64,000 nt of DNA from Paratractidigestivibacter sp. (GTDB taxonomy: Bacteria > Bacillota_I > Bacilli_A > Erysipelotrichales > Erysipelotrichaceae). The stretch lies in assembly GCA_963607765.1 (NCBI GenBank), contig CAVDDT010000034.1, positions 440 to 64,439 of the forward strand, given 5' to 3'. The translations under genes were made by a program, and so were the position numbers. The notes under the pieces were generated by a model. The model did not search any database. It had not been told where the DNA came from and saw only the letters and a program-made list of their open reading frames with translations. This document shows, one piece after another, positions 1 to 64,000 of this stretch (within the stretch, counting starts at the first letter, position 1; every line of letters starts with the position of its first letter).

Positions 1-2
1 TT

Positions 3-137
3 CCAGAAGAAAGAGATAAGATGAAATTATTACTAAGTGATTTAAATCTTCCCTTTTATGATCCTTTTATGATTATCGAAAAGACAAAAGGTAGAATGGC
101 TGAAGATGATTATTGGATAGATATAAAGAGGATATAA
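3..137 (+). CDS. 3' end of an ORF cut by the window edge; function unknown (either a separate upstream gene or a displaced N-terminal part of the HipA-like gene that follows)
   Basis: Frame 3 is open from the first bases: ...LSDLNLPFYDPFMIIEKTKGRMAEDDYWIDIKRI, with TAA at 135-137. There is no start codon inside the window, so it is absent from the ORF track. Confidence 0.3.
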   Translation, partial: PEERDKMKLLLSDLNLPFYDPFMIIEKTKGRMAEDDYWIDIKRI

Positions 138-954
138 ATATGGTTGAACTTTTTAGTAAAGATGAATATACAAATGCTAGGCAATCATCAAAGGGCAATC
201 AACTGAAATGGGAAAATAATAATATTTGGTATAAAGCAGATTATGCAGGATATGAAGGTTTAGCTGAGTATATGGTTTCACATTTGCTTAGTCTTTCTTC
301 TTTGGATAAGAATGAATTTGTTTTGTATGATTTAGAAAGTATTTCTTATAATGACAATTCTTATAGAGGCTGTAGAAGCAATGGCTTTTTAAAAGAAGGC
401 GAAACACTTATTACTTTAGAGAGACTATTTAAGGAAAAATATGGAAAGAGTCTTTAACAAAGCGTTTTTAAGATACAAGGTGTTGATAAACGAATAGAGT
501 TTGTGGTAAATAGTGTAGTTAATATTACTAATTTGACTGATTTTAAAGATTATTTTTCAAAGATTATTACGATTGATGCACTTTTTTAAACGAAGATAGG
601 CACATGCACAATATTGCCGTAATAAGAAAAAGCAATGGCAGATATAAACTGTGTCCAATTTTTGATAATGGAGCTTGTCTAATGTCTGACATAACGTTTG
701 ATTATCCATTATCTAAGGATACATTTAAGTTAATTGATAAGGTTAAATCAAAGACTGTGGCGATAGATTTTAATGAACAATTAGAGGAATGTGAAAAACT
801 GTTTGGGAATAATGTTAAATTTAGTTGGAATAGAAATGATATAGTAAAACTTTTGAATAATGCTGATATCTATCCTGATGAAATAAAGAAACGTGTTTAT
901 GATGTTTTGATAGAACAAAAAAGAAAGTATAGTTATTTATTTACTGGTAAATAG
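113..954 (+). pseudogene. Disrupted HipA-like serine/threonine kinase (type II toxin family)
   Basis: Three collinear segments. Frame 2 runs 113-457 (..SSKGNQLKWENNNIWYKADYAGYEGLAEYM..) and ends at TAA 455-457. The same frame stays open 458-588 (..KIITIDALF*). Frame 1 then runs from about 577 (..FLNEDRHMHNIAV.., the HipA-type D-x-H-x-x-N catalytic loop) to 954. So there is one in-frame stop plus a 1-nt shift in the T6 run 582-587. SD agagga plus ATG at 140 could be the original start. Confidence 0.6.
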
Positions 955-955
955 A

Positions 956-987
956 AGAATAGTATGAACTATTCTAATTATTTTTTT
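956..987 (+). terminator. Rho-independent terminator
   Basis: Perfect 8-bp stem AGAATAGT (956-963) / ACTATTCT (968-975), followed by aattattttttt. Confidence 0.7.
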
Positions 988-1020
988 GTATTAGAATAGG
1001 TTATATATAAGGAGAAAATT

Positions 1021-2496
1021 ATGGCTTGTACAACAATTTTAGTAGGCAAGAAGGCATCATATGATGGTTCTTGTATTATTGCGCGTAATGATGATTCGGG
1101 CGCAGGAAATTATACTCCAAAAAAGTATGTGATTATTAATCCAAAGGATCAGCCAAGAAAATATACTACTTGTATTTCTCATCTAACAATTGATCTTGAA
1201 GATAATCCCTTAACTTATTCAGCTACCCCAAATGTTAATAGAGAACATGGAATTTGGTGTGCTGCTGGTGTTAATAGTTTAAATGTGGCAATGAGTGCAA
1301 CGGAGACTATTACGTCTAATCCTAGAGTGCTTGGAGCTGATCCTCTTGTGAATTATATAAAGGGTGATGGCAAGAAAAAGGACATTCCAGGTGGAATTGG
1401 TGAAGAGGATATTGTTCATATCATTTTGCCTTATATTAAAAGTGCCAGAGAAGGTGTTATTAGACTTGGCTCTATGCTTGAAAAATACGGCACTTATGAA
1501 ATGAATGGTATTGCTTTTGCGGATGAGAAAGAAATTTGGTGGTTAGAGACTGTTGGTGGACATCATTTCTTGGCTAAAAGAGTTGAAGATGATGAATATG
1601 TTGTGATGCCAAATCAATTTGGCATGGATGAGTATGACTTAGATGATGGCGTCGGCAAACAAGTTAAGCATATTTGTTCAAAGGATATGAAGGAATTTAT
1701 CAAAGATAATCATTTAGATTTAAGCAATGATGATTATTTCAATCCAAGATTAGCCTTTGGTTCTCATGATGATTCTGATCATATCTATAACACACCTAGA
1801 GCTTGGTATATGCTTAAGTACTTTAATCCAACTTTCTGTGATTGGGAAAGCGATTATAGGCCTGAGGATGATGATCTCCCATTTAGTATGGTTCCTGAAA
1901 GAAAGATTACTATCGAGGATGTTAAATATATTCTATCTAGCCATTTCCAAGGAACTCCATATGACCCATATTTAAGCTATGGTGATAAAAGCTTAGCTGG
2001 AAAGTACCGTAGTATTGGTGTAAATCGTACTGATGATTTAGAGATTATTCAATTAAGGCCTTATGGAAACAAGATGACAAGGCCAATTGAGTGGCAAGCT
2101 TTTGGTTCTAATGTGTTTAATGTTTGTATACCACAATATACATGTGTAGATAAAAGTCCTAGTTATTTAAATTGCACAACTGAGAATGTAGATACTAATA
2201 GTTTTTATTGGGTAAGTAGATTAATTGGTGCGATGGCTGATGCATCTTATAAAGACAGTTTAAATACCATTGAGAGGTATCAATTGGCTGGGGCATCTTT
2301 GGGCAATAAACTAATTAATGAATATGATAAGCAATTTAGTAAGCTAAAAAAGAAAGAGGATATTTCCAAGTTAGCTATTAAGGCTAATCAAAATATTTGT
2401 GATGAGTTTGAAAAGTTAAGTAAGGATACTTTGAATAAGGTTCTTAAGTCTTGCAGCAATAAGATGAAGAATGCTTTTTCTAGAAGTGATGCATAA
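1021..2496 (+). CDS. C69-family dipeptidase (dipeptidase A / PepD-like)
   Basis: N-terminus MACTTILVGKKASYDGS with Cys3 as the N-terminal nucleophile, typical of C69 peptidases. Length 491 aa. SD aaggag lies upstream. Confidence 0.85.
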   Translation: MACTTILVGKKASYDGSCIIARNDDSGAGNYTPKKYVIINPKDQPRKYTTCISHLTIDLEDNPLTYSATPNVNREHGIWCAAGVNSLNVAMSATETITSNPRVLGADPLVNYIKGDGKKKDIPGGIGEEDIVHIILPYIKSAREGVIRLGSMLEKYGTYEMNGIAFADEKEIWWLETVGGHHFLAKRVEDDEYVVMPNQFGMDEYDLDDGVGKQVKHICSKDMKEFIKDNHLDLSNDDYFNPRLAFGSHDDSDHIYNTPRAWYMLKYFNPTFCDWESDYRPEDDDLPFSMVPERKITIEDVKYILSSHFQGTPYDPYLSYGDKSLAGKYRSIGVNRTDDLEIIQLRPYGNKMTRPIEWQAFGSNVFNVCIPQYTCVDKSPSYLNCTTENVDTNSFYWVSRLIGAMADASYKDSLNTIERYQLAGASLGNKLINEYDKQFSKLKKKEDISKLAIKANQNICDEFEKLSKDTLNKVLKSCSNKMKNAFSRSDA

Positions 2497-2583
2497 ATTA
2501 AAACTTTCACGCAGTTTACACAATTGGATGGTACATTAATAACAGTAAAAGAAATAATTTTTTCATTAAAACCTTCCAAATGT

Positions 2584-2605
2584 AAAAAAGCCTAACGGCT
2601 TTTTT
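2584..2605. terminator. Hairpin terminator with A-run/T-run on both sides
   Basis: aaaaaagcc-taac-ggctttttt. Confidence 0.7.
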
Positions 2606-2648
2606 ACTTTACACAAATATATTAAAATGATTTCGGAGGATTATTCTT

Positions 2649-3524
2649 ATGAGTAAATATATTATTACATGTTGTTCAACCGTTGACTTGTCTGATGAAC
2701 TATTGAAGAAGAGAAATATACCTTATGTTAGTTTTACATTTACTGCAGATGGTAAAACATATAAAGATGATTATGGTAAATCTTATCCAATCGATAAGTT
2801 TTATAAAGATGTAAGCAATGGTATGCAGCCTATCACATCTCAAGTTAATGTTGATGATTATATTCAATTTTTTGAGCCTTATTTAAAAGATGGCTATGAT
2901 GTTCTTCATTTAACTTTATCAAGTGGCATTTCCGGTACTGTTAATAGTGCTAATGGTGCTGCGGCTATTTTGAACGATCAATATGAGGCCAAAGTTCATG
3001 TTGTTGATACTTTGTGTGCTAGCTCTGGCTATGGTTTAATTGTTACACTTGCGAAAAATAATTATGATGATGGCATGTCTCTTGAAGATAACATTGCTTG
3101 GATTAATGAAAATAAGACAAAGATTATTCACTGGTTCTTCTCTACGGATTTAAGTTCGTTTATTAGAGGTGGAAGAATTTCTAAGACTGCTGGTTTCTTT
3201 GCGGGAGCACTTCAAATTTGCCCATTAATGTGTGTATCTAAGGTTGGCAAGCTTGAGGTTCTTGAAAAAATCAGAACTAAGAAAAAAGCTATGAAGGCCG
3301 TGGTTGAAAAAATGTATGAGGAAGTTGGTCCTGAATATGATGGCCTTGTCTATATTTCTAATTCAGCTTGTAGAGAAGACGCTGAAACTCTTGCGGCTAT
3401 GATTGAGGATACTTTCAAGAATGTTAAGGAAGTTGAAATCTTTGATATTGGCACAGTAATTGGCACTCATACTGGTGTTGGTACCGTCGCAACGTTCTAT
3501 GTTGGCAAACAAAGGGCTGTCTAA
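2649..3524 (+). CDS. DegV-family fatty-acid-binding protein
   Basis: 291 aa. Has the DegV-like N-terminus (..IITCCSTVDL..), LSSGISGT and a C-terminal GTHTGVGT segment. SD ggagga. Confidence 0.8.
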   Translation: MSKYIITCCSTVDLSDELLKKRNIPYVSFTFTADGKTYKDDYGKSYPIDKFYKDVSNGMQPITSQVNVDDYIQFFEPYLKDGYDVLHLTLSSGISGTVNSANGAAAILNDQYEAKVHVVDTLCASSGYGLIVTLAKNNYDDGMSLEDNIAWINENKTKIIHWFFSTDLSSFIRGGRISKTAGFFAGALQICPLMCVSKVGKLEVLEKIRTKKKAMKAVVEKMYEEVGPEYDGLVYISNSACREDAETLAAMIEDTFKNVKEVEIFDIGTVIGTHTGVGTVATFYVGKQRAV

Positions 3525-3547
3525 AGAAAAAACTAATTGAATATTAT

Positions 3548-3577
3548 AAAGCATCTATCGAGTGGTAGATGCTTTTT
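3548..3577 (+). terminator. Rho-independent terminator after degV-like gene
   Basis: Stem GCATCTA (3551-3557) / TAGATGC (3566-3572) followed by ttttt. A second weaker hairpin (ggctacatttgtagcc) follows at about 3588-3603. Confidence 0.75.
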
Positions 3578-3817
3578 AAAAAGAAAAGGCTACATTTGTA
3601 GCCAATCTTTTGTTTATATTTTATAAAGGGGGGATATTCGTAAAGTCTTAATCACTTTACAATTTATATAGTAAATATCTAATGTGAACTCTTTATGTAG
3701 AAAATGTGAAAGTTTTGTGAGAATTAAAAATGATAATTTGCGCGAAAATGGTTTGATGACATTGTCTAACAATCTATTTAAGTGCTTTTTGTAAAGTTTG
3801 TGGTGTAAACTAATATT

Positions 3818-4921
3818 ATGAGTTTAACTGCAGGAATTATTGGACTGCCTAATGTAGGTAAGTCAACTTTATTTAACGCTATAACAAATTCAAGAGTTGA
3901 GGCAGCTAATTATCCTTTTGCGACTATTGAACCAAATGTCGGTGTAGTAGAAGTAAAGGATGAGAGATTAGTTAATTTAGCTAAAATATTTGAACCAGAA
4001 AGGACTATTTTCACAACTTTTGAATTTACTGATATCGCTGGTCTTGTTAAGGGTGCTAGTACTGGTGAAGGACTTGGAAATAAGTTTCTAGCTAATATTA
4101 GAGAAGTGGATGCGATTTGTCACGTTGTTAGATGTTTTGAAGATAATGATATTCAACATGTCTACAATCGTATTGATCCAGTTGATGATATTGAGATTAT
4201 CAACTATGAATTAATCATGGCTGATATGGCTACTTGTGAGAATAGAATTTCTAAGGTAGAAAAGAAGGCTTTGACTACTAAGGATAAGGAGTCAATGTTT
4301 GAATATAATATTCTAAAGAGAATCCACGAGGCTTTAGGTAAGTCAATGCTTGTAAGACAATTAGAGTTTAATGATGAGGAGAAAGCTTATATTAAACAAT
4401 TTTGTTTCTTAACTGCTAAGCCTGTTATTTATATCGGAAATATTAAGGAAGAAGAGATTAATGATCCTGATTCTAATCCTCATTTTGTTGCCTTAAAGGA
4501 ATATGCAGCTAAGGAAAATAGCGAAGTAGTTCCCATTAGTGCACATATCGAAGAAGAATTAAGCGATTTAAGTAAAGAAGATAAAGAGTCTTTCTTAAAT
4601 GATTTGGGTATTAATCATTCTGGATTAGATGAACTTATTTTAAAGGCTTATAAGACGCTAGGATTAAAGACTTTCTTTACTGTAGGAAAGGATGAATGTC
4701 GTGGTTGGACATTTACTGAAGGCATGAAGGCTCCAGATTGTGCTGGTGTCATCCATACAGATTTCAAGAGAGGTTTTATCAAGGCTGAGGTTTATGCTTA
4801 TGATGATATGATGGAATATAAGTCGGAGGCTAAGCTTAAGGAAGCTGGTAAGATTAGACAAGAGGGTAAAGAGTATCTTGTGAAAGATGGCGATGTTATC
4901 TTCTTTAAATTTAATGTATAA
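3818..4921 (+). CDS. ychF: Ribosome-binding ATPase YchF
   Basis: G1 GLPNVGKST, G3 DIAGLVKGAS, and the typical C-terminal ..GFIKAEV...KDGDVIFFKFNV. Length 367 aa. Confidence 0.95.
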   Translation: MSLTAGIIGLPNVGKSTLFNAITNSRVEAANYPFATIEPNVGVVEVKDERLVNLAKIFEPERTIFTTFEFTDIAGLVKGASTGEGLGNKFLANIREVDAICHVVRCFEDNDIQHVYNRIDPVDDIEIINYELIMADMATCENRISKVEKKALTTKDKESMFEYNILKRIHEALGKSMLVRQLEFNDEEKAYIKQFCFLTAKPVIYIGNIKEEEINDPDSNPHFVALKEYAAKENSEVVPISAHIEEELSDLSKEDKESFLNDLGINHSGLDELILKAYKTLGLKTFFTVGKDECRGWTFTEGMKAPDCAGVIHTDFKRGFIKAEVYAYDDMMEYKSEAKLKEAGKIRQEGKEYLVKDGDVIFFKFNV

Positions 4922-4923
4922 TT

Positions 4924-4944
4924 AAGGCCCGTTAGGGCTTTTTT
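4924..4944 (+). terminator. Weak hairpin plus T-run immediately before the tilS start
   Basis: aaGGCCC-gtta-GGGCtttttt. It ends 3 nt before the ATG at 4948. Confidence 0.5.
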
Positions 4945-4947
4945 ATT

Positions 4948-6126
4948 ATGGATAACAAGAAAAAAGTATTAGTCGCATGTTCGGGCGGGCCAGATTCAAT
5001 GGCTCTTTTAGACATGTATAAAGATAAGTATGATTGTAGTGTTGCTCATGTGAATTATCATCATCGTAATAGTGCCTTAAGAGATGAGAATATTGTTAGA
5101 GATTATTGCCTTAAATATAATATTCCTTTTTATAAGAAAGATTATGTTGAAAGTAAGGGCAATTTCCAAGAAAAGGCTAGAGAATTTAGATATGAATTTT
5201 TTAAAGAATTGTGCGATAAGCATAACTTAAGTTTTGTTTTGGTTGCCCATCATAAAGATGATTTAATTGAAACTTATCTTTTTCAAAAAAAGAGAAATAG
5301 TCATGTTTATTACTATGGCTTAAAGAGCAATGTGAATATTTATGGTGTCAATGTAAGAAGGCCTTTGCTTAGTAAGACAAAAAAGGATTTAGAGGAATAT
5401 TGTGTTAGTCATAATCTTGAATATGGAATTGATGAATCTAATTTGGGCGATGAATTTTCACGCAATAAGATAAGGCATAGTGTTATTGATAAGATGTCCA
5501 TAAAAGAAAAAAATAAGCTTGTCAGGGAAATTAGAGATGTTAATAGGAAGAATGATTTATTAAATAAAGAATGTAGAACTTTTATTAATAAAAGAACTAA
5601 GATTGATTTTGATGAATTTATTAAGTATCCTGATTTAAAAAGATTGATTAGAATGTTTGTGGGAATTAGCCTTTCAAGCAAACAGTCTGATGAGCTTATT
5701 AGGCAACTAAAGAGTACTAATAGTTTTGAGATACTAATTGAAGATCGATATTTGTGTAAGGAATATGGATATATAGAAGTTTATAAAAAAGAAGATGATT
5801 ACACTTATTCTTTTGATTCTATTTCTTGTTTTAAATGTAAATATTTTAAATTGTCTAAAAAAGGAAGCAGTAAAGAAGGCGTTACTTTAAGTGAAAATGA
5901 TTTTCCAATTACTATTAGAAATTTTAGAGATGGGGATTTTATTTTGATGAGATATGGGACGAAAAAAATTAGTCGTTTTTTTATCGATAATAAGATTTCT
6001 AGTAGGGAAAGAAAGGTGTGGCCAATTATGTTTAATAAAGATGGGAGTGCTATTTTAGTGCCAAAAATAGGCTGTAATAGACATCATTATTCTATTAAAC
6101 ACAACTTATATATGATAAAATCTTAA
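4948..6126 (+). CDS. tilS: tRNA(Ile)-lysidine synthase
   Basis: PP-loop motif VACSGGPDSMAL. Shows the conserved Firmicute tilS-hpt-ftsH order. Confidence 0.9.
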   Translation: MDNKKKVLVACSGGPDSMALLDMYKDKYDCSVAHVNYHHRNSALRDENIVRDYCLKYNIPFYKKDYVESKGNFQEKAREFRYEFFKELCDKHNLSFVLVAHHKDDLIETYLFQKKRNSHVYYYGLKSNVNIYGVNVRRPLLSKTKKDLEEYCVSHNLEYGIDESNLGDEFSRNKIRHSVIDKMSIKEKNKLVREIRDVNRKNDLLNKECRTFINKRTKIDFDEFIKYPDLKRLIRMFVGISLSSKQSDELIRQLKSTNSFEILIEDRYLCKEYGYIEVYKKEDDYTYSFDSISCFKCKYFKLSKKGSSKEGVTLSENDFPITIRNFRDGDFILMRYGTKKISRFFIDNKISSRERKVWPIMFNKDGSAILVPKIGCNRHHYSIKHNLYMIKS

Positions 6127-6149
6127 TATTAAGTGAAGGGTAAAAGTTT

Positions 6150-6683
6150 ATGCATAAGGATGTAGAAAAAATACTTGTTAGTGAAGAAGAAATCGAAAAT
6201 AGAAGTAGAGAACTAGCTAAAGAAATTAGCAACTATTATAAAGAAAAGAATTCAATTCCAGTAGTAGTTGGACTATTAAAGGGATCTGTTCCTTTTATGA
6301 TGAGCCTTGTGATGAAAATGGAATGTGATCTTGAAATAGATTTTATGGATGTTTCTAGTTATAGTGGAACAGCTTCCGTAGAAGTAAAAATCAATAAAGA
6401 TATCAATACTTCAGTTATTGATAGAGATATCTTGATTGTAGAGGACATTATTGATACTGGTAAAACTTTAGAGAAAGTTATCGAGTTATTCAAGCATAAA
6501 GGGGCTAAGGATATTAAGATTGCGACTTTGCTAGATAAGCCATCTAGAAGAGAAAAGGATATTAAGGGTGACTACATCGGCTTTGAAGTACCTGATGAGT
6601 TCGTTATTGGTTTTGGACTTGACTATAACCAAAAATACCGTAATCTTCCTTATGTTGGTGTTATTAAGAAAGAAGCTATATAG
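6150..6683 (+). CDS. hpt: Hypoxanthine-guanine phosphoribosyltransferase
   Basis: PRPP-binding loop ILIVEDIIDTGKTL. Length 177 aa. Synteny with tilS and ftsH. Confidence 0.92.
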   Translation: MHKDVEKILVSEEEIENRSRELAKEISNYYKEKNSIPVVVGLLKGSVPFMMSLVMKMECDLEIDFMDVSSYSGTASVEVKINKDINTSVIDRDILIVEDIIDTGKTLEKVIELFKHKGAKDIKIATLLDKPSRREKDIKGDYIGFEVPDEFVIGFGLDYNQKYRNLPYVGVIKKEAI

Positions 6684-6695
6684 TTGGAGGAATAG

Positions 6696-8711
6696 ATGAA
6701 TAAACAAAACAACAAAAAGCCAAATATAGGGTCTTATCTTCCCTATTTAATCGCTATTGCGTTCTTGGTGGCAATGTTTTTCACAAATCCATTGTCTACA
6801 AGCACAACGGTTGCGGTTGATTACACAGAATTAAATAAGATTTTAGAGACTAAGACAGTTACTGATGCAAGTTTAACCGTCGATGACAATATTGTTTCGG
6901 TTGCTGGTACTTATGAAGAAAACGGCGTTAAGAAGGCGTTTACTTCTGAGGTTGCGAAAACAGATCTTTCTGTTGATGAACTAATCAGTAAATTAAATGA
7001 GTCTAACGCGAATATCACAATTGAGGATGCAAATCAATCTAGTATTCTAATTACATTATTAAGTTCTATTTTACCGATTGTTATATTTGCGGCACTTGGC
7101 ATGCTTATGATTAGTAAAATGGGTGCTGCTAGCGGTAATAACAAGGCATTTGAATTTTCAAAGTCTCGTGCTAGAAAAGAAGATAACATTAAGGTTAGAT
7201 TTTCTGATGTAGCAGGCTGTGATGAAGAAAAAGAGGAAATGGCTGAAATCATCGAATATCTAAAGACACCTAAAAAGTTTGCAGCTATGGGTGCTAGAAT
7301 TCCAAAGGGTATTCTAATGGTGGGTTCTCCTGGTACTGGTAAGACATTGCTTGCTAAGGCTGTAGCTGGAGAAGCTAATGTTCCTTTCTATTCAATTTCT
7401 GGTTCAGATTTCGTTGAAATGTTTGTCGGCGTTGGTGCTAGTAGAGTTAGAGACATGTTTAAGCAAGCTAAAGCAACTGCTCCTTGTATGATTTTTATTG
7501 ATGAAATCGATGCGGTTGGTAGACAACGTGGAGCTGGTATGGGCGGCGGACATGATGAAAGAGAACAAACTCTTAACCAAATGTTAGTTGAAATGGATGG
7601 TATGTCTGATAATAGTGGTGTCGTGGTTATTGCCGCAACAAATAGACCAGATGTACTAGATCCTGCTTTATTAAGACCCGGTAGATTTGATAGACAAATT
7701 ACAGTTTCTTTACCTGACTTAAAGGGAAGAGAAGCTATCTTAAAAGTTCATGCACGTAATAAGAAGATTGCAGAAGATGTTGATCTTGAGGCTCTTGCTA
7801 GAAGAACTCCTGGTTTCTCTGGTGCTGATCTTGAAAATGTATTGAATGAAGCAGCTATTTTAACTGTTAGAGAAAAGAAGACAGTTATTGATACTCCTCA
7901 AATTGATGAGGCTATCGATAGAGTTATGATGGGTCCTGCTAAGAAGAGCAGAACTTATGATGAACATACTAAGAAGCTTGTTGCCTACCATGAGGCAGGA
8001 CATGCGATTGTTGGTTTAAATCTTCCAGATGGTGCTATTGTTCAAAAGGTTACAATTATTCCACGTGGTAATGCTGGCGGTTATAATTTGATTACTCCTA
8101 GAAAAGAAAAGATTTTAAATTCTAAGAAAGAATTAGTAGATACTATTACTTCTTATATGGGCGGTAGGGCTGCTGAAGAAATTTTCTTTGATGATATTAC
8201 TACTGGTGCTAGCAATGATATTCAACAAGCAACTCGTATTGCGAAGGATATGGTAACTACTTACGGTATGTCTGATTTAGGCCCAGTTCAATATAACAGT
8301 GGCAATTCTACAGTATTCCTTGGTAGAGACTATAACTCTCCTGCAAATGCTAGTAGCCAAGTTGCTTATGAGATTGATATTGAAGTTAGAAAGATTATTG
8401 ATTCTTGTCATGAGCTTGCTAAAAAGATTATCAATGAACATAAGGATGACTTGATTAAGATTGCAGAAGCTTTAATTGCTCAAGAAACTATTACTGCTGA
8501 AGAAATTACTGATGTCTTAAGTGGCAAATTAGTTGTAAAGGATGGAAAGCTTGTTAAGAGTGATAAAGGCGAGGATGTGAAAGTAGAAGAATCTAGCGAA
8601 GTGGTTGCTGAAGTAAATGAAGCTAGTGAAATATTAAGCACCCCTGCTCCTGCTAAGAAGCCTCGTAAGCCTAGAAAGCCAGCAGCTAAAAAGGAAAAGA
8701 AAGATGAATGA
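6696..8711 (+). CDS. ftsH: ATP-dependent zinc metalloprotease FtsH
   Basis: Two N-terminal TM segments, Walker A GSPGTGKT, Walker B IFIDEID, zinc site HEAGHA, and a Lys-rich C-terminal tail. Confidence 0.97.
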
Positions 8712-8967
8712 GGTTGATACTCTGCTCAAGCAGATTGATTATTTGCTTAAGCACAAAGTAAAGTACAACTCTTATGAATTTCTATGTTTCTACAACAACA
8801 TGGAAGATTATCTAAAGAAGACTTATGGCAAGGATTCTAATGAATATCAAAAGTTTAAGTCAATTAAGTTTGCAAGTGACCTATACGTTGTAGAAGATGA
8901 GTTTACAATGTATGATTGTAAGGCTTGTGAAAGTGGCTTGCTTGAAGCTAAAAAATTATTAAAGTAA
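8704..8967 (+). CDS. Hypothetical small protein (87 aa)
   Basis: ORF overlaps the ftsH stop by 8 nt, with aaggaaaag upstream. A terminator follows directly. No recognisable motif. Confidence 0.4.
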   Translation: MNEVDTLLKQIDYLLKHKVKYNSYEFLCFYNNMEDYLKKTYGKDSNEYQKFKSIKFASDLYVVEDEFTMYDCKACESGLLEAKKLLK

Positions 8968-8990
8968 AAAGACTGAATTTCAGTCTTTTT
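8968..8990 (+). terminator. Rho-independent terminator
   Basis: aaagactgaa/ttcagtcttt hairpin followed by a T-run. Confidence 0.8.
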
Positions 8991-9037
8991 ATGTAGGAAT
9001 TTGTAAAATATAAAGTAATAATATATTAGGAGGTGCC

Positions 9038-10141
9038 ATGAAAAAGCTTTTAAATCTAATAATAATTGCATTTTTATTGTGTGGTTGTTTTAATACTAAC
9101 AACAATTCGACGCTTACTGTTTCAATAACTAAAGATGATGTGGTTGATAGAGCTGATATTGATATGACTAGCGATGAATTTAGTAAGTATGGCTTTGATT
9201 TAGGTGATAGCTTAGATATTGAGTTTTCGAATGGTGTAAAACTTACTGATGTTCCATATTTAAATGGTTACTATTTAAAAATAGGAAGTGTTATGGTCGT
9301 GGCCTATCCAAATGCTGATCGTATTGTTGTATGTAGAGTATCTAAGGGTTTTTGGTCCTTATATAACTTTAAAGATGGCGATACAGCTACTTTTACTTTA
9401 AACACAAAAGGGAAATATTTGAGTGTTTATAATACACTTGGTGATGGTTATTCACTAGATCGAGATGATTATGAAAGTGATGAAGAGTTCGCTAATTTTA
9501 GATGCATAAGTGGTGGAAATTTAAAAGATAACTTAATTTATCGAGGTGCTTCGCCTATTGTCAATAGGATGAAGCGTGCTTCTATAAGTGATGAATTGAT
9601 TGAAAAATATGCGATTAAAACGGATATTGATTTATCTGATTCTATGGATAAAATAGAACAAATAATGGATGGCGATGATTATAATTCTCCATATTTTAAA
9701 GAACTTTATGAAAACGGAGATGTTATTGCTTTATCTATGGGGCCCGATGCGACAAGCGATAGTTTTAAGGAAAGCGTTAAAATTGGTATTCAATTTATGT
9801 TGAATCATGATGGGCCATATTATTTGCATTGTGTAGAGGGCAAAGATAGAACTGGAATTGTATGTATAATTTTAGAAAGCTTAGCTAACTTTACATATGA
9901 AGAAATACGTGATGATTATATGCTTACATATTATAATTATTACAAAATCAAAGAAGGCGATGATGCTTATGAATTTGTGGTTAATAATTTATTAGATTCA
10001 CTTATTCAAACATTATGTAATATTGATGAATCGGTTGATTTAACTTCTTATGATTTGTTTGATGGAATTAAAAATTATTTATTAGATTGTGGTTTAACTG
10101 ATGATGAGATAAATGATTTAGCCACACTTATTACAAAATAG
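9038..10141 (+). CDS. Lipoprotein with C-terminal Cys-based protein-tyrosine-phosphatase-like domain
   Basis: Signal peptide with lipobox-like ..AFLLCGC.. Has the C-x5-R P-loop HCVEGKDRTG (Cys codon at 9830-9832). Strong SD aggagg. Confidence 0.7.
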   Translation: MKKLLNLIIIAFLLCGCFNTNNNSTLTVSITKDDVVDRADIDMTSDEFSKYGFDLGDSLDIEFSNGVKLTDVPYLNGYYLKIGSVMVVAYPNADRIVVCRVSKGFWSLYNFKDGDTATFTLNTKGKYLSVYNTLGDGYSLDRDDYESDEEFANFRCISGGNLKDNLIYRGASPIVNRMKRASISDELIEKYAIKTDIDLSDSMDKIEQIMDGDDYNSPYFKELYENGDVIALSMGPDATSDSFKESVKIGIQFMLNHDGPYYLHCVEGKDRTGIVCIILESLANFTYEEIRDDYMLTYYNYYKIKEGDDAYEFVVNNLLDSLIQTLCNIDESVDLTSYDLFDGIKNYLLDCGLTDDEINDLATLITK

Positions 10142-10149
10142 GAGGATTT

Positions 10150-10680
10150 ATGGAAACTAGAGTTAAAAGAAATGAGATATATAATGGAAAAATCATTCAT
10201 GTGGTATGTGATGATGTTTCTTTAGATGATGGTACTCTTACAAAAAGAGAAGTTGTTTATCATAATGGTGGAGTTTGCATTGCTTTAAAGGATAAAGATG
10301 GCAAATTCTATATGGTTAAGCAATATCGTTATGCGCTTGAGAAAGAAATGATTGAATTTTGTGCTGGCAAGATTGAAAAGGGTGAGAATCCTGATGATGC
10401 GATTTTAAGAGAATGTGAAGAGGAACTTGGCTATAAGGCGGAGAATGTGAAGAAATTTGGTTACATTGTTCCTACTTGTGGATATTGCAGTGAAAAGATT
10501 TATCTTTATTATGGTGAAGTTGGTGAAGAAGTCGGAACTCATTTTGATAAGGATGAGCGCATCTCTTCTTTGAAGTATTCTTATGATGAAATCAAAGAGA
10601 TGATTAAGAATGGAAAGATTGATGATTCTAAGACTATTTGTTTAATGATGCATATGGAAATGGCTGGTTTAAATGGCTAG
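10150..10680 (+). CDS. NUDIX hydrolase (ADP-ribose pyrophosphatase-like)
   Basis: Nudix box GKIEKGENPDDAILRECEEELGY. Length 176 aa. SD aggagg. Confidence 0.8.
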   Translation: METRVKRNEIYNGKIIHVVCDDVSLDDGTLTKREVVYHNGGVCIALKDKDGKFYMVKQYRYALEKEMIEFCAGKIEKGENPDDAILRECEEELGYKAENVKKFGYIVPTCGYCSEKIYLYYGEVGEEVGTHFDKDERISSLKYSYDEIKEMIKNGKIDDSKTICLMMHMEMAGLNG

Positions 10681-11461
10681 TTTCAATGATTTAATTAATG
10701 CATCTTTTGAAAACAAACAAGATTTAGAAGATTACCTAACTGACTTTTTTGATAAGTCTAATTTAGATGATTATCACATGGATGATCTTGCCAATGATAA
10801 ACAAAAAGAAGCTATTGCAAAAATGTTTGGCAATGATGATATTTTCCTTAGAGCTGATAGTGTTCTTTTTGAGAATAATTTTTGTTTAGAAGCTTTTTAT
10901 GTTTACTATTGCTTAAGCGATGACTTGGCAATTAGCTTTTATTTCAATTCAATGTTTTCTAAACTTATTAACTATGATTCTTTGGATTCTTATGAGAAAA
11001 AAGCTATCAAGATTATCTTGGAATATTATGCAATGTTTCTAAATGATATTCATAATATTACCGGGGCAATTGATGTGCTTGAATCTCTTGAATCAATTAT
11101 CAACGATGGTTCTTTCTACAACGATCGTTTAGCTATTTTGTTTAGCGAGATTGAAGAGTTAGATAAATTTTATAATTTATATTTAAAAGATGGTTTTTTG
11201 ACTATTGGTTCATATATTTTATTGATCATTGTTTGTCTTAAACATAATGATGAGATTAAGGCAAAAGGTGTATTTACTAATCTTCTTGATGATCATCCAA
11301 TTTGTCAATATATTGATCATGTTTGGGATTTGGATAATGATGATGGTGAAGAAGCTAAAATGCTTAAGAATGCCTTGGATTTTTGTTATCCTAGTATTTA
11401 TTCATTGCCTTATTTCTTTTCTTGGTGTGAACAAAATAAGGAGACGAGTTTGAAGTCATAA
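10673..11461 (+). CDS. Hypothetical acidic protein (262 aa)
   Basis: Long ORF overlapping the upstream stop by 8 nt. No recognisable motif. Confidence 0.5.
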   Translation: MASFNDLINASFENKQDLEDYLTDFFDKSNLDDYHMDDLANDKQKEAIAKMFGNDDIFLRADSVLFENNFCLEAFYVYYCLSDDLAISFYFNSMFSKLINYDSLDSYEKKAIKIILEYYAMFLNDIHNITGAIDVLESLESIINDGSFYNDRLAILFSEIEELDKFYNLYLKDGFLTIGSYILLIIVCLKHNDEIKAKGVFTNLLDDHPICQYIDHVWDLDNDDGEEAKMLKNALDFCYPSIYSLPYFFSWCEQNKETSLKS

Positions 11462-11479
11462 AGGAGTGTTTTTAATATA

Positions 11480-11764
11480 ATGAGTAGTATGGAAATTGAT
11501 ATTAAAAAATTAGATGCGATTAAGGATGAACTTGATTCTTTAGATGAGAATGATGTTTTATATATTAATGAAAATGGCAATTCAAAGTATGTTTTGCTTC
11601 CAATTGAAAGCTATGACGTTTTAGAAAATAAGAATAGCGCTAATGTTAAGATTGTTACTCCATTTAATGGTGAACTAACTTACGATGAATATGAGGCCAT
11701 TAAAAAACAAGTATTAGATATTTTAGATAAAACTTTTAAGCCAAAAAGAGAGAAACTGAATTGA
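11480..11764 (+). CDS. Hypothetical small protein (94 aa)
   Basis: SD aaggag upstream. No confident family assignment. Confidence 0.45.
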   Translation: MSSMEIDIKKLDAIKDELDSLDENDVLYINENGNSKYVLLPIESYDVLENKNSANVKIVTPFNGELTYDEYEAIKKQVLDILDKTFKPKREKLN

Positions 11765-12387
11765 TGAAAAAGGGATATTTTATTGTGTTTGAGGGACCTG
11801 ATGGTTCTGGTAAGACTACTGTTTGTGATAAGCTTTGCGATATTTTGATTAAACGTGGATATGATATTGTTCATACAAGAGAACCTGGTGGTATTGATAT
11901 TGCCGAACAGATTAGAAATGTTATTTTAGATCCAAAGAATACAGCTATGGATGCTCGTACTGAGGCATTGCTTTATGCAGCAAGCAGACGTCAGCATTTA
12001 GTTGAGAGAGTCATACCTTCTGTAAATAGTGGAAAGATTGTAATTTGCGAGAGATTTTTATATTCTTCTCTGGCCTATCAAGGAAAGGCTAGAGGCATAG
12101 GCTTTGATGGAATTTTGGACATCAACAATTTTGCGATAGAAAATTGTAAGCCTGATATGACTGTTTATCTTGATGTATCAGAGGAAGTGGGCCAAAGTCG
12201 TATTAATCAAAGAGCTAGTAAAGATAGACTTGATGCCGAATCTGTTAATTTCCATCATTTAGTTAATGAGGGGTATAAAGAGGTTCTTGATATGTTTAAA
12301 GACACCATGGTTGTTGATGCGAATAATGATGTCGATACGGTAGTGTCTGATTGTTTGAATTTGGTATTGAATTTAATTAATGGTTAA
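11764..12387 (+). CDS. tmk: Thymidylate kinase
   Basis: P-loop FEGPDGSGKTT, TREPGG, and a LID-like region. ATG at 11764; the ORF track starts at an in-frame TTG at 11761. Confidence 0.93.
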   Translation: MKKGYFIVFEGPDGSGKTTVCDKLCDILIKRGYDIVHTREPGGIDIAEQIRNVILDPKNTAMDARTEALLYAASRRQHLVERVIPSVNSGKIVICERFLYSSLAYQGKARGIGFDGILDINNFAIENCKPDMTVYLDVSEEVGQSRINQRASKDRLDAESVNFHHLVNEGYKEVLDMFKDTMVVDANNDVDTVVSDCLNLVLNLING

Positions 12388-13333
12388 AGAAATATTAAAA
12401 GAAAAGGAGGCCATTGCCTACCTTTCATTAGAAAATGATTTAAAGACTAGCCATTTAGCTCATAGTTATTTGTTTTATGGAGAGCTTAATCCTTTAAAGA
12501 AGGATGCGGCTTTTTTGTTGGCTCAAAGCATTATTGAAGATAAGAATGATTTTGCTTGCGAGACTTGCAATAGATGTCTAAGAATTAAGAATAACAATTA
12601 TTTTGATGTTATTTATGTAGATGGATACAAGAGTTTAATTAAACTTGAGGATATAGAAAACATCATGTCTGAGTTCTCTCGTACTTCTTTAGAAGAATCT
12701 AAGAAAAAAGTTTATATTCTTGATAATGTTAATAATGCTAGCACAAAGGCTATGAATATGCTTCTAAAGTTTATGGAAGAGCCTACTAATGACAATACAT
12801 ATGGTATTTTTATTAGTGATAACATTGACACTTTGCTTAATACGGTAGTTAGTAGATGTGAGAAAGTTCCTTTTGTTAGTAAAGATTTTTCTTTTTTGAT
12901 TGATGAATATATCCAAAGAGGATTTGATTATGTTGATGCTTATCTTTTAAGCAATATTAAACATGAACTATTGGATATTGATGTCAATGATGAATGTTAC
13001 TTAAATGGAAAAGAGTATGTTTATAAGACGATTGATAATTTGCCTAATAAAGACTATATTCCTGTTTTGTTTTCAAGGGAATTTTATAGTTGTGTTTCAA
13101 AGGATGACTTTAAGATGTGCAGCGACTATTATCTAGATATTTTTTTAAAGATGTTAGATGATTGTTTGAATAATGTTTCTATTGATGATGAAGAATACAA
13201 TTCTTATTTAGCTAAATTGAGTGATGATGCACCTAGACTTTTTGAGATTATGTTAGATGGTAAAGATAAGACGATTAATCCAGTTAACCGTTCTTTATTG
13301 TTTGACCAAATTGCGTTTAAAATAATATCATAA
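12380..13333 (+). CDS. holB: DNA polymerase III subunit delta'
   Basis: AHSYLFYG clamp-loader N-terminus and Cys module CETCNRC. Sits immediately after tmk with an 8-nt overlap. Confidence 0.75.
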   Translation: MVKEILKEKEAIAYLSLENDLKTSHLAHSYLFYGELNPLKKDAAFLLAQSIIEDKNDFACETCNRCLRIKNNNYFDVIYVDGYKSLIKLEDIENIMSEFSRTSLEESKKKVYILDNVNNASTKAMNMLLKFMEEPTNDNTYGIFISDNIDTLLNTVVSRCEKVPFVSKDFSFLIDEYIQRGFDYVDAYLLSNIKHELLDIDVNDECYLNGKEYVYKTIDNLPNKDYIPVLFSREFYSCVSKDDFKMCSDYYLDIFLKMLDDCLNNVSIDDEEYNSYLAKLSDDAPRLFEIMLDGKDKTINPVNRSLLFDQIAFKIIS

Positions 13334-13337
13334 TTAT

Positions 13338-14210
13338 ATGAGTGAAAATATTAAATATCTATCAGTTCGTTTTCAAACTACGAACAAAACATATACTTTT
13401 TCTACTGTAGACGAGTCTGTTAAAAATGGTGATGCGGTTATTGTGGAGACACAAAGAGGTATCGAATACGCAAGAGTAATTGCTGATCCATTTGATAAGC
13501 CTAATGTAGAAATGGAAATTAAGGGGATCATTAGAAAAGCTACAAGAGAAGACCAAGATGCTTATGAAAAAAATCTTGATGATAGTAAGAAGGCTAGAGA
13601 AATTTGCCAAAAGGAAGCAGATAAATTAAAACTTGGTATGAATGTCATTTCTAGCGAGTATACTCTTGATAGAAGTAAGATTACTTTTATTTATTTAGCT
13701 GATGATCGCGTAGACTTTAGAGAACTGTTAAAGGTTTTGGCCGCTATTTTTAGATGCCGTATTGATTTAAGGCAAGTTGGCACAAGAGATAAGGCGAAGA
13801 TGGTTTCTGGTATTGGCCCTTGCGGAAGGGAACTTTGTTGCGCAAAGTATATTACGGAATTTGATCGCATTTCGATTAATATGGCCAAAAATCAATTGTT
13901 GGCTTTAAATGTTTCGAAGCTATCTGGTCAATGTGGAAACTTGATGTGTTGTTTAAAATATGAAGATGAGGCATATAAGGATTTAAGAAAGTCTTTGCCT
14001 AAGATGAATAGTTACATTGAATATGAAGGCGAAAAATACAAGCTTACTTCAATGAATGTTATTGCCCGCAATTGCAAGCTTGAGAATCCTGAACATGCGA
14101 TTTTTATTTCATTGGATGATTTATCTAATAAGGGCAAGGTTTTAAAGCCTAAAAATAACAACAATAATAATAATCAAAAGAATAATAGCGAGGAAAGTGT
14201 CAGTGAATAA
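13338..14210 (+). CDS. ricT: PSP1-domain protein RicT (YaaT)
   Basis: PSP1 C-terminal domain with paired Cys motifs GPCGRELCC and GQCGNLMCC. Shows the Bacillus-like position after holB. Confidence 0.85.
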   Translation: MSENIKYLSVRFQTTNKTYTFSTVDESVKNGDAVIVETQRGIEYARVIADPFDKPNVEMEIKGIIRKATREDQDAYEKNLDDSKKAREICQKEADKLKLGMNVISSEYTLDRSKITFIYLADDRVDFRELLKVLAAIFRCRIDLRQVGTRDKAKMVSGIGPCGRELCCAKYITEFDRISINMAKNQLLALNVSKLSGQCGNLMCCLKYEDEAYKDLRKSLPKMNSYIEYEGEKYKLTSMNVIARNCKLENPEHAIFISLDDLSNKGKVLKPKNNNNNNNQKNNSEESVSE

Positions 14211-15021
14211 GGTGACACTTTTTTTAGTCGCAACGCCTATTGGCAATCTTACTGAAGCTAGTCAAAGAGTAATTGATACTTTAAGTAATGTTGAGGTTAT
14301 TGCTTGTGAGGATACAAGAAATACTAGAAAGTTACTTAGTCACTTTGATATTCATACTAAGTTAATTGCTTACCATAATTTTAATGAAGAGAAGGCTTGT
14401 GTAGATATTATTAAGTATCTTGATGAGGGAAAAGATGTGGCTTTAGTATCTGATGCAGGCTATCCTCTTTTGTCCGATCCTGGTTATGTATTAGTTAATG
14501 AGGTGATTAAAAGAGGTTATTCAATAAATACAGTAAGTGGTCCAAATGCCGCAATTAATGCGCTTGTTGCCAGTGGGCTACCAACTAATCATTATCTTTT
14601 CTATGGTTTTTTAAACGCAAAAAGTTCTAGTGCTAAAAAAGAGCTAGAGGAATTAAAAGAGTTCCCTTACACAATTATCTTTTATGAGGCTCCTCATCGC
14701 ATATTTAAGACGCTTCAAAATGTTTTGGATGTCTTTGGTGATAGAAGGGCGGTTATTGGCAGAGAATTAACTAAGATTCATGAAGAATACCATCGTGGTT
14801 TTTTAAGCGAACTTTTAAAGGCTGAAGAATATCGTGGTGAGTTAGTACTTATCGTGGAAGGCTTTCAAAAAGAGGAAAAAGAGATTGATTTTAATAATTT
14901 GATAGATGAAGTGGATAAGCTTGTTAAGGAAAATGTTAAGACTAAGGAGGCTATTAAGATAATAGCTGAAAAGTATAAAGTTTCTAAAAATGAGCTTTAT
15001 GATTTGTATCATAAGAAATAG
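14197..15021 (+). CDS. rsmI: 16S rRNA (cytidine1402-2'-O)-methyltransferase
   Basis: ..LFLVATPIGNL.. N-terminus of the tetrapyrrole-methylase-fold RsmI. Possible GTG starts at 14197, 14203 and 14212; 14203 has the best spacing to the SD gagga. Confidence 0.88.
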   Translation: MSVNKVTLFLVATPIGNLTEASQRVIDTLSNVEVIACEDTRNTRKLLSHFDIHTKLIAYHNFNEEKACVDIIKYLDEGKDVALVSDAGYPLLSDPGYVLVNEVIKRGYSINTVSGPNAAINALVASGLPTNHYLFYGFLNAKSSSAKKELEELKEFPYTIIFYEAPHRIFKTLQNVLDVFGDRRAVIGRELTKIHEEYHRGFLSELLKAEEYRGELVLIVEGFQKEEKEIDFNNLIDEVDKLVKENVKTKEAIKIIAEKYKVSKNELYDLYHKK

Positions 15022-15035
15022 CGCTATAATAAATT

Positions 15036-15141
15036 TGTTTTCAGGGCAGGGTTAGATTCCCGATCGGTGGTATACCCCACGAGCGTAAGCTGAACTTGTG
15101 AGATTCAAGTGGCGACAGTATAGTCTGGATGAAAGGAGACT
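15036..15141 (+). promoter_or_regulatory. FMN riboswitch (RFN element)
   Basis: Conserved core ..ttcagggcagggt.agattcccgatcggtggtat.ccccacgagc...ggcgacagtatagtctggatgaaaggag. It lies directly upstream of ribU. A possible -10 tataat is at 15025-15030. Confidence 0.85.
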
Positions 15142-15150
15142 TTTTATTTT

Positions 15151-15741
15151 ATGAAAACTAATTCTAAAACTCACTTAATAGTGATGGTTGCGATTCTTGG
15201 GGCACTAGCAGGAGTATTAATGCTTATTGAGTTTCCCCTTGTGATTGCACCACCTTTTTATAAAGTGGATTTATCTGATGTAGCTGCACTTTTCGCAGGA
15301 TATGCACTTGGACCTGTTTGTGGCATTCTGGTATGTCTTGTCAAAATTCTTATTTCAATTATTCTAAATGGTACAACTACCGCTTTTGTAGGTGAATTTG
15401 CGGCATTTGTGATGGATGGCAGTTTTGTCTTAACGGCTTGTGTTATTTATAAGAAGCATCATAATAAAAAAGGTGCTATATATTCATTGCTATTTGGAAC
15501 TTTAATGTTAATGATTGTTGGCGGTGTTATGAACTATTTTGTGATGATTCCAGCATATGTTAAGTTTATGAACATTCCTCTTGATACTATTATCTCAATG
15601 GGTAACGCAATATTTGGCTCAGTAAATTCACTACTAACATTAGTATTATTCTGTACAGTTCCATTTAATTTAGTAAAAGGAATAATTATTAGTCTAATCA
15701 CTTATTTGTTGTATAAGAGGGTATCACCTTTAATTAAATAA
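15151..15741 (+). CDS. ribU: Riboflavin transporter, ECF S-component RibU
   Basis: 196-aa protein with about six TM segments, immediately downstream of an FMN riboswitch. Confidence 0.85.
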   Translation: MKTNSKTHLIVMVAILGALAGVLMLIEFPLVIAPPFYKVDLSDVAALFAGYALGPVCGILVCLVKILISIILNGTTTAFVGEFAAFVMDGSFVLTACVIYKKHHNKKGAIYSLLFGTLMLMIVGGVMNYFVMIPAYVKFMNIPLDTIISMGNAIFGSVNSLLTLVLFCTVPFNLVKGIIISLITYLLYKRVSPLIK

Positions 15742-15746
15742 AGAGA

Positions 15747-15775
15747 CAAAAATCAGGCATAGCTTGATTTTTTTG
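15747..15775 (+). terminator. Rho-independent terminator after ribU
   Basis: aaatca...tgattt hairpin followed by ttttttt. Confidence 0.65.
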
Positions 15776-15831
15776 TACTTAAAAACTATTTTTTCTTTAG
15801 AAAATGTAGGAATTTTTTTCTTTTTTGGTAA

Positions 15832-16041
15832 GCCAATGATAAAAGAAAAATAAAGAAAGTTAATGAACTTATTAAGGATATAAAGAGAAATAATTCTAAT
15901 GGATTGGGCAAGTCTGAACTGCTGAAGGGCAATTTAAGTGGTTTGAGTTCTAGAAGAATTGATAGTAAAAATAGAATTGTTTACTATGTTGTTGATGAAA
16001 CAATTTTTATTGTGCCTTGTAAAGGGCATTACGATAACTAA
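15832..16041 (+). pseudogene. N-terminally truncated YoeB/Txe-family toxin remnant
   Basis: Open frame ANDKRKIKKVNELIKDIKRNNSNGLGKSELLKGNLSGLSSRRIDSKNRIVYYVVDETIFIVPCKGHYDN*. It is collinear with YoeB (..DKK..KKINELIKDI.R.PF.G.GKPE.L...L.G.WSRRI...HRLVY.V.....I..C..HY). A TAA lies immediately upstream (15829-15831) and there is no in-frame start, so about 20 N-terminal residues are missing. Confidence 0.7.
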
Positions 16042-16046
16042 AATAA

Positions 16047-16080
16047 ATGGCTATTAAGAAAACTTAATAGCCATATTTTT
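16047..16080. terminator. Bidirectional terminator (perfect 12-bp hairpin)
   Basis: ATGGCTATTAAG (16047-16058), aaaa loop, CTTAATAGCCAT (16063-16074). T-runs are present on both strands. Confidence 0.85.
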
Positions 16081-16645
16081 ATTTAAGATTGTTGTTAGTT
16101 TTTTCTAGCGAATCTTTGGTTTTATCAAGAACTTTGATAATCGCATCAAGTCCTTTATCTGCGATAGTTAACGCACTCTTTTTTACGTTATAAATAGTTT
16201 TTTGTGTTTCTTCGCTGTTTATAAAATCAACCACATTGTTTTTTAGATTGATTGCCATATTAGTGGCGTTTTTAACATTTTCATTTTCCAAGAATTTTTC
16301 CATAGTACTTTTTGAAGCACTTTCTTCTTCTTGAATTTTAATGTATTCGGCATTATTGCTTGGGGCAATTTCTTCAAATTTAGCGAATGCATATGCAGCA
16401 GCCTTGTTGCACTTTTCTTCTACTCTGTCTAAGAATTTATCAAGTTCTTCTTCATCGCTAATTCTATCTACTACACTCTTTAGCTTAACTGAGGCCTCAG
16501 TGATTGTGTCGATAGTCTTATCAGAAATTGTTTTTATTTTTAATGCTGTTTCTTCATCAACGTTTTTAATTTTCTCACTTGCGACTTTGTTGATGTCAGA
16601 AGTGATGTCTTGCATCTTCTTTATAGTATTGTCAAATCTAGCCAT
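16079..16645 (-). CDS. Hypothetical all-helical protein (188 aa)
   Basis: Strong SD (ggaggtgcatt-ATG) and a terminator at the 3' end. The sequence is charged with heptad-like character and has no TM segment. No family recognised. Confidence 0.6.
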   Translation of the reverse strand: MARFDNTIKKMQDITSDINKVASEKIKNVDEETALKIKTISDKTIDTITEASVKLKSVVDRISDEEELDKFLDRVEEKCNKAAAYAFAKFEEIAPSNNAEYIKIQEEESASKSTMEKFLENENVKNATNMAINLKNNVVDFINSEETQKTIYNVKKSALTIADKGLDAIIKVLDKTKDSLEKTNNNLK

Positions 16646-16698
16646 AATGCACCTCCATAAATATTATAACCCATTAAAAATAATGTATAATAACAATT

Positions 16699-17667
16699 AT
16701 GAGAAGAAGACCTGGATTTGATTTTGGCGGAATATTTTTCCTATTCATTTTAATAGGAAGTTTTGGCGGCATTTTAGTTTCTGGATTACTATCTTTACTT
16801 GCGATAGTTGTTCCGGTTGGAATTATTGGCTATGCCATTTATAAATTGGTTGGAAACAAGAATACTAGCAGTGGCAACAGTTCGGTAAATGTGAATAAGA
16901 ATTATGGTGATTCGATAAGAAAGAATGTGAATAACACTTATGTTAGTAATATGAGTGTTCCTGAACTAAATAAAATCGATAAGAAACTTACATCTTATTT
17001 TAAGAATAGTGTTTCTTTGCCTGTAATTGATACTGTTTCTTTAACTACTCAATCAGGAAAGTTTACAACTGTTGATCAACTTTATTTAACTTATAAAGAT
17101 GAGAAGATATGCAAACTTGCGGAATTTAAACAAAAATTTCCTGATGTTTATAAGAAGATTATGGAATTGTTATTGGTGTTCTCTTCTAAGAGCGACGATG
17201 TCTTAAAGGCTAATGTTGAAACTAACGAAATTAAACAAGAGGATAAGCTTTCTGATGCCGACAAGTATATCAATAAGATTGATGAATTAAATAGAGCCAT
17301 TCCTCAAGAAGAGATCACAAATGGCTTGTATCAAACTTGTGATTTGTTAAAGAAGATTGATGTTTTAAGCGAGACACATAGCGATAATAATAAGATTTCT
17401 AAGCTATATGATTATTATTTGCCTATTTTAACCGGTGCTCTTGAAAAGTATAAGAAGCTTCAGGATGCGCCTGTTCATGGCGATGAATTTAAAGAGTGTG
17501 AGGCTTCTTTGATTAAGACGATTGTGCTTATTAACGAGGCTTTAAAGACTATTTGTTCAAGCATGCAAGAAGATGATTATATGAATATTAATGCCGATAT
17601 TAATACTTTGCAAAGCTTGCTTAAAAAGGATGGATATGGTGAGGATCCTTTTGGAGATAAGAAATAA
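16699..17667 (+). CDS. Membrane protein with XpaC-like (5-bromo-4-chloroindolyl phosphate hydrolysis protein family) C-terminal domain
   Basis: Two N-terminal TM helices (FFLFILIGSFGGILVSGLLSLLAIVVPVGIIGYAIY). The C-terminal ..YDYYLPILTGALEKYKKLQ...INADINTLQSLLKKDG resembles the XpaC family. Confidence 0.6.
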   Translation: MRRRPGFDFGGIFFLFILIGSFGGILVSGLLSLLAIVVPVGIIGYAIYKLVGNKNTSSGNSSVNVNKNYGDSIRKNVNNTYVSNMSVPELNKIDKKLTSYFKNSVSLPVIDTVSLTTQSGKFTTVDQLYLTYKDEKICKLAEFKQKFPDVYKKIMELLLVFSSKSDDVLKANVETNEIKQEDKLSDADKYINKIDELNRAIPQEEITNGLYQTCDLLKKIDVLSETHSDNNKISKLYDYYLPILTGALEKYKKLQDAPVHGDEFKECEASLIKTIVLINEALKTICSSMQEDDYMNINADINTLQSLLKKDGYGEDPFGDKK

Positions 17668-18242
17668 TGGCTGATCAAGATATTTATAAATTAGTTGAAC
17701 AATTAAATAAGAATAAAATTTCGGATAACACAAAGATTGATGAAATCTATAATTTGCTTGATTCTTTAAAAGATGATGAGGGCAATAAAAGCGAGATTAA
17801 ATTAACAACTGGTGAAGATAAGGCAGAATCTAGTGAGGATAAAAAGAGAACTACTACTTTAAGAGATTTAAAGGGTTCGGTTTTGCCTATTAAAAAACCT
17901 TCTTTTCCAAGTGAAATAAGAGCTTTTGAAAATAGGAGTGATTGTTTCTTTAATATTCTTAGTGAGGTCGATTATGGAAGCAAGAATAACGAGGATTATG
18001 TAAAGGGGCATAAGACTGCGCTTGAAAAATACTATACTGTTGTTAGAAATAATAATAAAGATTTATATGTTGTTGAAGGACAAGTTAATGATGAACTTGC
18101 TTCTTTTGTGACTAACAAGCTTAGCAATAACTACAACAAGGGCTACTATGATGGACTTGAGTTTGTGTTAAACGCTTTATATAAGTCTAAGGATTTGATT
18201 AGCAAGAAGATATATCAGGAATTATTGAAAGAGTTGGGATAA
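17667..18242 (+). CDS. Hypothetical protein (191 aa)
   Basis: The start overlaps the upstream stop (taATG) and the stop overlaps the downstream start in the same way. No motif recognised. Confidence 0.5.
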   Translation: MADQDIYKLVEQLNKNKISDNTKIDEIYNLLDSLKDDEGNKSEIKLTTGEDKAESSEDKKRTTTLRDLKGSVLPIKKPSFPSEIRAFENRSDCFFNILSEVDYGSKNNEDYVKGHKTALEKYYTVVRNNNKDLYVVEGQVNDELASFVTNKLSNNYNKGYYDGLEFVLNALYKSKDLISKKIYQELLKELG

Positions 18243-20215
18243 TGGATAAGAGTGAAAGAGAAAAGCTTATTGATGAGGTTTTAAATAAGAGAAGAACTTA
18301 TTCTATGGATGAGTCCTTGAAGATTATTAATGATACCGAGAAGGAACTTAATCGTTTGCTTAGTGATAATAAGAAGGGCATTGATGATTTGGTTAAGGAA
18401 AACAATGATTCTAATTATTTGAGTAATTTAAAGAGCCAAATGGAAAAAGACTTTGATACTAAGATTGAGACTCCTGAAACAGTAGTAGTTGGAAAAGGTT
18501 CGAAAGAGATTTTTGATAAGATTAACGAAGAATTAAAGAAGACTATTATTGGACAAGATGATGCTTGCGATAAGATTACTATGGCTTTTAGAAGGCCTTA
18601 TGTTGTTGGTTCTAATCCTTCTTTAATTAGAAATTCTATTATCGTATATGGTAATAATGGAACTGGCAGACATTTGCTTGTTAATACGATGGGCAAGCTT
18701 CTTTATGAAAATGGTTTAACTATTTCCAGTGAAGTAGCTATTCTTGATATGAAGAGATATCAATCGAGCAGTCAGGAAATTCTTTTCTTACAAGATTTAT
18801 ATGTAGCTTTAAGTGGTAGAAATCCAATTATTTTAATTGAGAACTTTAAAGAAAGTTCTTCTATTTATACAAGAATGCTTAATGAATTAGTTCTTGAGGG
18901 AAGATGTTTACTAAACCAAAGATATACTTTCGTGAATAATCAGCTTCAAGAGGCTACTAGTAAATTAAGTAAGGATGTGATTGATCATCTTGATGGCAAT
19001 AATAAAACTTTAGTGTTTGTTTCTGAAGATAGTCCAAGCAAGATAATGGATATTTTTGGCAAGGCTTTTATCGAAAAGATTGAGGATAAGGTTGAGACGG
19101 TTAAATTATCTGATGATGCACTTGATAGAATTATTGATAATCTATTAAAGGATTTAGAAACTAAAAGCGAGACTCAATTTGAGATGGATGTAGTGATTGA
19201 TGATAGCTTGAAAACTTATTTGAAAGAGAATTATGAGCCTAATGATGGAATTGATTCACTTACGCCAATTATTGATAAGATATATAACAGCTTAGTTAAT
19301 ATCGCTTTAAAGAATGATAATGTTGATACTTTAAAGCTTATGTATAAGGATTCTATTAAAGCTGTTTTCAATGAAAACGAAGTAGAGCTTGATATCGATG
19401 ATGATAGTTCTAAGGAAAGAGAAGAGATTCAAAAAGAATTAGATGAGATAGTTGGTCTTAAAAATGTTAAGGATTATCTTTTGTCTTTAGAGAATCATAT
19501 TAAGATTACTCAAATTAGAAAACAAAAGGGTTTAAAGACTTCTGAAGTTAGTAAACATATGATTTTTACTGGCAATCCTGGTACTGGTAAGACAACCATT
19601 GCCCGTATTGTTTCACGTATGATGAAGGCTTGTGGCATCCTTAAACAAGGACAGCTTGTTGAGGTTACTCGTGCTGACTTAGTTGGCAAATATGTTGGAC
19701 ACACTGCTCCTTTGACAATGGATATTATAAATAGTGCACTAGGCGGTGTGTTGTTTATTGATGAAGCATATTCATTATATAGAGGAAAAGATGATTCATT
19801 TGGTCTTGAGGCTATCGATACTTTAGTAAAGGGCATGGAAGATCATCGTGATGATTTAATTGTTATTTTGGCTGGTTATTCTAAGGAAATGGAAGAGTTT
19901 TTAACGGCTAATAGTGGGTTGAAGTCTAGATTTGCGAATATTATTCATTTCGATGATTATACTGGCGAGGAGATGATGCTTATTTCAAAGAGCATTGCTA
20001 AGGGCAAGGGCTATGCTATTGCGGATGAGGCAATTAAGCCTTTAACTGATTACTATACAATTATTCAGGGCAAAGATGATCCAAATAGTGGTAATGGTAG
20101 ACTTGCTAGAAATAAGGTTGAAGAGGCTATTTTAAAACAATCAAAGCGTTTGCTTGATAATCCTAATGATGATATTAGTGAATTAAAACTAGAGGATTTT
20201 GATTTAGGAGAATAA
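18242..20215 (+). CDS. Tandem AAA+ ATPase: degenerate Clp-D2-like module plus SpoVK/CbbX-like active module
   Basis: Module 1 has IIGQDDACDKITMAFRRP, Walker-A-like GNNGTGRH (18650-18673) and Walker-B position ILIEN. Module 2 has VGLKNVKDYL, Walker A GNPGTGKTT (19571-), Walker B VLFIDEAY and ..ILAGY...SRF. Confidence 0.8.
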   Translation: MDKSEREKLIDEVLNKRRTYSMDESLKIINDTEKELNRLLSDNKKGIDDLVKENNDSNYLSNLKSQMEKDFDTKIETPETVVVGKGSKEIFDKINEELKKTIIGQDDACDKITMAFRRPYVVGSNPSLIRNSIIVYGNNGTGRHLLVNTMGKLLYENGLTISSEVAILDMKRYQSSSQEILFLQDLYVALSGRNPIILIENFKESSSIYTRMLNELVLEGRCLLNQRYTFVNNQLQEATSKLSKDVIDHLDGNNKTLVFVSEDSPSKIMDIFGKAFIEKIEDKVETVKLSDDALDRIIDNLLKDLETKSETQFEMDVVIDDSLKTYLKENYEPNDGIDSLTPIIDKIYNSLVNIALKNDNVDTLKLMYKDSIKAVFNENEVELDIDDDSSKEREEIQKELDEIVGLKNVKDYLLSLENHIKITQIRKQKGLKTSEVSKHMIFTGNPGTGKTTIARIVSRMMKACGILKQGQLVEVTRADLVGKYVGHTAPLTMDIINSALGGVLFIDEAYSLYRGKDDSFGLEAIDTLVKGMEDHRDDLIVILAGYSKEMEEFLTANSGLKSRFANIIHFDDYTGEEMMLISKSIAKGKGYAIADEAIKPLTDYYTIIQGKDDPNSGNGRLARNKVEEAILKQSKRLLDNPNDDISELKLEDFDLGE

Positions 20216-20713
20216 ATGCGTTTAATTAAGCTTTGGGATAGTGATTTAAATAAGGCGTATCAGTTGCATCAAGAGATTGGCTTAGATGAAAATGGGTTTT
20301 CAAATAGCGCCAATGGAATTGATTTAAAAGCATTTAGGGAATATGTCTATGATAAAAAGTATAGAGAAACAGGTGAGAGACTGCCTAATGGTTTTGTGCC
20401 TGATACAACATATGTTTTAGAGAATGATGATGGGGAATATGTTGGTGTTTTTAATTTACGTCATTATTTAAATAAGTTTTTAGAAAATGGTCCTGGGCAT
20501 ATTGGTTATGCGATTTCAAATAAGTATAGAAAAATGGGCTATGGCACCAAGGGCTTAGCTCTTACTTTAATTGAGGCTAAAAAATTAGGCATTGATGTGG
20601 CTTATATGAGCTGTTACAAAGATAATATTGGCAGTTTAAAGGTTCAACTTAATAATGGTGCTTATATTGATAGAGAAGATGATTTTTCTTATTATACTAA
20701 GGTTAAGCTATAA
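20216..20713 (+). CDS. GNAT-family N-acetyltransferase
   Basis: 165 aa, with the acetyl-CoA-binding segment ..GHIGYAISNKYRKMGYGTKGL.. Confidence 0.75.
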   Translation: MRLIKLWDSDLNKAYQLHQEIGLDENGFSNSANGIDLKAFREYVYDKKYRETGERLPNGFVPDTTYVLENDDGEYVGVFNLRHYLNKFLENGPGHIGYAISNKYRKMGYGTKGLALTLIEAKKLGIDVAYMSCYKDNIGSLKVQLNNGAYIDREDDFSYYTKVKL

Positions 20714-20731
20714 TACTAAAGGGAGTTGTTG

Positions 20732-22615
20732 ATGGGGATTAAGGATACTGGCAAATCTATTTTAAAGTTGTTTGATAAAGAAGATGAAGTTTTTGCGGAA
20801 AATGAAACACAGGCTAATAAGCTTGTTGCTTCCTCAATGCTCCTTTTGTGCATCATTTTAATTGTATGCATAATTCTTAATAATTTAGGCATTTTTCAAA
20901 ACGATATAGATTCTTATAATACTGTTATTTCTCATAGTATTATTGAGCTTTTTATTCCGTTTATATTATGTTGTTTCTTTAAAGGACAAAAGAAATGGTT
21001 GAAGTATTTCCTATTGCTTGAGATGACGGTTGTTTTCGCAAGAATTGATTGTTCACTTGGTTATAATGTTACTTTGATAATGGCTATTCCGGTTGTTCTT
21101 TCATGTAGATATTTTTCAAGTAAGTTCACAATAGTTATTGCGGTAGTTACTGCTTTATTGTTTGGACTATCTAGTTTTGCGAATGCATACTGGGACATGG
21201 GTGTCTTTGATTTAAATTTTTATAGCTTACCTGCTGGCACAGTTTTAGATAGCAGCGTTAGTGTTATTGAGGCAATTAAAAAGATAGGCATTGATGTTCC
21301 TACTAGGGTCTATCAAATGATGGTTTTAAACTATGGGTCTAAATTGTTTGTTTTCTTTATCATTACTGTAATTTGTGTGAGAATTGCTCAAACTGGCCAT
21401 GACATGGTTTTAAAACAAAGATATGTCACTAAAAAATCAATGCGTATTGAATCTGAGCTTAATTTAGCTACTAATATTCAAGCTCACATGCTTCCTAATA
21501 TTTTTCCTGCTTTTCCAGACGACAATGAATTCGACTTATATGCAAGCATGAAACCTGCTAAGGAAGTCGGCGGCGATTTCTATGATTTTGATAAACTTGA
21601 TGATACTCATTTAGCCTTAGTTATTGCGGACGTTTCGGGAAAAGGTATTCCAGCAGCGTTGTTTATGGTTATTGCCAAGACAATAATTAAAAACGAATTG
21701 CACATGGGCTATTCGCTTGAACAAGTTCTTTCTAAGGTTAATCATATGCTTTGTGAAGGCAATACCGATGGCATGTTTGTTACTGCTTGGGTTGGTGTTT
21801 TTGATGTTGAAACGGGTATTTTAGAATATGTTAGTGCTGGACATAATCCTCCATGTGTTCTCCAAGATGGGAATTATCATTTATTAAAGAGCAAGCCTGG
21901 ATTTGTTTTGGCGGGCTTAGATGGCGTTATGTATCATAGGCAATCAATCACATTAAGCCCAGGTGATAAAATATTCTTGTATACTGATGGTGTTACTGAG
22001 GCTATTGATAAAGATGAAAACATGTATGGTGATCAGCGCTTGCTTGAATATATGAATGCCCACAAGGACTATGGTCCTAAAGAAATGATTAATGGTGTTA
22101 AAGGTGATTTAAGCAATTTTGCGCTTGGTACCGAGCAGTTTGATGATGTTACGATGTTGATGATGGAATATAAAAAGAAAAAGGAAGTGGTTCATATGAA
22201 AGAGAAAGAGTTTAATCTTCCAGAGAATACGGTTGATGATGTTTTGAAATATATTGAGACAGAATTAAACGCTGTTAATTGTCCGATTAAGGCTCTTCAA
22301 CAAATTCTTATTTGCACAGAAGAAATTTTTGTGAATATTGCTAGTTATGCTTATGCAAATAAAAATGGTAAGGTTTTATTGGCTACTTCTATTGATGAAA
22401 ATAAGGCAGTTATTCAATTTAAAGATTCCGGTGTTCCATTTAATCCTCTCGAGATGAAGGATCCTGATGTTACTTTATCCGCTAAGGAAAGAGATGTTGG
22501 CGGTCTTGGAATTTATATAGTTAAGAAGGTAATGGATGAGGTTAATTATACTTATCAAAATGGATGTAACATTCTAACTATTGGGAAGGAATATAAAGAT
22601 GGATGTGTTAGATAA
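20732..22615 (+). CDS. Polytopic membrane PP2C (SpoIIE/RsbU-type) phosphatase fused to an RsbW/SpoIIAB-type HATPase kinase domain
   Basis: The TM region spans about the first 225 aa. PP2C motifs are GGDFYDF, VIADVSGKGIPAA, TDGVTEA and FDDVTMLMM (about 21443-22174). The HATPase has N-box EEIFVNIASYA, DSGVPFNP and GGLGIYIVKK (about 22208-22615). ATG at 20732 follows SD aaagggag; the ORF track starts at TTG 20726. Confidence 0.85.
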   Translation: MGIKDTGKSILKLFDKEDEVFAENETQANKLVASSMLLLCIILIVCIILNNLGIFQNDIDSYNTVISHSIIELFIPFILCCFFKGQKKWLKYFLLLEMTVVFARIDCSLGYNVTLIMAIPVVLSCRYFSSKFTIVIAVVTALLFGLSSFANAYWDMGVFDLNFYSLPAGTVLDSSVSVIEAIKKIGIDVPTRVYQMMVLNYGSKLFVFFIITVICVRIAQTGHDMVLKQRYVTKKSMRIESELNLATNIQAHMLPNIFPAFPDDNEFDLYASMKPAKEVGGDFYDFDKLDDTHLALVIADVSGKGIPAALFMVIAKTIIKNELHMGYSLEQVLSKVNHMLCEGNTDGMFVTAWVGVFDVETGILEYVSAGHNPPCVLQDGNYHLLKSKPGFVLAGLDGVMYHRQSITLSPGDKIFLYTDGVTEAIDKDENMYGDQRLLEYMNAHKDYGPKEMINGVKGDLSNFALGTEQFDDVTMLMMEYKKKKEVVHMKEKEFNLPENTVDDVLKYIETELNAVNCPIKALQQILICTEEIFVNIASYAYANKNGKVLLATSIDENKAVIQFKDSGVPFNPLEMKDPDVTLSAKERDVGGLGIYIVKKVMDEVNYTYQNGCNILTIGKEYKDGCVR

Positions 22616-23174
22616 GGCTATTGAGTTTGCCACAAAAGCTCACTCTGGCCAAGTTCGTAAGCTTGCCAATACACCATATATCTTGCATCCAATGGAGGTT
22701 GCTGCTATCATTTCTACTCTTACGAGTGATAAGGAAACAATGGCTGCTGGTCTTCTACATGATACGGTTGAGGATTGTAATATTGATCCATTAACTATTT
22801 ATAAGGAATTTGGCAAAAGAGTATATGGCCTAGTATTAAGTGAGACTGAAGATAAGCTAAGTGATAGGCCTGCTAGTGAGACTTGGATGGAGCGCAAGGA
22901 AGAATCTCTTTTGATGCTTGAAAATACTAAGGATGAACATGTACGTATCTTGTGGCTTTCAGATAAGTTATCTAACATGCGTTCATTCTATCGTGAGTAT
23001 CTTAAACATGGTGATGACATTTGGAATAGTCTTAATCAAAAAGATCCTTCTAAACAAGAATGGTATTATCGCTCAATCGCGAAAAGTTTAGTTAGTTTAA
23101 AAGATAGTGCAGCATATATAGAGTATGTTGAACTTGTTGATAAAGTATTTGGAAAGGAAAACAAACATGGATAG
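22599..23174 (+). CDS. HD-domain protein of the RelA/SpoT hydrolase-only type ((p)ppGpp-hydrolase-like)
   Basis: ..AIEFATKAHSGQVRK...PYILHPMEVA...AAGLLHDTVEDC.. ATG at 22599 follows ggaagga. It overlaps the upstream gene by 17 nt. Confidence 0.8.
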   Translation: MDVLDKAIEFATKAHSGQVRKLANTPYILHPMEVAAIISTLTSDKETMAAGLLHDTVEDCNIDPLTIYKEFGKRVYGLVLSETEDKLSDRPASETWMERKEESLLMLENTKDEHVRILWLSDKLSNMRSFYREYLKHGDDIWNSLNQKDPSKQEWYYRSIAKSLVSLKDSAAYIEYVELVDKVFGKENKHG

Positions 23175-24333
23175 TGTTAATGAGAATGGCGTACTTACTG
23201 TTTATTTAGAGGGACGTATCACGGCTGATAATTCTGCTGATGTTGGAAAAGAGATTGAGGAAATTCTTGAAAAAGAGCCTCACAATGAGCTTGTTTTCAA
23301 TTGTGGCAAGCTAGAATATATTGCTAGTGCCGGACTTCGTGTAGTTCTTCGTACCAAGAAAAAAGAACCAGCTTTAAAGATGGTTGATGTTAAAAGTGAA
23401 GTATATGACATCTTTGAAATGACTGGTTTTACAGAAATGATGGATATTGAAAAGGCATATCGCGAAATTTCTGTCGATGGTTGCGAAGTAATTGGACAGG
23501 GTTCAAATGGCAAGGTATATCGAATTGATCCAGATACTATTGTCAAAGTGTTTTTTAATTCAGATGCCTTAGCTGATATTCATAGAGAAAGAGAGTTAGC
23601 TAGAACAGCGTTTGTATTGGGTATTCCCACTGCTATTTCATATGATGTAGTTAAGGTTGGCGACACTTATGGTTCAGTATTTGAACTTCTTAATGCGAAT
23701 AGTTATATCAAAGAGATTATTAAAGATCCTAGTAGTATTGATAAATATATAAAGCTTTCAGTGGATTTGTTGAAGAAGATTCATGCGACTAAGGTAAAGC
23801 CTGGCGAATTGCCTGATATTAAGCTAACTGTCTTGGGATGGGTTGATTATTTAAAGGATTATCTTCCAGAGGATAAATACAACAAGCTTAAGAAGATGGT
23901 TGAGGATGTTCCTGATACAAATACAATGATTCATGGTGATTATCATATGAAGAATTTGATGATTCAAGATGGTGAAACACTTCTAATTGATATGGATACA
24001 CTTGCACAAGGCCATCCAATATTTGAACTTGGCAGTGTATTTAATGCTTATGTTGGATTCTCAGAACTTGATCATAATAACTGCTTGGGTTTCTTGGGTA
24101 TCCCATATGAACAATGTGAATATATTTGGAATAAAACACTTCCTTTATATCTTGATACTACTGATGATAAGAGAATTAAGGAAGTTGAGAATAAGGCTAG
24201 AATAGTAGGCTATACTCGTTTAATGAGACGTACTATTAAACGATTGGGTTTTGAAAAAGCTGGCGATAGTATAGAGTTTTATAAAGAAAACTTAATGAAA
24301 TTAATTGATGAAGTTGACACACTTGTGTTCTAG
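23167..24333 (+). CDS. STAS (anti-sigma-antagonist-like) domain fused to an APH/choline-kinase-fold kinase domain
   Basis: The STAS part is ..LEYIASAGLRVVL.. (Ser codon at 23326-23328). The kinase part has IGQGSNGKVYR, VKVF, HGDYHMKNLM and LIDMD. ATG at 23167 follows aaaggaaa and overlaps the HD gene by 8 nt. Confidence 0.8.
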   Translation: MDSVNENGVLTVYLEGRITADNSADVGKEIEEILEKEPHNELVFNCGKLEYIASAGLRVVLRTKKKEPALKMVDVKSEVYDIFEMTGFTEMMDIEKAYREISVDGCEVIGQGSNGKVYRIDPDTIVKVFFNSDALADIHRERELARTAFVLGIPTAISYDVVKVGDTYGSVFELLNANSYIKEIIKDPSSIDKYIKLSVDLLKKIHATKVKPGELPDIKLTVLGWVDYLKDYLPEDKYNKLKKMVEDVPDTNTMIHGDYHMKNLMIQDGETLLIDMDTLAQGHPIFELGSVFNAYVGFSELDHNNCLGFLGIPYEQCEYIWNKTLPLYLDTTDDKRIKEVENKARIVGYTRLMRRTIKRLGFEKAGDSIEFYKENLMKLIDEVDTLVF

Positions 24334-24345
24334 AAAGAGGATAAT

Positions 24346-24642
24346 ATGACAATTGATAATGTTAAAGATGGAGAAACACTTACTTTAAAACTTACTGGTA
24401 GACTTGATACCACTACTGCTCCTGAGCTTGAGGCTGCAGTAAATAGAGAGGTTGATGGAATCAAGAATGTAGTGCTAGATATGGAAAAACTTGAATATGT
24501 TTCTAGTGCTGGTTTGCGTGTATTGCTTTCTATTCAAAAGAAGATGGCTGACAATGGAACATTTGTCTTAAAGAATGTTTGTGATGAAATCAAAGAGGTA
24601 CTAGATATCACTGGTTTCTCTTCATTCCTTACTATTGAGTAA
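24346..24642 (+). CDS. Single-domain STAS protein (anti-sigma factor antagonist family)
   Basis: 98 aa, with ..LEYVSSAGLRVLL.. carrying the conserved phosphorylatable Ser (24505-24507). SD agagga. Confidence 0.85.
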   Translation: MTIDNVKDGETLTLKLTGRLDTTTAPELEAAVNREVDGIKNVVLDMEKLEYVSSAGLRVLLSIQKKMADNGTFVLKNVCDEIKEVLDITGFSSFLTIE

Positions 24643-24686
24643 AGTTTATTAGAGGACTGGTCGAAAGACCATGGTCTACACTATTG

Positions 24687-24712
24687 GCGGGTAAGACACC
24701 CGCTTTTCTTTT
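24687..24712 (+). terminator. Rho-independent terminator closing the 16699-24642 block
   Basis: GCGGGT (24687-24692) / ACCCGC (24698-24703), followed by ttttctttt. Confidence 0.8.
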
Positions 24713-24717
24713 ATCTT

Positions 24718-24726
24718 TGTTATAAT
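24718..24726 (+). promoter_or_regulatory. Extended -10 promoter element (TGtTATAAT) 6 nt upstream of the mnmE ATG
   Basis: tgt at 24718-24720, tataat at 24721-24726, ATG at 24733. There is no SD in between. Confidence 0.45.
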
Positions 24727-24732
24727 AGTTTT

Positions 24733-26043
24733 ATGCTTAATGATACTATTTGTGCTATTAGTACTAGCTTAAAAGAAGGCGCTATTTCGATTGTTAGAAT
24801 GTCTGGTGAAGACAGTTTTAGTATTATTAAAGAAATTAGTGATATCAAGAAGATAGAAGCCAATACCATCAAATATAGTCATATCTATGATAATGGTGAA
24901 GTTGTGGATGAAGTGCTTATTTCTTTTTTTGTTGGGCCTAAGTCTTATACAAGAGAAGATATGGTTGAGATTAATTGCCATGGTGGCGTATTTGTCACAA
25001 GGATGATTCTTAATCTTTTATTAAGCAATGGGGCTAGACTTGCGACTCCTGGCGAGTTTACTAAAAGAGCTTACCTAAATGGCAGAATTGATTTAAGTGA
25101 GGCTGAAAGCAGTAATGATTTAATTAAGGCAACCAATTACTTACAAGCCAAGAGCGCTATTAAGGGCGTTGATGGCTCTATTGAGAAACTTTTAAATCCT
25201 ATTATGAATGAGATGAAGAATGTTATTTCGATGATTGAAGTAAACATTGATTATCCTGAATATGATGATGTAGAGATTATGTCTAATGAAAAGGTTAAGC
25301 CATATGTTCATAAATGGATAGAAGAAATGGAGACAATGATTGATAAGGCAAGCCGTTTTAGGGTAGTAAAAGATGGTATTAAGACTGTTATTATCGGTAA
25401 GCCTAATGTTGGCAAAAGTAGCTTACTAAATGCACTGTTAAAACAAGATAAAGCAATTGTTACTGATATTGCTGGCACTACAAGAGATTTGGTTGAGGGA
25501 GATGTTAATCTTGATAATGTTTCGTTAAGATTAATTGATACTGCTGGTATTAGAGATAGTGATGATAAGATTGAACAAATTGGTATTGAAAAAAGTAAAG
25601 AGGCTTTAAAGGAAGCTGATTTAGTTTTGTTGGTGATTGATGGTTCAAATATTGATGAAAAAGATGAAGAACTAATTAAGTTAACAGAAGGCAAGAAGAG
25701 AGTTATCATCTACAATAAAAAAGATTTGGTTAAAAAAGATGGCATTAATATTAGCGCCAAAGATGGTGATATAGAGGCTTTGACTTCTTATTTGAATAAT
25801 GAATATAAAGATGATATTTCTTTAGTTAATGAAGATATTTTGAATAATGAAAGGCAAATTTCTTTGATGCGTAGAGCTTTAAGCGAATTAAAAGAGATGC
25901 TTAAGGATTTTGATAACGTTTCTCTTGATGTGGTAATGCTTGATTTAGAAGAAAGTTTCCATTATTTATGTGAAATATTAGGAAGGGAATATAAGGAGGA
26001 TTTAATCGACCATATGTTTAAAAACTTCTGTTTGGGTAAATAA
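24733..26043 (+). CDS. mnmE: tRNA modification GTPase MnmE
   Basis: G-domain motifs GKPNVGKSS, DTAGIR and NKKD, plus the conserved C-terminal C-x-G-K (FCLGK). Confidence 0.93.
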   Translation: MLNDTICAISTSLKEGAISIVRMSGEDSFSIIKEISDIKKIEANTIKYSHIYDNGEVVDEVLISFFVGPKSYTREDMVEINCHGGVFVTRMILNLLLSNGARLATPGEFTKRAYLNGRIDLSEAESSNDLIKATNYLQAKSAIKGVDGSIEKLLNPIMNEMKNVISMIEVNIDYPEYDDVEIMSNEKVKPYVHKWIEEMETMIDKASRFRVVKDGIKTVIIGKPNVGKSSLLNALLKQDKAIVTDIAGTTRDLVEGDVNLDNVSLRLIDTAGIRDSDDKIEQIGIEKSKEALKEADLVLLVIDGSNIDEKDEELIKLTEGKKRVIIYNKKDLVKKDGINISAKDGDIEALTSYLNNEYKDDISLVNEDILNNERQISLMRRALSELKEMLKDFDNVSLDVVMLDLEESFHYLCEILGREYKEDLIDHMFKNFCLGK

Positions 26044-26793
26044 ATGAATTATTTAGATTCTCATTGTCACATAAACGATAGCGCCTTTAACGAAGACCTT
26101 GATTTAGTTCTAGATAGAATGGTTGAAAATAGAATTGCCAAGGCAATGATTGTTTCTATTTCATTAGATGAATATAAGAGAGCTAAGGCAATAAAAAAGG
26201 ATGGCATAGAGTTTAAACAGGCTATTGGCGTTTATCCTGAAGATACCAATATAGATGAAGATACATTTAATGAATTTGTGTCGCACATGAAAGAGTGCGA
26301 TGCGGTTGGTGAAATTGGTCTTGATTACCATTGGTATAAAGATACAAAGGATAAGCAAAAGGAATTGTTTATAAGACAAATTAAGATTGCTAAGGACTTA
26401 AATAAGCCAATTATTGTTCATGCTAGAGAGGCACTTGGTGATACTTATGATATATTAAAAGAATATCGTTGTAGAGGTGTTCTTCATTGTTATAGTGGAT
26501 CTAGTGAATTAGCTAGGGAGTTTGTTAAGCTTGGCTATTATATTTCAATAGGTGGTCCAATAACATTTAAAAATGCCAAAGAACCAATTGAAGTGGTTAA
26601 AGATATTCCATTAGATAGACTTCTTATTGAGACAGATTGTCCTTATCTTACACCTGTTCCAAATAGGGGAAAGAGAAATGAGCCAAGTAATGTAATCTAT
26701 ACCGCAAGAAAGATTATGGATGTCTTAAATATAGATGAAGATGTTTTTTTGAAGCAAATTAATGAAAATTATGATACATTGTTCAATGGATAG
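26044..26793 (+). CDS. TatD-family metal-dependent deoxyribonuclease/hydrolase
   Basis: ..DSHCHI.., GEIGLDYHW, VHAREA and ETDCPYL motifs. Confidence 0.9.
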   Translation: MNYLDSHCHINDSAFNEDLDLVLDRMVENRIAKAMIVSISLDEYKRAKAIKKDGIEFKQAIGVYPEDTNIDEDTFNEFVSHMKECDAVGEIGLDYHWYKDTKDKQKELFIRQIKIAKDLNKPIIVHAREALGDTYDILKEYRCRGVLHCYSGSSELAREFVKLGYYISIGGPITFKNAKEPIEVVKDIPLDRLLIETDCPYLTPVPNRGKRNEPSNVIYTARKIMDVLNIDEDVFLKQINENYDTLFNG

Positions 26794-26805
26794 GGGAAAT
26801 AAATT

Positions 26806-27636
26806 ATGAATACAATTTTACTTTTGGTTTTAATCGTACTTACAATCTTGATGTCTATGAATAACATCAAGAGACTTAAACAATATCGTAAGGATAAGAC
26901 ATATATCGATATTTATACAAAGATTTTAAGAGATACTGATGGTGCTTATGATGAACTTGTAAACTACATTGGAAGCGAAAATGATGCTTGTTTAAAGACT
27001 AAGTCAGAATTAATTAAATTATATGAAGATATTAAGGATGACAAGGATTTAAGTGAATTTGATGAAATCGATTTTGTTAAAGACATTTTCTATGATGGCG
27101 AAGTGTTCTCTAAAGACAGAGTGACTTTAAATAGTGAAGTGTTTATTTGGTTTATTTTAATTCTTTCAAGAGCACGTAATCTTTCAATGATGGATGTGAT
27201 GGATAACCTTTATAATAAGGTTTCTAAATATGAAGAAAACCTAAATACTTATATTGAGTATCAAGTATTTAAGGCTAGTTATAATGTTCTTCTTGAGAAG
27301 AATGAAGATGGTGTTTCTTTCTTGAAGAAATTATTAAATGGTGAATATACTGAATATACTTATGATAAGAATTTAATTGGCATTTACAAGAAAATTGCCG
27401 CTTGTTTATTATGTTATGCTGGTGAAATAGTTGAAGAAAGTGATGAAGATTTAATCAAGGACTTTACTACTACTTTAATTGGCAATCGCTTTACTAAAGA
27501 CTTAGGCATTTATGAAAAGTATTCGCCTATGGTTGAAGATGAAAAGAATGCTGAAGAAACTGCAGAGGAACCTGCTAAAGAATTAGAGGAAACTAGTGAA
27601 TCTGTTAAAGAAGAAACCGATGGTAAAGAAGAATAA
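26806..27636 (+). CDS. Hypothetical membrane-anchored protein with acidic C-terminus
   Basis: One N-terminal TM (ILLLVLIVLTILM). The tail is Glu-rich. No family recognised. Confidence 0.5.
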   Translation: MNTILLLVLIVLTILMSMNNIKRLKQYRKDKTYIDIYTKILRDTDGAYDELVNYIGSENDACLKTKSELIKLYEDIKDDKDLSEFDEIDFVKDIFYDGEVFSKDRVTLNSEVFIWFILILSRARNLSMMDVMDNLYNKVSKYEENLNTYIEYQVFKASYNVLLEKNEDGVSFLKKLLNGEYTEYTYDKNLIGIYKKIAACLLCYAGEIVEESDEDLIKDFTTTLIGNRFTKDLGIYEKYSPMVEDEKNAEETAEEPAKELEETSESVKEETDGKEE

Positions 27637-27638
27637 TA

Positions 27639-28193
27639 ATGAAATTAATTGTTGGATTGGGCAATCCTGGTAAAGAATATGAGAATACTCGTCATAACTG
27701 TGGTTTTATGGTTATTGATAGAGTTTTGAGTAAACTAAATTTATCATTGGATAAAGAAAAGTTTAAGGGAGAGTATACTTCTTTTAACTATAAAGGGGAA
27801 AAGGTTTATTTTTTAAAGCCTCTTACTTATATGAATAGTTCTGGAGAGTGCGTAGCTCCTTTTATGAAGTATTTTAATATTGATATTGAGGATTTAATTG
27901 TTGTGCACGATGATTTAGATTTGCCTGTTGGCAAGATTAGACTAAGAGAAAAGGGGTCTTGTGGCGGTCAAAATGGTATGCGCAGTATCATTAATCTTTT
28001 AGGGGATGAAAAAATTAGAAGGATTAGAGTTGGCATTTCCAAGGATCCACTTATTCCGGTTGTTGATTATGTTTTGGGCAAGACTAAGCCTGAAGACAAA
28101 GAAGAGTTTGAAAAGAGTTTAGATAAGGCAAGCGATGCGATTATTTATGCGCTTGATCATGACTTTTCTTTAGTTATGTCAAAATTTAATTAA
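27639..28193 (+). CDS. pth: Peptidyl-tRNA hydrolase
   Basis: MKLIVGLGNPGKEYENTRHNCGF.. Shows the pth-mfd synteny. Confidence 0.95.
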   Translation: MKLIVGLGNPGKEYENTRHNCGFMVIDRVLSKLNLSLDKEKFKGEYTSFNYKGEKVYFLKPLTYMNSSGECVAPFMKYFNIDIEDLIVVHDDLDLPVGKIRLREKGSCGGQNGMRSIINLLGDEKIRRIRVGISKDPLIPVVDYVLGKTKPEDKEEFEKSLDKASDAIIYALDHDFSLVMSKFN

Positions 28194-31100
28194 TGAAGTA
28201 TTTAGAATTATTAAATAAAGTTAGTGAAATAGATGATGATAAGTTTTCGTCTTTATCTTACAACTCTTTAATTGAAGAGGCTTTAAAGATAGCTATCAAA
28301 GCTAGTAAGAGTGATAGACCTATTGTTGTCGTTAAGGAAAATAATTATATGGCATTTAGAATAAGAGATATTTTAAGCTCTTATTTTGATGATGAGGAAA
28401 TGGTTGCCTATTTGCCTGAAGAGTCGCTTAGAAGTGAGGAGATTGCGACTTCTTTTGAAAATAGAGCGGAGCGCCTTTTTGCGTTATATAAGATAATCAC
28501 TGATAAAAAAGTTAAAGTAATCATCACTTCAAGCTATGGCTATATTCGTCATTTACCTGAAAAGAATATCTTAGAAAATAGTATTATTCATCTTAAAAAA
28601 GATGATGTTTTAGATAGAGATGAATTTATCAATAAATTAAGAGGCTTGGGCTATGAAAAGGTTATGCACGTTGAAACACCAATGTCATACGCTTCTAGAG
28701 GATATATTGTTGATGTCTATAGTGTAAATTATTCTAGTCCTATTAGAATTGAATTCTTTGATGATGTGGTTGATTCTATTCGTTTTTTTGATATTAATGA
28801 TCAAAGAACAATTGAAAATGTAGATGAAGTAGATATTTGTTTTGCTAAGGATGTATTCTTTTCTGATGATGAAAAACAATACTTAAAGGATAATGTAGAA
28901 GCTTTAAGTGGTGAAATGGAGATTAATTTAGAATATATCTATAATGATGTGTTTAGACAATCTTCATACTTTTATTATTGTTATTTTAAGAAACAACATT
29001 TAAATGATTATATTGACGGGTATACTTATGTTTCTGATAAGGATAAGATCAATGATCATTTAAAATTGCTAGCTGATGAAACTTATGCCTATATTAGAGA
29101 AATGTATGAGGAGAAAAAGCTTCCACTTAAGTATTATGTTTTTGGTGATTTAAATCGATTATTAGTTAATCAAGACATTATTGAGGGGCAGCCTTTTAAG
29201 AAGGCTGTTAGTAAGGTGATGGAAGTTGATTTACCATATGGTAATATTGACTATTTATTATCTTTGATTGATAAGAATACTAATGAATATAAATTAATTT
29301 TATTGCCTGAAAAGGAGTTAAAGGAAGTAATTGTTTCTTTAAAGAAGTTTAATATCAATTATTCTAAATATAATGGAAAGCTAAAAATGGGCTTGTGTGT
29401 TGGACAAGGCAATGTTTTTGGTGGTTTTGAGATAAAACAATTGGGATTAAGCGTTTATACAAGTGGCGAACTTTATAAGCAAAGAAAACATAAGGGCCGT
29501 TTTGCCAGCAAGTATGGTGAGGCAAGAAACTTAAATTCTTATGAAGAGCTTCATCCTGGTGATTATGTGGTACATGATCAATATGGAATTGGCCAATATG
29601 TAGCTATTGAAACACGTAATGTGAATGGCATTAATCTTGATTATTTAAAGATTATTTATAAGGGCAATGATGAATTGCTTGTTCCATTATCACAATTTTC
29701 TTTGGTGAGAAAATATGTTTCTAAAGATGGCGTAGTGCCAAAGCTTCATAAGCTTGGCTCAAAGGATTGGATTAAGACTAAACAAAGGGTCCAAGAAAAT
29801 GTTGAAGAATTAGCTGGTAGATTAATTGATCTTTATTCTAATCGAGATGGCGATATTGGCTTTGCCTGTGGCAAGGATAGTGAGCTTCAAAAAGAGTTTG
29901 AGGATACTTTTGTTTATGATTTAACCAGCGATCAAGAAAAGGCTATTGGTGAAGTTAAAGAGGATATGGAAAAAAGCAAGCCAATGGATAGGCTTTTATG
30001 TGGTGATGTTGGCTTTGGAAAGACGGAGGTTGCCTTGCGTGCTTCTTTTAAGAGCGTTGATAATGGCAAGCAGGTGGCTTATTTGTGTCCTACTACTATT
30101 TTGTCTTTGCAGCATTTCAATACTTTTAAAACTAGACTGTCTAATTTTCCAGTTAGAGTAGAGCTTTTGAATAGATTTGTTGAGCCTAAGAAACAAAAAG
30201 AAATTTTGGATGATGTGAAGACTGGTAAAGTTGATATTCTAATTGGAACACATCGTATTTTAAGTAAGGATGTAGAGTTTAAGGATCTTGGTTTATTAAT
30301 TATTGATGAGGAACAAAGATTTGGTGTTGAGCACAAGGAAAAGATTAGAGAAATGAAACAGTCTGTCGATGTTTTGTCTTTGAGTGCTACCCCTATTCCT
30401 AGAACTTTGCAAATGTCTTTGATAGGCATAAGAGGCCTTTCTACTTTAGACACTCCTCCGCAAAATAGATATCCTGTTTTAACTTATGTTGTCCAAAGAA
30501 GTGACAATTTGGTTAAAGAGGTTATTATGAGAGAGCTTGAGCGTAATGGCCAGGTTTTCTATTTATATAATAATGTTGACAAGATTAACAGGGTTGCGAA
30601 TAAGTTAGCTAAGGAAATTCCTTATGCCAAAGTAGATGTTGCTCATGGGCAAATGTCTGCTGAACAGATTGAGGATGTCATGCTTAGGTTCTACAAAAAT
30701 GAAATTAATGTTTTAGTTTGTACAACGATTGTAGAAACTGGCCTTGATATTCCTAATGCGAATACTATTATTATCGATGATGCACAAAATTTTGGTTTGG
30801 CACAGTTATACCAAATTAAAGGAAGAGTTGGCAGAAGCGATAGAGTGGCTTATGCGTATTTGCTTATTCCAGAGAAGAAACAATTAAGCGAGATTTCAAG
30901 TAAAAGGCTTGAGGCTATTAAGGAGTTTGCAGCTTTGGGCAGTGGCTATAAGATTGCGATGAGAGACTTAACAATAAGAGGCGCTGGTGATTTACTTGGT
31001 CCTAAGCAATCGGGTTTTATTGATAATGTTGGATTAGATCTTTATTTAGCTATGCTTAATAAGGCAATAAGACAAAAGAAGGGTGAAAAGGTAGAGGATG

Positions 31101-31567
31101 ATGTTCCTAAGACTAGCCTTAATATTCAGCTTGAGTCATATATTCCGGAAGAGTTTTCGGATAATGATTATGAGAAATTGTCTTTATATCATAAGCTTGA
31201 TTTAATTGATAATAAGGAAGACTTATTAAAGTATTATCTTGAGATTGAGGATGAATATGGCAGACTTCCAAAGGGTGTTGAAGGCTTGTTTGAGAAAAAG
31301 AAACTTGAGCTTTTGTATAATCTTAATTGCATAGATAGAATTACTAATAAGAATGGAACTTTTACGATTGTGTTAAGTAAGGAGTATTCCAATAATATTG
31401 ATGGGGTTAAATTATTTGAGTATTGTAACGAGTTAAGCAAGGATATTAAGATTGCTTATAAAAATAGCAAATTGGAGCTTTTTGTGAATAATCAAAAGGA
31501 TGCCATTTCAAAGATATTGAAACTTGTTGATAATTTGGATAAACTAGTTAAAAATGAGAATAGATAA
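28193..31567 (+). CDS. mfd: Transcription-repair coupling factor
   Basis: 1124 aa. Has a CarD-like domain (DYVVHDQYGIGQY), SF2 helicase motifs (GDVGFGKTEV, DEEQRFG) and a TRCF C-terminal domain. Confidence 0.97.
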   Translation: MKYLELLNKVSEIDDDKFSSLSYNSLIEEALKIAIKASKSDRPIVVVKENNYMAFRIRDILSSYFDDEEMVAYLPEESLRSEEIATSFENRAERLFALYKIITDKKVKVIITSSYGYIRHLPEKNILENSIIHLKKDDVLDRDEFINKLRGLGYEKVMHVETPMSYASRGYIVDVYSVNYSSPIRIEFFDDVVDSIRFFDINDQRTIENVDEVDICFAKDVFFSDDEKQYLKDNVEALSGEMEINLEYIYNDVFRQSSYFYYCYFKKQHLNDYIDGYTYVSDKDKINDHLKLLADETYAYIREMYEEKKLPLKYYVFGDLNRLLVNQDIIEGQPFKKAVSKVMEVDLPYGNIDYLLSLIDKNTNEYKLILLPEKELKEVIVSLKKFNINYSKYNGKLKMGLCVGQGNVFGGFEIKQLGLSVYTSGELYKQRKHKGRFASKYGEARNLNSYEELHPGDYVVHDQYGIGQYVAIETRNVNGINLDYLKIIYKGNDELLVPLSQFSLVRKYVSKDGVVPKLHKLGSKDWIKTKQRVQENVEELAGRLIDLYSNRDGDIGFACGKDSELQKEFEDTFVYDLTSDQEKAIGEVKEDMEKSKPMDRLLCGDVGFGKTEVALRASFKSVDNGKQVAYLCPTTILSLQHFNTFKTRLSNFPVRVELLNRFVEPKKQKEILDDVKTGKVDILIGTHRILSKDVEFKDLGLLIIDEEQRFGVEHKEKIREMKQSVDVLSLSATPIPRTLQMSLIGIRGLSTLDTPPQNRYPVLTYVVQRSDNLVKEVIMRELERNGQVFYLYNNVDKINRVANKLAKEIPYAKVDVAHGQMSAEQIEDVMLRFYKNEINVLVCTTIVETGLDIPNANTIIIDDAQNFGLAQLYQIKGRVGRSDRVAYAYLLIPEKKQLSEISSKRLEAIKEFAALGSGYKIAMRDLTIRGAGDLLGPKQSGFIDNVGLDLYLAMLNKAIRQKKGEKVEDDVPKTSLNIQLESYIPEEFSDNDYEKLSLYHKLDLIDNKEDLLKYYLEIEDEYGRLPKGVEGLFEKKKLELLYNLNCIDRITNKNGTFTIVLSKEYSNNIDGVKLFEYCNELSKDIKIAYKNSKLELFVNNQKDAISKILKLVDNLDKLVKNENR

Positions 31568-31817
31568 GTATTTAAAAGTAGCACGTATTTTAAAAAAACG
31601 TACAGTTGGTAAAGAACTAGCCTTAAATGAGCGTCTTTTGATAAATGATAGAGTAGCTAAGGCTAGTAGCGAAGTTAAGCCAGGCGATATTATTACGATT
31701 GTTTTTGGCCATCGTACTTTTAAAGTAAGAGTTTTAGAAGTTAAGGATAACGCCTCTAAGCAGGATGCTCTTTCGATGTACGAGGTTATTGAAGAAAAAC
31801 AAAACGCTGATGTATAA
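31554..31817 (+). CDS. rqcP: S4-domain RNA-binding protein (YabO/RqcP, Hsp15-like)
   Basis: MRIDKYLKVARILKKRT.. S4 fold, 87 aa. It sits after mfd, as in Bacillus. Confidence 0.8.
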   Translation: MRIDKYLKVARILKKRTVGKELALNERLLINDRVAKASSEVKPGDIITIVFGHRTFKVRVLEVKDNASKQDALSMYEVIEEKQNADV

Positions 31818-31824
31818 TTCTAGT

Positions 31825-32148
31825 ATGACTATTAAGAAGAAAAAGAGAAGACTTAATAAGCGTCTTGTTCATAAAATTATTTCAATTGTCTTGATTTGTG
31901 CGGCAATTGGTATTTTCTATAATGTCTTTAAACAAGTTAAGACAATGTATGATTTAAAGAAGCAGTCTGATTTAGTAGAGGCTGAGCTTACTGCTTTGGA
32001 AGATGAGAATGCAGCTCTTGTTTCTACAAAAGAGAAACTAGAAGATTCTAGTTATGTTACAACTTACGCAAGAGGTGCATATATGTTTTCTAAGGGCGAT
32101 GAGAAAGTGTTCTACTTACCAAGTAGTAGTTCAGATAGCGAAGAATAG
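31825..32148 (+). CDS. divIC: Septum formation initiator (DivIC/FtsB family)
   Basis: Basic N-terminus, one TM (IISIVLICAAIGIFY), then a coiled coil (..LVEAELTALEDENAALVSTKEKL..). The start is ambiguous: ATG at 31810 or 31825. The ORF-track start at 31765 is unlikely. Confidence 0.7.
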   Translation: MTIKKKKRRLNKRLVHKIISIVLICAAIGIFYNVFKQVKTMYDLKKQSDLVEAELTALEDENAALVSTKEKLEDSSYVTTYARGAYMFSKGDEKVFYLPSSSSDSEE

Positions 32149-32166
32149 AGCGAAAGCTCTTTTTTA
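32147..32166 (+). terminator. Rho-independent terminator
   Basis: GAGC-gaaa-GCTC followed by tttttt. Confidence 0.7.
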
Positions 32167-32170
32167 TATA

Positions 32171-32190
32171 AAAAAAGTAGCCTAAGCTAC
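32171..32190 (-). terminator. Rho-independent terminator for the minus-strand nitroreductase operon
   Basis: On the minus strand: gtagc-ttag-gctac followed by tttttt. Confidence 0.65.
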
Positions 32191-32708
32191 TTTACGTAAT
32201 ATACTCTATTTTCTTTGATTGGATGAGATTTAAGTTCCATGTCGCTATAGCCAATGATGCAGTTTCCAATGCCTTCATAGTTTTCTGGAATACCAAGTTC
32301 TTTTAGAATTTGCTTTCCTTCTTTTGTTTCAAACATTTCCTTAGCTCTATGAATCCAACAAGATCCAAGTCCTAGTGAGCTTGCAGTTAACAACATATTT
32401 TCCATAACCAAACTTCCATCATATAGGTATGTAAAACAGTTTTTGTCAGCTAATACTACAAGTACAACTGGTGCATTATAGAATGGGTCGATATTAGCAT
32501 TCAATATGCTAGCATTTAATTTTGATAATCTATCTCTTAGTTCTTTGTTTGATACAGCTAAAATGATTGGTGCTTGATTGTTTTTACCGCTTGGGGCATT
32601 TAAACCAGCATTTACAATGGTTTCAATCATTTCATCAGGTACTGCATCACTTTTATATTTCTTACAAGAGTGTCTGTTTAGAATGTTTTTGATTACTTCA
32701 TTTTCCAT
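32187..32708 (-). CDS. Nitroreductase-family protein
   Basis: ..ILNRHSCKKY.., ..APSGKNNQ.. and ..GLGSCWI.. motifs. The likely start is MENEVIK at 32708, after SD aaggaaa. The ORF-track start at 32741 lies inside arcA. Confidence 0.8.
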   Translation of the reverse strand: MENEVIKNILNRHSCKKYKSDAVPDEMIETIVNAGLNAPSGKNNQAPIILAVSNKELRDRLSKLNASILNANIDPFYNAPVVLVVLADKNCFTYLYDGSLVMENMLLTASSLGLGSCWIHRAKEMFETKEGKQILKELGIPENYEGIGNCIIGYSDMELKSHPIKENRVYYVK

Positions 32709-32710
32709 CT

Positions 32711-33817
32711 TTATTTCCTTAATAGAGGCATACTCATACAATGAGGGCCACCTCTTCCTTTCAATAATTCTTTTGAAGGTATAGTGTAAATAGTTGAGCC
32801 TTCATTTAGATATTTTTCATTTGTTGTTTTATTTATGTCGTAAACGATGAATTTATTTGGAGCTATGCAAAGTGTATTGCAAGCATCATTCCATTGTTCA
32901 AGAACTTCATTGTTTTTATTTCCACAAGTAATTATTTTAATGTCATCTAGTTTTAATAAGTTCTTTAATGTCTCTTCTAGTGAATCGTTAATATCAGTAA
33001 CTCCATCTTTAGTAATTAATTTTAGTTTTAACACTTGTCTGATTTCATCGAAGATAATAAATTTATTGGTGTCAAATCTTGTGAATACAGTATCTAGATG
33101 CATACAAGATCTCTTTGATGGAATTTCCATTACCAAGATATTTTTAATTTTCTTGTCTTTGTTTAAGATATTGTGGGCAAGCTTATATGCAGCATCAAAT
33201 GTTGTTCTCTCTGATTGACCTATAGCGATTGTATTTTCATCTAGTAATAAGACGTCACCACCTTCAATCATGTATTCTTCATCTCTATTATAGTAAACAT
33301 CTAGTTTAAAGTCCTTATGATACTTATTGATGTATTTTCCATAGATTACTTCGTTATTTCTTACTTTGGTATGCATATGATATAGTGCTATACCGTTTCC
33401 AATGATAGTAAAAGGATCTCTTGTAAAGTAAAGATTTGGCATTGGCATTAATTTGTTGTCCATACCAGACATTGTGTATTCAACTAGTTGCTTATTATCT
33501 TTAATAGCTAATAGTTCATCATAGTATTCAGCTAAATTACAATTTTGATCATTTAGGTATTCTTTGATAAATTCTTCTTTAGCATCTATATTTTCTAATA
33601 CCTCTGCCATTAAATCAGTTAGATAATATACTTCTACTCCATTTTCTCTTAAGATATTGGCAAAGATATCGTGTTCTTTTTGAGCAATCTTTAAATCAGG
33701 AATTTCATCATACAAGTATTCTTGCATATTATCTTTTGTAAGATAAGAAAGCTCTTTTCCTGGTCTATGTAATAACACCTTATTTAGTGTTTTAATTTCA
33801 TTTTCTACTTTTATCAT
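32711..33817 (-). CDS. arcA: Arginine deiminase-family protein (short form, 368 aa)
   Basis: N-terminus ..LNKVLLHRPG.EL.. and C-terminal catalytic-Cys motif GGPHCMSMPLLR. Confidence 0.72.
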   Translation of the reverse strand: MIKVENEIKTLNKVLLHRPGKELSYLTKDNMQEYLYDEIPDLKIAQKEHDIFANILRENGVEVYYLTDLMAEVLENIDAKEEFIKEYLNDQNCNLAEYYDELLAIKDNKQLVEYTMSGMDNKLMPMPNLYFTRDPFTIIGNGIALYHMHTKVRNNEVIYGKYINKYHKDFKLDVYYNRDEEYMIEGGDVLLLDENTIAIGQSERTTFDAAYKLAHNILNKDKKIKNILVMEIPSKRSCMHLDTVFTRFDTNKFIIFDEIRQVLKLKLITKDGVTDINDSLEETLKNLLKLDDIKIITCGNKNNEVLEQWNDACNTLCIAPNKFIVYDINKTTNEKYLNEGSTIYTIPSKELLKGRGGPHCMSMPLLRK

Positions 33818-33841
33818 ATTTTTATTCTAGCACAATAACAA

Positions 33842-33859
33842 AAAGCCCTTGCGGGCTTT
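33842..33859 (-). terminator. Terminator downstream of tRNA-Arg
   Basis: AAAGCCC-ttgc-GGGCTTT. On the minus strand it is followed by ttttt. Confidence 0.7.
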
Positions 33860-33869
33860 GTGTTTTAAA

Positions 33870-33945
33870 TGGCGTCCTCGGGGCGATTCGAACGCTCGAC
33901 CGTCCGCTTAGAAGGCGGATGCTCTATCCACTGAGCTACGAAGAC
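33870..33945 (-). tRNA. tRNA-Arg (anticodon UCU), with encoded CCA
   Basis: The reverse complement folds as a cloverleaf: GTCTTCG TA GCTC AGTGGATA GAGC A TCCGC CTTCTAA GCGGA CGGTC GAGCG TTCGAAT CGCCC CGAGGAC G CCA. There is one A-C mismatch in the T stem. Confidence 0.9.
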
Positions 33946-34036
33946 ATTTTTTGTGCATATCTAATGTAACACATCACAAAACAAATTTCAATGGCTAATG
34001 AAAATAATAAGTTTGCTTGTGATATCATATTTAAGT

Positions 34037-35677
34037 ATGAATAAGATTGAATTAAGTTTAGTAGAAGTAATCAAGAATGCGGTTAAGACTGTTTATGGTC
34101 TTGATAACATTGATGATTTAGTAATGGTAGAAATTCCTAGAGATAATTCTAATGGAGATTATTCTAGCAACATCGCAATGCGTTTAGCTAAGAGTTTAAA
34201 AAAGAAGCCTGCTGATATCGCTAATGAATTAAAGGGTAGTTTAGTTTCTGATGAAATTTCTAAGGTAGAGGTAGCTGGTCCTGGTTTTATCAACTTTTGG
34301 ATGAAAAAGGAAAGTTTAGCTGATGTCATTAACCAGGCTATTGAAAAAGGTGATGATTTTGGTAGAAGCGATACTGGCAAAGGTGAGAAGATTTTACTTG
34401 AATATGTAAGTGCTAATCCTACTGGCATTCTTCATTTGGGCCATGCCCGTGGTGCTGCTTGGGGTGATAGCTTAGCTAGAATTATGAAGTTTGCTGGTTA
34501 TGCGCCTTTAAGAGAATATTATATTAATGATGCTGGCAATCAAATGGATATGCTTGCCTTATCTATTGAAGCCAGATATAGAGAAGCGTTTGGTTTAGAT
34601 TTTAAGCTTCCTGATGATGGTTATCATGGTGCTGATGTTAAGAATATTGCTTTAGCTATTAAGGAAAATGATGGCGACAAGTGGCTTAATGTAAATAGAG
34701 ATGAGGCTCTTGCTTATTTTAAGAGTGAGGGTGAGCATCTTGAACTTGAAAGAATTCGCAAAGATTTAGCTTTATATCGTTGTGAATTTGATTCATGGAT
34801 TTCTGAGGCTAAATTAGTTGCGGAAGATAGAGTTAATAAGGCAATTGATAGGATGGTTTCTATGGGCCTTACTTATGAAAAAGATGGTGCTTTATGGTTT
34901 AAGTCTACCGAATATGGTGATGATAAAGATAGAGTGCTTAAGAAACAAAACGGTTATTATACTTATTTAGCACCTGATATTGCTAATCACGTTTATAAAT
35001 TTGAAAGAGGATATACTAAGCTAGTTAATTTATGGGGAGCTGACCATCACGGTTATATTCCTCGTATGAAAGCTGCTATTGAGGCCATGGGATATCCTAG
35101 CAATTCTCTTGAAGTCGATATCATTCAAATGGTTAGACTTGTTGAAAATGGCGAAGAAGTTAAGATGAGCAAACGTACTGGCAATGCAGTTACAATTAGA
35201 GAACTTTGTGAGGATGTTGGTGTTGATGCGGCTAGATATTTCTTCTTAGCTAAGGCACTTGATACTCAATTTGATTTTGATTTAGGTTTAGCTAGATCTA
35301 AGAGTAATGATAATCCTGTTTTCTATGTTCAATATGCTTATGCTCGTATTTGTTCAGTATTAAGAAATGCACCTGAATTTAAATGCCAAGATTCATATAG
35401 TTTATTAAATAGTGAAAAGGAAACCGATTTGCTTAAGCATATTAATGAGTTTACTAGTGTTGTTTCTGATTGTGCTAGTACACGTAGTCCTAATAAGATT
35501 TGTAACTATGTTCAAAAGCTTGCACAATATTTCCATTCTTTCTATGGATCTTGCAAAGTATTAGATGATTCTAATAAGGAACTTACTAATGAAAGATTGT
35601 GCTTATTAAAGGCAACACAAATCACATTAAAGAACGCACTTGATTTGCTTGGCATAGAAGCTCCTGAAAAGATGTAA
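34037..35677 (+). CDS. argS: Arginine--tRNA ligase
   Basis: Class I motifs ANPTGILHLGHARG and KMSKRTG, plus a DALR anticodon-binding C-terminus. ATG at 34037 (MNKIEL..) is preferred over the ORF-track start at 33998. Confidence 0.93.
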   Translation: MNKIELSLVEVIKNAVKTVYGLDNIDDLVMVEIPRDNSNGDYSSNIAMRLAKSLKKKPADIANELKGSLVSDEISKVEVAGPGFINFWMKKESLADVINQAIEKGDDFGRSDTGKGEKILLEYVSANPTGILHLGHARGAAWGDSLARIMKFAGYAPLREYYINDAGNQMDMLALSIEARYREAFGLDFKLPDDGYHGADVKNIALAIKENDGDKWLNVNRDEALAYFKSEGEHLELERIRKDLALYRCEFDSWISEAKLVAEDRVNKAIDRMVSMGLTYEKDGALWFKSTEYGDDKDRVLKKQNGYYTYLAPDIANHVYKFERGYTKLVNLWGADHHGYIPRMKAAIEAMGYPSNSLEVDIIQMVRLVENGEEVKMSKRTGNAVTIRELCEDVGVDAARYFFLAKALDTQFDFDLGLARSKSNDNPVFYVQYAYARICSVLRNAPEFKCQDSYSLLNSEKETDLLKHINEFTSVVSDCASTRSPNKICNYVQKLAQYFHSFYGSCKVLDDSNKELTNERLCLLKATQITLKNALDLLGIEAPEKM

Positions 35678-35712
35678 AGAATAAGGCATTATAATTGTCT
35701 TGAATTAATGAA

Positions 35713-35739
35713 GTGACATTGATATGTCACTTTTCTTTT
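35713..35739 (+). terminator. Rho-independent terminator after argS
   Basis: GTGACAT (35713-35719) / ATGTCAC (35724-35730), followed by ttttctttt. Confidence 0.8.
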
Positions 35740-35886
35740 GGCTTAAATTAGTTTAACAAAACGATTATAGTTAAGAAAGTTCTTATGTAAACCGATTGTA
35801 AAGCATAATGTACATGATAATTGGTGGAGGCAACTGAGTGATTTCATTAAATTAAATGGTGTAAATAAGCAAAGGAGCATTAAGCT

Positions 35887-36696
35887 ATGGAAATGATTTC
35901 ACTGCATAACATTCAAAAGAGCTATGGCCCTCATCTAGTTCTGGAGGATGTTAATCTAACAATCCAAAAGGGAGAGATTTATGGCCTGATTGGTAAAAAT
36001 GGTGCGGGTAAGACTACAATTTTTAAAATTATTCTTGGCCTAACCGAGTTTGAAAATGGCCAACTTTCTATTATTGGAAAAAGCACAAAAAAGGATATAG
36101 AGAGTTCAAGGAAGAAGATAGGTTTCTTTATTGGGAAAAACTTTTTTGATTATCTAACCGCCAAAGAAAATCTAGAATACTATCGTCAAATGAAGGGCAT
36201 TCATGATAAAAGTGAAACAGATCGTGTTTTAAAGTTGGTTGGACTAGATAAAACAAATACAAAGTTTGGTTCGTTTTCTATGGGCATGAAACAACGTCTT
36301 GGCATTGCCAACGCCATGCTGGGGAATCCTGAAATCTTAATTTTAGATGAGCCTGTTAATGGCCTTGACCCACAGGGCATTGCGGATATTCGTAATCTAA
36401 TCACGACAATGAACAGAGATTATGGAACAACAGTTATAGTTTCTTCTCATATTCTTGGAGAACTTGAACATACGGCAACACGTTTTGGCATTATTGATGG
36501 GGGCCATGTACTAAAAGAAATCACTCACGAGGATCTAAAGGTTCCTAATGACAAAATAGAACTCCGTGTCTCAGATTGTGCTAAGGCTAAACAAATTCTA
36601 AAAGAGAATGGCATTTCTATTTTGCAAGAATCTTCTAAGTATAAATCATTAGAGGATTACTATTTTGAACTAGTAGGAGGTAATATTCATGACTAA
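35887..36696 (+). CDS. ABC transporter ATP-binding protein (ABC-2 / peptide-immunity type)
   Basis: Walker A GKNGAGKTT, signature FSMGMKQRL, Walker B ILILDEP. SD aaaggag. Confidence 0.9.
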   Translation: MEMISLHNIQKSYGPHLVLEDVNLTIQKGEIYGLIGKNGAGKTTIFKIILGLTEFENGQLSIIGKSTKKDIESSRKKIGFFIGKNFFDYLTAKENLEYYRQMKGIHDKSETDRVLKLVGLDKTNTKFGSFSMGMKQRLGIANAMLGNPEILILDEPVNGLDPQGIADIRNLITTMNRDYGTTVIVSSHILGELEHTATRFGIIDGGHVLKEITHEDLKVPNDKIELRVSDCAKAKQILKENGISILQESSKYKSLEDYYFELVGGNIHD

Positions 36697-37438
36697 CTAT
36701 ATTTTTGCTGATTTGAATCGTATTTTTAGAAAACAAAGTTTCTTGTTAGCACTAGGAGCTTTTGCCGGATGCTTTGTGATTCTTGTGTTTATCTATTTTA
36801 ATCCAAGTTTTACATCTGATATGTATGTTTCTAAAATCACTAGCTTTATGAGCTATTTTCCATTGATAATTGGACTGTTTACTTTCCTATCGGTATATGC
36901 AGATGATTTTAAATGCCACTCTATGCAGATTGCGATAGGATATGGCATACCAAGAAGCCGCATCATTTTTGCAAAGCTATTAGAAAGTACCATTTTGTTG
37001 CTTCTAACAGCTGGAGCTATGACGATTCTTCTTGTAGCTACCCCGTTACTTCTTAAACTTGCACCTACTAGCCAACAAATAGTTTCTCTTGTGCTTACTG
37101 CTCTTGGAGAATCGCTACGTGCACTTGGTTATGTAGCAATATCTGCCGTTGCAGTATTCTTAAGTCAAAACGGAACTGGCGGCATAATTCTTTATGTGTT
37201 GCTTTCATCTAAAACTATCTACATTGTATTGAGCATGCTTTTGGGACAAGACTTCTTGCGTAATGCTATTGGGGATTTAACAAAGTATTTATATACCGTG
37301 ATGATTTATACTTGCAAAACAAATTTGATGCAGGGTGGACACGTGCTTATCTATTTGATTTTTGCGCTGTTACTATATGTTGTGCTTCCAACAATTATTT
37401 CTATGGTTGGCTTTCACAAAAAAGAACTTGAATTTTAA
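36689..37438 (+). CDS. ABC-2-type permease
   Basis: 249 aa with about 6 TM helices. Overlaps the ATPase gene by 8 nt. Confidence 0.65.
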   Translation: MTNYIFADLNRIFRKQSFLLALGAFAGCFVILVFIYFNPSFTSDMYVSKITSFMSYFPLIIGLFTFLSVYADDFKCHSMQIAIGYGIPRSRIIFAKLLESTILLLLTAGAMTILLVATPLLLKLAPTSQQIVSLVLTALGESLRALGYVAISAVAVFLSQNGTGGIILYVLLSSKTIYIVLSMLLGQDFLRNAIGDLTKYLYTVMIYTCKTNLMQGGHVLIYLIFALLLYVVLPTIISMVGFHKKELEF

Positions 37439-37453
37439 TGGAGGAATTTTACT

Positions 37454-37852
37454 ATGAAAAAGAAAATTATTATTATTGTTGCGATGGTGCTTGTGATTTT
37501 TGGTGCATTTTGGGCAAAAGGATACTACAATGACCGCTATCTTGTTTCAGATTGTTACTATACGCAGATTCCTGAAGATGAAGTAAACGAAGATTCTTGG
37601 CTTGTAGATAAAGATGGTGTAAAACAAGCTAAGGGAAAGGCCTACAATTTAGTTGGTTATAATGATCAGGGTGAACAAAAAGAAGTGTATTTCACTAAAA
37701 AGGGAAGTGCGAAAGATTATTATGCGCCTGGAAGCTATATCAAGGTTAATATGAGTAAGACCATCACTCTAAGCGTAGAGGTGGTAGAAGAATCATCTGT
37801 TCCTAAGGCTGCCTTAGAAAAGATTCAAGAGCTAGGAACCAAAGTGGACTAA
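37454..37852 (+). CDS. YxeA-family (DUF1093) small secreted/anchored protein
   Basis: N-terminal TM/signal segment, then ..YYTQI...KGKAYNLVGYNDQGEQKEVYF.., typical of the YxeA family. Confidence 0.7.
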   Translation: MKKKIIIIVAMVLVIFGAFWAKGYYNDRYLVSDCYYTQIPEDEVNEDSWLVDKDGVKQAKGKAYNLVGYNDQGEQKEVYFTKKGSAKDYYAPGSYIKVNMSKTITLSVEVVEESSVPKAALEKIQELGTKVD

Positions 37853-37903
37853 CGTGGATAAACCGTTGGAATTAATTTATAATTTTTTTGAGGTGATTAA
37901 ACA

Positions 37904-38296
37904 ATGAATACAACAAGATTAATAACTATCTTAGTCGCTATACTTTATGTATTATTCTGGATTGCCATATTTTGTGGTGTTGTCTATCTTTTTATACTAA
38001 TCATAAAGGCACTAAAAAAATATATTAAATCTAAGGATGTGCGTGAAGAAAAAAAGACTGTTGCCAAGTCTTTGGGCGAGGCATTAAAGGAAAACCGTAT
38101 CCGTTGTCAAATGACACAGGAGTTTGTGGCGGAAACGCTGGGTGTTAGTCGCCAGTCTGTTTCCAAATGGGAAAATGGTTCTAGTGATCCTAACACTTCC
38201 AATTTGATTGCTCTTGCAAAACTTTATAAAATCTCTCCTGAAGAATTACTGCAACAAGCAACAGAAACATCAGAAAATGATAGTCAAAAAGAATAA
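37904..38296 (+). CDS. Membrane-anchored XRE-family helix-turn-helix protein
   Basis: N-terminal hydrophobic stretch of about 30 aa, a basic linker, then the HTH ..MTQEFVAETLGVSRQSVSKWENG...NLIALAKLY.. Confidence 0.75.
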   Translation: MNTTRLITILVAILYVLFWIAIFCGVVYLFILIIKALKKYIKSKDVREEKKTVAKSLGEALKENRIRCQMTQEFVAETLGVSRQSVSKWENGSSDPNTSNLIALAKLYKISPEELLQQATETSENDSQKE

Positions 38297-38329
38297 TTTG
38301 TATTTGATTAAGGCAGCGGAAGCTGTCTT

Positions 38330-38566
38330 TTATAATGTTTCAACTAATTCAAAGCGATATTTTTGTTTAACATCTGGATATTTATTGTGATCTACTTCGC
38401 TTAGAAACATTTCTTTTTCTCTTATCCATAATGTTCTATCACCATACAGTTTTCGATAGATAACATATTCTTTTTGATCTTCGCTGTTTAAAGCGACATC
38501 TTCTACATAATAATAGTTGCCCTTAAAGTGTTTGTATATGCCTTTTATTTGTAACGTTCTATTCAT
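38330..38566 (-). CDS. DUF1653-family protein
   Basis: ..IYKHFKGNYYYV...SEDQKEYVIYRKLYGD..LWIREKEMF...QKYRFELV matches the DUF1653 pattern. Confidence 0.7.
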   Translation of the reverse strand: MNRTLQIKGIYKHFKGNYYYVEDVALNSEDQKEYVIYRKLYGDRTLWIREKEMFLSEVDHNKYPDVKQKYRFELVETL

Positions 38567-38719
38567 GAAATTATTATATTTTAAAACAAAATATAAATAT
38601 ATGTTATTTTAAATGACAAATATAATGTATTCTTAGGATGGCAATATTTTTAAACAATTGTCAAGAGTAGTAATTAAGATAATTATTTTTTATATTGAAA
38701 GTTGTAAGGAGGCTTGTTT

Positions 38720-39376
38720 ATGGCTAGAAAGGTTCGAATTCCTAATTATACTTTAGGAGAAGAAATTACAAATTCAATTACGCACGGAATAGGTGCAATA
38801 TTCGCTCTTGTTGCGTTAATATTAATGATTGCCAAGGCGGCAGTAAATGGCAATACGGCATTGTGCTATACGGTATTGTCGGTATATGGAGCATGTATGC
38901 TTGTGACATATGTTATATCTTGTGTCTATCACGGTCTATCGCCTAAATTGAAGGGCAAGGGTGTTCTTAGAGTTATTGATCATTGTGATGTATATATGCT
39001 TGTTTTGGGTACAATTACTCCAGTTGCCTTGCTTGGCGTAAAAGGATTTTATGGTTGGTTATTATTTGGTTTAGCTAGTGCACTAACAATTGTTGGGATT
39101 GTATTTACAGCGATTGATGTTGATAAGTATTCTAAGGTGTCAGTATTTTGCCATTTGTTATGCGGCTGGTGTGTATTATTTTTTGTAAGGCTTCTTGTAG
39201 CTAATGCGGATATCAAATGTTTATATCTTATTTTAGCTGGTGGAATATCCTATTCTGTTGGTGCTTTGCTTTATTGGCTGGGCAAAAAGATTAAGTATAT
39301 GCACTCAATATTCCATGTCTTTGTTTTAGCTGGAAGTGTTTTACAATGGTTGGCAATCTATTTATACTTAATTTAG
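38720..39376 (+). CDS. Hemolysin III / PAQR-family membrane protein
   Basis: 7-TM protein with ..EEITNSITHGIGA.., ..DH..IY.L.. and ..H.F.. motifs. ATG at 38720, 8 nt after SD aaggagg. Confidence 0.8.
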   Translation: MARKVRIPNYTLGEEITNSITHGIGAIFALVALILMIAKAAVNGNTALCYTVLSVYGACMLVTYVISCVYHGLSPKLKGKGVLRVIDHCDVYMLVLGTITPVALLGVKGFYGWLLFGLASALTIVGIVFTAIDVDKYSKVSVFCHLLCGWCVLFFVRLLVANADIKCLYLILAGGISYSVGALLYWLGKKIKYMHSIFHVFVLAGSVLQWLAIYLYLI

Positions 39377-39384
39377 AGGTTTTT

Positions 39385-40629
39385 ATGTTTGAAATAAGTG
39401 ATGAAATTTTAGAAGAATATGCCACTTTAGCAGTTAAAGTTGGTGCTAATGTAAAAGAGGGCCAGACTGTTTTAATTAGTGGTCCTGTGCAGGCTTATAA
39501 GTTAATTAATAAGTGTGTTAAAAAAGCTTATGAAGCTAAAGCTAAGAGAGTTTTAGTTGATTATAGTGATGAAGATAATCTAAAGCTTAAATATGAATAT
39601 GAAGATAGTGAAACTTTAAGTCATATTTTTGAATATCAAGTTTTAAGAAATAAGGAGTTAATTGAAGAAGACTATTGCACAATCCATATTGTAGGTGGTG
39701 ATCCTGATTTGTTTAAGGGACTTGATAATGAAAAGATTAAGAAAGCTAGCATTGCTCGTATGAAGGCTTTTGCGGATTATGATTATTACTTTATGAATTC
39801 TGTTGGTCAATGGACTTTATTGGCTTATCCTAATTTAGCTTGGGCAAAGAAAGTATTCCCTGATTTAGATGATGAAGATGCTATGAATGCCTTATGGAAT
39901 GCGATTTTGATGACTTCTAGAGTGGAACTTGGCAAGACTGTTGAAAATTGGAAGAATCATGATGAAGAATTATTCAATCATTGTAAGAAAATGAATGAGT
40001 ATAATTTTAAGTCTTTGCATTTTACTAATTCACTTGGTACCGATTTAACCGTTGGCTTAATTAAGGATCATATTTGGTCAGGTGGTGAGGAAATTGCTTC
40101 TGGTAAATATAAGGTTCCTTTTAATGCGAATATTCCTACAGAGGAAATTTTTACAATGCCAGATCGATATCATATAGATGGTAAGGTTTATTCTACTAAA
40201 CCACTAAGTCATAATGGTAAGATTATTCCTTCTTTTAATTTAACTTTTAAAGATGGCGTTGTAGTAGATTATGATGCAAGTGAAAACAAGGAAGTATTAA
40301 AGACTATTTTGGATACTGATGAGGGTTCTAAGTCTTTGGGCGAGGTGGCTTTGATTTCTTATGATTCCCCTATCAGCAATAGTGGCATCTTGTTTTATGA
40401 CACATTGTTTGATGAGAATGCATCATGTCATTTAGCTCTTGGTGCTTGTTATCCTACTACAGTTAAGGGCGGAGATAAATTATCTAGTGAAGAATTATAT
40501 AAACTAGGTGGCAACGATTCTTTAAATCATGTTGATTTTATGTTTGGATCAAGTGATTTAAGTGTTGTTGGCTTAACTTATGATGACAAAGAAGTAGATA
40601 TCTTTAAGGATGGAAATTTCTTATTCTAA
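39385..40629 (+). CDS. M29-family aminopeptidase (PepS/AmpS-like)
   Basis: ..LEEYATLAVKVGANVKEGQTVLISGP.. N-terminus typical of M29 peptidases. The likely start is MFEIS at 39385. Confidence 0.8.
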   Translation: MFEISDEILEEYATLAVKVGANVKEGQTVLISGPVQAYKLINKCVKKAYEAKAKRVLVDYSDEDNLKLKYEYEDSETLSHIFEYQVLRNKELIEEDYCTIHIVGGDPDLFKGLDNEKIKKASIARMKAFADYDYYFMNSVGQWTLLAYPNLAWAKKVFPDLDDEDAMNALWNAILMTSRVELGKTVENWKNHDEELFNHCKKMNEYNFKSLHFTNSLGTDLTVGLIKDHIWSGGEEIASGKYKVPFNANIPTEEIFTMPDRYHIDGKVYSTKPLSHNGKIIPSFNLTFKDGVVVDYDASENKEVLKTILDTDEGSKSLGEVALISYDSPISNSGILFYDTLFDENASCHLALGACYPTTVKGGDKLSSEELYKLGGNDSLNHVDFMFGSSDLSVVGLTYDDKEVDIFKDGNFLF

Positions 40630-42947
40630 TGGAAATAAAGGGCTTAACTAGTGAAGAGGTAGCTGTTAGAGTAGCTAATAATCAAGTCAATAAGTCTAAC
40701 GTTAAGACTGACAAGAGTGTTAAGGAAATAGTTACTTCTAATGTTTTCACTTATTTTAATTTGATTTTTGCAGTGCTTGCGGTTCTTTTAATTATTGCCG
40801 GGGCTTTTCGCAATTTAACATTTTTGATTATTGTCATTATCAATACTGTTGTAGGTATTGTTCAAGAGCTTAGAAGTAAGAAAGTTCTTGATGAGATGAA
40901 CTTGCTGAATGCACCTTTTTCTACAGCTATTAGAGATGGAGAAAAGGTTGAAGTTAAAAGCGATGATTTGGTAAAAGATGATGTAGTTTTCTTAAAAAGT
41001 GGTGATCAAATTTGTGCTGATGGCGTTGTATTGGATGGAACACTATTGGTTAATGAGTCACTTTTAACTGGTGAACAAGATAGTATTAAGAAAAATGTTG
41101 ATGATAAGCTTTTATCGGGAAGCTATGTTGTTTCTGGTGAAGGCTATATGAGGCTTGAAAATGTAGGTGATGATTCATATATTTCTAAATTGTCTAGTGA
41201 GGCTAAGTCTATGGGCAAGATGAATCAATCAGAGATGATTAAGTCTATTAATGCGATTGTTAAGTGGGTTGGCATTATTATTATTCCTGTTGGTATACTT
41301 CTTTTTTGCCAAGCTAATTTTTTCAATCATGAGGGATTCTCTAAAAGTGTAGTTTCAATGGTTGCTGCTGTAATAGGCATGATTCCAGAGGGACTATATC
41401 TTTTAACGACAATGGCTCTAGCTTTAAGTACTATTCGTCTTTCCAAGAATAAAGTGCTTCTTCATGATATGAAGAGTATTGAAACACTTGCTAGAGTAGA
41501 TGTTTTATGTGTTGATAAAACGGGCACTATTACTAAGCCAGATATGGAAGTTGGTCAAATTGTTCCTGTTAAGAAAGATGATTTAGATTCAGTAAAGATT
41601 TTATTAAAAGAATATAGTAAGGCTGTTAGCGATGATAACGCTACAATGAAAGCAATAAGAGAATATCTTAAGGATGTTAAGGATGGCGAATATACTTGCT
41701 TAAAGTCTATTCCATTTAATAGCGAGAAGAAGTATGGTCTTGTTTCTTTTAAAGAAGGGAATTATGTATTTGGTGCCCCTGAGTTTATTTTAAAAGATAC
41801 AAAAGATGTAGAACCTTATTTAAAGGGTGGTGCTAGAGTTGTTTTGTTAGCTGAATGTGCTTCTTTTAGCGATAAAGGTACTTTTAAGAAAGCTATACCT
41901 GTTTGTTATGTTATTTTAAATAACCAAATAAGAGAAAATGCTAAAGAGACATTTGAATACTTTAAAAAACAAGATGTTAAGATTAAAGTTATTTCTGGTG
42001 ATAATCCTAAGACGGTAAGTGAGATTGCTTTAGAGGCTGGCATTGATGATAGTGAGAACTATGTTGATGCAAGTACTCTAACTGATGAAGATATTAATGA
42101 TGCTGCAAACAAGTACACTGTTTTTGGTAGAGTCACTCCAAAACAAAAGCAAATGCTTGTGAATGCTTTAAAGAAATCTGGTCATACAGTAGCTATGACT
42201 GGTGACGGTGTCAATGATATTTTAGCTTTAAAAGATGCGGATTGTAGTATTGCGATGGCTAGTGGCTGTAAGGCAACTAGTCAAGCTGCCCAAACTGTGC
42301 TTCTTGATTCTGATTTTTCACATATGCCTGATGTAGTGTACGAGGGAAGAAGAGTTGTTAATAATATCGAAAGATCTGCGTCATTATTTTTGGTTAAGAA
42401 TATCTTTTCTTTCTTGATGTCGATGTTTTCACTTGTCTTGTTTATAACTTATCCTCTTGAGCCAAATCAAATATCCTTGATAGCTGGTTTCACAATTGGC
42501 ATTCCCGGTTTCTTATTAGCTCTTGAGCCAAATGATAGAAGAATTGAAGGAAAGTTTATTAAAAACGTTTTAATTAAGGCTCTTCCAGCTGGCATTACAG
42601 ATGCCATGTGTGTTGGTATCTTTGTGATGTGCGGGCAAGTATTTAATATATCTAACAATGAAGTAGCTACAGTTTCAACGATGATTTTGGCTAGCGTTGG
42701 TTTTATGATTATGATTTATATTTCTAGACCATTCAATAAGCTAAAGACAACGGTTTTGATTGTGTGTATTGCAGGACTATTCTTATCAATAATTTTCTTG
42801 AAGGATTTGTTTTCACTAAAGCCTATTTCTTGGATAGTAACGTTATTGATGCTGGTGTTTATATTGGCTTCTGTTACTGTTTACCGTGGTTTGAATCTTT
42901 TTGCCGAGTTTGTTGATAGAAAAATAGAGGAACATGCAAAGCGCTAA
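40629..42947 (+). CDS. P-type cation-transporting ATPase (PEGL-type)
   Basis: DKTGTIT phosphorylation site, TGE-type actuator loop (LTGEQ), MIPEGL in TM4, and hinge MTGDGVNDILALKDADCSIAM. Confidence 0.93.
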   Translation: MEIKGLTSEEVAVRVANNQVNKSNVKTDKSVKEIVTSNVFTYFNLIFAVLAVLLIIAGAFRNLTFLIIVIINTVVGIVQELRSKKVLDEMNLLNAPFSTAIRDGEKVEVKSDDLVKDDVVFLKSGDQICADGVVLDGTLLVNESLLTGEQDSIKKNVDDKLLSGSYVVSGEGYMRLENVGDDSYISKLSSEAKSMGKMNQSEMIKSINAIVKWVGIIIIPVGILLFCQANFFNHEGFSKSVVSMVAAVIGMIPEGLYLLTTMALALSTIRLSKNKVLLHDMKSIETLARVDVLCVDKTGTITKPDMEVGQIVPVKKDDLDSVKILLKEYSKAVSDDNATMKAIREYLKDVKDGEYTCLKSIPFNSEKKYGLVSFKEGNYVFGAPEFILKDTKDVEPYLKGGARVVLLAECASFSDKGTFKKAIPVCYVILNNQIRENAKETFEYFKKQDVKIKVISGDNPKTVSEIALEAGIDDSENYVDASTLTDEDINDAANKYTVFGRVTPKQKQMLVNALKKSGHTVAMTGDGVNDILALKDADCSIAMASGCKATSQAAQTVLLDSDFSHMPDVVYEGRRVVNNIERSASLFLVKNIFSFLMSMFSLVLFITYPLEPNQISLIAGFTIGIPGFLLALEPNDRRIEGKFIKNVLIKALPAGITDAMCVGIFVMCGQVFNISNNEVATVSTMILASVGFMIMIYISRPFNKLKTTVLIVCIAGLFLSIIFLKDLFSLKPISWIVTLLMLVFILASVTVYRGLNLFAEFVDRKIEEHAKR

Positions 42948-43659
42948 ATGGAATCCTTGGCATGGCTGTCATAAGATAAGCGATGGCTGTAGGTTTTGTT
43001 ATGTGTATCGCATGGACAAGGAATTTAATTCTTCTTTGGCTAGTAATGTATGCAACAAGACTAAGAATTTTGATTATCCAATAAAAAAGAATAAAGATGG
43101 TTCCTATAAAATGAAACCATCTTTTGTCTATACTTGTTTCTCGAGTGATTTTCTTTTAGAAGAAGCAGATAAGTATCGTGATGATGCTTGGAAAATGATA
43201 AGGGAAAGAAATGATTGTGTCTTTTTCTTTGTGACAAAAAGAATTGACCGTTTTATGAGCTGCATCCCAAGTGATTGGAATGATGGCTATGATAATGTGA
43301 TAGTTAGTTGTACGGTTGAGAATCAAAAGATGGCTGATTATCGCCTTCCAATATTTTTGAATACACCTATTAAACATAAGGAAATTATTTGTGAACCACT
43401 TTTGGAGAAAATTGATTTAGGCAAGTATTTAAAAGATATAGAGAACGTATCTGTGGGTGGGGAATCTGGAGAGAATGTAAGAGTTTGCGACTATGATTGG
43501 ATTTTAGATATTAGAAGACAATGTATGGAAAACGATGTTAGTTTTTCTTTTCATCAAACCGGTTCTTATTTTAAAAAAGATGGAAGAGTTTATAATATTC
43601 CTCGTTTTAAACAAAACAGTCAGGCTAAAAAGGCAATGATTGATTATTTGAAAAAATAA
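42934..43659 (+). CDS. DUF5131 (phage Gp37/Gp68-like) three-Cys protein
   Basis: N-terminus ..WNPWHGCHKISDGCRFCY.. (C12-x6-C19-x2-C22), characteristic of this family. Overlaps the ATPase gene by 14 nt. Confidence 0.7.
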   Translation: MQSAKWNPWHGCHKISDGCRFCYVYRMDKEFNSSLASNVCNKTKNFDYPIKKNKDGSYKMKPSFVYTCFSSDFLLEEADKYRDDAWKMIRERNDCVFFFVTKRIDRFMSCIPSDWNDGYDNVIVSCTVENQKMADYRLPIFLNTPIKHKEIICEPLLEKIDLGKYLKDIENVSVGGESGENVRVCDYDWILDIRRQCMENDVSFSFHQTGSYFKKDGRVYNIPRFKQNSQAKKAMIDYLKK

Positions 43660-43689
43660 TGAAAATTTTTTCTTTTTTAAAAGCATTCA

Positions 43690-43713
43690 AATGCCTTAAA
43701 CAAGGCATTATTT
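43690..43713 (+). terminator. Hairpin terminator (weak T-run)
   Basis: AATGCCTT-aaac-AAGGCATT followed by atttc. Confidence 0.5.
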
Positions 43714-43844
43714 CATGCCAGTGAAAATGAATATTTTTCATGTTTTATTTTCATAATTATTAGTGAGTTTAACATGGATTTTCTGTGGTAATATTAGAAA
43801 GCTAACAAAATGGTTGAATGTTCAATTATATGGAGAAAAGACTT

Positions 43845-46121
43845 ATGAATGAGATTAAAAAGCGTAAGGGCAATTTTGTTGCCTATGATCCTGAAAAGAT
43901 AAAGGTTGCGATTACTAGTGCTAATCATGATATAAAAAAGAGGGCTTCTGATGCGGAAATTGAAGTAATTTATGAAGCTAGTAAAAATGAAGTAGAGGAG
44001 CTTTTAAAAGATAGGAATGTTTCAGTTGATGAGATCAATGATGTTGTTGAAAAGTCAATGATGAAATATGACTGTTATGAATTAGCTAAGCAATTTATTG
44101 AATACCGTTATCGTCATAAATTAATTAGAGAATCTAATACTACAGATGAGTCTATCTTTGAGCTTATTAATGGTAAAAGTGAATATTGGAATGAAGAGAA
44201 TTCTAATAAGAATGCAAGACTTGTTACTACACAGCGTGACTATATTGCTGGTATTGTAAATACTGATATCGCAAGAAGATTCTTACTTCCAAAGGATGTT
44301 GTTAAGGCTCATGATGAAGGTATTATTCATGAACATGATATGGATTATCTTGCGGATTTTGCCAGACATAATTGTGAGCTTATTAATCTAGAAGATATGC
44401 TTCAAAATGGTACTGTTTTAAATGGCGTTATGATTGAAAAGCCACATCGTTTTATCACTGCTAGTACAATTGCTACGCAAATTATGACTGCTGTTAGTGC
44501 TTCTAGTTATGGCGGTTTAACAATTACACTTACTCATTTAGCGCCTTTTGTAAGATCTAGTTTCTATAGTCATTATAAGTTTTATGTAAAAGAAATTTTA
44601 AATCAAGAATTAGACAGCGATGTTAATGATGATTTAAGAATGGATTCTCCTATTTATCAAAGTAATGCAGAGGCATATAGATATGCTCAAAAGCAAATTA
44701 AAAAAGAAGTAGAAGACGGTGTTCAAACTTTTAATTATCAAATTAATTCAATGTCTTCGACAAATGGTCAATCTCCTTTCTGCTCAGTTTTCATGTATCT
44801 TAATGAGACAAGCGAATATAAAGATGAGCTAGCTATGATTATTGAAGAATTCTTGAAACAAAGAATTCAAGGTTTAAAGAATGAAAAGGGCATCTACGTT
44901 ACACAAGCTTTCCCTAAACTTCTTTATGTTTTGGAAGAAGATAATATTACTGAGGATTCAAAGTATTGGTATCTAACCGAATTAAGCGCAAAGTGTTCAG
45001 CTAAAAGGCTTGTGCCAGATTATGTTTCTGAGAAGATGATGAAGAGCTTGAAGATTAATAAATTTGGCGTAGGTGATTGTTATGGTCCAATGGGATGTAG
45101 AAGTTTTCTTACTCCAGATAGAATAGAGGGAAATCCGGCTAATGCATTAAATTATGATCCTAATAAGGGAAAATATTGGGGAAGATTTAACTGTGGTGTT
45201 TGTACAATTAATCTATTTGATGCAGCACTAAGTTCTAATAAGAATGAGAGCGAATTCTGGAAGCTTATGGATGAACGTACTGAATTGTGCCACTCTGGTT
45301 TGAAAGTAAGAATCAATAGGCTTGCTAGCGCAACAAGTGATGTAGCTCCAATCTTGTGGCAACATGGTGCCCTAGCTAGACTTAAACCACATGAAAAATT
45401 AGAAAAGCTAATTTATGGTGGTTATGCGACTGCTTCACTTGGCTATGCGGCTTTATATGAATGTGTTAAGTATATGACTGGTTTAAATTTAACTGATCCT
45501 GAAGGCGAAGCTTTCGGTATGAAGGTTATGAATTATTTAAATGATAAATGCAATACTTGGAAAAAAGAAGAGAATATTGATTATTCAGTATATGGTACTC
45601 CTCTTGAGACTACTACTTATAAGTTTGCGAAGATGGCCAAAAAGAGATTTGGCGAAGATGTTTTCAAGAAACTTGATGGACATGATCGAGATTATGTGAC
45701 TAACTCTAGCCATACTCCTGTTTTCCAAAATATCGATGCGTTTGATAAGCTTGATATTGATGGCAAGTTCCAAGAACTTTCTCCAGGCGGCAATGTAATC
45801 TATATCGAGACACCTAATCTTCAAAATAATGTTGAAGCAATTATTGAAGTAATTAAATATATGTATGATCATACTATGTATGGTGAGCTTAATACTAAAT
45901 CTGATTATTGTATGAATTGTGGATATGATGGTGAGATTGTGGTGGTTGAGGATGAAAAGACTCATAAGCTAGTTTGGGAATGCCCAAATTGTAAGAATAG
46001 AGATCAAAGTAAGATGCAAGTAACAAGAAGAACTTGTGGCTATCTTGGTTCTCATTATTGGAACCAAGGAAGAACAGATGAGATTAGATCTCGTGTACTT
46101 CATTTAGATAATAAAGAATAG
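43845..46121 (+). CDS. nrdD: Anaerobic ribonucleoside-triphosphate reductase (class III)
   Basis: N-terminal ATP-cone, C-terminal Zn ribbon (CMNCGY...CPNCKN) and glycyl-radical motif RRTCGYLG. ATG at 43845 follows tggaga. Confidence 0.93.
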   Translation: MNEIKKRKGNFVAYDPEKIKVAITSANHDIKKRASDAEIEVIYEASKNEVEELLKDRNVSVDEINDVVEKSMMKYDCYELAKQFIEYRYRHKLIRESNTTDESIFELINGKSEYWNEENSNKNARLVTTQRDYIAGIVNTDIARRFLLPKDVVKAHDEGIIHEHDMDYLADFARHNCELINLEDMLQNGTVLNGVMIEKPHRFITASTIATQIMTAVSASSYGGLTITLTHLAPFVRSSFYSHYKFYVKEILNQELDSDVNDDLRMDSPIYQSNAEAYRYAQKQIKKEVEDGVQTFNYQINSMSSTNGQSPFCSVFMYLNETSEYKDELAMIIEEFLKQRIQGLKNEKGIYVTQAFPKLLYVLEEDNITEDSKYWYLTELSAKCSAKRLVPDYVSEKMMKSLKINKFGVGDCYGPMGCRSFLTPDRIEGNPANALNYDPNKGKYWGRFNCGVCTINLFDAALSSNKNESEFWKLMDERTELCHSGLKVRINRLASATSDVAPILWQHGALARLKPHEKLEKLIYGGYATASLGYAALYECVKYMTGLNLTDPEGEAFGMKVMNYLNDKCNTWKKEENIDYSVYGTPLETTTYKFAKMAKKRFGEDVFKKLDGHDRDYVTNSSHTPVFQNIDAFDKLDIDGKFQELSPGGNVIYIETPNLQNNVEAIIEVIKYMYDHTMYGELNTKSDYCMNCGYDGEIVVVEDEKTHKLVWECPNCKNRDQSKMQVTRRTCGYLGSHYWNQGRTDEIRSRVLHLDNKE

Positions 46122-46124
46122 ATA

Positions 46125-46159
46125 AAAACCAAGTTGATGTAAAAGTTGACTTGGTTTTT
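46125..46159 (+). terminator. Rho-independent terminator after nrdD
   Basis: AAAACCAAGT...ACTTGGTTTT followed by a T-run. Confidence 0.8.
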
Positions 46160-46231
46160 AATATGTTGATTTTTTCATGAACTTTTGATGTTTTTTAAAA
46201 CAACAACAATTTTCTAATTATAATAGAGGGT

Positions 46232-48121
46232 ATGTTCAATATAGTTTATTATGTTTCCTTTGTTTTATATGAGGAATTGTTGTACAGAATAGTGCTTGGA
46301 TTATCTTTTTCAAGCAGCATTTTTAGTTTATTGTTTTTGTCATGTGGTACAGGTATTGCCATTGGAATAATATCTAATATAATTCCTAAGAAAGTTAATT
46401 ATTTCATATTCAATATTTTTAATTTAATATTATGTTTTTATTATGGAGCGGCTTTAATAATAAGAAAGACATTTGATGTGAATATTTCATTCAGTGTATT
46501 AAATATGTATACGCAATTCACTGGTGCTTTCGCTAATACAACGGCTTCTGTTTTAAAGGCTAATGCCTTAAATGTGTTTCTTGTAGCTCTTCCTTTTTTA
46601 ATTGGCCTTATTCTTATAAGAAAAATTGATCATACAATCAGTGCATATAGTTTTATTTCGCTGATACTTTGTTATGTGCTATTCCTTGTTTCCTTGAGCA
46701 GTGATACTTATGATTTGTATTTTAACAGGCAAAACAATAGAGAAAATGTTGAAAATTTTGGTGTTCTTCCTTCTTTGATTATGGAACTTTGGAAAGGTGA
46801 TTCTGTTGGGGAAGAGGTTGAAAGTGAGGATGTTGAAGAGGAAGAAACTGAGGAAACTGTTTCTGTTAGAAGAAGAGTAAGTGACATTAATTTTAATGAT
46901 ATTGAAACTGAAAACAGTACGGTTGAAAGTATGAATAAATATTTTAGTAGTTCGCTTGGAACTTATACTAATGATTACACTGGTCTTTTTGAGGGCAAGA
47001 ATCTTATTTATATTATGGCTGAAAGCTTTGATGGCTATGCCGTCAGTAAAGAACTTACCCCTACTTTATATAAGATGATTCATAGTGGCCTTTATTTTTC
47101 TAATTATTATTCACCTACTAATTTATCGACTATTGGTGGAGAGTTTTCTCTTTTAACTGGTCTTCTTCCAGATCTTCAAACTCTTAATTGGCAATGGATT
47201 CAAAATAATGATGGCTATGTGAATTATTTTCCTTATGGTCTTGGAACATTATTTAAGAATGAAGGCTATTCTGTTTATGCTTATCATGATCATGAATATG
47301 ATTTCCAATCACGTAATAAGTATTTGAGTTCTTTGGGCTTTGATTATTATGAGGCTTGTTATAATGGGCTAGAAGAAAAGATCGCCTGTGATATTTTCCC
47401 TGAATCTGATTTAGAGATGGTTAATGCGACGGTTGATGAATATATTAATGATGATAAGTTTATGGTATATTATGCGACTGTATCAGGACATGGTGAATGG
47501 GGCTTTGGCTATAATGATATGGCTGAGAAAAATAAAGATGAGGTGGCTGATTTAGAATATAGCGACACTGTTAAGGCTTATATTGCGGCTACATTAGAGC
47601 TTGAGAAGGCAATGACTTCACTAATTGAGAAGCTTGAGGCTGCTGGTAAACTAGATGATACAGTTATTGTGTTAGCTGCTGATCATCATCCGTATTTTAT
47701 GGCTGACGAATATGTTGAAGAAATGGCTGGTCAAGAGCTTGATCAATTTAGTTTATATAAGAATAATTTGATTATTTACAACAGTACTATGGATTATACA
47801 GAAGTTGATAAGGTGTGCAATACTATTGATGTTTTGCCTACTGTTTTGAATTTGTTTGACATGGACTATGATTCAAGAATGATGGTGGGAACGGATATTT
47901 TTTCTTCAAGCAGTGGTATGGTTATTTTTGCGGACTATTCTTGGCTTACTGACTTAGGAAAATATTCTTATAGTACAGGTACTTTTACTTCTAATACTGG
48001 TAAGGAAGTTAGTGAAGAATATATTGAAAAAAAGAATACCGAAGTTTCCAATAAGTATTTGGTTTCTAGGAATATTCTAATTTACGATTATTATAAATTG
48101 GCTTATGATACACTTAATTAG
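46232..48121 (+). CDS. LTA-synthase-family sulfatase-domain membrane protein
   Basis: N-terminal multi-TM region, an acidic linker, and an extracellular sulfatase fold (..IYIMAESFDG.., ..AADHHPY..). Confidence 0.72.
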   Translation: MFNIVYYVSFVLYEELLYRIVLGLSFSSSIFSLLFLSCGTGIAIGIISNIIPKKVNYFIFNIFNLILCFYYGAALIIRKTFDVNISFSVLNMYTQFTGAFANTTASVLKANALNVFLVALPFLIGLILIRKIDHTISAYSFISLILCYVLFLVSLSSDTYDLYFNRQNNRENVENFGVLPSLIMELWKGDSVGEEVESEDVEEEETEETVSVRRRVSDINFNDIETENSTVESMNKYFSSSLGTYTNDYTGLFEGKNLIYIMAESFDGYAVSKELTPTLYKMIHSGLYFSNYYSPTNLSTIGGEFSLLTGLLPDLQTLNWQWIQNNDGYVNYFPYGLGTLFKNEGYSVYAYHDHEYDFQSRNKYLSSLGFDYYEACYNGLEEKIACDIFPESDLEMVNATVDEYINDDKFMVYYATVSGHGEWGFGYNDMAEKNKDEVADLEYSDTVKAYIAATLELEKAMTSLIEKLEAAGKLDDTVIVLAADHHPYFMADEYVEEMAGQELDQFSLYKNNLIIYNSTMDYTEVDKVCNTIDVLPTVLNLFDMDYDSRMMVGTDIFSSSSGMVIFADYSWLTDLGKYSYSTGTFTSNTGKEVSEEYIEKKNTEVSNKYLVSRNILIYDYYKLAYDTLN

Positions 48122-48143
48122 CTCTTTCTAAGAGCTAATTTTT

Positions 48144-48548
48144 TTACATTAAATCTTTTATTGTTTTCTTTTTTAGAAATTCATTAATTAAATCATGAAG
48201 TTCATTATATGTCTCAAGCACACTACAACAGTCTTTTCCTTCACATGTCCCAGAATTGTTTATGCAAGAACATGATGTTGCCTTTAGTTCTTCTTCAGTA
48301 ACAATCAAAATATCATACAAAGAATATTCTTTTATTTCTTTATTTAATTTATATCCACCACATTTGCCTTTGCACACATCAATAAGACCGCTTTTAGCTA
48401 AAAGGGTCATAATTGACTCAAGATATTTTCTTGAAATATTTAAGCGAGTGGCAATGCTTGATAGACAAATATATTCACTTTCACCATTGTGTCTTGCCAT
48501 ATCAACAATCGCTCTTATTGCGTATGTACTTTTTGCGGATATTAACAT
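48144..48548 (-). CDS. Rrf2-family transcriptional regulator (CymR/IscR-like)
   Basis: MLISAKSTYAIRAIVDMA... wHTH, plus a C-terminal Cys cluster (CSCINNSGTCEGKDCC). Divergent from an amino-acid ABC operon. Confidence 0.85.
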   Translation of the reverse strand: MLISAKSTYAIRAIVDMARHNGESEYICLSSIATRLNISRKYLESIMTLLAKSGLIDVCKGKCGGYKLNKEIKEYSLYDILIVTEEELKATSCSCINNSGTCEGKDCCSVLETYNELHDLINEFLKKKTIKDLM

Positions 48549-48565
48549 ACCTTTATTATATATTT

Positions 48566-48635
48566 TTAATTCCTATTGACAAGGTAGGATATAGTATCTA
48601 GAATATTAATTGCCTATTAAAGAGGTAGGAATTAA
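48566..48635. promoter_or_regulatory. 10-nt perfect inverted repeat bracketing the promoter (candidate operator pair)
   Basis: TTAATTCCTA (48566-48575) and TAGGAATTAA (48626-48635). A third TAGGA copy is at 48585-48589. Confidence 0.5.
48576..48604 (+). promoter_or_regulatory. Sigma-A-type promoter for the ABC operon
   Basis: TTGACA (48576-48581), 17-nt spacer, TAGAAT (48599-48604). Confidence 0.6.
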
Positions 48636-49307
48636 ATGTCAACTAGAGTATTAGAAATTATTACAAATTCGTTTCCTAAAATATTGTCTCTTGGCCTAAC
48701 GGTCACTATACCGCTTGCCTTGTTGTCTTTTGTGTTAGCTTTCCTAATTTCGGTACTAGTAGCTTTTATTAATTATGCGCATATTAAAGTATTAACTGGA
48801 ATATGTAGATTTTATGTATGGATTGTAAGGGGCACACCATTACTTGTGCAATTGTATATATTCTTTTATGGCCTTCCTTCTTTGGGGATTACTTTAAATC
48901 CATATGTTTGTGCAGTATTGGTTTTAGGACTAAATGAAGGCGCTTATATGTCCGAGACAATGAGGGCTTCTTTAGAGGCTGTGCCTAGTGGACAGATGGA
49001 AGCTGGATATTGTGTGGGTATGAATTATCTAGACATTATGTTTAGAATTATTCTTCCTCAAGCGTTGAGAACAGCGTTTCCTTCTTTGATGAATTCTTTG
49101 ATAGCTTTAATTAAAGATTCTTCTATGGCTTCAACGATTACGGTGGTGGAAATGTTTAGACAAGCTCAAATAGTGAATGGCAGAGTATTCCAACCATTTG
49201 TGTTATATCTTGAGGCAGCTGTTGTATATTTATTGTTTTGTAGTGTTGTGAGTATTATTCAAAAGATTGTTGAAAAGAAACTTAATTTCTATGGCGGTGT
49301 TAAATGA
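48636..49307 (+). CDS. Polar amino acid (cystine-type) ABC transporter permease
   Basis: His/Glu/Gln/Arg/opine-family permease with the EAA-like loop ..NEGAYMSETMRASLEAVPSGQMEA.. Confidence 0.85.
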   Translation: MSTRVLEIITNSFPKILSLGLTVTIPLALLSFVLAFLISVLVAFINYAHIKVLTGICRFYVWIVRGTPLLVQLYIFFYGLPSLGITLNPYVCAVLVLGLNEGAYMSETMRASLEAVPSGQMEAGYCVGMNYLDIMFRIILPQALRTAFPSLMNSLIALIKDSSMASTITVVEMFRQAQIVNGRVFQPFVLYLEAAVVYLLFCSVVSIIQKIVEKKLNFYGGVK

Positions 49308-50044
49308 TTGAAGTAAAAAACTTGCATAAGAAATTTGACAATAATGAAATCTTAAAAGGAGTCAATTTTAAGATTAATGATGGCGATGTGATCGCGATAC
49401 TTGGCAAATCTGGTAGTGGTAAGACTACTATTCTTAGATGCCTGAATTTTCTTACTAGGGCTGATGAAGGGTGTCTTGTCTTTGATGATAAGGAATATGA
49501 TTTAAAGACTATTTCGAAAAATGATATTTCAAACATTAGAAAGAAAACAGGTTTTGTGTTTCAAAACTATAACTTGTTTCTAAATAAGACGGCTCTTGAG
49601 AATGTTATGGAGGGTTTAATTGTTGCCCGCAAGATGGATAAGCTCAAGGCAAAACAAATTGCTATCGAGGCTTTAACTAAAGTAGGCATGGCTGATAGGC
49701 TTAATAACTATCCATCGGAATTATCTGGTGGTCAACAACAACGTGTTTCGATTGCTCGTGCATTAGCTTATAAACCGGAGATTATCTATTTCGATGAGCC
49801 AACTAGCGCGCTTGATCCAGAGCTTATTGGTGAAGTATTAAATGTTATGAAGGAATTAGCTAGCGAGGGTGTCACGATGGTAGTTGTAACTCATGAGATG
49901 AGTTTTGCGAAGAATGTTTCTAATCGTGTAATTTTTGTAGAAGATGGAAACATTATTGAAGATACTGATTCTAAATCTTTCTTTGAAAATCCAAAGAATG
50001 AGAGAATAAAACAATTTATTAGAAGTATAAATGAGAGGGTGTAA
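49304..50044 (+). CDS. Polar amino acid ABC transporter ATP-binding protein
   Basis: Walker A GKSGSGKTT, signature LSGGQQQRV, Walker B IIYFDEPTSALD. Confidence 0.93.
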   Translation: MIEVKNLHKKFDNNEILKGVNFKINDGDVIAILGKSGSGKTTILRCLNFLTRADEGCLVFDDKEYDLKTISKNDISNIRKKTGFVFQNYNLFLNKTALENVMEGLIVARKMDKLKAKQIAIEALTKVGMADRLNNYPSELSGGQQQRVSIARALAYKPEIIYFDEPTSALDPELIGEVLNVMKELASEGVTMVVVTHEMSFAKNVSNRVIFVEDGNIIEDTDSKSFFENPKNERIKQFIRSINERV

Positions 50045-50045
50045 T

Positions 50046-50852
50046 ATGAAAAAATTACTTAGTTTATTAGTTTGTGTGTTTATGTTGTTTGGCTGTAGCT
50101 CAAGCGATAGTCAAGAATCTACAGCTTCTGACTTATTAGAAACAATCAAGGAAAAAGGTGTCATTACAGTAGCTACTGAAGGTGATTGGTCTCCATATAC
50201 TTATCATGATGAGACAACAAACGAGCTTGTTGGCTTTGATGTAGAACTTGGCAAGTTAATTGCGGACAAACTTGGTGTTGAAGTTGAGTATAAGGAAACG
50301 GATTGGGATTCTATTTTAGCTGGTGTTCAATCGGGAACATTTGATTTAGGTATTAATGGTATTACTTATAGTGATGAAAGAGCTCAATCATTTAATTTCT
50401 CTGAACCATACTTATATGATCAAACAGTGTTGATTGTTCTTGAAGATAATACTGATATTAATTCTTTTGAGGATATCAAAGGGAAAGTTAACACTAATTC
50501 TCCTGGTTCAAGTTATGCAGAAATGGCAGAAGAATATGGGGCAACTAATTCTTATATCACTACTTTTGCGGATACTATTCAATTATTAACTAGAGGTGAT
50601 GCGGATTGTACGATTAATGCCTTATCTGTGTATAACGATTATATAAGAGAAAAAGGTGATGACGCAGGTATTAAAATTGTTGATAGAACAGAGCCTGAAA
50701 AGACAGTTATCGCTTCTAAGAAGGATGATTCTACTAATACTTTAATCGAGGAAATTAATAAGATTTTAGAGGAACTTAAGGCCGATGGCACACTAGCTGA
50801 ATTATCTAATAAATACTTTGGCTATGATGCAACACAAGAACCTACTGAATAA
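50046..50852 (+). CDS. Amino acid ABC transporter substrate-binding lipoprotein
   Basis: MKKLLSLLVCVFMLFGCSS lipobox and a family-3 SBP fold (..VATEGDWSPYTY..). ATG at 50046 follows gagagggtg. Confidence 0.85.
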   Translation: MKKLLSLLVCVFMLFGCSSSDSQESTASDLLETIKEKGVITVATEGDWSPYTYHDETTNELVGFDVELGKLIADKLGVEVEYKETDWDSILAGVQSGTFDLGINGITYSDERAQSFNFSEPYLYDQTVLIVLEDNTDINSFEDIKGKVNTNSPGSSYAEMAEEYGATNSYITTFADTIQLLTRGDADCTINALSVYNDYIREKGDDAGIKIVDRTEPEKTVIASKKDDSTNTLIEEINKILEELKADGTLAELSNKYFGYDATQEPTE

Positions 50853-50854
50853 TT

Positions 50855-50886
50855 GAGAAATCGTGCTTGTCACGATTTTCTTTTTG
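50855..50886 (+). terminator. Rho-independent terminator
   Basis: gagaaatcgtg / cacgattttc hairpin followed by ttttt. Confidence 0.8.
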
Positions 50887-50937
50887 TTAGGAAACTTACT
50901 CAAAGAAAACCGACTCGGTGAGGACAAGTAAACTTTA

Positions 50938-50966
50938 TTGAAAAAAACAAAATAAACATGATAATA
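50938..50966 (+). promoter_or_regulatory. Sigma-A-type promoter for rpmE
   Basis: TTGAAA (50938-50943), 17-nt spacer ending in TG, ATAATA (50961-50966). Confidence 0.55.
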
Positions 50967-51024
50967 TATTAGAGCGAAACTTTCTTTGGATTAGATGTTA
51001 TCCAAGGCGTGAAGGGAGAAAGAT

Positions 51025-51234
51025 ATGAGAGAAGGTATTCATCCAGACTACCATAAGGTTAAGGTAGTATGTGCAGGATGTGGTGCAGAATTCGAATCAA
51101 GTTCAACAGTTAAAGGTGATACTATTAAGGTTGATACTTGTTCAAAATGTCATCCATTCTATACTGGTCGTCAAAGATTTACGGCTGCAGCTGGTAGAAT
51201 TGAAAAATTCAACAAGAAATATGGTACAAAATAG
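51025..51234 (+). CDS. rpmE: 50S ribosomal protein L31 (Zn-ribbon type A)
   Basis: [17 protein letters not shown]...[10 protein letters not shown]. Confidence 0.96.
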
Positions 51235-51257
51235 TAAGGTTAAATCCTTACTTTTTT
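51235..51257 (+). terminator. Rho-independent terminator
   Basis: GTAAGG / CCTTAC followed by tttttt. Confidence 0.75.
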
Positions 51258-51294
51258 GTGTCATAATATAAGAGGTCAATAGGGAGGAATAATT

Positions 51295-51891
51295 ATGTAT
51301 CAAAGATATGCTGATGGTTGGTTAGAGACTATTTCTGGGTGCATGTTTGCGGGTAAAACAGAAGAATTGATTAGAAGAGTTAAAGTTTTAGAGTTTGCCA
51401 ACAAAAAGATACAAGTTTTTAAACCCATTATTGATAATCGTTATTCAAATACAAAAGTTGTTTCTCATGCTGGTAGTAATGTAGAAAGTATTGTCGTTAC
51501 TAAGGCAGTAGAAATTTTAGAATTAGTTAAAGAGGATACAGAGGTGGTAGCCATTGATGAAGTTCAGTTCTTCGATGATCGTATTACTGATGTATGTAAT
51601 GTTTTAGCTGATAGAGGAATTAGAGTTATGGTAGCTGGATTAGATACAGACTTTAGAGGAGAACCATTTGGTCCTATGCCTCAGCTTATGGCTGAAGCGG
51701 AGTTTGTTACTAAGCTTACAGCGGTATGCAATAAGTGTGGTGCTCCTGCAACTAGAACTCAAAGAATTATTAATGGTAAGCCTGCTAAATATAAAGATCC
51801 TATCGTTTTGATTGGTGCTAAAGAAAGCTATGAAGCTAGATGCAGACAATGTCATGAGGTAGTGGGCAAGCCAAAGCCTGAGGTATATTAA
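51295..51891 (+). CDS. tdk: Thymidine kinase
   Basis: P-loop [18 protein letters not shown], and Zn ribbon C..CG...C..CH. Confidence 0.93.
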
Positions 51892-51893
51892 TC

Positions 51894-52973
51894 ATGGATG
51901 CTAGAATTGTTAAATTAGAGAATATTGAAAAAAGATATTTAGAGATAAGTGAAGAGATGCTTAAGGATGATGTTGTTAGTAACGTCAAGGCTTTTACTAA
52001 GTTAAGTAAGGAACAAGCTACTTTACGTGGTGCTTATGAAGCTTACCAAGAGCTTAAGAAGCTAAATAGTGATATCGAAGGTGCTAACGAGATGCTTAAG
52101 GATGATGATCCTGAGATTAAGGAAATGGCTCAAATGGAGCTTGATGAAGCTACAAGTAAGCTTGAAACTTTAAATGCTCATATTGAACAGCTTCTTCTTC
52201 CTCGTGATCCAGAGGATGCTTACGATTGCCTTGTGGAAATTCGTGGTGCAGCTGGTGGTGATGAAGGAAATATTTTCGCTGGTGACTTATATAGAATGTA
52301 TAACTATTATGCAGCTAATATGGGATTTAAGACTGAGGTCATGGAATCAAGTGAGTCTGAGGCTGGTGGTTATGCGCTTATTAGTTTTTCTGTAAAAGGA
52401 CAAGATGCATATCGACATTTTAAGTTTGAATCTGGTGCTCATAGAGTACAAAGGGTTCCTAAGACTGAAACACAGGGTAGAGTTCATACTTCGACAGCTA
52501 CAGTGTTTGTTTTGCCCGATGTTGAAGATGAGGATGTTGAGATTCCTGATAGCGATCTTGAGATTGAAACACATAGAGCCAGTGGTGCTGGTGGTCAGCA
52601 TATCAACAAGACTGATAGTGCTGTTAGAATTGTTCATAAGCCTACCGGTATTACTGTTAACTGCCAAGATGGTAGAAATCAGCTTTCTAATAAGGAAACG
52701 GCTTTAAGAATTATTAAGGCTAGAGTTTATAACTATTATAAGGAACAAAAAGAGAAAGAAGCTGGTGAGGCTAGAAAGAGTAAGATTGGTACTGGCGATA
52801 GAAGTGAGAAAATTAGAACTTATAACTATCCACAAAATAGAGTTACTGATCATAGAATTGGTTTAACCATCAATCAGCTTGATAGAATCATGGAAGGCAA
52901 GTTAAATGATATTATTGATGCGCTTATTAAGAATGAAGAACAGGAAAAGCTTTTAAATGAGCACGTACAATGA
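51894..52973 (+). CDS. prfA: Peptide chain release factor 1
   Basis: PxT-type region, GGQ motif SGAGGQHINKT. Length 359 aa. Confidence 0.96.
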   Translation: MDARIVKLENIEKRYLEISEEMLKDDVVSNVKAFTKLSKEQATLRGAYEAYQELKKLNSDIEGANEMLKDDDPEIKEMAQMELDEATSKLETLNAHIEQLLLPRDPEDAYDCLVEIRGAAGGDEGNIFAGDLYRMYNYYAANMGFKTEVMESSESEAGGYALISFSVKGQDAYRHFKFESGAHRVQRVPKTETQGRVHTSTATVFVLPDVEDEDVEIPDSDLEIETHRASGAGGQHINKTDSAVRIVHKPTGITVNCQDGRNQLSNKETALRIIKARVYNYYKEQKEKEAGEARKSKIGTGDRSEKIRTYNYPQNRVTDHRIGLTINQLDRIMEGKLNDIIDALIKNEEQEKLLNEHVQ

Positions 52974-53793
52974 TTTATTAAATGAATATAAGAAGGTCTT
53001 TAATGATAAGGAAACATTAAGGGCTTTTCTTTTTGAATTGTGTAATGAGTATGATATTGACTTGTATATGGAAAAGGATATGCAAGCTGATAAAAGAGTT
53101 GAGGAACGTTTTATTGATGGCGTAAATAAGCTTAAAGAAAATGAGCCTCTTAATTATGTGTTGGGTTATTCTTATTTCTATGGTTATAAGATGATAGTCA
53201 ATAAGAATGTTTTAATTCCTCGATTTGAAACAGAAGAATTAGTTGGCTTAGTATTGTCTAAATATGATGAATATTTTAAGGGCAAGAAGGTCACTTTAGC
53301 TGATGTAGGCACTGGTAGTGGAGCGATAGCCATCGCATTAAAAAAAGAAGAAGATAATTTTGAAGTATATGCTAGTGATATTTCAGCTGATGCGTTAAAG
53401 GTTGCGAAAGAGAATGCTTCAAATAACAATGCTGATATAAAGTTCTATGAGGGTTCAATGCTTGATCCAATTGTTGAAAACAATATTAAGCTTGATATTC
53501 TTGTCTCTAATCCACCTTATATTAAACAAGATGAAGTTTTAGACCCAAGTGTTAAAGATTACGAGCCTCATGTAGCTTTGTTTGGTGGCAATGATGGGCT
53601 TAAATTTTATCGCATGATATTTGAGAAAGCTCATTTGGTCATGAAAGATAATGGCCTATTATTTTTTGAAATGGGCTATGACCAAAAAGAAAATCTTTCC
53701 GCTTTAGCTAGAGAATATTTCCCTAATGCTGATATCAATGTATATAAGGACATTAACAAGAAAGATCGAATGCTTTTTATAAAATTAAATTAA
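52957..53793 (+). CDS. prmC: Release factor glutamine N5-methyltransferase
   Basis: SAM motif DVGTGSGAIA and catalytic NPPY (VSNPPYI). Overlaps prfA by 17 nt. Confidence 0.9.
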   Translation: MSTYNDLLNEYKKVFNDKETLRAFLFELCNEYDIDLYMEKDMQADKRVEERFIDGVNKLKENEPLNYVLGYSYFYGYKMIVNKNVLIPRFETEELVGLVLSKYDEYFKGKKVTLADVGTGSGAIAIALKKEEDNFEVYASDISADALKVAKENASNNNADIKFYEGSMLDPIVENNIKLDILVSNPPYIKQDEVLDPSVKDYEPHVALFGGNDGLKFYRMIFEKAHLVMKDNGLLFFEMGYDQKENLSALAREYFPNADINVYKDINKKDRMLFIKLN

Positions 53794-54319
53794 TTAGCAT
53801 ATATATAAACCCTGTAGCTATCATGGCAAATATGGGGTTTATTTTTGTTTTTCTAATAGAAATAAAACAAGCAGCAAACAAGACTAGGGCTGTAATATCT
53901 AAGCTTGATTCTTTTGTTATAGCGTTAATTAAAATACTTAGTCCTGCGCTAGCTATAAGGGCAATTATTGTAGGACGCAAAGTTGATAATATTGTTTTCA
54001 TATAATCAATGTTTTTATATTTGAAATAAAGACATGTCAAAATAGAAACAATAAAGATGGCTGGCAATATTGTGGCGAGTGTAGCGATGATTGCGCCTAA
54101 GATGCCAGCTATTTTAAGTCCAACAAAGGTTGCACAATTTACCGCAATTGGACCAGGTGTCATTTCGGCAATCGTTATTAAGTTAGAAAACTCATCCAAA
54201 GTAATCCAAGCAAATTTCTCAACTACTTGACTTTGAATAATTGGAATTGATGCATATCCTCCTCCTATTGAGAATAGTCCTACTTTTAGAAAGCTAATAA
54301 ATAGTTTAATGTATATCAT
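53777..54319 (-). CDS. Chromate transporter (short CHR family), second half-protein
   Basis: ..FSIGGGYASIP.. and ..MTPGPIAVN.. motifs. 180 aa. Confidence 0.8.
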   Translation of the reverse strand: MIYIKLFISFLKVGLFSIGGGYASIPIIQSQVVEKFAWITLDEFSNLITIAEMTPGPIAVNCATFVGLKIAGILGAIIATLATILPAIFIVSILTCLYFKYKNIDYMKTILSTLRPTIIALIASAGLSILINAITKESSLDITALVLFAACFISIRKTKINPIFAMIATGFIYMLINLIL

Positions 54320-54866
54320 GTTTAGCTCCTAAAATTGAAATAATAATTCCAAGAAGTAATGTGAATAGAATAATGTATATAACATTTACATCAAAAAAGA
54401 ACACTAGTATAAAGGCTATAAGCATTATAGAAATATTTAAGTATTCTTTTCTTTTAAAGATTTTACTAGCTAATGTTAAAACGGTATCTAAGATGATAGC
54501 TGCAACTCCTGCTTGCATGCCTTTTAACAACAGTGAAAATGCCACATTGCCTATTAGCAGATTATAGAAATAGGAAATTATTGTAAGAATTACCATTGGT
54601 GGAATAATAGTGCCTAGTACCGCTACTAGCATGCCTATGTATCCTGCAACTTTTAGTCCAACAGCAATGGCACAATTTACCGCAACAGCACCTGGACTTG
54701 ATTGGGCGATGGCTATTAAATCCAGCATCTCTTCTTCATCTATCCAATGTAGCTCGTCTACAAATTTCTTTTTCATAAAAGTAGCTATTACAAAGCCTCC
54801 TCCAAAGGTGAAGGCGCTAATGTATAGAGTACTTAGGAATAGTTTCAATAACTTTTTCTTTTCCAT
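54306..54866 (-). CDS. Chromate transporter (short CHR family), first half-protein
   Basis: ..FTFGGGFVI.. and ..SSPGAVAVN.. motifs. Overlaps its partner by 14 nt. Confidence 0.8.
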   Translation of the reverse strand: MEKKKLLKLFLSTLYISAFTFGGGFVIATFMKKKFVDELHWIDEEEMLDLIAIAQSSPGAVAVNCAIAVGLKVAGYIGMLVAVLGTIIPPMVILTIISYFYNLLIGNVAFSLLLKGMQAGVAAIILDTVLTLASKIFKRKEYLNISIMLIAFILVFFFDVNVIYIILFTLLLGIIISILGAKHDIH

Positions 54867-54912
54867 ATCTATAGGATAACAAGAAAATGTTATAAAGATG
54901 TAAAATATAAGT

Positions 54913-56043
54913 ATGTTAGCAAGCTATTATGCGGAAGTTGATATAATCTGTGCTGTTATACTTTTGTGTCTAATTCATCGCAGTATCAAGTCAAACTTTT
55001 CTAAGACTGATCGAACAAATTTTATTGTTTTATTAACGATTAATTTTCTATTTGTCTTAAGCGACTTTATTTGGATATTCAACAATGGCTACGCTAGTTA
55101 TATGGATATTTCAAATGGCGTTCTTATTGGATATATAGGAAATGGTTTAAATTCAATATTATCAGCTTTGTCTTCTTTGTCTTGGCTATTTTTTTCAGAA
55201 AGTATGCAGAATCATTTAGCTTTTCATAATGGCAAAAAAGCGTTCTTGGTTTCTTTGCCGGTTATTATATTAATTATTTTATGTTTATTTAATTATCAAA
55301 ATCACATCATGTTTACCATCTTAAGTGATGGAACGTATGTTCGTGGGGTTGGCTATATCTATCAGGTTATTGTGTCTTTTGGTTATATTATTGTAGCAGC
55401 TATTTTATCGCTTAATCATGCCAATAAAGCTAAGAATGAGAAAAGTAGGAAGCGTTCTTTAACGATGTTTAATTTTATGATTCCTCCTACTATTGCAACT
55501 GTTTTGCAGCTATTGATTCCTAATATGTCTATTTTGTTTATCGGCACTGTTTTGGCTTTACTTAATTTATTTATTTCCTTACAAGGACAATTGGTATTAA
55601 ATGACCCTTTGACTGGTTTGAATAATAGGTCTCTTTTAGACCAAAAGATTGAAAAAGGAATGAACAGTGTTGATGATGGCGGTGACTTTTATCTTTTATT
55701 ATTTGATGCGGACAAATTCAAGAATATTAACGATACTTTTGGGCATTTAGAAGGTGATAGGGCTTTGATTATAATTGCGGATACTTTAAGAAAGAATTGC
55801 AGTCCTGGTGATTTTATATGTAGGTATGGTGGCGATGAATTTATCATGCTTCATAAGTGTAAGAAAAATGAAGATTGTAGCATTTTAATTGAAAAAATTA
55901 ATAAAATGTTAGATAGTCATGATCTTCCATATTCTTTACATGTTAGTGTTGGGATATGTAAGTATCATGATGGAATAGATGGTTGGTCTAAGATGGTTAA
56001 AGAGGCTGATGAGAGTTTATATATTGCAAAGAAGAATAGGTAG
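54913..56043 (+). CDS. Membrane-bound diguanylate cyclase (GGDEF)
   Basis: About 7 TM helices in the N-terminal part, then ..NDPLTGLNNR.., ..DADKFKNINDTFGH..GD.. and the RYGGDEF active site. Confidence 0.85.
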   Translation: MLASYYAEVDIICAVILLCLIHRSIKSNFSKTDRTNFIVLLTINFLFVLSDFIWIFNNGYASYMDISNGVLIGYIGNGLNSILSALSSLSWLFFSESMQNHLAFHNGKKAFLVSLPVIILIILCLFNYQNHIMFTILSDGTYVRGVGYIYQVIVSFGYIIVAAILSLNHANKAKNEKSRKRSLTMFNFMIPPTIATVLQLLIPNMSILFIGTVLALLNLFISLQGQLVLNDPLTGLNNRSLLDQKIEKGMNSVDDGGDFYLLLFDADKFKNINDTFGHLEGDRALIIIADTLRKNCSPGDFICRYGGDEFIMLHKCKKNEDCSILIEKINKMLDSHDLPYSLHVSVGICKYHDGIDGWSKMVKEADESLYIAKKNR

Positions 56044-56046
56044 TTT

Positions 56047-56604
56047 ATGAAAAAGAGATTATATTTATTAAGACATGGTCAAACAAAGTTTAATACGATG
56101 GGTTTAGCTCAGGGCAGAATTAATTCTGATTTAACTGATTTGGGAAAGAAGCAGGCTTTAGCTGCAAAAAATTATTTTGAAAAAAATAATATTAAGTTTG
56201 ATCATATTTATACTTCTCCTCTTGGCAGGACCATACAAACTTGTGAAATAGTAACTGGCGAAAAAGGCAAGCAAGTTGATGGCTTGATTGAAATTGACTT
56301 TGGACAATTAGATGGCAAGGATTACGAAGTAGCTAAGGCGTATCATGATGACTATACAAGTGTTGGTGGTGAAAGCGTTGATTCTGCAGGAGATAGAATG
56401 CTTAAGACTCTTATTAAGATTATGCAAGAAGATAATGAAAGTGTTCTTGTGGTAGCTCACGCTACAGTTGGCAGAGCTTTTTATTATAAAGTAATTGGCG
56501 AGTATCTTCCTTCTTTTAGGATTCCTAATTGTGGCATTTCTATTTATGATTTTGAAGATGGCAAGTTTTCTTTTGTGAAGATGGTAGACCCGCTTAATGA
56601 TTAA
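56047..56604 (+). CDS. Histidine phosphatase family protein (phosphoglycerate-mutase-like)
   Basis: LLRHGQTKFN catalytic motif. Length 185 aa. Confidence 0.8.
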   Translation: MKKRLYLLRHGQTKFNTMGLAQGRINSDLTDLGKKQALAAKNYFEKNNIKFDHIYTSPLGRTIQTCEIVTGEKGKQVDGLIEIDFGQLDGKDYEVAKAYHDDYTSVGGESVDSAGDRMLKTLIKIMQEDNESVLVVAHATVGRAFYYKVIGEYLPSFRIPNCGISIYDFEDGKFSFVKMVDPLND

Positions 56605-57403
56605 ATATATTTTTTCTGATTTAGATGGAACACTTCTTTCTAGTGATAAGACTATTAGCTATAAAAACAAAGAGATTATTAAAAAAGCTAATGATAATGG
56701 TGTGAAGTTTATTGTCAATTCTGGTAGACTTCCTTATAGCTTTAGAAGCTATAAAAAAGATTTTGATTTAAATTATTTTGTTTCAGGCAATGGCTCTTTA
56801 ATTAAATGGGATGGGAAGATAGTTTATAGCAAGCCTCTTTCTTGCGAAGATGCCAAGAGAATCGCTGAGCTAGCATATAAGTATGAAGCTTATGCAAGAT
56901 GCTTTTCACTTAAGAAGATTTGTCTTTTTAAATTTGATACAAAAACTGCTAAGGGTGTTGTGAATAAGCCATATGGTTTCTTTGATAAGAAAACCGTTAA
57001 TAATCTAGAGGAAATGTTTAAATTTATTGATAATCACGATATCTATAAGATTGGCTTTTTTGATGATCATGAAAAGCTTGAAAGAGTTAAGAATAGCATT
57101 AATATTGAACTTAAAAATGTGAATACTAGTTATTCTACTTTTCGTTTTTTAGAGAATCATGACATTAATACTTCTAAAGGAAATGCGATAAAAGAAGTAT
57201 GCAAGTTGTTTAATATCGATTATGATGAAGTTTTAGCAATTGGTGATAATGGCAATGATATGTCAATGATAGATAATGCCTTTCACAGCGCTTGTCCAGC
57301 TAATGCGACTGATGAAATCAAATGTAAGTGTGAATACATTTCTGATAGATCTTGTGATGAGGATGCGATTTTTGATATTGTGAGTAAATTTTGTAATCTA
57401 TGA
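56597..57403 (+). CDS. Cof-type HAD-IIB phosphatase
   Basis: Motif I FSDLDGTLL and motif IV GDNGNDMSM. Confidence 0.82.
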   Translation: MIKYIFSDLDGTLLSSDKTISYKNKEIIKKANDNGVKFIVNSGRLPYSFRSYKKDFDLNYFVSGNGSLIKWDGKIVYSKPLSCEDAKRIAELAYKYEAYARCFSLKKICLFKFDTKTAKGVVNKPYGFFDKKTVNNLEEMFKFIDNHDIYKIGFFDDHEKLERVKNSINIELKNVNTSYSTFRFLENHDINTSKGNAIKEVCKLFNIDYDEVLAIGDNGNDMSMIDNAFHSACPANATDEIKCKCEYISDRSCDEDAIFDIVSKFCNL

Positions 57404-57489
57404 TATATTTTTTCGTGTCTATATGTTTGTAAGGATACTTGCAACAAAGCAAGTCAAGAAAACATTACAACGATGTTGTTTGCGATATT

Positions 57490-57516
57490 TTATAAAAAGA
57501 TGCAATGTTGCATCTT
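57490..57516 (-). terminator. Rho-independent terminator of the cupin-CMD operon
   Basis: AAGATGC / GCATCTT hairpin. On the minus strand it is followed by tttttata. Confidence 0.7.
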
Positions 57517-57838
57517 AATTTGTCCATACTTGTTTTGCCATATTGAAGGCTGCCCAAGCTTTGGGCCATCCGCAATAGAAAGCGATGTGGGTAATAATTG
57601 CAGCGATTTCTTTTTGACTTACGCCATTATTTTTGGCGTTTTCAAGATGATATTTTAAAGATGAATCAGTTATTCCTTGTGAAATCAATGATACTACTGT
57701 AATGATGCATCTTGTTTTTATATCAATATCTTCATTATTCCAGTTTTCACCAAATAGGATATCGTCATTAAAGTGGGCAAAATCAGGTGCGAATTCTCCT
57801 AGAGCGTCTTTGCCTGCGGTTTGTTTAATCTTACTCAT
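57515..57838 (-). CDS. Carboxymuconolactone decarboxylase (AhpD-like) family protein
   Basis: ..THIAFYCGWPKAW.. motif. Length 107 aa. Confidence 0.75.
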   Translation of the reverse strand: MSKIKQTAGKDALGEFAPDFAHFNDDILFGENWNNEDIDIKTRCIITVVSLISQGITDSSLKYHLENAKNNGVSQKEIAAIITHIAFYCGWPKAWAAFNMAKQVWTN

Positions 57839-58260
57839 AGCTTGTTATACTCCTCATCGCTTACTTTTTCACACCATTCATTACTGCAATTTTCTCCAGG
57901 AACTTCTATTGCGATATGAGAAAACCATGAATCTTTTTTAGCACCATGCCAATGCTTAACATTAGCTGGAATATTAATAACCATTCCTTCACTTAATGAA
58001 ATAGCTGGTTTTCCTTCTTCTTGATACCAGCCTTCACCGCATGTGCATACTAGTATTTGGCCTCCGCCACTAGTTGAATGATGAATATGCCAATTGTTTC
58101 TACATCCTGGTTCAAATGTAACATTAGCCAGGAATAGCCCATCTTTATTTAAAGGATTTAAGTAGGAATTTCCAATAAAGTATTTAGCGTAGGCTGTGTT
58201 AGCTTGACCAGTTTTAAACATATTATGTTTTTCAAATTCGTTTTTATCTAAGTATTTCAT
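57835..58260 (-). CDS. Cupin-domain protein
   Basis: ..FEPGCRNNWHIHH...GGGQIL...NVKHWHGA.. cupin motifs. ATGA overlap with the CMD gene. SD aaggagag. Confidence 0.75.
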   Translation of the reverse strand: MKYLDKNEFEKHNMFKTGQANTAYAKYFIGNSYLNPLNKDGLFLANVTFEPGCRNNWHIHHSTSGGGQILVCTCGEGWYQEEGKPAISLSEGMVINIPANVKHWHGAKKDSWFSHIAIEVPGENCSNEWCEKVSDEEYNKL

Positions 58261-58310
58261 AATCTCTCCTTTTTAATTACTGTAATACTTAAAGCTTACT
58301 TTAGGTCAAT

Positions 58311-58333
58311 AAAAAAAGATGGCTTAGCCATCT
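58311..58333 (-). terminator. Rho-independent terminator after darA
   Basis: AGATGGC / GCCATCT hairpin. On the minus strand it is followed by ttttttt. Confidence 0.75.
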
Positions 58334-58347
58334 TAATTTTGTTTCTA

Positions 58348-58671
58348 TTATAGTTTTACGAATTGGTTAACATCTAGCACGAAGATTGTAGCTCCACCAA
58401 CTGTTACTTCAATAGGCATTGGGGCAAATTCGCCAGACATGAATGATGCACTAGATGGCGCAACTTCTGTTCTTCTTTTTGATTCGTTACCTATGATTTC
58501 GATGGCTTTTTCAACTTGATCATCTTCACAACCTACGATTAATGTAGTATTTCCTAATGATAGGAAGCCACCTGTTGTAGCTAACTTTGTTACTTGGAAA
58601 GAGTTGTTGTTTAATGATGAACTAACTGAAGCACTATCGTCGTTTGATACAATCGCTAAAATAAGTTTCAT
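58348..58671 (-). CDS. darA: PII-like cyclic-di-AMP receptor DarA (YaaQ, DUF970)
   Basis: MKLILAIVSNDDS....FQVTKLATTGGFLSLGNTTLIVG.ED..V. is collinear with B. subtilis YaaQ. ATG at 58671 follows SD ggagg. The ORF-track start at 58692 is unlikely. Confidence 0.8.
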   Translation of the reverse strand: MKLILAIVSNDDSASVSSSLNNNSFQVTKLATTGGFLSLGNTTLIVGCEDDQVEKAIEIIGNESKRRTEVAPSSASFMSGEFAPMPIEVTVGGATIFVLDVNQFVKL

Positions 58672-58768
58672 ATTTTTTCCTCCTATAATCACTATTATTA
58701 TAAAAAAATCAGTTTAAGTTCACAATAAAAACATTATTGACTTGATGGGTATTGTATAATGTATGCAT

Positions 58769-59782
58769 ATGATTAAATTTGATAAAGTGTCTAAGACATA
58801 TAAAAACGGAACACATGCGTTATATGACATTTCTTTAGAAATAAAGGATGGCGATTTTGTCTATATTATCGGCGAAACTGGTAGTGGTAAGTCAACAATG
58901 ATTAAGATTCTTGATGGTGAAGAGGTTCCTACTTCTGGCAGCGTTACTGTTAGCGGTATCAATATCGATAATAAGAAAAAGAAGAACAATATTGTTGATG
59001 TCGGCAAACTAAAAAAGCGTAAAGTTCCTTTATATAGAAGAAATATTGGCGTTGTTTTCCAAGATTATCGTTTGCTACCTAAGAAAACAGTTTTTGAAAA
59101 TGTTGCTTATGCGATGGAGGTAGTGGACACTCCAAAAGATAAATTAAGGCCTAGAGTTAGAGAAGTATTAAAGCTTGTTGGTTTAGCTGATAAGTCTAAT
59201 TCTTTTCCAAATGAGCTTTCTGGTGGTCAACAACAGCGTACAGCTATTGCTAGAGCTATTGCGAATCGACCAAAGATTCTTATCGCCGACGAGCCAACTG
59301 GTAATCTAGATCCTAAAAAGAGTAATGAGATTATCAATTTATTTGAAAAGATCAATAGAGAAGAGAATACTACTATTCTTATTGTTACTCATGATATTGA
59401 TACTGTTAGAAAACATCCTAAGCGTACTATTGAGATTAATAATGGCCATATTGTTAGAGATAAGGAAGATGGCATTAGAAATGTAAAGACAACTATTGAT
59501 AAGGCTGATACTCAGACTTTATCTTTAGACGAAATCAAGGATGAAGATGATGTTAAACAAGAGGAACAAGCTTGGTTAAAACAGCCTGTTGAAGTAAAGG
59601 AAACTCCTGTTTGGTTAAATGAGCCCAATGATAAAAAAGAGGAAGTTAAGGCTGAAGAACCTGTATCGAGTAGCGATGTTCCTACTGCCAAAATTGAAGT
59701 TAATAAATTAGAGGATTCTGATACTTTTGATTTTGATATTGCACCTTTAGAAATTAACGAAAAAGAAAAGGATAATAACTAA
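58769..59782 (+). CDS. ftsE: Cell-division ABC ATPase FtsE with internal insertion and long acidic C-terminal tail
   Basis: MIKFDKVSKTY.. Walker A GETGSGKST, signature LSGGQQQR, Walker B ILIADEPTGNLD. Followed by ftsX. There are two candidate ATGs, at 58763 and 58769. Confidence 0.85.
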   Translation: MIKFDKVSKTYKNGTHALYDISLEIKDGDFVYIIGETGSGKSTMIKILDGEEVPTSGSVTVSGINIDNKKKKNNIVDVGKLKKRKVPLYRRNIGVVFQDYRLLPKKTVFENVAYAMEVVDTPKDKLRPRVREVLKLVGLADKSNSFPNELSGGQQQRTAIARAIANRPKILIADEPTGNLDPKKSNEIINLFEKINREENTTILIVTHDIDTVRKHPKRTIEINNGHIVRDKEDGIRNVKTTIDKADTQTLSLDEIKDEDDVKQEEQAWLKQPVEVKETPVWLNEPNDKKEEVKAEEPVSSSDVPTAKIEVNKLEDSDTFDFDIAPLEINEKEKDNN

Positions 59783-60678
59783 TGTTTCATAGATTTTTTA
59801 GACATGTAAAAGAGGGCTTTATTGGAGTTGGTAGACACTTTGGCATGGCTGTTAGTTCAGCCGCTTCGGTTACTATCACTCTTCTTTTAGTGGGCTTCTT
59901 TTTGGTATTAACATATAACTTGAATTTAATTACCCAAGATATTGAGGATTCTATTTCACTTAGTGCTTTAGTTGACTATGATGTGACTAGTTCTTCTACC
60001 CTTGATACTATCAAGAATCAAATTTTATCTATTGATGGTGTTAAGTCTGTTGATTATAGAAGCAAGGATGATGAGTTTACTTACTATGTTGAACAATATC
60101 CTGATATTAAAGAATTTAATGAATTATATAGAGACCAAAATCCATTCCATGATGCATTTATGGTTAGTTTAGATGACGGCAGTGAAATGGAAGATGTTAA
60201 GAGCCAAATAGAGGCTATCAATGGAATTGATTCTGTCCATGATGGTGGCAGCAATACTTATGTATTAATTGATATCTTACAAAAAGTTAGAATATTTGGC
60301 GGTGCTTTAGTTCTTGCCTTATGCTTATTGGCTATCTATCTAATCTACAATACTATTTCTATTACAATTAGAGCTCGTGATACAGAAATTTGGATTATGA
60401 AAAATGTTGGCGCTAAAAATGGCTACATTCGTGCTCCTTTCCTAGTGGAAGGAATTATCATCGGAATACTTGGTTCTCTTATTCCAATTGGAATAATGTT
60501 TGGAACTTATTATTATCTATATAACAAGACAAGCGGAAGCTTACTTGGTGTGTTTACTTTGGCTTCTCCTTATCCGTTCTTGCTATATTTATGTATTGGA
60601 TTATTAGTGCTTGGCATAGTGGTTGGCTTTATCGGCTCTTATTTGAGTGTTTCTAAACTATTGAGGAATAAGCGATGA
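59782..60678 (+). CDS. ftsX: Cell-division permease-like protein FtsX
   Basis: 4-TM topology with a large first extracellular loop. taATG junction with ftsE. Confidence 0.82.
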   Translation: MFHRFFRHVKEGFIGVGRHFGMAVSSAASVTITLLLVGFFLVLTYNLNLITQDIEDSISLSALVDYDVTSSSTLDTIKNQILSIDGVKSVDYRSKDDEFTYYVEQYPDIKEFNELYRDQNPFHDAFMVSLDDGSEMEDVKSQIEAINGIDSVHDGGSNTYVLIDILQKVRIFGGALVLALCLLAIYLIYNTISITIRARDTEIWIMKNVGAKNGYIRAPFLVEGIIIGILGSLIPIGIMFGTYYYLYNKTSGSLLGVFTLASPYPFLLYLCIGLLVLGIVVGFIGSYLSVSKLLRNKR

Positions 60679-62024
60679 GATTTAAGTTAGGGCCTGTATT
60701 TTTAAGTTTATTATTGGTCTTAAGTTGTTTCAACTGTAAAGCAATAGCTGTTAAAGCTGATGATGATACTTCTTGTGACTATTCGGATTGTGATGAGAAT
60801 GATAAGACTTGCAAGCTTAATAATGCGAAAAAGAAACAACAATGTCTTCAAAATGAGATAGCTACCGCTAAAAGTGATCAAGAGAGTTATTGGGCGCTAG
60901 CCAGTCAATGGGCTCAAGAAGTCGAGACTTTAAATGAACAGATTGCGGAATTAAAGCCTCAAATCGAGGAACTTAATACTAAAATTAGTGAACTTGAAAC
61001 TAGCATTGCAGAGAAAGAAAGCAAAGTTGAAGAATTAAATAAGCGTGTTTTAGCAAGAATGGAAAGCGCTCAGGGCACAATGCATTTTTCAGTGTGGCTT
61101 GATTTCTTGCTTGGTTCTAGTAGCTTTAGCGATATGCTTAGAAGATTATATGGCATTGAGGCCATTAATTCTAAGGAAGAAAGTGATCGTAAAGAGCTTG
61201 AGGATGTGATTAACACTTTAAATGAACAGAAGGCGGAATTAGATACTTCTAAGACTGAATTAGATAATAAGATGACTGATCTTGAGATTGCTCAAGATGA
61301 GGCGGAATATAAAAATGAGCAGGCTATGATTGCTTATAATGAGGCTAGTGACGTTATTTCTAGTTATCAAAACCAATTAGATGAACAAAGCAAGATTATT
61401 GCTAACATCAAATTGAGCTTAGAGGATTTAGATATTTTAGATCCTCAAACGGGTTTTTCTTCTCCTGTTCCTGGTTCTACAATTTCTTCTGGTTTTCCAT
61501 ATTATCCATCTAGTTTTGGTGGAGGAGTCCATTTAGGAATAGATTACGCAGTATCTTTGGGCTCAGCAATTTATGCACCTGCTGATGGTGTAATTGTTAT
61601 TTCTGATGATAACTGTGACACATGGGGCTACTTGGGCAACTCTTGTGGTGGCGCAGGTGGTGGTGTCTCTTATGGAGGTAACCAAATTTATTTCTTATGT
61701 AGTGTTAATGGCAGTGTTTATGCCTTGACGTTCTCTCATTTATATAGTGGTTCTTTACATGCGACAGGCGTTGTAACACAGGGTACACAAATTGCTAGAG
61801 CTGGTTCTAGTGGCAATTCCACTGGGCCACATTGTCATATTGAAATGTTCTATCTTGGAAGTGGCGATAATGAGGATTTGGCTACTTATATTGAAATGCT
61901 TAATACAGGAGTATATTCTAGTTCATTTAATTGTGGCTGGGGTAGTTATGGATTAAATACTATTTGTTCTAATAAGGGGTCTGCTCCATGTAGACTAGAT
62001 GGCTCTGAATATTTACCGGGTTAA
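60675..62024 (+). CDS. Secreted coiled-coil M23 (LytM-type) peptidoglycan hydrolase, EnvC/PcsB-like architecture
   Basis: Signal peptide and a long coiled coil (..QIAELKPQIEELNTKISELETSIAEKESKVEELN..). M23 motifs HLGIDYA and GPHCHIEM. Confidence 0.85.
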   Translation: MRFKLGPVFLSLLLVLSCFNCKAIAVKADDDTSCDYSDCDENDKTCKLNNAKKKQQCLQNEIATAKSDQESYWALASQWAQEVETLNEQIAELKPQIEELNTKISELETSIAEKESKVEELNKRVLARMESAQGTMHFSVWLDFLLGSSSFSDMLRRLYGIEAINSKEESDRKELEDVINTLNEQKAELDTSKTELDNKMTDLEIAQDEAEYKNEQAMIAYNEASDVISSYQNQLDEQSKIIANIKLSLEDLDILDPQTGFSSPVPGSTISSGFPYYPSSFGGGVHLGIDYAVSLGSAIYAPADGVIVISDDNCDTWGYLGNSCGGAGGGVSYGGNQIYFLCSVNGSVYALTFSHLYSGSLHATGVVTQGTQIARAGSSGNSTGPHCHIEMFYLGSGDNEDLATYIEMLNTGVYSSSFNCGWGSYGLNTICSNKGSAPCRLDGSEYLPG

Positions 62025-62029
62025 TAATT

Positions 62030-63502
62030 ATGGAAGAAGAAAATAAGGTTATTGTAAAGCTTAAGAAGCAACCTCTTAAGTCTGAAAGAGAAGAAATTAT
62101 GCAAGAAAAGAAAAAGAAGAGAGTTATTATAATTGCTTGCGTACTATTGTTTATAGTAGGTGTGGCAATTGGTTCTGTTTCGATGTATTTTCTAAAGAAT
62201 AATGTTGAGACTACTACTTATAGTAAGCTTGATGAAATTAAGTCTTATTTAAAAAATGTATGGCTTTATAGAGATGATTATGAGGATATTGACACAGAAC
62301 TAGAAGATAAGGCTTATTATGGCATGACTAGTTTTGATGAAGATCCTTATACAACGTATATGTCTTCTGAGGAATTAAGTAGTTACGCTAGTTCTATTAA
62401 TATGAATTATGTTGGGATTGGTGTTTCTTATAACGTGAATAATTTTACGATTATTCGTGTATATAAGGATTCTCCCGCTGAGAATGGCGGCCTTTTAGCT
62501 GGTGATAAGATTCTTAAGGTTGATGGTGAATCAATAGACGGAAAGACTTCTGATGAAGTTAAGTCAATGGTTACTGGAGAAGAGGGAACTACTGTTGATA
62601 TTACGGTTTTAAGAGATGGCGAAGAAATTGCTTACACTATCGTTAGAGGCAATGTTGATAATACGGTCTATGCAACTAAAGAAGATGGTTATGTTTACCT
62701 AGAAATTATGTCATTTGGAACTAATACCGGCAATGAATGCATTAAGTATCTAGATGAATACAAAGATGAGAACAAGATTATTATTGATCTTAGAAATAAT
62801 ACTGGTGGTTATGAAAAGGCAGTTCAAGAAGTTGCTGGCGTTTTCCTTGGCAAAGATAAGGTAGTTATGCATAAGGTATATAGTAAAACCAACATCGATA
62901 CTGACTATACTATTTCTAATGCTTACTATGATAACTTTAAGGATATTGTCATTCTTACAAACGGTAGTACAGCTAGTGCTGCTGAGGTTCTTACTATTTG
63001 TCTTAAGGAACAACATGATAATGTGACTATCGTTGGTAAGACTACTTATGGTAAAGGCGTTATGCAGACAAGTTATAGTTTAAGTGATGGCAGTGCTATT
63101 AAGGTTACCACTGCTTATTGGACTAGTCCAAATGAAGTTTCAATTAATAAAACTGGTATTAATCCTGATGTAGAAGTTGATCAACATCCTATTATGTCTG
63201 AGACTATCTATACTTTTGAAGAAGATGACTCTTATACATATGACAGCGTTTCAAATTACGTGTTAATAATGCAAGAATCTCTTGATTATCTAGGATATGA
63301 TGTTGATAGAACTGATGGCTATTTTTCTAAACAAACTGAGAACGCTTTAAATAAGTTTAAGGCTGACCATAACTTGGATGAAGATGGTGTTCTTGATTAT
63401 AAGACTTATAATGAGATTTATTCTGTGGTAGCTAGTACTAATACTAGTGATACTTCTAAGGATAATCAATTAATGAAAGCTGTGGAGATTATAAATGGCT
63501 AA
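62030..63502 (+). CDS. S41 carboxy-terminal processing peptidase with PDZ and C-terminal PG-binding domain
   Basis: PDZ (SPAENGGLLAGDKILKVDG), DLRNNTGGY, NGSTASAAE, TYGKGV, and a C-terminal PG_binding_1-like segment (..ALNKFKADHNLDEDGVLD..). Confidence 0.88.
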   Translation: MEEENKVIVKLKKQPLKSEREEIMQEKKKKRVIIIACVLLFIVGVAIGSVSMYFLKNNVETTTYSKLDEIKSYLKNVWLYRDDYEDIDTELEDKAYYGMTSFDEDPYTTYMSSEELSSYASSINMNYVGIGVSYNVNNFTIIRVYKDSPAENGGLLAGDKILKVDGESIDGKTSDEVKSMVTGEEGTTVDITVLRDGEEIAYTIVRGNVDNTVYATKEDGYVYLEIMSFGTNTGNECIKYLDEYKDENKIIIDLRNNTGGYEKAVQEVAGVFLGKDKVVMHKVYSKTNIDTDYTISNAYYDNFKDIVILTNGSTASAAEVLTICLKEQHDNVTIVGKTTYGKGVMQTSYSLSDGSAIKVTTAYWTSPNEVSINKTGINPDVEVDQHPIMSETIYTFEEDDSYTYDSVSNYVLIMQESLDYLGYDVDRTDGYFSKQTENALNKFKADHNLDEDGVLDYKTYNEIYSVVASTNTSDTSKDNQLMKAVEIING

Positions 63503-63920
63503 AGATAATGTATTGTCTTTGTTGACACCAAAGGCATCACTGATTTATTTAAATGATAATGTGACAATTAGACAGGCTCTAGAGAAGATGAGAGTTCATC
63601 GTTATACAGCTATTCCAATTGTTAATCACGAAGATGGAACTTATGTTGGTTCCATTGCGGAAGGTGATCTTCTTTATAACTTAATTAAAGAAGAAAGTGT
63701 TTCAGTAAAGGAACTTGAAGATAAAAGCGTAATTAGTATTATTAGACCTAGATTTATGCCAGCCATGAAAGCTGATACTTCAATGAAGGAACTAGTTGAT
63801 TTAATTACTATTCAAAACTATGTGCCTATTGTGGATGATAGAGGAATCCTTATGGGTATTGTCACAAGAAAATCAGCTATGAAGTTTCTTATTTCTAAGA
63901 TTGAGGGGCAAGATGATTAG
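63495..63920 (+). CDS. CBS-pair domain protein
   Basis: 141 aa with two CBS repeats (..HRYTAIPIVN.. and ..QNYVPIVDDRGILMGIVT..). Confidence 0.8.
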   Translation: MAKDNVLSLLTPKASLIYLNDNVTIRQALEKMRVHRYTAIPIVNHEDGTYVGSIAEGDLLYNLIKEESVSVKELEDKSVISIIRPRFMPAMKADTSMKELVDLITIQNYVPIVDDRGILMGIVTRKSAMKFLISKIEGQDD

Positions 63921-64000
63921 CAATTTATTGGCATCTAGTTTAATTTACAATAAAATACAAAAATGATATATTTTAAGTGTATTAAATGAAGGCGACTTCA

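What the first reader, a model, noticed from the sequence alone, without database searches (positions are those of the whole stretch)
16699..24642. Gap-free eight-gene block linking an XpaC-like membrane protein, a tandem AAA+ ATPase, a GNAT and a sigma-less partner-switching set
Seen: eight same-strand genes run from ATG 16699 to the stop at 24642. Their junctions are -1, -1, 0, +18 (+12 if TTG 20726 is used), -17, -8 and +12 nt. I see no hairpin/T-run terminator inside the block. Strong terminators sit just outside it (perfect 12-bp hairpin at 16047-16080; GC hairpin plus T-run at 24687-24712). Content in order: (1) a 2-TM protein with an XpaC-type domain; (2) a 191-aa protein with no recognisable motif; (3) a 657-aa double AAA+; (4) a GNAT; (5) a polytopic PP2C phosphatase fused to an RsbW/SpoIIAB-type kinase; (6) an HD RelA/SpoT-hydrolase-like protein; (7) a STAS domain fused to an APH-fold kinase; (8) a single-domain STAS. 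Established: PP2C, HATPase_c_2 kinase and STAS form the partner-switching triad that normally controls a sigma factor. Inference: no sigma factor is encoded in or next to the block. The output is therefore likely enzymatic, through the fused kinase, the alarmone-type hydrolase, or possibly the AAA+/GNAT. I do not recognise this combination as a described system.
Basis: partly seen in the sequence, partly recalled or inferred. Interest (0 to 1): 0.85.

Follow-up and report, generated by a model that had tools for sequence, protein, structure and literature searches.

The report
Composite operon, not one system
The eight back-to-back genes are real and probably share one transcript in this gut Erysipelotrichaceae bacterium, but about 165 related loci show they are three unrelated pieces: a family-wide membrane-protein/AAA+ ATPase trio, a stray acetyltransferase, and a widespread self-contained signalling cassette that works without a sigma factor.

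Summary
Eight same-strand ORFs run from 16699 to 24642 with the stated junctions. The domain calls are right, terminators flank the block, and no sigma factor gene lies nearby.

The interpretation as one linked system does not hold. The XpaC-like protein, the 191-aa protein and the two-module AAA+ form a trio conserved in all 80 Erysipelotrichaceae species loci recovered. None of 58 informative loci carries the partner-switching genes downstream of the AAA+. That position, before mnmE, is a variable slot of -5 to 8453 nt holding unrelated cargo or nothing. The GNAT occurs in only two other species.

The four-gene set (PP2C-RsbW kinase, HD_4 alarmone-type hydrolase, STAS-APH kinase, STAS) is an independent cassette. 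It was found in 84 other gut and rumen loci in unrelated contexts. None of these has the XpaC-like protein, the GNAT or a g3 orthologue, and no sigma factor recurs among 117 neighbours. In 12 of the 84, the RsbW-like domain is fused to STAS-APH.

Most likely the cassette is a sigma-less partner switch whose output is the STAS-fused kinase. The trio is a separate membrane-anchored AAA+ module of unknown role. Neither is described in the literature I could search. Each is a variant of a known kind, not a new eight-gene system.

The parts
16079..16645 (-). m188: 188-aa all-helical, amphipathic soluble protein. It is transcribed divergently from g1 and is a conserved companion of unit A.
   Evidence: ORF. 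tblastn detects it at least at 40% coverage in 35 of the 80 loci. A profile search finds it in up to 48 loci, a few of which are false hits caused by a contaminant row in the alignment. It is also present (E=2e-56) at the syntenic locus L172, which lacks the AAA+. No Pfam or NCBIfam family. Only weak apolipoprotein-like PDB hits.
16684..16691 (+). TGTATAAT -10 element ending 7 nt before the g1 ATG, with no SD. Probable promoter of a leaderless unit-A transcript.
   Evidence: Sequence. The same (T)TGTATAAT-N7-ATG arrangement is conserved in about 15 orthologous loci, whereas the most distant clade has a leader with an SD.
16699..17667 (+). g1: membrane protein. It has an N-terminal MRRR motif and a hydrophobic hairpin, a conserved middle domain (about residues 85-165), and a C-terminal XpaC/Halogen_Hydrol-type helical domain (168-302).
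   Evidence: Pfam. Alignment A4. Present in 79 of 80 loci.
17667..18242 (+). g2: orphan 191-aa protein. The N-terminal half is variable or disordered. The C-terminal half is a conserved four-helix domain (motifs VDYG..N..YVKGH..AL.KYY and KGYYDGL.YV).
   Evidence: Alignment A2. AF2 model pLDDT 75, with 80-94 in the C-terminal domain. No PDB fold match. Only 62 representatives among 1.84 billion proteins. In other lineages it is fused to the N-terminal half of g1.
18242..20215 (+). g3: 657-aa two-module AAA+. D1 (about 85-350) is ClpB-D2-like with a degenerate Walker A (GTGRH, Lys to Arg) and an ENF motif in place of DE. D2 (396-653) is a canonical SpoVK/CbbX/EccA-class AAA+ (GNPGTGKTT, LFIDEAY, pore loop KYVGH).
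   Evidence: Alignment A1. 80 species loci at 44-82% identity.
20216..20713 (+). g4: GNAT acetyltransferase, a clade-specific add-on after the AAA+ gene.
   Evidence: Pfam. Homologues follow the AAA+ only in L009 and L012.
20732..22615 (+). g5: polytopic membrane sensor fused to a PP2C (SpoIIE-type) phosphatase and an RsbW-type HATPase_c_2 Ser kinase. First gene of the partner-switching cassette.
   Evidence: Nearest solved structure is the Rv1364c phosphatase-kinase (3KE6). The same TM-PP2C-HATPase architecture occurs in L087, L122 and L133.
22599..23174 (+). g6: single-domain HD_4 hydrolase of the RelA/SpoT type (small alarmone hydrolase class).
   Evidence: Pfam 75 bits. PDB SAH entries 7QOE and 4YF1 at E about 1e-21. 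Adjacent to STAS-APH in 23 of 44 fully flanked cassette loci.
23167..24333 (+). g7: STAS domain (phosphorylatable Ser54 in IASAGL) fused to an APH/choline-kinase-fold kinase (GQGSNGKVYR, IVKVF, HGDYHMKN, IDMD). Defining gene of the cassette and its likely output.
   Evidence: The 120 best hits all have the STAS+APH architecture.
24346..24642 (+). g8: single-domain STAS protein with Ser54 aligned to the phospho-Ser58 of SpoIIAA.
   Evidence: HMMER alignment to 1AUZ.
24686..24712 (+). GC-rich hairpin plus T-run: the intrinsic terminator that ends the block. mnmE follows with its own TATAAT-N6-ATG.
16047..16074 (.). Perfect 12-bp bidirectional hairpin that terminates m188 and the upstream + strand genes.

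Best explanation
The eight genes form one probable transcription unit in this species. Evolutionarily and functionally they are a composite of three independent units.

Unit A (m188 divergent, plus g1, g2 and g3) is a family-wide Erysipelotrichaceae module. It comprises a membrane-anchored XpaC-like protein, a small helical partner that is fused to the N-terminal half of g1 in other lineages, and a SpoVK-class AAA+ with a degenerate first ring. It is expressed from a conserved promoter as a leaderless mRNA. Inferred mechanism: g1 and g2 form a membrane-bound adaptor that recruits the AAA+ unfoldase or remodeller to an envelope-associated substrate.

Unit B (g4) is a GNAT picked up in one small clade.

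Unit C (g5-g8) is a self-contained, sigma-less partner-switching cassette that landed in the variable slot between the AAA+ gene and mnmE. Inferred mechanism: the membrane sensor g5 sets the phosphorylation state of Ser54 on the two STAS domains through its opposing RsbW-type kinase and PP2C domains. The unphosphorylated STAS binds the kinase domain, and the free STAS (g8) competes with the STAS of g7. The output is the activity of the APH-fold kinase fused to STAS, acting on an unknown substrate. The co-conserved alarmone-type hydrolase g6 either resets a nucleotide pool or reverses the kinase product.

Shown here: the anatomy, the domain identities, the conservation patterns and the fusions. 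Inferred: all the biochemistry.
For: Unit A is a separate, conserved unit.
- g1 and g3 are adjacent in 79 of 80 species loci (the 80th is truncated). g2 is present in 62 of 80.
- The g3-to-mnmE gap ranges from -5 to 8453 nt. Eight species have 100 nt or less. Elsewhere the gap holds PTS genes, a nitroreductase, lipoproteins, a histidine kinase and other cargo.
- phmmer with g5-g8 finds nothing in the slot ORFs.
- In L019 the cassette sits upstream in another order: STAS, PP2C-HATPase, HD, STAS-APH.

Unit C is an independent cassette.
- The same gene order occurs in L087 between histidine phosphatases and citrate synthase. Variants occur in L088-L090.
- Among 44 fully flanked loci, 30 have HATPase_c_2, 15 PP2C, 23 HD_4, 27 a free STAS and 12 an SDF transporter. 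None has XpaC or the GNAT.
- STAS-APH-HATPase_c_2 fusions occur in 12 of 84 loci and one was confirmed by Pfam.
- No sigma family appears among the listed families of 52 upstream and 65 downstream neighbours.

Functional competence of unit C.
- Catalytic motifs are intact by direct reading.
- STAS Ser54 aligns to SpoIIAA Ser58.

Coupling within unit A.
- Proteins that join the TM and middle domain of g1 to the g2 domain exist (P0296, P0311, P0325 and others). One sits at the syntenic m188/mnmE locus.
- TGTATAAT-N7-ATG is conserved before g1.

One transcript in this species.
- Junctions of 18 nt or less, SD sequences or overlapping or abutting junctions at the internal genes, a terminator only at 24686, and a leaderless-type promoter on the next gene.
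Against: - No expression data exist, so co-transcription and the leaderless start are inferences.
- The genome scan returned only the best 80 of 344 relatives, with 10 kb or less of flank. A looser regional linkage of cassette and trio within Erysipelotrichaceae cannot be excluded. L019 has the cassette 1.7 kb from m188.
- One rumen contig (L109) has a different SpoVK-class AAA+ directly upstream of a cassette.
- The substrates of the APH-fold kinase, the HD_4 hydrolase and the AAA+ are unknown.
- HD_4 is present in only about half of the cassettes and PP2C in about a third. The core mechanism may therefore differ between variants. Some loci have STAS-APH with HD_4 only.
- The g1 hit to Pfam XpaC is 0.8 bits below the curated cutoff.
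Confidence: 0.8

Rival explanations
1. All eight genes form one integrated system in which the partner-switching module regulates the XpaC-like/AAA+/GNAT half, or is regulated by it.
For: - The genes are gap-free and co-directional, with no internal terminator.
- L019 has the cassette within 2 kb of the trio's divergent partner.
- L109 has a SpoVK-class AAA+ directly upstream of a cassette.
Against: - 0 of 58 informative loci have the cassette downstream of the AAA+, and 1 of 49 upstream.
- 0 of 84 cassette loci have XpaC, the GNAT or a g3 orthologue.
- The L109 AAA+ shares only the generic AAA core with g3 (42% over residues 398-581).
- The slot holds unrelated cargo in other species.
Confidence: 0.07
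2. The cassette is a conventional RsbW/RsbV-type module whose HATPase_c_2 domain sequesters a sigma factor encoded elsewhere in the genome.
For: - HATPase_c_2 matches RsbW and SpoIIAB models (NCBIfam E=3e-9 to 6e-6).
- The STAS domains are closest to SpoIIAA.
- L089 has a sigma-70 family gene 5 kb away on the other strand.
Against: - No sigma family recurs among 117 immediate neighbours of the cassette, nor within about 4 kb upstream or 10 kb downstream here.
- The kinase is fused to PP2C or to STAS-APH, as in the non-sigma systems SypE and Rv1364c (PMC10120452).
- RsbW and SpoIIAB scores are far below the equivalog cutoffs (36 against 145 bits).
Confidence: 0.1
3. g6 and g7 form a toxin-antitoxin or anti-phage pair. 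An APH-fold kinase toxin would be neutralised by a small alarmone hydrolase, by analogy with toxSAS-SAH pairs, and gated by the partner switch.
For: - Bacterial SAHs are best known as antitoxins of toxic alarmone synthetases (PMC9765508).
- The overlapping g6/g7 junction of -8 nt suggests tight coupling.
- HD_4 is the only partner of STAS-APH in some loci.
Against: - No PADLOC hit for g5-g8.
- No RelA/SpoT synthetase domain nearby.
- HD_4 is absent from about half of the cassettes.
- Neighbours are housekeeping or transport genes, not mobile or defence genes.
Confidence: 0.04
4. Unit A is an instance of a named AAA+ system: sporulation SpoVK, the type VII secretion chaperone EccA, or the Rubisco activase CbbX.
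For: The best NCBIfam hits are SpoVK (306 bits), EccA (256 bits) and CbbX (246 bits) over the D2 module.
Against: - All three scores are far below the equivalog cutoffs (423, 467 and 459 bits).
- The hits cover only residues 383-650.
- D1, the partners g1, g2 and m188, and the synteny with mnmE have no counterpart in those systems.
- No T7SS, Rubisco or sporulation genes are nearby.
Confidence: 0.03

Closest known systems
SypE/SypA of Vibrio fischeri (and similar non-sigma partner switches such as HsbR/HsbA and SiaABC)
   Same: One polypeptide carries both an RsbW-type Ser kinase and a PP2C phosphatase. It acts on a single-domain STAS protein. The output is not a sigma factor (PMC10120452, PMC4517449, PMC8256260).
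   Different: - Here the sensor is a polytopic membrane domain rather than a receiver domain.
- A second STAS is fused to an APH-fold kinase.
- An HD_4 hydrolase is co-conserved.
- The cassette occurs in Firmicutes and has no polysaccharide or c-di-GMP genes attached.
Rv1364c of Mycobacterium tuberculosis (PAS-PP2C-RsbW kinase-STAS fusion; PDB 3KE6)
   Same: It is the best solved-structure match of g5 (E=4.6e-13). It has the same PP2C plus HATPase_c_2 arrangement, with its STAS substrate linked by fusion.
   Different: - Rv1364c fuses STAS to the kinase-phosphatase itself and is tied to SigF.
- Here STAS is fused to an APH-fold kinase or is free.
- No sigma factor is linked.
RsbU/RsbV/RsbW-SigB and SpoIIE/SpoIIAA/SpoIIAB-SigF of Bacillus
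   Same: All three domain families are present and the phosphorylatable STAS serine is conserved.
   Different: - No sigma gene lies in or beside the cassette, here or in 84 other loci.
- The kinase is never a stand-alone gene followed by a sigma gene.
XpaC-TelA pair of Bacillus and Enterococcus (envelope-stress and daptomycin response)
   Same: g1 has an N-terminal membrane hairpin and a C-terminal Halogen_Hydrol/XpaC-type helical domain. XpaC affects membrane phospholipid organisation in E. faecium (PMC6811118).
   Different: - No TelA gene is adjacent.
- g1 carries an extra middle domain.
- Its partners are g2, an AAA+ and m188.
- The window protein scores just below the Pfam cutoff.
SpoVK/CbbX/EccA class of AAA+ ATPases (AAA plus AAA_lid_6)
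   Same: The D2 module is a canonical member of this class, with intact Walker A and B motifs and pore loop.
   Different: - It has an additional degenerate ClpB-D2-like first module.
- Scores are below all three equivalog cutoffs.
- Partners and context differ.
Small alarmone hydrolases (for example PDB 7QOE and 7QOC, Lmo0812 4YF1, Mesh1, XccSAH)
   Same: g6 is a single-domain HD_4 protein with the HD and ED motifs. It matches solved SAHs at E about 1e-21.
   Different: It is embedded by overlapping junctions between a partner-switch kinase-phosphatase and a STAS-fused kinase. I found no description of this context.

Membership tests
   0 of 58 loci have the cassette downstream of the AAA+ and 1 of 49 upstream, among 80 species loci. 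0 of 84 cassette loci have XpaC, the GNAT or a g3 orthologue.
   The sequence is compatible: junctions of 18 nt or less, a terminator only at 24686, and promoter-like elements at 16686 and, weakly, around 20708. No RNA data are available.
Partner-switching system (RsbU/RsbW/RsbV type) | PP2C (SpoIIE-type) phosphatase domain with its metal-binding Asp motifs. | tested here: met
   PF07228 at 170 bits over the full model length. GGDFYD, ADVSGKG, TDGVTEA and FDDVT motifs read.
Partner-switching system (RsbU/RsbW/RsbV type) | HATPase_c_2 Ser kinase / anti-sigma-type domain. | tested here: met
   PF13581 at 73.6 bits. N, G1 and G2 boxes are readable.
Partner-switching system (RsbU/RsbW/RsbV type) | STAS antagonist with the conserved phosphorylatable serine. 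| tested here: met
   g8 and g7 Ser54 (SSAGL and ASAGL) align to SpoIIAA Ser58.
Partner-switching system (RsbU/RsbW/RsbV type) | A cognate sigma factor encoded with the module. | tested here: not met
   No sigma family from holB to argS. None appears among the listed families of 52 upstream and 65 downstream cassette neighbours.
Partner-switching system (RsbU/RsbW/RsbV type) | Reversible STAS phosphorylation and a change of binding partner. | not testable with these tools
   Needs biochemistry.
XpaC / Halogen_Hydrol (PF10112) | Domain match at or above the curated score. | tested here: inconclusive
   The window protein scores 29.0 bits against a cutoff of 29.8. Orthologues score 42.1 bits (L058), 23.4 bits (L077) and 18.6 bits (L070).
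XpaC / Halogen_Hydrol (PF10112) | Pairing with a TelA/YaaN gene, as in Bacillus and Enterococcus. | tested here: not met
   No TelA family among the neighbours. The partners are g2, g3 and m188.
SpoVK (TIGR02881), EccA (TIGR03922), CbbX (TIGR02880) | Equivalog score reached. | tested here: not met
   306 against 423, 256 against 467, and 246 against 459 bits. Only the D2 module is matched.
Tandem (type II) AAA+ | Two AAA modules, each with Walker A and B motifs. | tested here: inconclusive
   D2 is canonical. D1 is detected only by weak ClpB, ClpA, Torsin and DolB hits. It carries GTGRH and ENF in place of GK[ST] and DE, invariant in 10 orthologues.
Small alarmone hydrolase (RSH hydrolase-only) | Single HD_4 domain with the HD and ED motifs and no synthetase domain. 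| tested here: met
   PF13328 at 75 bits. 191 aa long. Aligns to 7QOE including HP...LHD(T/S)VED.
Small alarmone hydrolase (RSH hydrolase-only) | Hydrolysis of (p)ppGpp or (p)ppApp. | not testable with these tools
   Needs an enzyme assay.
TIGR02172 family (APH-fold paralogues) | Score at or above the curated cutoff. | tested here: not met
   116.7 bits against 228.2. The Pfam APH domain is met at 46 bits against 23.
Known anti-phage defence systems (PADLOC) | Component-specific profile hits. | tested here: not met
   Only generic AAA hits for g3 (DolB 40 bits, IetA 28 bits). Nothing for the other eight proteins.

The most novel reading that the evidence does not exclude
The STAS-APH / RsbW-like kinase / HD_4 cassette may be an undescribed signalling circuit of gut and rumen Firmicutes. 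In this reading, a partner switch gates a small-molecule kinase, possibly acting on a nucleotide, and its product is removed by the co-encoded alarmone-type hydrolase. That would amount to a new second-messenger-like pathway rather than a transcription switch. Separately, the XpaC-like/g2/AAA+/m188 module may be a lineage-specific membrane-remodelling or membrane-extraction machine.
Probability: 0.15. Interest if true: 0.8.

Novelty: new variant of a known kind. Interest (0 to 1): 0.4.

Why it matters
It corrects an attractive but wrong reading. Tight packing without terminators does not make a system, and here it results from insertion into a variable slot.

The work also isolates two cleanly bounded, uncharacterised modules that can each be tested alone.

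1. A partner-switching cassette whose conserved output is a STAS-fused APH-fold kinase, often with a small alarmone hydrolase. It is abundant in gut and rumen Firmicutes and has no linked sigma factor. I found no literature on it. It would extend the known non-transcriptional outputs of partner switching, and could give bacterial small alarmone hydrolases a physiological context other than antitoxin.

2. A family-wide Erysipelotrichaceae module next to mnmE. It pairs an XpaC-type membrane protein with a SpoVK-class AAA+. XpaC proteins are implicated in membrane-antibiotic tolerance but have no known mechanism.

Tried and rejected
- g2 as a Vps4-type MIT domain. A profile-to-PDB hit at E=0.12 suggested it. 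The AF2 model (pLDDT 75) gave no MIT match, nor any other match below E=0.7, in Foldseek against the PDB. Rejected.
- Structure of g1 from a single sequence. pLDDT was 46.6, unusable, so no fold search was run.
- Profile searches of g1 and m188 against PDB sequences gave nothing significant.
- L109 as a second link between the AAA+ and the cassette. Its AAA+ shares only the generic core with g3, so I treat it as an anecdote.
- L172/L175 as a third case of the cassette near the trio. The upstream STAS belongs to a plain PP2C-STAS pair without APH or HD_4.
- The apparent '204/389/147/98/422 aa' gene series in the slot of L022 and relatives looked like a split cassette. It is a nitroreductase, an M24 peptidase and PTS IIA/IIB/IIC.
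- A defence-system reading: PADLOC was negative.
- Organism names for the closest cassette relatives: the cluster look-up returned no names.
- Literature: no paper mentions TIGR02172, or STAS-APH together with an alarmone hydrolase, or XpaC together with an AAA+.
- The first Rfam scan of related loci exceeded the size limit and was repeated on fewer loci.

Full report
OBSERVATION. The window is a 32% GC stretch of an uncultured Erysipelotrichaceae genome. The same locus occurs on MAG contigs GCA_963599075, GCA_964470575 and others. The ORF list and the independent gene calls on those contigs give eight + strand genes:
- g1 16699-17667
- g2 17667-18242
- g3 18242-20215
- g4 20216-20713
- g5 20732-22615
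- g6 22599-23174
- g7 23167-24333
- g8 24346-24642

ATG 20732 is the credible g5 start, because the SD AAGGGAG ends 6 nt upstream and TTG 20726 abuts it. The only convincing terminators are the 12-bp bidirectional hairpin at 16047-16074 and the GC hairpin at 24686-24704 with its T-run. Internal terminator-like hits are weak and lie in coding sequence. The 16047 hairpin does not abut the block: a minus-strand gene, m188 (16079-16645), lies between them.

DOMAINS. Pfam and NCBIfam confirm every call.
- g1: Halogen_Hydrol/XpaC at E=1.2e-6, 29.0 bits against a cutoff of 29.8. The orthologue in L058 reaches 42 bits.
- g2: nothing.
- g3: a canonical AAA plus AAA_lid_6 module at 396-653. The best named hits, SpoVK, EccA and CbbX, are all far below their equivalog cutoffs. 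The N-terminal half matches ClpB/ClpA D2, Torsin and the ClpB-like DolB only weakly. Its Walker A is GTGRH and its Walker B position reads ENF, invariant in ten orthologues. So D1 is a degenerate, probably non-hydrolysing, AAA module.
- g4: a GNAT.
- g5: several predicted TM segments in its N-terminal third, then SpoIIE/PP2C (170 bits) and HATPase_c_2 (74 bits). Its best solved relative is the phosphatase-kinase of M. tuberculosis Rv1364c.
- g6: a single-domain HD_4 protein matching solved small alarmone hydrolases at E about 1e-21.
- g7: STAS plus an APH-fold kinase with the Gly-loop, Lys, HGDxxxxN and DxD motifs.
- g8: a STAS protein.

Ser54 of g8 aligns with the phospho-Ser58 of SpoIIAA, and g7 carries the same SAGL motif. 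No sigma-factor family is present among the called genes from holB to argS.

IS THE BLOCK A UNIT? I scanned one genome per species (GTDB representatives) with an alignment of g3 orthologues. This gave 344 relatives. The best 80 loci, all Erysipelotrichaceae-type MAGs or isolates, share 44-82% identity with g3. tblastn and profile searches with all window proteins gave the following.
- g1 sits directly upstream of g3 in 79 of 80 loci. The 80th contig is truncated.
- g2 lies between them in 62 of 80. It is missing in the most distant, Solobacterium/Lactimicrobium-like clade.
- An m188 homologue is nearby: 35 of 80 by tblastn and up to 48 by profile. The profile count includes a few false hits from a contaminant row in the alignment.
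- g5-g8 homologues are absent downstream of g3 in all 58 loci that either reach mnmE or extend at least 4.5 kb.
- The distance from g3 to mnmE ranges from -5 to 8453 nt, and eight species have 100 nt or less.
- Where the slot is filled, it holds unrelated cargo: nitroreductase, M24 peptidase, PTS IIA/IIB/IIC, lipoproteins, a hybrid histidine kinase, a 5'-nucleotidase-like protein.
- The GNAT follows g3 only in L009 and L012.
- Only L019 has the partner-switching genes within 10 kb. There they lie upstream of m188, in the order STAS, PP2C-HATPase, HD_4, STAS-APH, and are separated from the trio by a rhomboid gene and two other genes, one of them homologous to the window's ECF/RibU-type transporter gene.

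THE CASSETTE ELSEWHERE. g7 belongs to a large, well-conserved family. The best 120 clusters, at 59-100% identity, all have the STAS+APH architecture and are 387-399 aa long. They are annotated at most as 'TIGR02172 family' or 'anti-sigma factor antagonist' from Clostridiales or Eubacteriales MAGs. Four contexts were looked up by exact protein:
- L087: PP2C-HATPase / HD_4 / STAS-APH / STAS, between histidine phosphatases and citrate synthase.
- L088: SDF / STAS / PP2C-HATPase / STAS-APH.
- L089: SDF / STAS / stand-alone HATPase_c_2 / HD_4 / STAS-APH.
- L090: SDF / Cache-PP2C-HATPase / HD_4 / STAS-APH / STAS.

A metagenome scan added 80 loci. Among the 44 loci of the 84 (80 scanned plus the four looked up) that have enough flank:

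| Component | Loci of 44 |
|---|---|
| HATPase_c_2 | 30 |
| PP2C | 15 |
| HD_4 | 23 |
| Free STAS | 27 |
| SDF transporter | 12 |
| XpaC-like | 0 |
| GNAT | 0 |

. In 12 of the 84 loci the RsbW-like domain is fused to the C-terminus of STAS-APH, and Pfam confirmed this for L113. A Pfam census of the gene immediately upstream (52 loci) and downstream (65 loci) of the cassette lists no sigma-70 family. SDF was the most frequent family upstream (9) and GMP synthase downstream (5). So g5-g8 is a self-contained cassette with interchangeable sensor modules (polytopic TM, Cache or none) and a constant core of STAS-APH plus an RsbW-type kinase and/or HD_4.

ANATOMY OF THE TRIO. A TGTATAAT element ends 7 nt before the g1 ATG, and there is no SD. 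The same (T)TGTATAAT-N7-ATG is conserved in about 15 orthologous loci, whereas the distant clade has a leader with an SD. g1 is therefore probably translated from a leaderless mRNA, which fixes the start of the transcription unit. mnmE, just after the 24686 terminator, has the same TATAAT-N6-ATG design, as do four other genes in the window.

g2 is an orphan. It has 38 word-indexed hits and 62 representatives among 1.84 billion proteins. Its AF2 model (pLDDT 75) shows a confident C-terminal four-helix domain with no PDB fold match. The exhaustive search also found 261-312 aa proteins in which the N-terminal hairpin and middle domain of g1 are fused directly to the g2 domain. One of them (L172/L175) sits at the syntenic position: m188-like divergent, then a 248-aa protein, the fusion protein and an aldose epimerase, then mnmE-tatD-x-pth-mfd. 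That locus has no XpaC domain and no AAA+. This is Rosetta-stone evidence that g1 and g2 work together. It also shows that the oldest core is m188 plus the membrane protein, with the XpaC-type domain and the AAA+ being later additions in Erysipelotrichaceae.

MECHANISM (inferred).
- Unit C. g5 senses a membrane-associated signal and sets the phospho-state of Ser54 on g7 and g8 through its opposing kinase and phosphatase domains. As in known partner switches, unphosphorylated STAS binds the kinase domain. The free STAS g8 competes with the STAS of g7. The output is the APH-fold kinase domain of g7, whose substrate is unknown. g6 removes an alarmone or the kinase product. I put about 0.5 on this outline.
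- Unit A. g1 and g2 form a membrane-anchored adaptor for the g3 unfoldase, with m188 as an amphipathic-helix partner, acting on the envelope. XpaC is linked to membrane phospholipid organisation and daptomycin tolerance in E. faecium (PMC6811118). I put about 0.3 on this.
- That the block is a composite rather than one system: about 0.8-0.85.

COMPARISON AND NOVELTY. Sigma-less partner switches with a fused kinase-phosphatase are known, for example SypE/SypA (PMC10120452, PMC4517449), STAS-only proteins (review PMC8256260) and Rv1364c (PDB 3KE6). The cassette is therefore a new variant of a known kind. Its distinguishing features are the STAS-APH fusion and the linked small alarmone hydrolase. 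Full-text searches found nothing on these. Bacterial SAH physiology beyond antitoxin roles is said to be poorly characterised (PMC9765508). The trio is a lineage-specific variant combining an XpaC-type protein with a SpoVK-class AAA+, and I found no literature on that either. The eight-gene 'system' itself is not a real entity.

DEAD ENDS.
- The MIT idea for g2.
- The single-sequence model of g1.
- PDB profile searches for g1 and m188.
- PADLOC.
- The cluster name look-up.
- The apparent AAA+/cassette link in L109, which is a generic AAA core only.
- The upstream STAS in L175, which belongs to a plain PP2C-STAS pair.

Noticed in passing
window 16684-16701; also 24719-24735 and starts at 33817(-), 46232, 48548(-), 54913: Six of 60 genes in the window have TAnAAT 6-7 nt upstream of the ATG and no SD, which suggests leaderless mRNAs. 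For g1 the TGTATAAT-N7-ATG arrangement is conserved in about 15 other species, while the most distant clade has a leader with an SD.
   Followed up: partly
P0296, P0309, P0311, P0313, P0319, P0320, P0325, P0337; L172/L175 10001-10855: Proteins of 261-312 aa fuse the N-terminal membrane hairpin and middle domain of g1 directly to the g2 domain. In L175 this gene sits at the syntenic m188/mnmE locus, without an XpaC domain or an AAA+. In L171 it is followed by an Rce1-like (CPBP) protease.
   Followed up: partly
L113 8001-9554, plus L126, L129, L142, L144, L151, L154-L157, L162, L168: In 12 of 84 loci the RsbW-type HATPase_c_2 domain is fused to the C-terminus of STAS-APH, giving proteins of 516-542 aa. 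Other loci have STAS-APH with only an HD_4 neighbour, or with no partner at all.
   Followed up: partly
L088-L090, L099, L103, L106, L110, L118, L124, L130-L132, L144: A sodium:dicarboxylate symporter family (SDF) gene recurs immediately upstream of the cassette or inside it: 12 of 44 fully flanked loci, and 9 of 52 upstream neighbours. GMP synthase is the most frequent downstream neighbour (5 of 65). Neither is near the cassette in the window.
   Followed up: no
L109 115-2055: A 646-aa SpoVK-class AAA+ (AAA plus AAA_lid_6) lies directly upstream of a HATPase/HD_4/STAS/STAS-APH cassette on a rumen contig. It shares only the AAA core with g3 (42% over residues 398-581).
   Followed up: partly
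window 24653-24701 (+): An Rfam DUF3800-XI RNA match (42.3 bits, cutoff 37.8) lies in the g8-mnmE spacer. It forms a hairpin at about 24655-24680 followed by the terminator hairpin. It was not found in seven related loci (L011, L017, L019, L020, L043, L054, L087), and no DUF3800 gene is nearby.
   Followed up: partly
window 15033-15144 (+): An FMN riboswitch (95.5 bits) lies in front of the ECF/RibU-type transporter gene 15151-15741. The same arrangement is present in L011.
   Followed up: no
window 15904-16041 (+): A 45-aa ORF matches the C-terminal half of a YoeB/Txe-type toxin (…SRRIDSKNRIVYYVVDETIFIVPCKGHYDN). It appears to be a truncated toxin-antitoxin remnant between the riboflavin transporter and m188. 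The identification is by eye only.
   Followed up: no
window 18242-20215, residues 137-144 and 198-202 of g3: The first AAA module has Walker A GTGRH (Lys replaced by Arg) and ENF where DE is expected, invariant in ten orthologues. The second module is almost fully invariant, including the pore loop GKYVGHT.
   Followed up: partly
window 20708-20713: A TATAAT overlaps the GNAT stop codon, 18 nt before the g5 ATG and just before its SD. Two further 10-of-12 promoter-like sites lie at 20628-20656 and 20667-20695. Together they suggest a possible internal promoter for the cassette.
   Followed up: no
L175 1455-3106: A plain SpoIIE(PP2C)-STAS gene pair, without HATPase, APH or HD_4, lies about 5 kb upstream of the m188-like gene in a relative that lacks the AAA+.
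   Followed up: no

Follow-up and report, generated by a model that had tools for sequence, protein, structure and literature searches.

A membrane-anchored PP2C phosphatase–GHKL kinase fusion heads a conserved STAS cassette that lacks a sigma-factor gene

A 64,000-nt stretch of Paratractidigestivibacter sp. DNA (the window) carries a gene that encodes, in one chain, a polytopic membrane domain of ~225 aa, a SpoIIE-type PP2C phosphatase and an RsbW/SpoIIAB-type GHKL kinase, in that order. The gene is real and conserved. Judged from gene content and order, it heads a conserved cassette that continues with genes for an HD_4 hydrolase-like protein, a STAS domain fused to an APH-family kinase (STAS-APH) and a stand-alone STAS protein. 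The fusion protein probably controls the APH-family kinase and the alarmone-hydrolase-like enzyme, not a sigma factor.

The fusion gene and its product

The ORF around the fusion gene spans positions 20726-22615 (+), with the ATG at 20732, 6 nt downstream of AAAGGGAG, as the likely start (Table 1). A 627-aa database protein (P0001) is 100% identical to the product, and at least 120 full-length homologs with 43-63% identity each contain both a PP2C and a HATPase_c_2 domain, which puts the architecture far beyond chance. The preliminary description of this DNA, made from the letters, had proposed the same fusion architecture; it is correct, as the Pfam matches agree and all of the motifs that it quoted are found in the 627-aa protein, including the KKKKE linker that it placed after the PP2C domain. 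The AlphaFold2 model of the protein has a mean pLDDT of 84.9 and a pTM of 0.52, the latter leaving the domain-to-domain arrangement uncertain.

Table 1. Features of the fusion gene and its cassette (positions in the window).
Feature	Position	Strand	Size and basis
Membrane sensor-PP2C-GHKL kinase fusion gene	20732..22615 (stop codon included)	+	627 aa; ORF, RBS, identical recorded protein, homologs, AlphaFold2 model
N-terminal polytopic membrane domain	20732..21406	+	aa 1-225, 5-6 helices; hydropathy, K/R distribution, conservation
Last membrane helix and linker helix into PP2C	21296..21490	+	aa 189-253; AlphaFold2 secondary structure, conservation
SpoIIE-type PP2C (PPM) serine phosphatase domain (predicted)	21599..22171	+	aa 290-480; Pfam, invariant metal ligands, sequence/fold matches
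Lys-rich inter-domain linker KKKKE	22172..22186	+	aa 481-485; sequence poorly conserved in the family
HATPase_c_2 (RsbW/SpoIIAB-type GHKL serine kinase) domain (predicted)	22229..22582	+	aa 500-617; Pfam, alignments
HD_4 (RelA/SpoT-hydrolase-like, small-alarmone-hydrolase-like) protein	22599..23174	+	191 aa; Pfam, PDB matches, synteny
STAS domain + APH-family (eukaryotic-like fold) kinase fusion	23167..24333	+	388 aa; Pfam STAS and APH, NCBIfam TIGR02172-like
Stand-alone STAS (anti-sigma-antagonist type)	24346..24642	+	98 aa; Pfam STAS, E 2.6e-17
Intrinsic-terminator-like hairpin and T-run ending the cassette transcription unit	24686..24714	+	7-bp stem, 5 GC pairs, TTTCTTTTAT tail

Phosphatase and kinase domains

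The PP2C domain matches nearly the full length of PF07228 (E 7.1e-50; 170.1 bits, cut-off 25; model positions 1-191 of 192), in keeping with the complete domain and intact metal-binding motifs described earlier. Those motifs are GGDFYDF (aa 280-286), ADVSGKG (aa 299-305), TDGVTEA (aa 418-424) and FDDVTM (aa 470-475). Conservation of catalytic residues was checked in alignments of 31 and 97 homologs; the metal ligands D282, D285, D300, D419, D471 and D472 are invariant in the 97, as are the motif glycines G303 and G420. The aspartate motifs GDxxD, DVxGxG, TDG and DD(V/I)T line up with the same motifs in Rv1364c, which is among the sequence and fold matches of the domain together with RssB, SiaA and SpoIIE. 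We predict that the domain is a catalytically competent serine phosphatase of the SpoIIE/RsbU type.

The C-terminal domain matches PF13581 (HATPase_c_2; E 1.9e-20; 73.6 bits, cut-off 27.4; model positions 7-125 of 127), with the motifs EEIFVNIASYA (aa 530-540), DSGVPFNP (aa 565-572) and GGLGIY (aa 590-595). Its N-box and G-boxes had been called intact by eye, with the ATP-binding residues left to an alignment. N535, D565, G567, G590, G591 and G593 do not vary across 97 homologs, and at least 90% of these retain E531; like the PP2C module, this one is intact and under selection. When aligned with RsbW (6M36, 4.5e-5) and SpoIIAB (1TID), the N-box (E531/N535), G1 box (D565-x-G567) and G2 box (G590-G591-L-G593) are all retained and correspond in position. 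The domain is thereby predicted to be a catalytically competent GHKL serine kinase of the RsbW/SpoIIAB type. Orthology to RsbW or SpoIIAB themselves was rejected, since the equivalog scores fall far below their cut-offs (RsbW NF003144, 36.5 vs. 145 bits; TIGR01924, 28.8 vs. 155; SpoIIAB TIGR01925, 26.1 vs. 135).

A modular membrane sensor

The family-averaged hydropathy profile has six peaks (aa 33-53, 66-80, 92-105, 112-123, 134-149 and 202-216), which bears out the hydrophobic N-terminus of about 225 aa with several TM helices that had been noted from the sequence. The distribution of K/R-rich loops fits an N-in/C-in topology. Residues 90-127 form a single continuous helix in the AlphaFold model and two helices by hydropathy and the positive-inside rule, and the number of membrane helices is therefore given as 5 or 6. 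A loop of ~45 aa lies at aa 153-198, and conserved motifs of the domain include NE-x-AN, K-x-WLKY, P-VVLS-x-RY and DLN.

A Pfam search with the membrane domain matched nothing, even at E 10, and an NCBIfam search with the whole fusion protein gave no match in this region; the domain is thus not assignable to a known sensor family. It is represented by about 930 representative clusters and precedes not only PP2C and PP2C-HATPase_c_2 modules, but also LytS-type and HisKA histidine kinases and an MCP. Among 110 representatives, for which partner domains were counted with local HMMs and a Pfam scan of 10 outliers, it is joined to PP2C alone in 72 and to PP2C plus kinase in 32. Its occurrence in front of histidine kinases and the MCP points to a modular sensor, one for which neither Pfam nor NCBIfam holds a model. 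The last membrane helix runs into a linker helix that contains the conserved segment RIESELNLA-x-x-IQ-x-x-MLP. Coiled-coil linkers are known to activate RsbU-type PPMs that have exchangeable sensors (PMC12143880).

The cassette

The first 17 nt of the HD_4 gene are shared with the end of the fusion gene. Its product matches PF13328 (E 6.7e-21, 75.1 bits against a cut-off of 27.2) and, in a PDB sequence search, the small alarmone hydrolases 7QOE and 4YF1 (E ~1e-21 over aa 4-184, nearly its whole length), and it contains ‘LHP...LLHDTVED’, a form of the H...HD...ED motif. By family criteria it is small-alarmone-hydrolase-like, with its activity predicted.

The third gene encodes an N-terminal STAS domain joined to an APH-like kinase with the motifs GQGSNGKVY, HGDYHMKN and IDMD. 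Its AlphaFold2 model (pLDDT 92.8) has fold matches to APH(3'), APH(4), MTR kinase and FN3K, and the STAS-APH family is abundant, with identities of 59-76%. The putative phospho-acceptor of its STAS domain is S54 (codon 23326-23328), a serine that is invariant among homologs. In the stand-alone STAS protein the putative acceptor is likewise S54 (codon 24505-24507), which aligns opposite the SpoIIAA residue at which the 1TH8 and 1TID chains are unlike; the motif Y(I/V)SSAGLR of this protein is present in 48 homologs. Both cassette STAS domains thus retain a serine aligned with the SpoIIAA phospho-acceptor. The preliminary description had referred to two STAS proteins: two genes with STAS domains do lie downstream, one of which is actually a STAS-kinase fusion. 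It had missed that fusion, the HD hydrolase in the cassette and the absence of a sigma factor.

The terminator-like hairpin follows the stand-alone STAS gene, placing both STAS domains in the transcription unit of the fusion gene. An Rfam match to DUF3800-XI (24653-24701) overlaps the hairpin; this element was not found in ten related loci scanned, nine of them with a STAS-APH or HD_4 partner gene. It is the sole nearby Rfam match, and upstream of the cassette Rfam gave neither a riboswitch nor a leader. No paralogs of the cassette proteins occur elsewhere in the window, and none of the four proteins has a PADLOC match to anti-phage defense systems. Four upstream genes (GNAT, AAA+, orf191 and orf322) are packed tightly against the cassette. 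They were considered as members and rejected; none has a homolog in any of 90 related loci, and they are therefore placed outside the module. In other genomes an SDF transporter gene is repeatedly found next to the cassette, but the window has none. Literature searches on STAS with APH, on TIGR02172 and on small alarmone hydrolases returned nothing relevant, and no cassette member was found to be characterized in the literature searched.

Conservation across related loci

Among 80 species-representative relatives, phosphatase and kinase are fused in 42 and split in 24. The two forms interleave on the tree, with at least 13 changes between them (on a crude NJ tree), and in close relatives of the fusion the kinase is a separate gene. 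A STAS-domain gene adjoins all six of the full-length homologs examined, and a STAS gene was found in 33 of the 42 fused relatives. Two loci (L081, L082) have an identical four-gene order between unrelated flanks, and the HD_4 gene keeps its position in both of these and in L084 and L090. Rearranged cassettes with other sensors, Cache among them, are present in ten loci (L002, L007, L008, L018, L023, L057, L084, L085, L088 and L090).

The APH-fused STAS is the sole STAS nearby at several loci, L013 and L032 among them, while in L019 the HD, STAS and APH parts are merged into a single ORF. STAS-APH is absent from L083, a close homolog. One locus (L089) has a STAS-APH cassette with no PP2C gene, and another (L087) has neither enzyme within 5 kb; the link of STAS-APH to the phosphatase/kinase is therefore frequent, not obligatory. 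In L086 the homolog resides beside a Metallophos/5'-nucleotidase-STAS fusion, an adenylate/guanylate-cyclase-type gene and genes for cNMP-binding proteins.

Comparison with known systems

The best sequence match of the fusion protein is Rv1364c of M. tuberculosis (PDB 3KE6, a solved PP2C-RsbW fusion; E 4.6e-13), which is also the top Foldseek match (E 1e-18 over 362 columns, covering both domains at ~20% identity). In both proteins a single chain carries PP2C and, immediately after it, an RsbW-type GHKL kinase. Rv1364c differs in having a cytoplasmic PAS sensor, a fused C-terminal STAS domain and a link to SigF, whereas the fusion has a polytopic membrane sensor, separate STAS genes and no nearby sigma factor; Pfam finds neither a PAS nor a STAS domain in the 627-aa protein. 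Both kinase and phosphatase activity on the STAS domain have been reported for Rv1364c (PMC7693655). SypE of Vibrio fischeri, a ‘dual serine kinase/phosphatase’ (PMC8256260; PMC3610818), also combines an RsbW-like kinase with PP2C, acts on a STAS serine and has a sigma-independent output. Its order is kinase-REC-PP2C rather than sensor-PP2C-kinase, and it is cytoplasmic and controlled by receiver phosphorylation, while the fusion has no Pfam match to a Response_reg domain.

Streptomyces OsaC is reportedly, by domain composition, a further fusion of a SpoIIE-type PP2C with an RsbW-type kinase (Fernandez-Martinez et al. 2009). OsaC and the PP2C-STYK proteins have cytoplasmic REC or PAS/GAF sensors and other partners, unlike the fusion studied here. 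The latter group are ‘bifunctional PP2C-STYK’ fusions of SpoIIE-type PP2C and RsbW-type kinase in Campylobacterota (PMC9239204). The novelty that the preliminary description implied for opposing activities in one polypeptide does not hold, as Rv1364c, SypE and the PP2C-STYK fusions are already established. STAS phosphatase-kinase fusions as such are known, and because dual STAS kinase/phosphatases are established the fusion in itself adds little.

The Bacillus switches RsbU-RsbV-RsbW and SpoIIE-SpoIIAA-SpoIIAB share with the cassette the families PF07228, PF01740 and PF13581 and the context of the phospho-acceptor serine, and a helical linker precedes the phosphatase of RsbU-type PPMs (PMC12143880) much as a comparable helix precedes the PP2C domain here. 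Those switches keep the phosphatase and the kinase on separate chains, with the kinase serving as an anti-sigma factor; the present system has the two joined in a single protein, equivalog scores far below cut-off and no sigma gene. In Anabaena HenR/Alr3423/All4160 and Pseudomonas SiaABC(D), a STAS switch with a SpoIIE-type phosphatase and an RsbW-type kinase controls an enzyme and not a sigma factor. All4160 is a STAS-glycosyltransferase under the control of an RsbW-like kinase together with a SpoIIE-like phosphatase, and its N-terminal STAS domain is fused to the enzyme, as in STAS-APH. The latter likewise has an N-terminal STAS with the acceptor S54, a catalytic fusion partner and adjacent PP2C-HATPase genes, and its regulation is predicted. 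The two precedents differ in that their enzymes are a glycosyltransferase and a diguanylate cyclase, their kinases and phosphatases are separate, and they include no HD hydrolase or APH-family kinase.

Proposed function and alternatives

We think it fairly probable that the fusion protein is a bifunctional, membrane-anchored regulator of the partner-switching type, with a phosphatase gated by the sensor, a kinase that resets the system and an APH-like output, rather than a sigma factor, under STAS control. The N-terminal domain would sense a membrane or extracytoplasmic signal and pass it through the TM6-linker helix, probably by a dimer rearrangement as in RsbU, to turn the PP2C domain on or off, so that dephosphorylation would be the regulated step. 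With ATP, the kinase domain would phosphorylate Ser54 in either STAS domain or in both, its fusion making it a stoichiometric, co-localized reset. STAS phosphorylation would then control the fused APH-like kinase, either in cis or because STAS-APH, competing with the stand-alone STAS, would bind to the membrane-tethered kinase domain and be released from it, and the HD hydrolase would act in the same pathway.

That the sensor would act on the phosphatase is suggested by its frequent position before PP2C alone and by the helix (aa 189-253) that enters the PP2C domain. The preliminary description had proposed that one input drives STAS phosphorylation in both directions, which is not supported as stated: the membrane domain is more often found with PP2C alone, and the kinase is a separate gene in close relatives. 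On the same evidence, a regulated phosphatase with a constitutive, co-localized kinase appears more parsimonious. A true bidirectional switch, in which the membrane signal reciprocally controls kinase and phosphatase as receiver phosphorylation does in SypE, is unlikely. It would draw on the presence of both activities in one chain with intact, conserved catalytic residues, on the documented dual action of SypE on the STAS protein SypA and on the two activities shown for Rv1364c; yet PP2C and a poorly conserved Lys-rich linker separate the kinase from the sensor, and the partner counts and the repeated changes between fused and split forms also argue against it. Allosteric coupling of kinase and phosphatase inside a dimer may remain compatible with these data.

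We regard as quite doubtful a classical anti-sigma switch, in which the HATPase_c_2 domain would hold a sigma factor encoded elsewhere at the membrane until dephosphorylated STAS frees it, with STAS-APH and the HD protein as accessories. The best family matches of the kinase domain are RsbW and SpoIIAB, and an interaction with SigF has been reported (PMC7693655) for Rv1364c, the solved protein most closely related to the fusion, but the RsbW and SpoIIAB equivalog scores are far under their cut-offs. Neither the cassette, nor 20 candidate ORFs of suitable size drawn from the whole window, nor the neighborhoods of L081-L088 and L090 yielded a sigma-factor gene; the one seen is in L089, 5 kb away and on the other strand. 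The conserved partners are instead STAS-enzyme fusions, and SypA/SypE, SiaABC and All4160 are precedents for sigma-independent output.

It is very improbable that the HATPase_c_2 domain is a non-catalytic docking domain (a pseudokinase) that merely brings STAS substrates to the phosphatase. Docking interactions are reported to set substrate specificity in this phosphatase family (PMC11418112), and one study reports loss of Rv1364c kinase activity, but a pure docking module is not expected when ATP-binding and catalytic residues are invariant or, for E531, nearly so. Identity with SpoIIE or RsbU, suggested by the membrane-anchored SpoIIE-type PP2C and the database name ‘SpoIIE family protein phosphatase’, is ruled out by equivalog scores and architecture, as TIGR02865 (spore_II_E equivalog) scores 38.1 bits against a cut-off of 490.8 with the PP2C part alone matching, Pfam finds no RsbU_N domain, the membrane domain and C-terminal kinase are unlike either protein, and neither spoIIAB/sigF nor rsbW/sigB genes are adjacent.

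Beyond the regulator favored here, a sensor-gated phosphatase with a resident kinase, we tentatively put forward a wider possibility. The four-gene cassette may be a sigma-independent pathway, widespread among Bacillota of the gut and rumen and also outside them, in which signal-set STAS phosphorylation gates an APH-family small-molecule kinase; between them, this kinase and the HD enzyme might form and remove a phosphorylated small molecule, which may be a nucleotide messenger, with the membrane domain as a new family of modular sensors. The single HD-STAS-APH ORF of L019 and the neighbors of the L086 homolog are consistent with a small-molecule pathway.

Conclusions

The value of the fusion lies in its context, a conserved and abundant cassette. 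The cassette suggests that in anaerobic Bacillota the targets of partner-switch chemistry are enzymes, here an APH-family kinase together with a SpoT-like hydrolase, and not sigma factors, which would extend the recent precedents of All4160 and SiaABC. A membrane sensor domain common to phosphatases, histidine kinases and an MCP is now defined. Should the APH-like kinase and the HD hydrolase prove to act on one and the same small molecule, the cassette would be a new, regulated pathway of gut bacteria for a metabolite or messenger.

Opposing enzymes in one polypeptide

The fusion gene probably starts at ATG 20732, six bases past AAAGGGAG, and the 627-aa sensor protein it encodes is 100% identical to P0001, a database protein of the same length from a public metagenome assembly. 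The ORF, the Pfam matches (see table) and this identical record confirm the preliminary description of a membrane sensor, a PP2C phosphatase and an RsbW-like kinase in a single chain, and all the motifs quoted for it were located in place. There are at least 120 full-length homologs, 610-650 aa long and 43-63% identical, and every one has both Pfam domains; where a name is given, which is rare, it is ‘SpoIIE family protein phosphatase’, and the source is an Erysipelotrichaceae or Clostridia MAG.

In alignments of 31 and 97 sequences, the PP2C metal ligands (D282, D285, D300, D419, D471, D472) are invariant together with G303 and G420, as are the kinase ATP-binding residues N535, D565, G567, G590, G591 and G593, while E531 is kept in at least 90% of aligned homologs. 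The ATP-binding residues of the HATPase module, which could not be judged by eye before, are thus intact. The kinase domain aligns with Bacillus subtilis RsbW (6M36, E 4.5e-5) and with SpoIIAB (1TID, 1TH8) across the N, G1 and G2 boxes. Based on these alignments and the conserved catalytic residues, both activities are very probably retained.

The best PDB sequence match of the sensor protein is Mycobacterium tuberculosis Rv1364c (3KE6, E 4.6e-13), and the same entry (‘RsbU and RsbW domains of Rv1364c’) is the best Foldseek match of the predicted model (362 columns, both domains, E 1e-18), followed by the RssB, SiaA and SpoIIE phosphatase domains. Rv1364c is described as combining a sensor, PP2C, a GHKL kinase and STAS in that order and as being both kinase and phosphatase for its own STAS domain (PMC7693655). 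In Vibrio fischeri, the STAS protein SypA is the substrate of SypE, a ‘dual serine kinase/phosphatase’ (PMC8256260) of kinase-REC-PP2C architecture (PMC3610818), and ‘Bifunctional PP2C-STYK’ proteins have been noted in Campylobacterota (PMC9239204). Fusion of two opposing STAS enzymes is therefore an established design; the opposing activities pointed out earlier are real, but already known in kind.

The membrane sensor domain

The first ~225 aa of the sensor protein match no Pfam or NCBIfam model, even at E 10. A family-averaged hydropathy profile has six peaks in this region, and the positions of K/R-rich segments (N-terminus, aa 81-91, aa 124-131 and aa 217-230) fit six helices in an N-in/C-in arrangement, with a single sizeable loop on the outside (aa 153-198). 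An AlphaFold2 model (97-sequence alignment, mean pLDDT 84.9, pTM 0.52) is in agreement and differs only in drawing aa 90-127 as a single continuous helix, so that the helix count is 5 or 6. In this model the last membrane helix extends into the PP2C domain, forming one long helix (aa 189-253).

Searching 1.84 billion proteins with a sensor-domain profile (E ≤ 1e-3) recovered 928 representative clusters. Among the best 148 of these, the domain was joined to PP2C in 72, to PP2C plus kinase in 32 and to other outputs in 16, with 25 representing the domain alone or fragments. Ten of the 16 with other outputs were scanned: seven carry LytS-type His_kinase + HATPase_c, two HisKA + HATPase_c (one with an extra REC) and one an MCP signalling domain. 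Because it precedes PP2C, PP2C-HATPase_c_2, both types of histidine kinase and an MCP, this domain appears to be a modular membrane sensor that lacks a database model. Its conserved motifs (window 20732-21406; database proteins P0241-P0388) are NE-x-AN, K-x-WLKY, PVVLS-x-RY and DLN.

That exchangeable sensors act on RsbU-type PPMs, histidine kinases and cyclases via dimeric helical linkers is a published idea (PMC12143880), and the aa 189-253 helix agrees with such helical-linker control of RsbU-type PPMs. Since the sensor domain is most often joined to PP2C alone, we infer that regulation falls on the phosphatase, with the kinase a co-localised reset as in classical systems. The preliminary description had proposed instead that one input sets STAS phosphorylation in both directions; the two activities are indeed in one chain, and we regard such a reciprocal switch as unlikely.

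Four other loci (L009, L014, L029, L074) encode paralog-like proteins that join the same membrane domain to PP2C and lack the kinase domain. No STAS or HATPase_c_2 gene lies within the flanks fetched (1.4-8 kb downstream, 8 kb upstream), so the genes for the substrates of these proteins would have to lie elsewhere.

Fused and split forms

A scan with one genome per species yielded 80 loci from Bacillota, Spirochaetota, Bacteroidota, Synergistota, Actinomycetota, Elusimicrobiota, Pseudomonadota and other phyla; most matches span only aa ~232-619, the PP2C-kinase core, behind other N-terminal regions. PP2C and kinase share a single ORF at 42 loci, the kinase is a separate ORF at 24 (adjacent or overlapping genes, e.g., L005, L048, L067), some of which could be assembly frameshifts, and 14 have PP2C only. 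With these counts and at least 13 fused/split changes required on a crude NJ tree of PP2C domains, fusion and fission appear to be evolutionarily labile; this speaks against an essential mechanistic role for the covalent link.

The gene cassette

The four cassette genes are consecutive, with overlaps or short gaps, and the unit closes at a terminator-like hairpin. No riboswitch was found upstream of the cassette, and PADLOC gave no hits for it.

Features of the cassette and its surroundings in the window
Feature	Position	Strand	Remarks
FMN riboswitch	15033-15144	+	upstream of ECF-transporter S component
ECF-transporter S component	15151-15741		
322-aa membrane protein	within 16699-20713	+	weak XpaC-like (PF10112) match
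191-aa protein	within 16699-20713	+	no family
657-aa AAA+ ATPase	within 16699-20713	+	AAA + AAA_lid_6; weak PADLOC AAA hits only
GNAT acetyltransferase	within 16699-20713	+	
Fusion-gene ORF	20726-22615	+	
SpoIIE-type PP2C domain of sensor protein			complete; Pfam PF07228, E 7.1e-50, model positions 1-191 of 192
HATPase_c_2 domain of sensor protein			Pfam PF13581, E 1.9e-20
HD_4 protein	22599-23174	+	near full-length similarity to small alarmone hydrolases 7QOE, 4YF1 (E ~1e-21)
STAS-APH-family kinase fusion, 388 aa	23167-24333	+	TIGR02172-like; kinase motifs GxGxxG, HGDxxxxN, DxD present
Stand-alone STAS protein, 98 aa	24346-24642	+	
Rfam DUF3800-XI match	24653-24701	+	42.3 bits vs gathering score 37.8
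Terminator-like hairpin	24686-24704		end of cassette

S54 of both STAS domains aligns with the SpoIIAA phospho-acceptor position, taken as the residue that differs between the SpoIIAA chains of 1TH8 and 1TID, and the motif Y(I/V)SSAGLR is kept in 48 stand-alone STAS homologs and in 13 that are APH-fused. Members of the STAS-APH family are abundant and, at 59-76% identity, more strongly conserved than the sensor protein; databases name them only ‘anti-sigma factor antagonist’ or ‘TIGR02172 family’. The predicted model of STAS-APH is confident (pLDDT 92.8, pTM 0.79), and its kinase part bears only a distant resemblance to the small-molecule kinases APH(3'), APH(4), MTR kinase and FN3K (E ~1e-9, TM ~0.5).

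The closest homolog (63% identity) has the same four-gene order amid entirely different flanking genes (L081, L082). Other full-length homologs lie in the orders STAS/fusion/HD_4/STAS-APH (L084), fusion/STAS-APH/STAS (L085) and STAS/fusion/STAS-APH (L001). The cassette partners also accompany a PP2C-kinase with a Cache sensor (L090) and ones with unassigned N-terminal regions (L002, L007, L008, L018, L023, L057, L088), and a single 582-aa ORF joins HD_4, STAS and APH (L019 2506-4251), a Rosetta-stone link. Exceptions are L083, with STAS proteins as the only partners, and L087 and L089, whose cassettes lack PP2C. In L013 and L032 the APH-fused STAS is the only STAS nearby, which suggests that STAS-APH is a direct substrate. 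L086 is a further exception: its 49%-identical sensor-protein homolog (2928-4973) adjoins a 681-aa Metallophos-5'-nucleotidase-STAS fusion, another STAS-enzyme partner with a nucleotide flavour, and immediately upstream are genes for two cNMP-binding proteins and a cyclase of the PAS-guanylate/adenylate type.

A sigma factor was found neither in the cassette nor among 20 candidate window ORFs, nor beside the homologs inspected, save for a gene 5 kb off on the opposite strand in L089. Classical anti-sigma function, which would place the sigma gene at a distance, is in our judgement somewhat less likely even than the reciprocal switch.

Four tightly packed genes with abutting start and stop codons directly precede the fusion gene; none of the 90 related loci encodes a homolog of their products (GNAT, AAA+ and two unknowns), so the four are placed outside the module. 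The DUF3800-XI match falls between the STAS gene and mnmE, in a gap of 90 nt, and is made up of a GAAA-tetraloop hairpin with the terminator hairpin after it. A scan of ten related loci did not recover this match, which therefore probably lies outside the module too. The window has 32% GC, strong positive GC skew and nearly all genes on the + strand; the Solobacterium locus L001 shows weak synteny with it, having an FMN riboswitch (13694-13807) and an MnmE-like gene near the cassette, in keeping with the window stemming from an Erysipelotrichales-like organism.

Transporter and channel genes lie near cassettes in other genomes. A long SDF-family (PF00375) transporter gene (530-550 aa), absent from the window, repeatedly adjoins STAS/STAS-APH cassettes (L087 6493-8148, L088 931-2529, L089 1967-3571, L090 687-2348, L023 5028-6695, L016 723-2336). 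In L084, a 581-aa protein (2057-3802) joins a MatE transporter to an RsbW-type kinase (HATPase_c_2) domain; its gene lies 0.9 kb upstream of the cassette-opening STAS gene, at a distance of 1.2 kb from the sensor gene, and a mechanosensitive-channel gene separates it from the cassette. Such a channel gene also adjoins the L089 cassette.

Proposed mechanism and significance

We consider a STAS phospho-switch gating the APH-like kinase to be, as a whole, moderately probable. The kinase domain would phosphorylate S54 of the stand-alone STAS and/or STAS-APH; the membrane domain would switch PP2C through the TM6-linker helix, and PP2C would strip the S54 phosphate. The phosphorylation state may then gate the APH-like kinase, either intramolecularly or through reversible capture by the membrane-tethered kinase domain, for which free STAS would compete, and the HD hydrolase would act in the same pathway. 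Anabaena All4160, a STAS-fused enzyme under an RsbW-type kinase and a SpoIIE-type phosphatase (bioRxiv 10.64898/2026.04.08.717354; PMC13555669), is a direct precedent for the control proposed for STAS-APH, and SiaABC is another sigma-independent example. That the kinase domain, with its invariant ATP-binding residues, is a pseudokinase with a docking role is highly improbable. SpoIIE/RsbU orthology is rejected; by the equivalog models the sensor protein is an ortholog of none of SpoIIE, RsbW and SpoIIAB, scoring 38 vs 490.8, 36.5 vs 145 and 26.1 vs 135 bits, respectively.

Databases annotate the domains of the large family to which the sensor protein belongs. The literature searched contained no report characterising this family, no paper connecting the cassette partners, and nothing linking small alarmone hydrolases with STAS or partner switching. 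Relative to characterised systems, the distinguishing features are the membrane sensor domain without a Pfam or NCBIfam model and the sigma-less cassette with a STAS-APH kinase fusion and a small-alarmone-hydrolase-like partner. More tentatively, a STAS-gated small-molecule kinase/hydrolase pair might constitute a new signalling or metabolite pathway.

Follow-up and report, generated by a model that had tools for sequence, protein, structure and literature searches.

Genetic organization of the locus

The window analyzed here is a stretch of 64,000 nucleotides from Paratractidigestivibacter sp. (assembly GCA_963607765.1, contig CAVDDT010000034.1). Within it, four genes on the same strand form a compact cassette that is closed by a terminator-like hairpin:

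20726..22615, + strand: membrane sensor joined to a PP2C phosphatase and an RsbW-type Ser kinase, 629 aa (Pfam, NCBIfam)
22581..23174, + strand: predicted SAH-type HD_4 phosphohydrolase, 197 aa from TTG 22581 (Pfam, TIGR00691, solved relatives)
23167..24333, + strand: STAS-APH fusion protein, 388 aa (ORF call and translation, Pfam/NCBIfam, homologues, AF2, Foldseek)
24346..24642, + strand: free-standing STAS protein, 98 aa (Pfam STAS 2.6e-17; TIGR00377 72.2 bits, above cutoff)
24686..24713, + strand: intrinsic-terminator-like hairpin with a 7-bp stem containing 5 GC pairs, followed by a T-run, TTTCTTTTAT

The genes are closely packed. The ATG of the STAS-APH gene at 23167 overlaps the stop of the HD_4 gene by 8 nt (ATGGATAG; HD_4 gene end 23174), and its own TAG stop (24331-24333) is followed 12 nt further on by the start of the free STAS gene at 24346, which is preceded by AAGAGG. 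Both spacings agree with the first-pass annotation. An in-frame ATG at 23125 was considered as an alternative start for the fusion and rejected, since homologues begin at the residue equivalent to ATG 23167 and align from residues 1-10 of that product. The HD_4 gene has an alternative start at ATG 22599.

The hairpin ends the cassette ahead of mnmE. Next to the cassette in the window lie AAA+, GNAT and mnmE genes, which do not adjoin it in related genomes and are not part of the STAS-APH system. Neither the cassette's four genes nor the genes immediately next to them in the window encode a sigma factor. Likewise, no sigma-factor family occurs among the 25 listed of the 42 Pfam families found in 51 non-cassette operon neighbors of related loci; both results describe the cassette and its close neighbors, and a sigma factor may be encoded elsewhere in the genome.

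The STAS domain, the kinase domain and their fusion

The predicted features of the fusion protein are as follows:

23167..23460, + strand: STAS domain, aa 1-98 (Pfam STAS aa 6-98, TIGR00377, SpoIIAA structures, AF2)
23326..23328, + strand: Ser54 (AGT), predicted phospho-acceptor in YIASAGLR (SpoIIAA alignment, invariance)
23470..24330, + strand: TIGR02172-like APH/ChoK-fold kinase domain with helical C-terminal lobe, aa 102-388 (Pfam, NCBIfam, Foldseek)
23491..23523, + strand: Gly-rich nucleotide-binding loop IGQGSNGKVYR, aa 109-119 (G110 and G112 at least 90% conserved)
23545..23547, + strand: Lys127, the predicted ATP-anchoring Lys of beta3, in VKVF (131/132)
23587..23589, + strand: Glu141, predicted partner of Lys127, in helix 135-150 of the AF2 model (121/132)
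23932..23955, + strand: catalytic loop HGDYHMKN (Brenner motif), aa 256-263, with Asp258 and Asn263 (conservation)
23989..23991, + strand: Asp275, predicted metal-binding Asp (DFG equivalent) in LIDMD (132/132)

The N-terminal domain is recognized as STAS by several means. The Pfam model PF01740 matches aa 6-98 (E 7.5e-12, 45.4 bits against a cutoff of 22.6), the domain aligns to the SpoIIAA structures 1TH8, 1AUZ and 4HYL, a profile of the STAS-APH family finds SpoIIAA structures at 3e-15 to 1e-11, and the AF2 secondary structure follows the typical beta/alpha STAS pattern. TIGR00377 scores 52.6 bits, just under its cutoff of 53.45. The serine of YIASAGLR that the first-pass annotation had singled out is Ser54, which aligns with the phospho-Ser of SpoIIAA, the first Ser of the DSSGL motif and the position occupied by Ala in the mutant chain 1TID. 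Ser54 is invariant (132/132 and 134/134) in representatives of the family that are just 33-60% identical to the query.

The remainder of the protein is matched by the Pfam APH model (PF01636, aa 108-295, E 6e-12, 46.3 bits against a cutoff of 23.2). The APH catalytic set of Gly-loop, beta3 Lys, alphaC Glu, HxDxxxxN and metal-binding Asp is complete and is 90-100% conserved across the same 132-134 representatives. In the catalytic loop, His256 is found in 131/132 and both Asp258 and Asn263 in 132/132, while Gly110, Gly112, Lys127, Glu141 and His256 each reach at least 90%. The Gly-loop, the Lys of VKVF, HGDYHMKN and IDMD (aa 274-277, 23986-23997) thus all lie where they had first been read. Judged by sequence, these kinase motifs are far beyond chance, and the domain looks catalytically competent, as previously supposed. 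A pseudokinase was considered and rejected on the same grounds, since the predicted catalytic residues are intact and conserved across the family. The two domains also appear to be closely joined. The AF2 model (pLDDT 97.1, pTM 0.89) is one confidently packed body, and the distance from STAS F88 to the Gly-loop is exactly 21 residues in 132/132 diverse members.

The fusion belongs to a large family. A homologue search gave 7975 matches among 8000 scored candidates; all 120 homologues listed are 387-399 aa in length and carry both STAS and APH. Clustering at 50% identity produced about 690 representatives at E<=1e-30 with the ~390-aa architecture in common, and some of these clusters hold hundreds of sequences. 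The first-pass annotation had allowed for an assembly artefact hiding a stop codon around 23470-23490. This was rejected, since the ORF is continuous there, thousands of ~390-aa homologues are built alike, and hundreds of divergent lineages share the architecture with no stop inside it. On the strength of these comparisons, a real, active STAS-APH fusion is very probable. The family is broad and chromosomal, and it adjoins housekeeping genes. STAS-less paralogues of the same kinase clade also exist, with TIGR02172 scores of 90-115 bits, like those of other STAS-APH family members.

Placement of the kinase domain

Placement of the domain by HMM and structure, as envisaged in the first-pass annotation, succeeded in part: the APH/ChoK fold and a TIGR02172-like character were recovered, while assignment to a characterized clade failed at identities of 12-18%. 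TIGR02172 gives 116.8 bits (E 1.3e-33, model positions 2-196 of 226). Because this is the best-matching model and yet falls below its curated cutoff of 228.2 bits, the domain is best described, by sequence, as a sister group of TIGR02172 rather than a member. The top Foldseek matches are APH(2''), APH(3')-Ia, MTR kinase, Cph001 and FN3K, all at E~1e-9, with TM scores normalized to the target of 0.55-0.61 and 12-18% identity; protein kinases rank far below these small-molecule kinases. The predicted fold is bilobal and protein-kinase-like, and the substrate lobe at the C-terminus is helical.

No characterized substrate clade (APH, ChoK, MTRK, FN3K, HSK2, NahK and others) stands out, and the structural matches are spread among them. 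PDB sequence searches with the single sequence or the family profile yielded kinase matches to the catalytic core alone at E>=1e-6, including hygromycin kinase (1e-6) and choline kinases (1e-4). Matches in a viral library, to ethanolamine kinase and kinase-nucleotidyltransferase fusions, were uninformative for placement, and weak NCBIfam matches were seen to YihE/SrkA-type (PRK11768), CotS and Bud32 models. A literature search found no paper on STAS-APH or on TIGR02172.

Switch enzymes and the free STAS protein

The first gene of the cassette combines the domains of both enzyme types of a partner switch. The N-terminal ~235 aa of its product are hydrophobic, with about six TM helices by eye, and are followed by a SpoIIE/PP2C domain (aa 292-482, Pfam SpoIIE 7.1e-50) and a HATPase_c_2 domain (aa 502-619, Pfam 1.9e-20); NCBIfam adds weak RsbW/SpoIIAB/SiaA matches. 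The free STAS protein has its own candidate phospho-acceptor, likewise Ser54, in YVSSAGLR (24505-24507), and this Ser is kept in 57/57 of the tblastn matches from related loci that cover the position.

The first-pass annotation had asked how common such fusions are and what neighbors they keep. Besides the roughly 690 clusters, a survey of 102 related loci, which are not phylogenetically independent and for the most part share 50% identity or more with the query, found an RsbW-type kinase and/or PP2C within 2.5 kb of STAS-APH, or fused to it, in 64, in most cases together with a free STAS, which lies within 2.5 kb in 49 of the 102. The PP2C-RsbW membrane gene itself is co-located with STAS-APH in related loci, and the RsbW/PP2C genes are on the same strand as STAS-APH in nearly all such cases. 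Fusions of the RsbW domain to the N- or C-terminus of STAS-APH are frequent; STAS-APH-RsbW occurs as a single ORF in at least nine loci, and HATPase_c_2, STAS and APH domains are combined in P0122, P0128 and P0148. The first-pass reading is supported, and gene context speaks strongly for the fused STAS as a substrate of partner-switching enzymes. Ser54 is likely to be the residue on which the adjoining kinase and phosphatase act.

The arrangement is not uniform. In 14 of the 102 loci, many of them on short contigs, the 2.5-kb neighborhood contains neither a switch enzyme nor a hydrolase nor a free STAS. Among the 46 loci with ample flanks, 5 have no partner and 16 are without a hydrolase, so partners are not obligatory in cis. 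Near four distant members (34-37% identity), HD-CE and a free STAS were each seen once and a STAS-less paralogue in two cases. Because no RsbW or PP2C appears in the short contigs of these four, linkage to switch enzymes may not extend to the whole family.

The partnerless loci bear on the notion that the APH-like domain is itself a protein kinase, acting on its own STAS, the free STAS, HD_4 or another protein as a substitute for RsbW or as a second tier. An autonomous switch would need its own kinase, as in the 5 of 46 ample-flank loci, and the fixed 21-residue spacing couples the STAS and kinase domains rigidly. Some APH-family members do act on proteins, and the weak YihE/SrkA-type, CotS and Bud32 matches point the same way. 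Still, the best structural neighbors are all small-molecule kinases, the C-terminal lobe is helical and of APH/ChoK type, and the AF2 secondary-structure summary shows no hint of an activation segment. Moreover, an RsbW-type kinase is present or fused in most loci, which would make a second STAS kinase redundant, and STAS-less paralogues of the same kinase clade exist. A protein kinase is thus improbable here.

Partner switching is usually taught as a means of freeing sigma factors. In Anabaena sp. PCC 7120, a STAS-glycosyltransferase, All4160, is instead controlled by the SpoIIE-type phosphatase HenR and the RsbW-type kinase Alr3423; this regulation was shown genetically and in vitro, and STAS phosphorylation inhibits the fused enzyme (PMC13555669). 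The present cassette has the same All4160-type architecture: a STAS-enzyme, a SpoIIE-type phosphatase and an RsbW-type kinase, with no sigma factor.

The same components could conceivably work by sequestration, with STAS-APH standing in for the sigma factor. The RsbW-like domain would bind the fused STAS and hold the kinase inactive or at the membrane until dephosphorylated free STAS displaces it, so that control would come from binding or localization and not from phosphorylation of Ser54. The presence of a free STAS with its conserved Ser alongside the fusion in 49/102 loci would suit this scheme, as would an RsbW domain that here belongs to a membrane protein and a cassette that has no sigma-factor gene. 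In addition, STAS-APH and RsbW are frequently joined covalently, which shows that the two work in complex. The invariance of Ser54 (132/132) would, however, be unexpected if it were never phosphorylated, and All4160, the one studied STAS-enzyme fusion, is regulated by phosphorylation of its fused STAS (PMC13555669). Sequestration is on this evidence unlikely, although it and gating through Ser54 are not mutually exclusive and can both hold.

The phosphohydrolase partner

The HD_4 protein is SAH-like and, by sequence, a predicted hydrolase. It matches Pfam HD_4 (6.7e-21, 75.1 bits) and the N-terminal hydrolase region of TIGR00691 spoT_relA (5.2e-25), and it has the HP, HD..ED and DKLxNxR motifs. 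Its best solved relatives are the small HD proteins 7QOE and 4YF1 (Lmo0812); Rel/SpoT hydrolase domains and MESH1 come next. In the alignment to 7QOE and 4YF1, HP, LLHDxVED and DKLxNxR are conserved, covering the metal site and the ED motif.

The first-pass annotation correctly recorded this gene as an overlapping neighbor and under-read it otherwise, since it is a recurrent partner of the kinase. An SAH-type HD_4 gene lies directly upstream of STAS-APH in 42 of the 102 loci, mostly overlapping or tightly spaced, while 13 loci have a TrpH-like PHP and two an HD-CE instead. A phosphohydrolase is thus present in over half of the loci, and two types never occur together. The PHP partner is nearest to 3',5'-nucleoside bisphosphate phosphatase and RNase RNM (RNase AM) models. 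In a Pfam scan of the 51 non-cassette neighbors, only PHP recurs (5 members); everything else was seen once or twice. A rough NJ tree groups the PHP-linked kinases as one clade inside the HD_4-linked diversity, as would be expected of non-orthologous displacement. Fusions are also found, namely HD_4-STAS-APH (P0250/L097), HD-CE-STAS-APH (P0161) and STAS-APH-PHP (P0131), each with one representative at 50% identity and, for P0131 and P0250, a single contig; these could be merged gene calls.

The hydrolase is probably part of the kinase mechanism; the association could equally reflect co-regulated but independent outputs. Literature searches found no paper linking SAH to partner switching, and a search for 'HD-CE' gave unrelated medical papers alone.

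The recurrent hydrolases also weigh on the most conventional view of the locus, in which the fused STAS is a canonical anti-sigma-factor antagonist for an RsbW/sigma pair elsewhere, APH an accessory or resistance enzyme and the hydrolase unrelated. The NCBI source names of some family members ('anti-sigma factor antagonist') and the TIGR00377 score just under cutoff favor that role for the STAS domain, and aminoglycoside and capreomycin phosphotransferases are the closest solved folds. Against this, identity to resistance APHs is just 12-18%, the family is broad, chromosomal and near housekeeping genes, the cassette encodes no sigma factor, and its RsbW domain sits on a membrane protein that also contains the phosphatase. 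Neither resistance nor pure sigma control would explain the mutually exclusive HD_4, PHP and HD-CE linkage or the fusions. This view is very unlikely.

A proposed model for signal-gated kinase activity

The best explanation, and one that may well be right, is that a competent kinase of the small-molecule branch carries a rigidly attached STAS phospho-switch, which gates it via Ser54. The ~6-TM domain of the upstream protein would sense an envelope or membrane signal, and the RsbW-type kinase and PP2C would toggle against each other. That protein would then add phosphate to, or remove it from, the Ser54 residues of both the fused and the free STAS, a step suggested by the invariant Ser, the gene linkage and the gene fusions.

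The phospho-state of the fused STAS, at a constant 21 residues from the Gly-loop, would in turn switch the kinase domain on or off. Gating of the kinase by Ser54 phosphorylation is somewhat favored by the precedent of All4160, an enzyme that is inhibited when its STAS domain is phosphorylated, and both the fixed 21-residue spacing (132/132) and the single-body AF2 model fit allosteric gating. The free STAS may serve as a competitor or buffer, as the first-pass annotation proposed; by competing for the same RsbW domain, it would set the threshold of the response.

Finally, the kinase would phosphorylate a hydroxyl of a small molecule, and the translationally coupled HD_4 would take the phosphate off. 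Other lineages would use HD-CE or the TrpH-like PHP, a relative of 3',5'-nucleoside-bisphosphate phosphatase, for this purpose. Under this scheme, kinase and phosphohydrolase would work as a pair, gated by a signal, to set how much of a phosphorylated metabolite is present.

As to the product, the most economical guess would be a nucleotide phosphorylated on the ribose 2'/3' position. The families of the SAH-type and TrpH-like partners are known chiefly as enzymes that take ribose 3'(2')-phosphoryl groups off nucleotides; no APH-fold kinase with a nucleotide as its substrate is known to us. That the hydrolase reverses the kinase reaction and that the product is nucleotide-like is, taken jointly, a doubtful proposition at present. 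Speculative, and rather unlikely as it stands, is the further suggestion that the cassette is a signal-gated writer/eraser pair for an unrecognized phosphorylated nucleotide, either a messenger or a growth-arresting modification of nucleotides or RNA 3' ends. The APH-fold kinase would write the ribose 2'/3'-phosphate, SAH, PHP or HD-CE would erase it, and the PP2C/RsbW switch would time the writer.

Comparison with known systems

Vibrio fischeri SypE/SypA and M. tuberculosis Rv1364c combine an RsbW-like kinase and PP2C in one polypeptide, with a STAS substrate and a non-sigma output. SypE, however, is cytoplasmic with a central receiver domain, and SypA has no enzyme fusion, whereas a multi-pass membrane sensor and a STAS-enzyme are encoded here. 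PMC10120452 and PMC4517449 are relevant to these systems. The Bacillus RsbV-RsbW-RsbU/P and SpoIIAA-SpoIIAB-SpoIIE systems share the STAS fold, a DSSGL-type Ser and the pairing of a HATPase_c_2 GHKL-type kinase with PP2C. They differ in that the STAS-APH cassette has no sigma factor, places kinase and phosphatase in one membrane protein, and has a 290-aa kinase attached to one of its two STAS substrates.

Members of TIGR02172/PF01636, such as APH(2''), APH(3'), 5-methylthioribose kinase, choline kinase and FN3K, resemble the kinase domain in bilobal fold and full catalytic motifs, but the latter is covalently joined to STAS and only 12-18% identical to solved members. To our knowledge, characterized APH-fold members carry no STAS domain and are not paired with an SAH or PHP enzyme of their own.

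The cassette resembles the long RSH (Rel/SpoT) and toxSAS-SAH systems in pairing an RSH-type HD hydrolase with a phosphoryl-adding enzyme; in P0250 the pair is a single protein in which a regulatory domain separates the two. That the hydrolase gene precedes and overlaps the kinase gene recalls the order of antitoxin and toxin genes. The enzyme here is nevertheless an APH-fold kinase that would transfer a gamma-phosphate, not a pyrophosphokinase of nucleotidyltransferase fold, and a (p)ppGpp link is not indicated. SAH substrates are treated in PMC9765508.

All4160 likewise has an N-terminal STAS fused to an enzyme, no sigma factor, and an RsbW-type kinase and PP2C/SpoIIE acting on the STAS Ser. 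Its output, however, is a cyanobacterial member of the bacterial sugar transferases and not a kinase, its kinase and its phosphatase, the latter with a receiver domain, are not fused to each other, and its module has neither a hydrolase nor a free STAS paralogue; STAS-APH regulation, for its part, is predicted.

Significance

Few examples are known of a STAS switch wired into an enzyme, and the first, the cyanobacterial glycosyltransferase, was worked out in 2026. If the reading given here is true, the STAS-APH family extends enzyme-output partner switching to a kinase. Nor is the family a curiosity, as dominant gut and rumen Firmicutes carry its ~690 clusters. The linkage to three unrelated phosphohydrolase families provides a testable handle on an orphan TIGR02172-like kinase clade, and it suggests a possible role for 'orphan' small alarmone hydrolases in bacteria. 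Should the writer/eraser idea be true, an alarmone-like circuit without an RSH synthetase would be widespread in gut Lachnospiraceae, Oscillospiraceae and Erysipelotrichaceae. If the product is a nucleotide, the human microbiota would have in this cassette a new circuit for second-messenger signaling or growth control.

Organization of the STAS-APH cassette

The STAS-APH gene, which fuses a STAS domain to an APH/choline-kinase-fold kinase, belongs to a cassette of four genes tightly packed on one strand:

20726-22615 (+), PP2C-RsbW protein, 629 aa (Pfam SpoIIE/PP2C, 7.1e-50; RsbW-type HATPase_c_2 Ser-kinase domain, 1.9e-20)
22581-23174 (+), HD_4 protein (Pfam HD_4, 6.7e-21; RelA/SpoT hydrolase region)
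23167-24333 (+), STAS-APH, 388 aa (Pfam STAS, aa 6-98; APH, aa 108-295)
24346-24642 (+), free STAS protein, 98 aa
24686-24704 (+), terminator-like hairpin and T-run, 3' of the free STAS gene and followed by mnmE

The N-terminal third of the PP2C-RsbW protein is hydrophobic, with about six transmembrane helices as judged by eye. The first-pass annotation had described an 8-nt overlap with the HD gene and a free STAS 12 nt downstream, and the coordinates bear this out: the STAS-APH ATG (23167) shares 8 nt with the stop end of the HD gene (ATGGATAG), and the free STAS gene, with AAGAGG just 5' of it, starts 12 nt past the STAS-APH TAG. The longest ORF of the HD gene begins at a TTG, and its first 35 nt (22581-22615) lie within the end of the PP2C-RsbW gene; an alternative ATG at 22599 (MDVLDK...) shortens the overlap to 17 nt. 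With either start, the four genes are translationally close-packed.

The 90-nt spacer between free STAS and mnmE also holds an Rfam match to DUF3800-XI RNA (RF02975) at 24653-24701 (+), scoring 42.3 bits (gathering score 37.8; E 4.7e-06). This match overlaps the hairpin and may be just a two-hairpin terminator region that fits a short model. The flanking AAA+, GNAT and mnmE genes are not kept beside the cassette in related genomes. Directly upstream, at 16699-20713 (+), genes that abut tightly or overlap encode a 322-aa protein (weak Halogen_Hydrol match), a 191-aa protein without family, a 657-aa AAA+ protein with an AAA_lid_6 domain and a GNAT acetyltransferase; in the window these genes may share a transcript with the cassette, but they too are not conserved beside it elsewhere. 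An FMN riboswitch (15033-15144, +; Rfam, 95.5 bits) lies directly before an ECF-transporter S-component gene (15151-15741, +), presumably for a riboflavin transporter, which is an ordinary arrangement.

Conservation and structure of the fusion protein

In alignment with SpoIIAA, Ser54 (23326-23328) matches the leading Ser of the DSSGL motif, a position occupied by Ala in the mutant chain 1TID. The kinase motifs comprise a Gly-loop (aa 109-119), Lys127, HGDYHMKN (aa 256-263) and IDMD (aa 274-277). Together with the Pfam domains, these positions agree in every detail with the STAS Ser and kinase motifs first read from the sequence.

A search of 5.8 billion proteins gave 7975 matches among 8000 scored candidates, and all 120 matches listed were STAS-APH proteins of 387-399 aa. 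When 1.84 billion representatives clustered at 50% identity were scanned exhaustively with HMMER, 690 proteins scored E<=1e-30; of the top 150, nearly all were about 390 aa long and matched end to end. In alignments of 132-134 representatives, whose identity to the query ranges from 33 to 60%, Ser54, Gly152, Asp258, Asn263 and Asp275 were invariant, while Lys127, Glu141, His256, Gly110, Gly112 and the STAS motif Y-x-S-S-x-G-L-R were conserved in at least 90%. Moreover, exactly 21 residues separate STAS Phe88 from ATP-loop Gly110 in 132 of 132 sequences. An AlphaFold2 model built with the family alignment scores pLDDT 97.1 and pTM 0.89, which indicates that the two domains are predicted with confidence to pack into a single unit instead of being loosely tethered. 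In it, the last STAS strand (aa 93-96) comes ten residues ahead of the first kinase strand (aa 107-111). The architecture, the invariant catalytic and phospho-acceptor residues and the rigid coupling of the domains are directly established.

Neither of the two outcomes that the first-pass annotation had set as refuting holds. An assembly artefact is ruled out by the hundreds of homologues of about 390 aa, and, on sequence, the conserved catalytic residues rule out a degenerate kinase. Given this uniform architecture, residue conservation and fixed spacing, STAS-APH is, on comparative grounds, very probably a real and active fusion.

By Foldseek comparison with the PDB, the C-terminal domain groups with the small-molecule kinases of the protein-kinase-like fold. 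Its top matches were APH(2'')-IVa/Ib, APH(3')-Ia, 5-methylthioribose kinase, capreomycin phosphotransferase Cph001 and FN3K, all at E~1e-9 with 12-18% identity and target-normalised TM of 0.55-0.61. Protein kinases ranked far below these, and we consider it improbable that the APH domain is a protein kinase or autokinase. PDB sequence searches matched hygromycin and choline kinases in the catalytic core alone, and the best curated model, TIGR02172 (an uncharacterised paralogous family; E 1.3e-33), scored 116.8 bits against a cutoff of 228.2. Two distant loci carry STAS-less kinase paralogues (29-31% identity) beside or close to STAS-APH genes:

L098:489-1364 (+), TIGR02172-like, catalytic motifs intact
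L101:2021-2905 (+), TIGR02172-like, catalytic motifs intact

These share the same signature (IPTAISY, HGDxHxxN, LIDM) and similar TIGR02172 scores, and their placement suggests a regulated and an unregulated isozyme, or a heteromer. Scattered remote structural matches, a sub-cutoff TIGR02172 score and like paralogues thus assign the kinase domain, by homology, to an orphan APH clade whose substrate cannot be named in the same way. Databases label STAS-APH 'anti-sigma factor antagonist' or 'TIGR02172 family'; a canonical anti-sigma antagonist would fit the first label and a resistance enzyme the aminoglycoside-kinase matches, and we regard either as very improbable.

Partner-switching neighbors

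How often the fusion occurs, and in what company, was a check that the first-pass annotation had proposed. Beyond the 690 proteins, we surveyed 102 loci with relatives (15 from reference genomes, including Bulleidia, Lachnospiraceae, Oscillospiraceae, Agathobacter and Erysipelotrichaceae; 80 from metagenomes; 7 exact look-ups); most share 50% identity or more with the query, and the set is phylogenetically redundant. The cassette genes were conserved beside the STAS-APH relatives. An RsbW-type kinase and/or PP2C phosphatase lay within 2.5 kb in 64 of the 102, nearly all on the same strand, and a free STAS in 49, with Ser at the phospho-acceptor position in 57 of 57 tblastn matches covering it. 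At least nine loci had RsbW within the same ORF (STAS-APH-RsbW), and three representatives (P0122, P0128, P0148) had it fused at the N- or C-terminus. No partner gene was seen in 14 loci, many on short contigs; among 46 with ample flanks, 5 lacked any partner and 16 a hydrolase. Neither RsbW nor PP2C was found on the short contigs of four more distant members. The linkage and fusion of STAS-APH with RsbW, PP2C, free STAS and one phosphohydrolase is directly established. The associations with RsbW, PP2C and free STAS argue strongly, at the genomic level, for the fused STAS being a client of a partner-switching kinase and phosphatase; Ser54 is probably the residue on which the neighboring enzymes act.

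Phosphohydrolase partners

The HD_4 gene overlapping the STAS-APH start is an unexpected fourth component and is not incidental. An HD_4 homologue occurred within 2.5 kb in 42 of 102 loci, usually overlapping the STAS-APH start by 1-41 nt when it was the adjacent upstream ORF. The nearest relatives of the window protein are the small HD proteins 7QOE and 4YF1 (Lmo0812) along with Rel/SpoT hydrolase domains; its HP, HDxxED and DKLxNxR motifs are retained. Thirteen other loci, all without HD_4, carry a PHP-domain gene downstream of the kinase, nearest to models of 3',5'-nucleoside bisphosphate phosphatase and RNase RNM (RNase AM) and to PDB 3E0F/2YB1. In a deep-branching locus pair, an HD-CE protein adjoins STAS-APH. 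Each type also appears fused to STAS-APH in one representative: HD_4 in P0250 and PHP in P0131, each on one contig and possibly a merged gene call, and HD-CE in P0161. No locus of the 102 had two hydrolase types together. A rough NJ tree built from kinase domains groups the PHP-linked genes, which also have a C-terminal RsbW fusion, in one clade nested within HD_4-linked diversity, as would be expected if a single functional partner had been displaced by a non-orthologous one. TrpH/Cv1693-type PHP enzymes take the 3'-phosphate off pNp, and what they have in common with small alarmone hydrolases (SAHs) is phosphoryl cleavage from the 2'/3' position of a nucleotide ribose.

About 2.5 kb downstream of the distant STAS-APH and HD-CE pair are a PAPS reductase and a CysN/APS-kinase fusion (L098:6778-9330, +), perhaps by coincidence, although notable for the idea of a pAp/3'-phosphonucleotide. 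Rare putative fusions, each in a single representative, join STAS-APH to a PolyA_pol (CCA-adding-type nucleotidyltransferase) head domain (P0232), a Na+/H+ exchanger membrane domain (P0262) and a YezG-like immunity domain (P0137).

Proposed mechanism and significance

SypE/SypA and Rv1364c are precedents for fused RsbW and PP2C activities. Among characterised systems, the closest to the STAS-APH cassette is that of Anabaena All4160, in which the SpoIIE-type phosphatase HenR and the RsbW-type kinase Alr3423 switch a STAS-glycosyltransferase (PMC13555669); a review describes All4160 as a rare non-SulP multidomain STAS protein (PMC8256260). In the mechanism proposed for the cassette, a membrane or envelope cue would lead the PP2C-RsbW enzyme to set the Ser54 phospho-state on both STAS proteins, the free STAS vying for the RsbW domain, and the state of the fused STAS would switch the adjoining kinase; if All4160 is a guide, its phosphorylated form may be inhibitory. 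That the Ser54 phospho-state gates the kinase is the reading we mildly favor. Control by sequestration or localization, without phosphorylation of the invariant Ser54, is conceivable but unlikely.

The co-encoded hydrolase could then clear the kinase product, in which case the cassette would control how much of a phosphorylated small molecule is present; a ribose-phosphorylated nucleotide is one possibility. Hydrolase reversal of a nucleotide-like product is a tentative proposal, and phosphorylation of nucleotides is not known to us from any APH-fold enzyme.

A literature search for STAS-APH, for TIGR02172 and for any connection of SAHs with partner switching turned up no paper. With All4160 as precedent, STAS-APH would represent partner-switching-like control with a direct enzyme output, a variant on a known principle, and the fusion itself is unlikely to shock a specialist. 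The pairing of kinase and phosphohydrolase is an extra feature and potentially the more novel one. With its linkage to SAH and PHP enzymes, this large, unstudied gut-Firmicute family would open to direct testing the long-standing question of what roles orphan SAHs and APH-like kinases without assigned function play.
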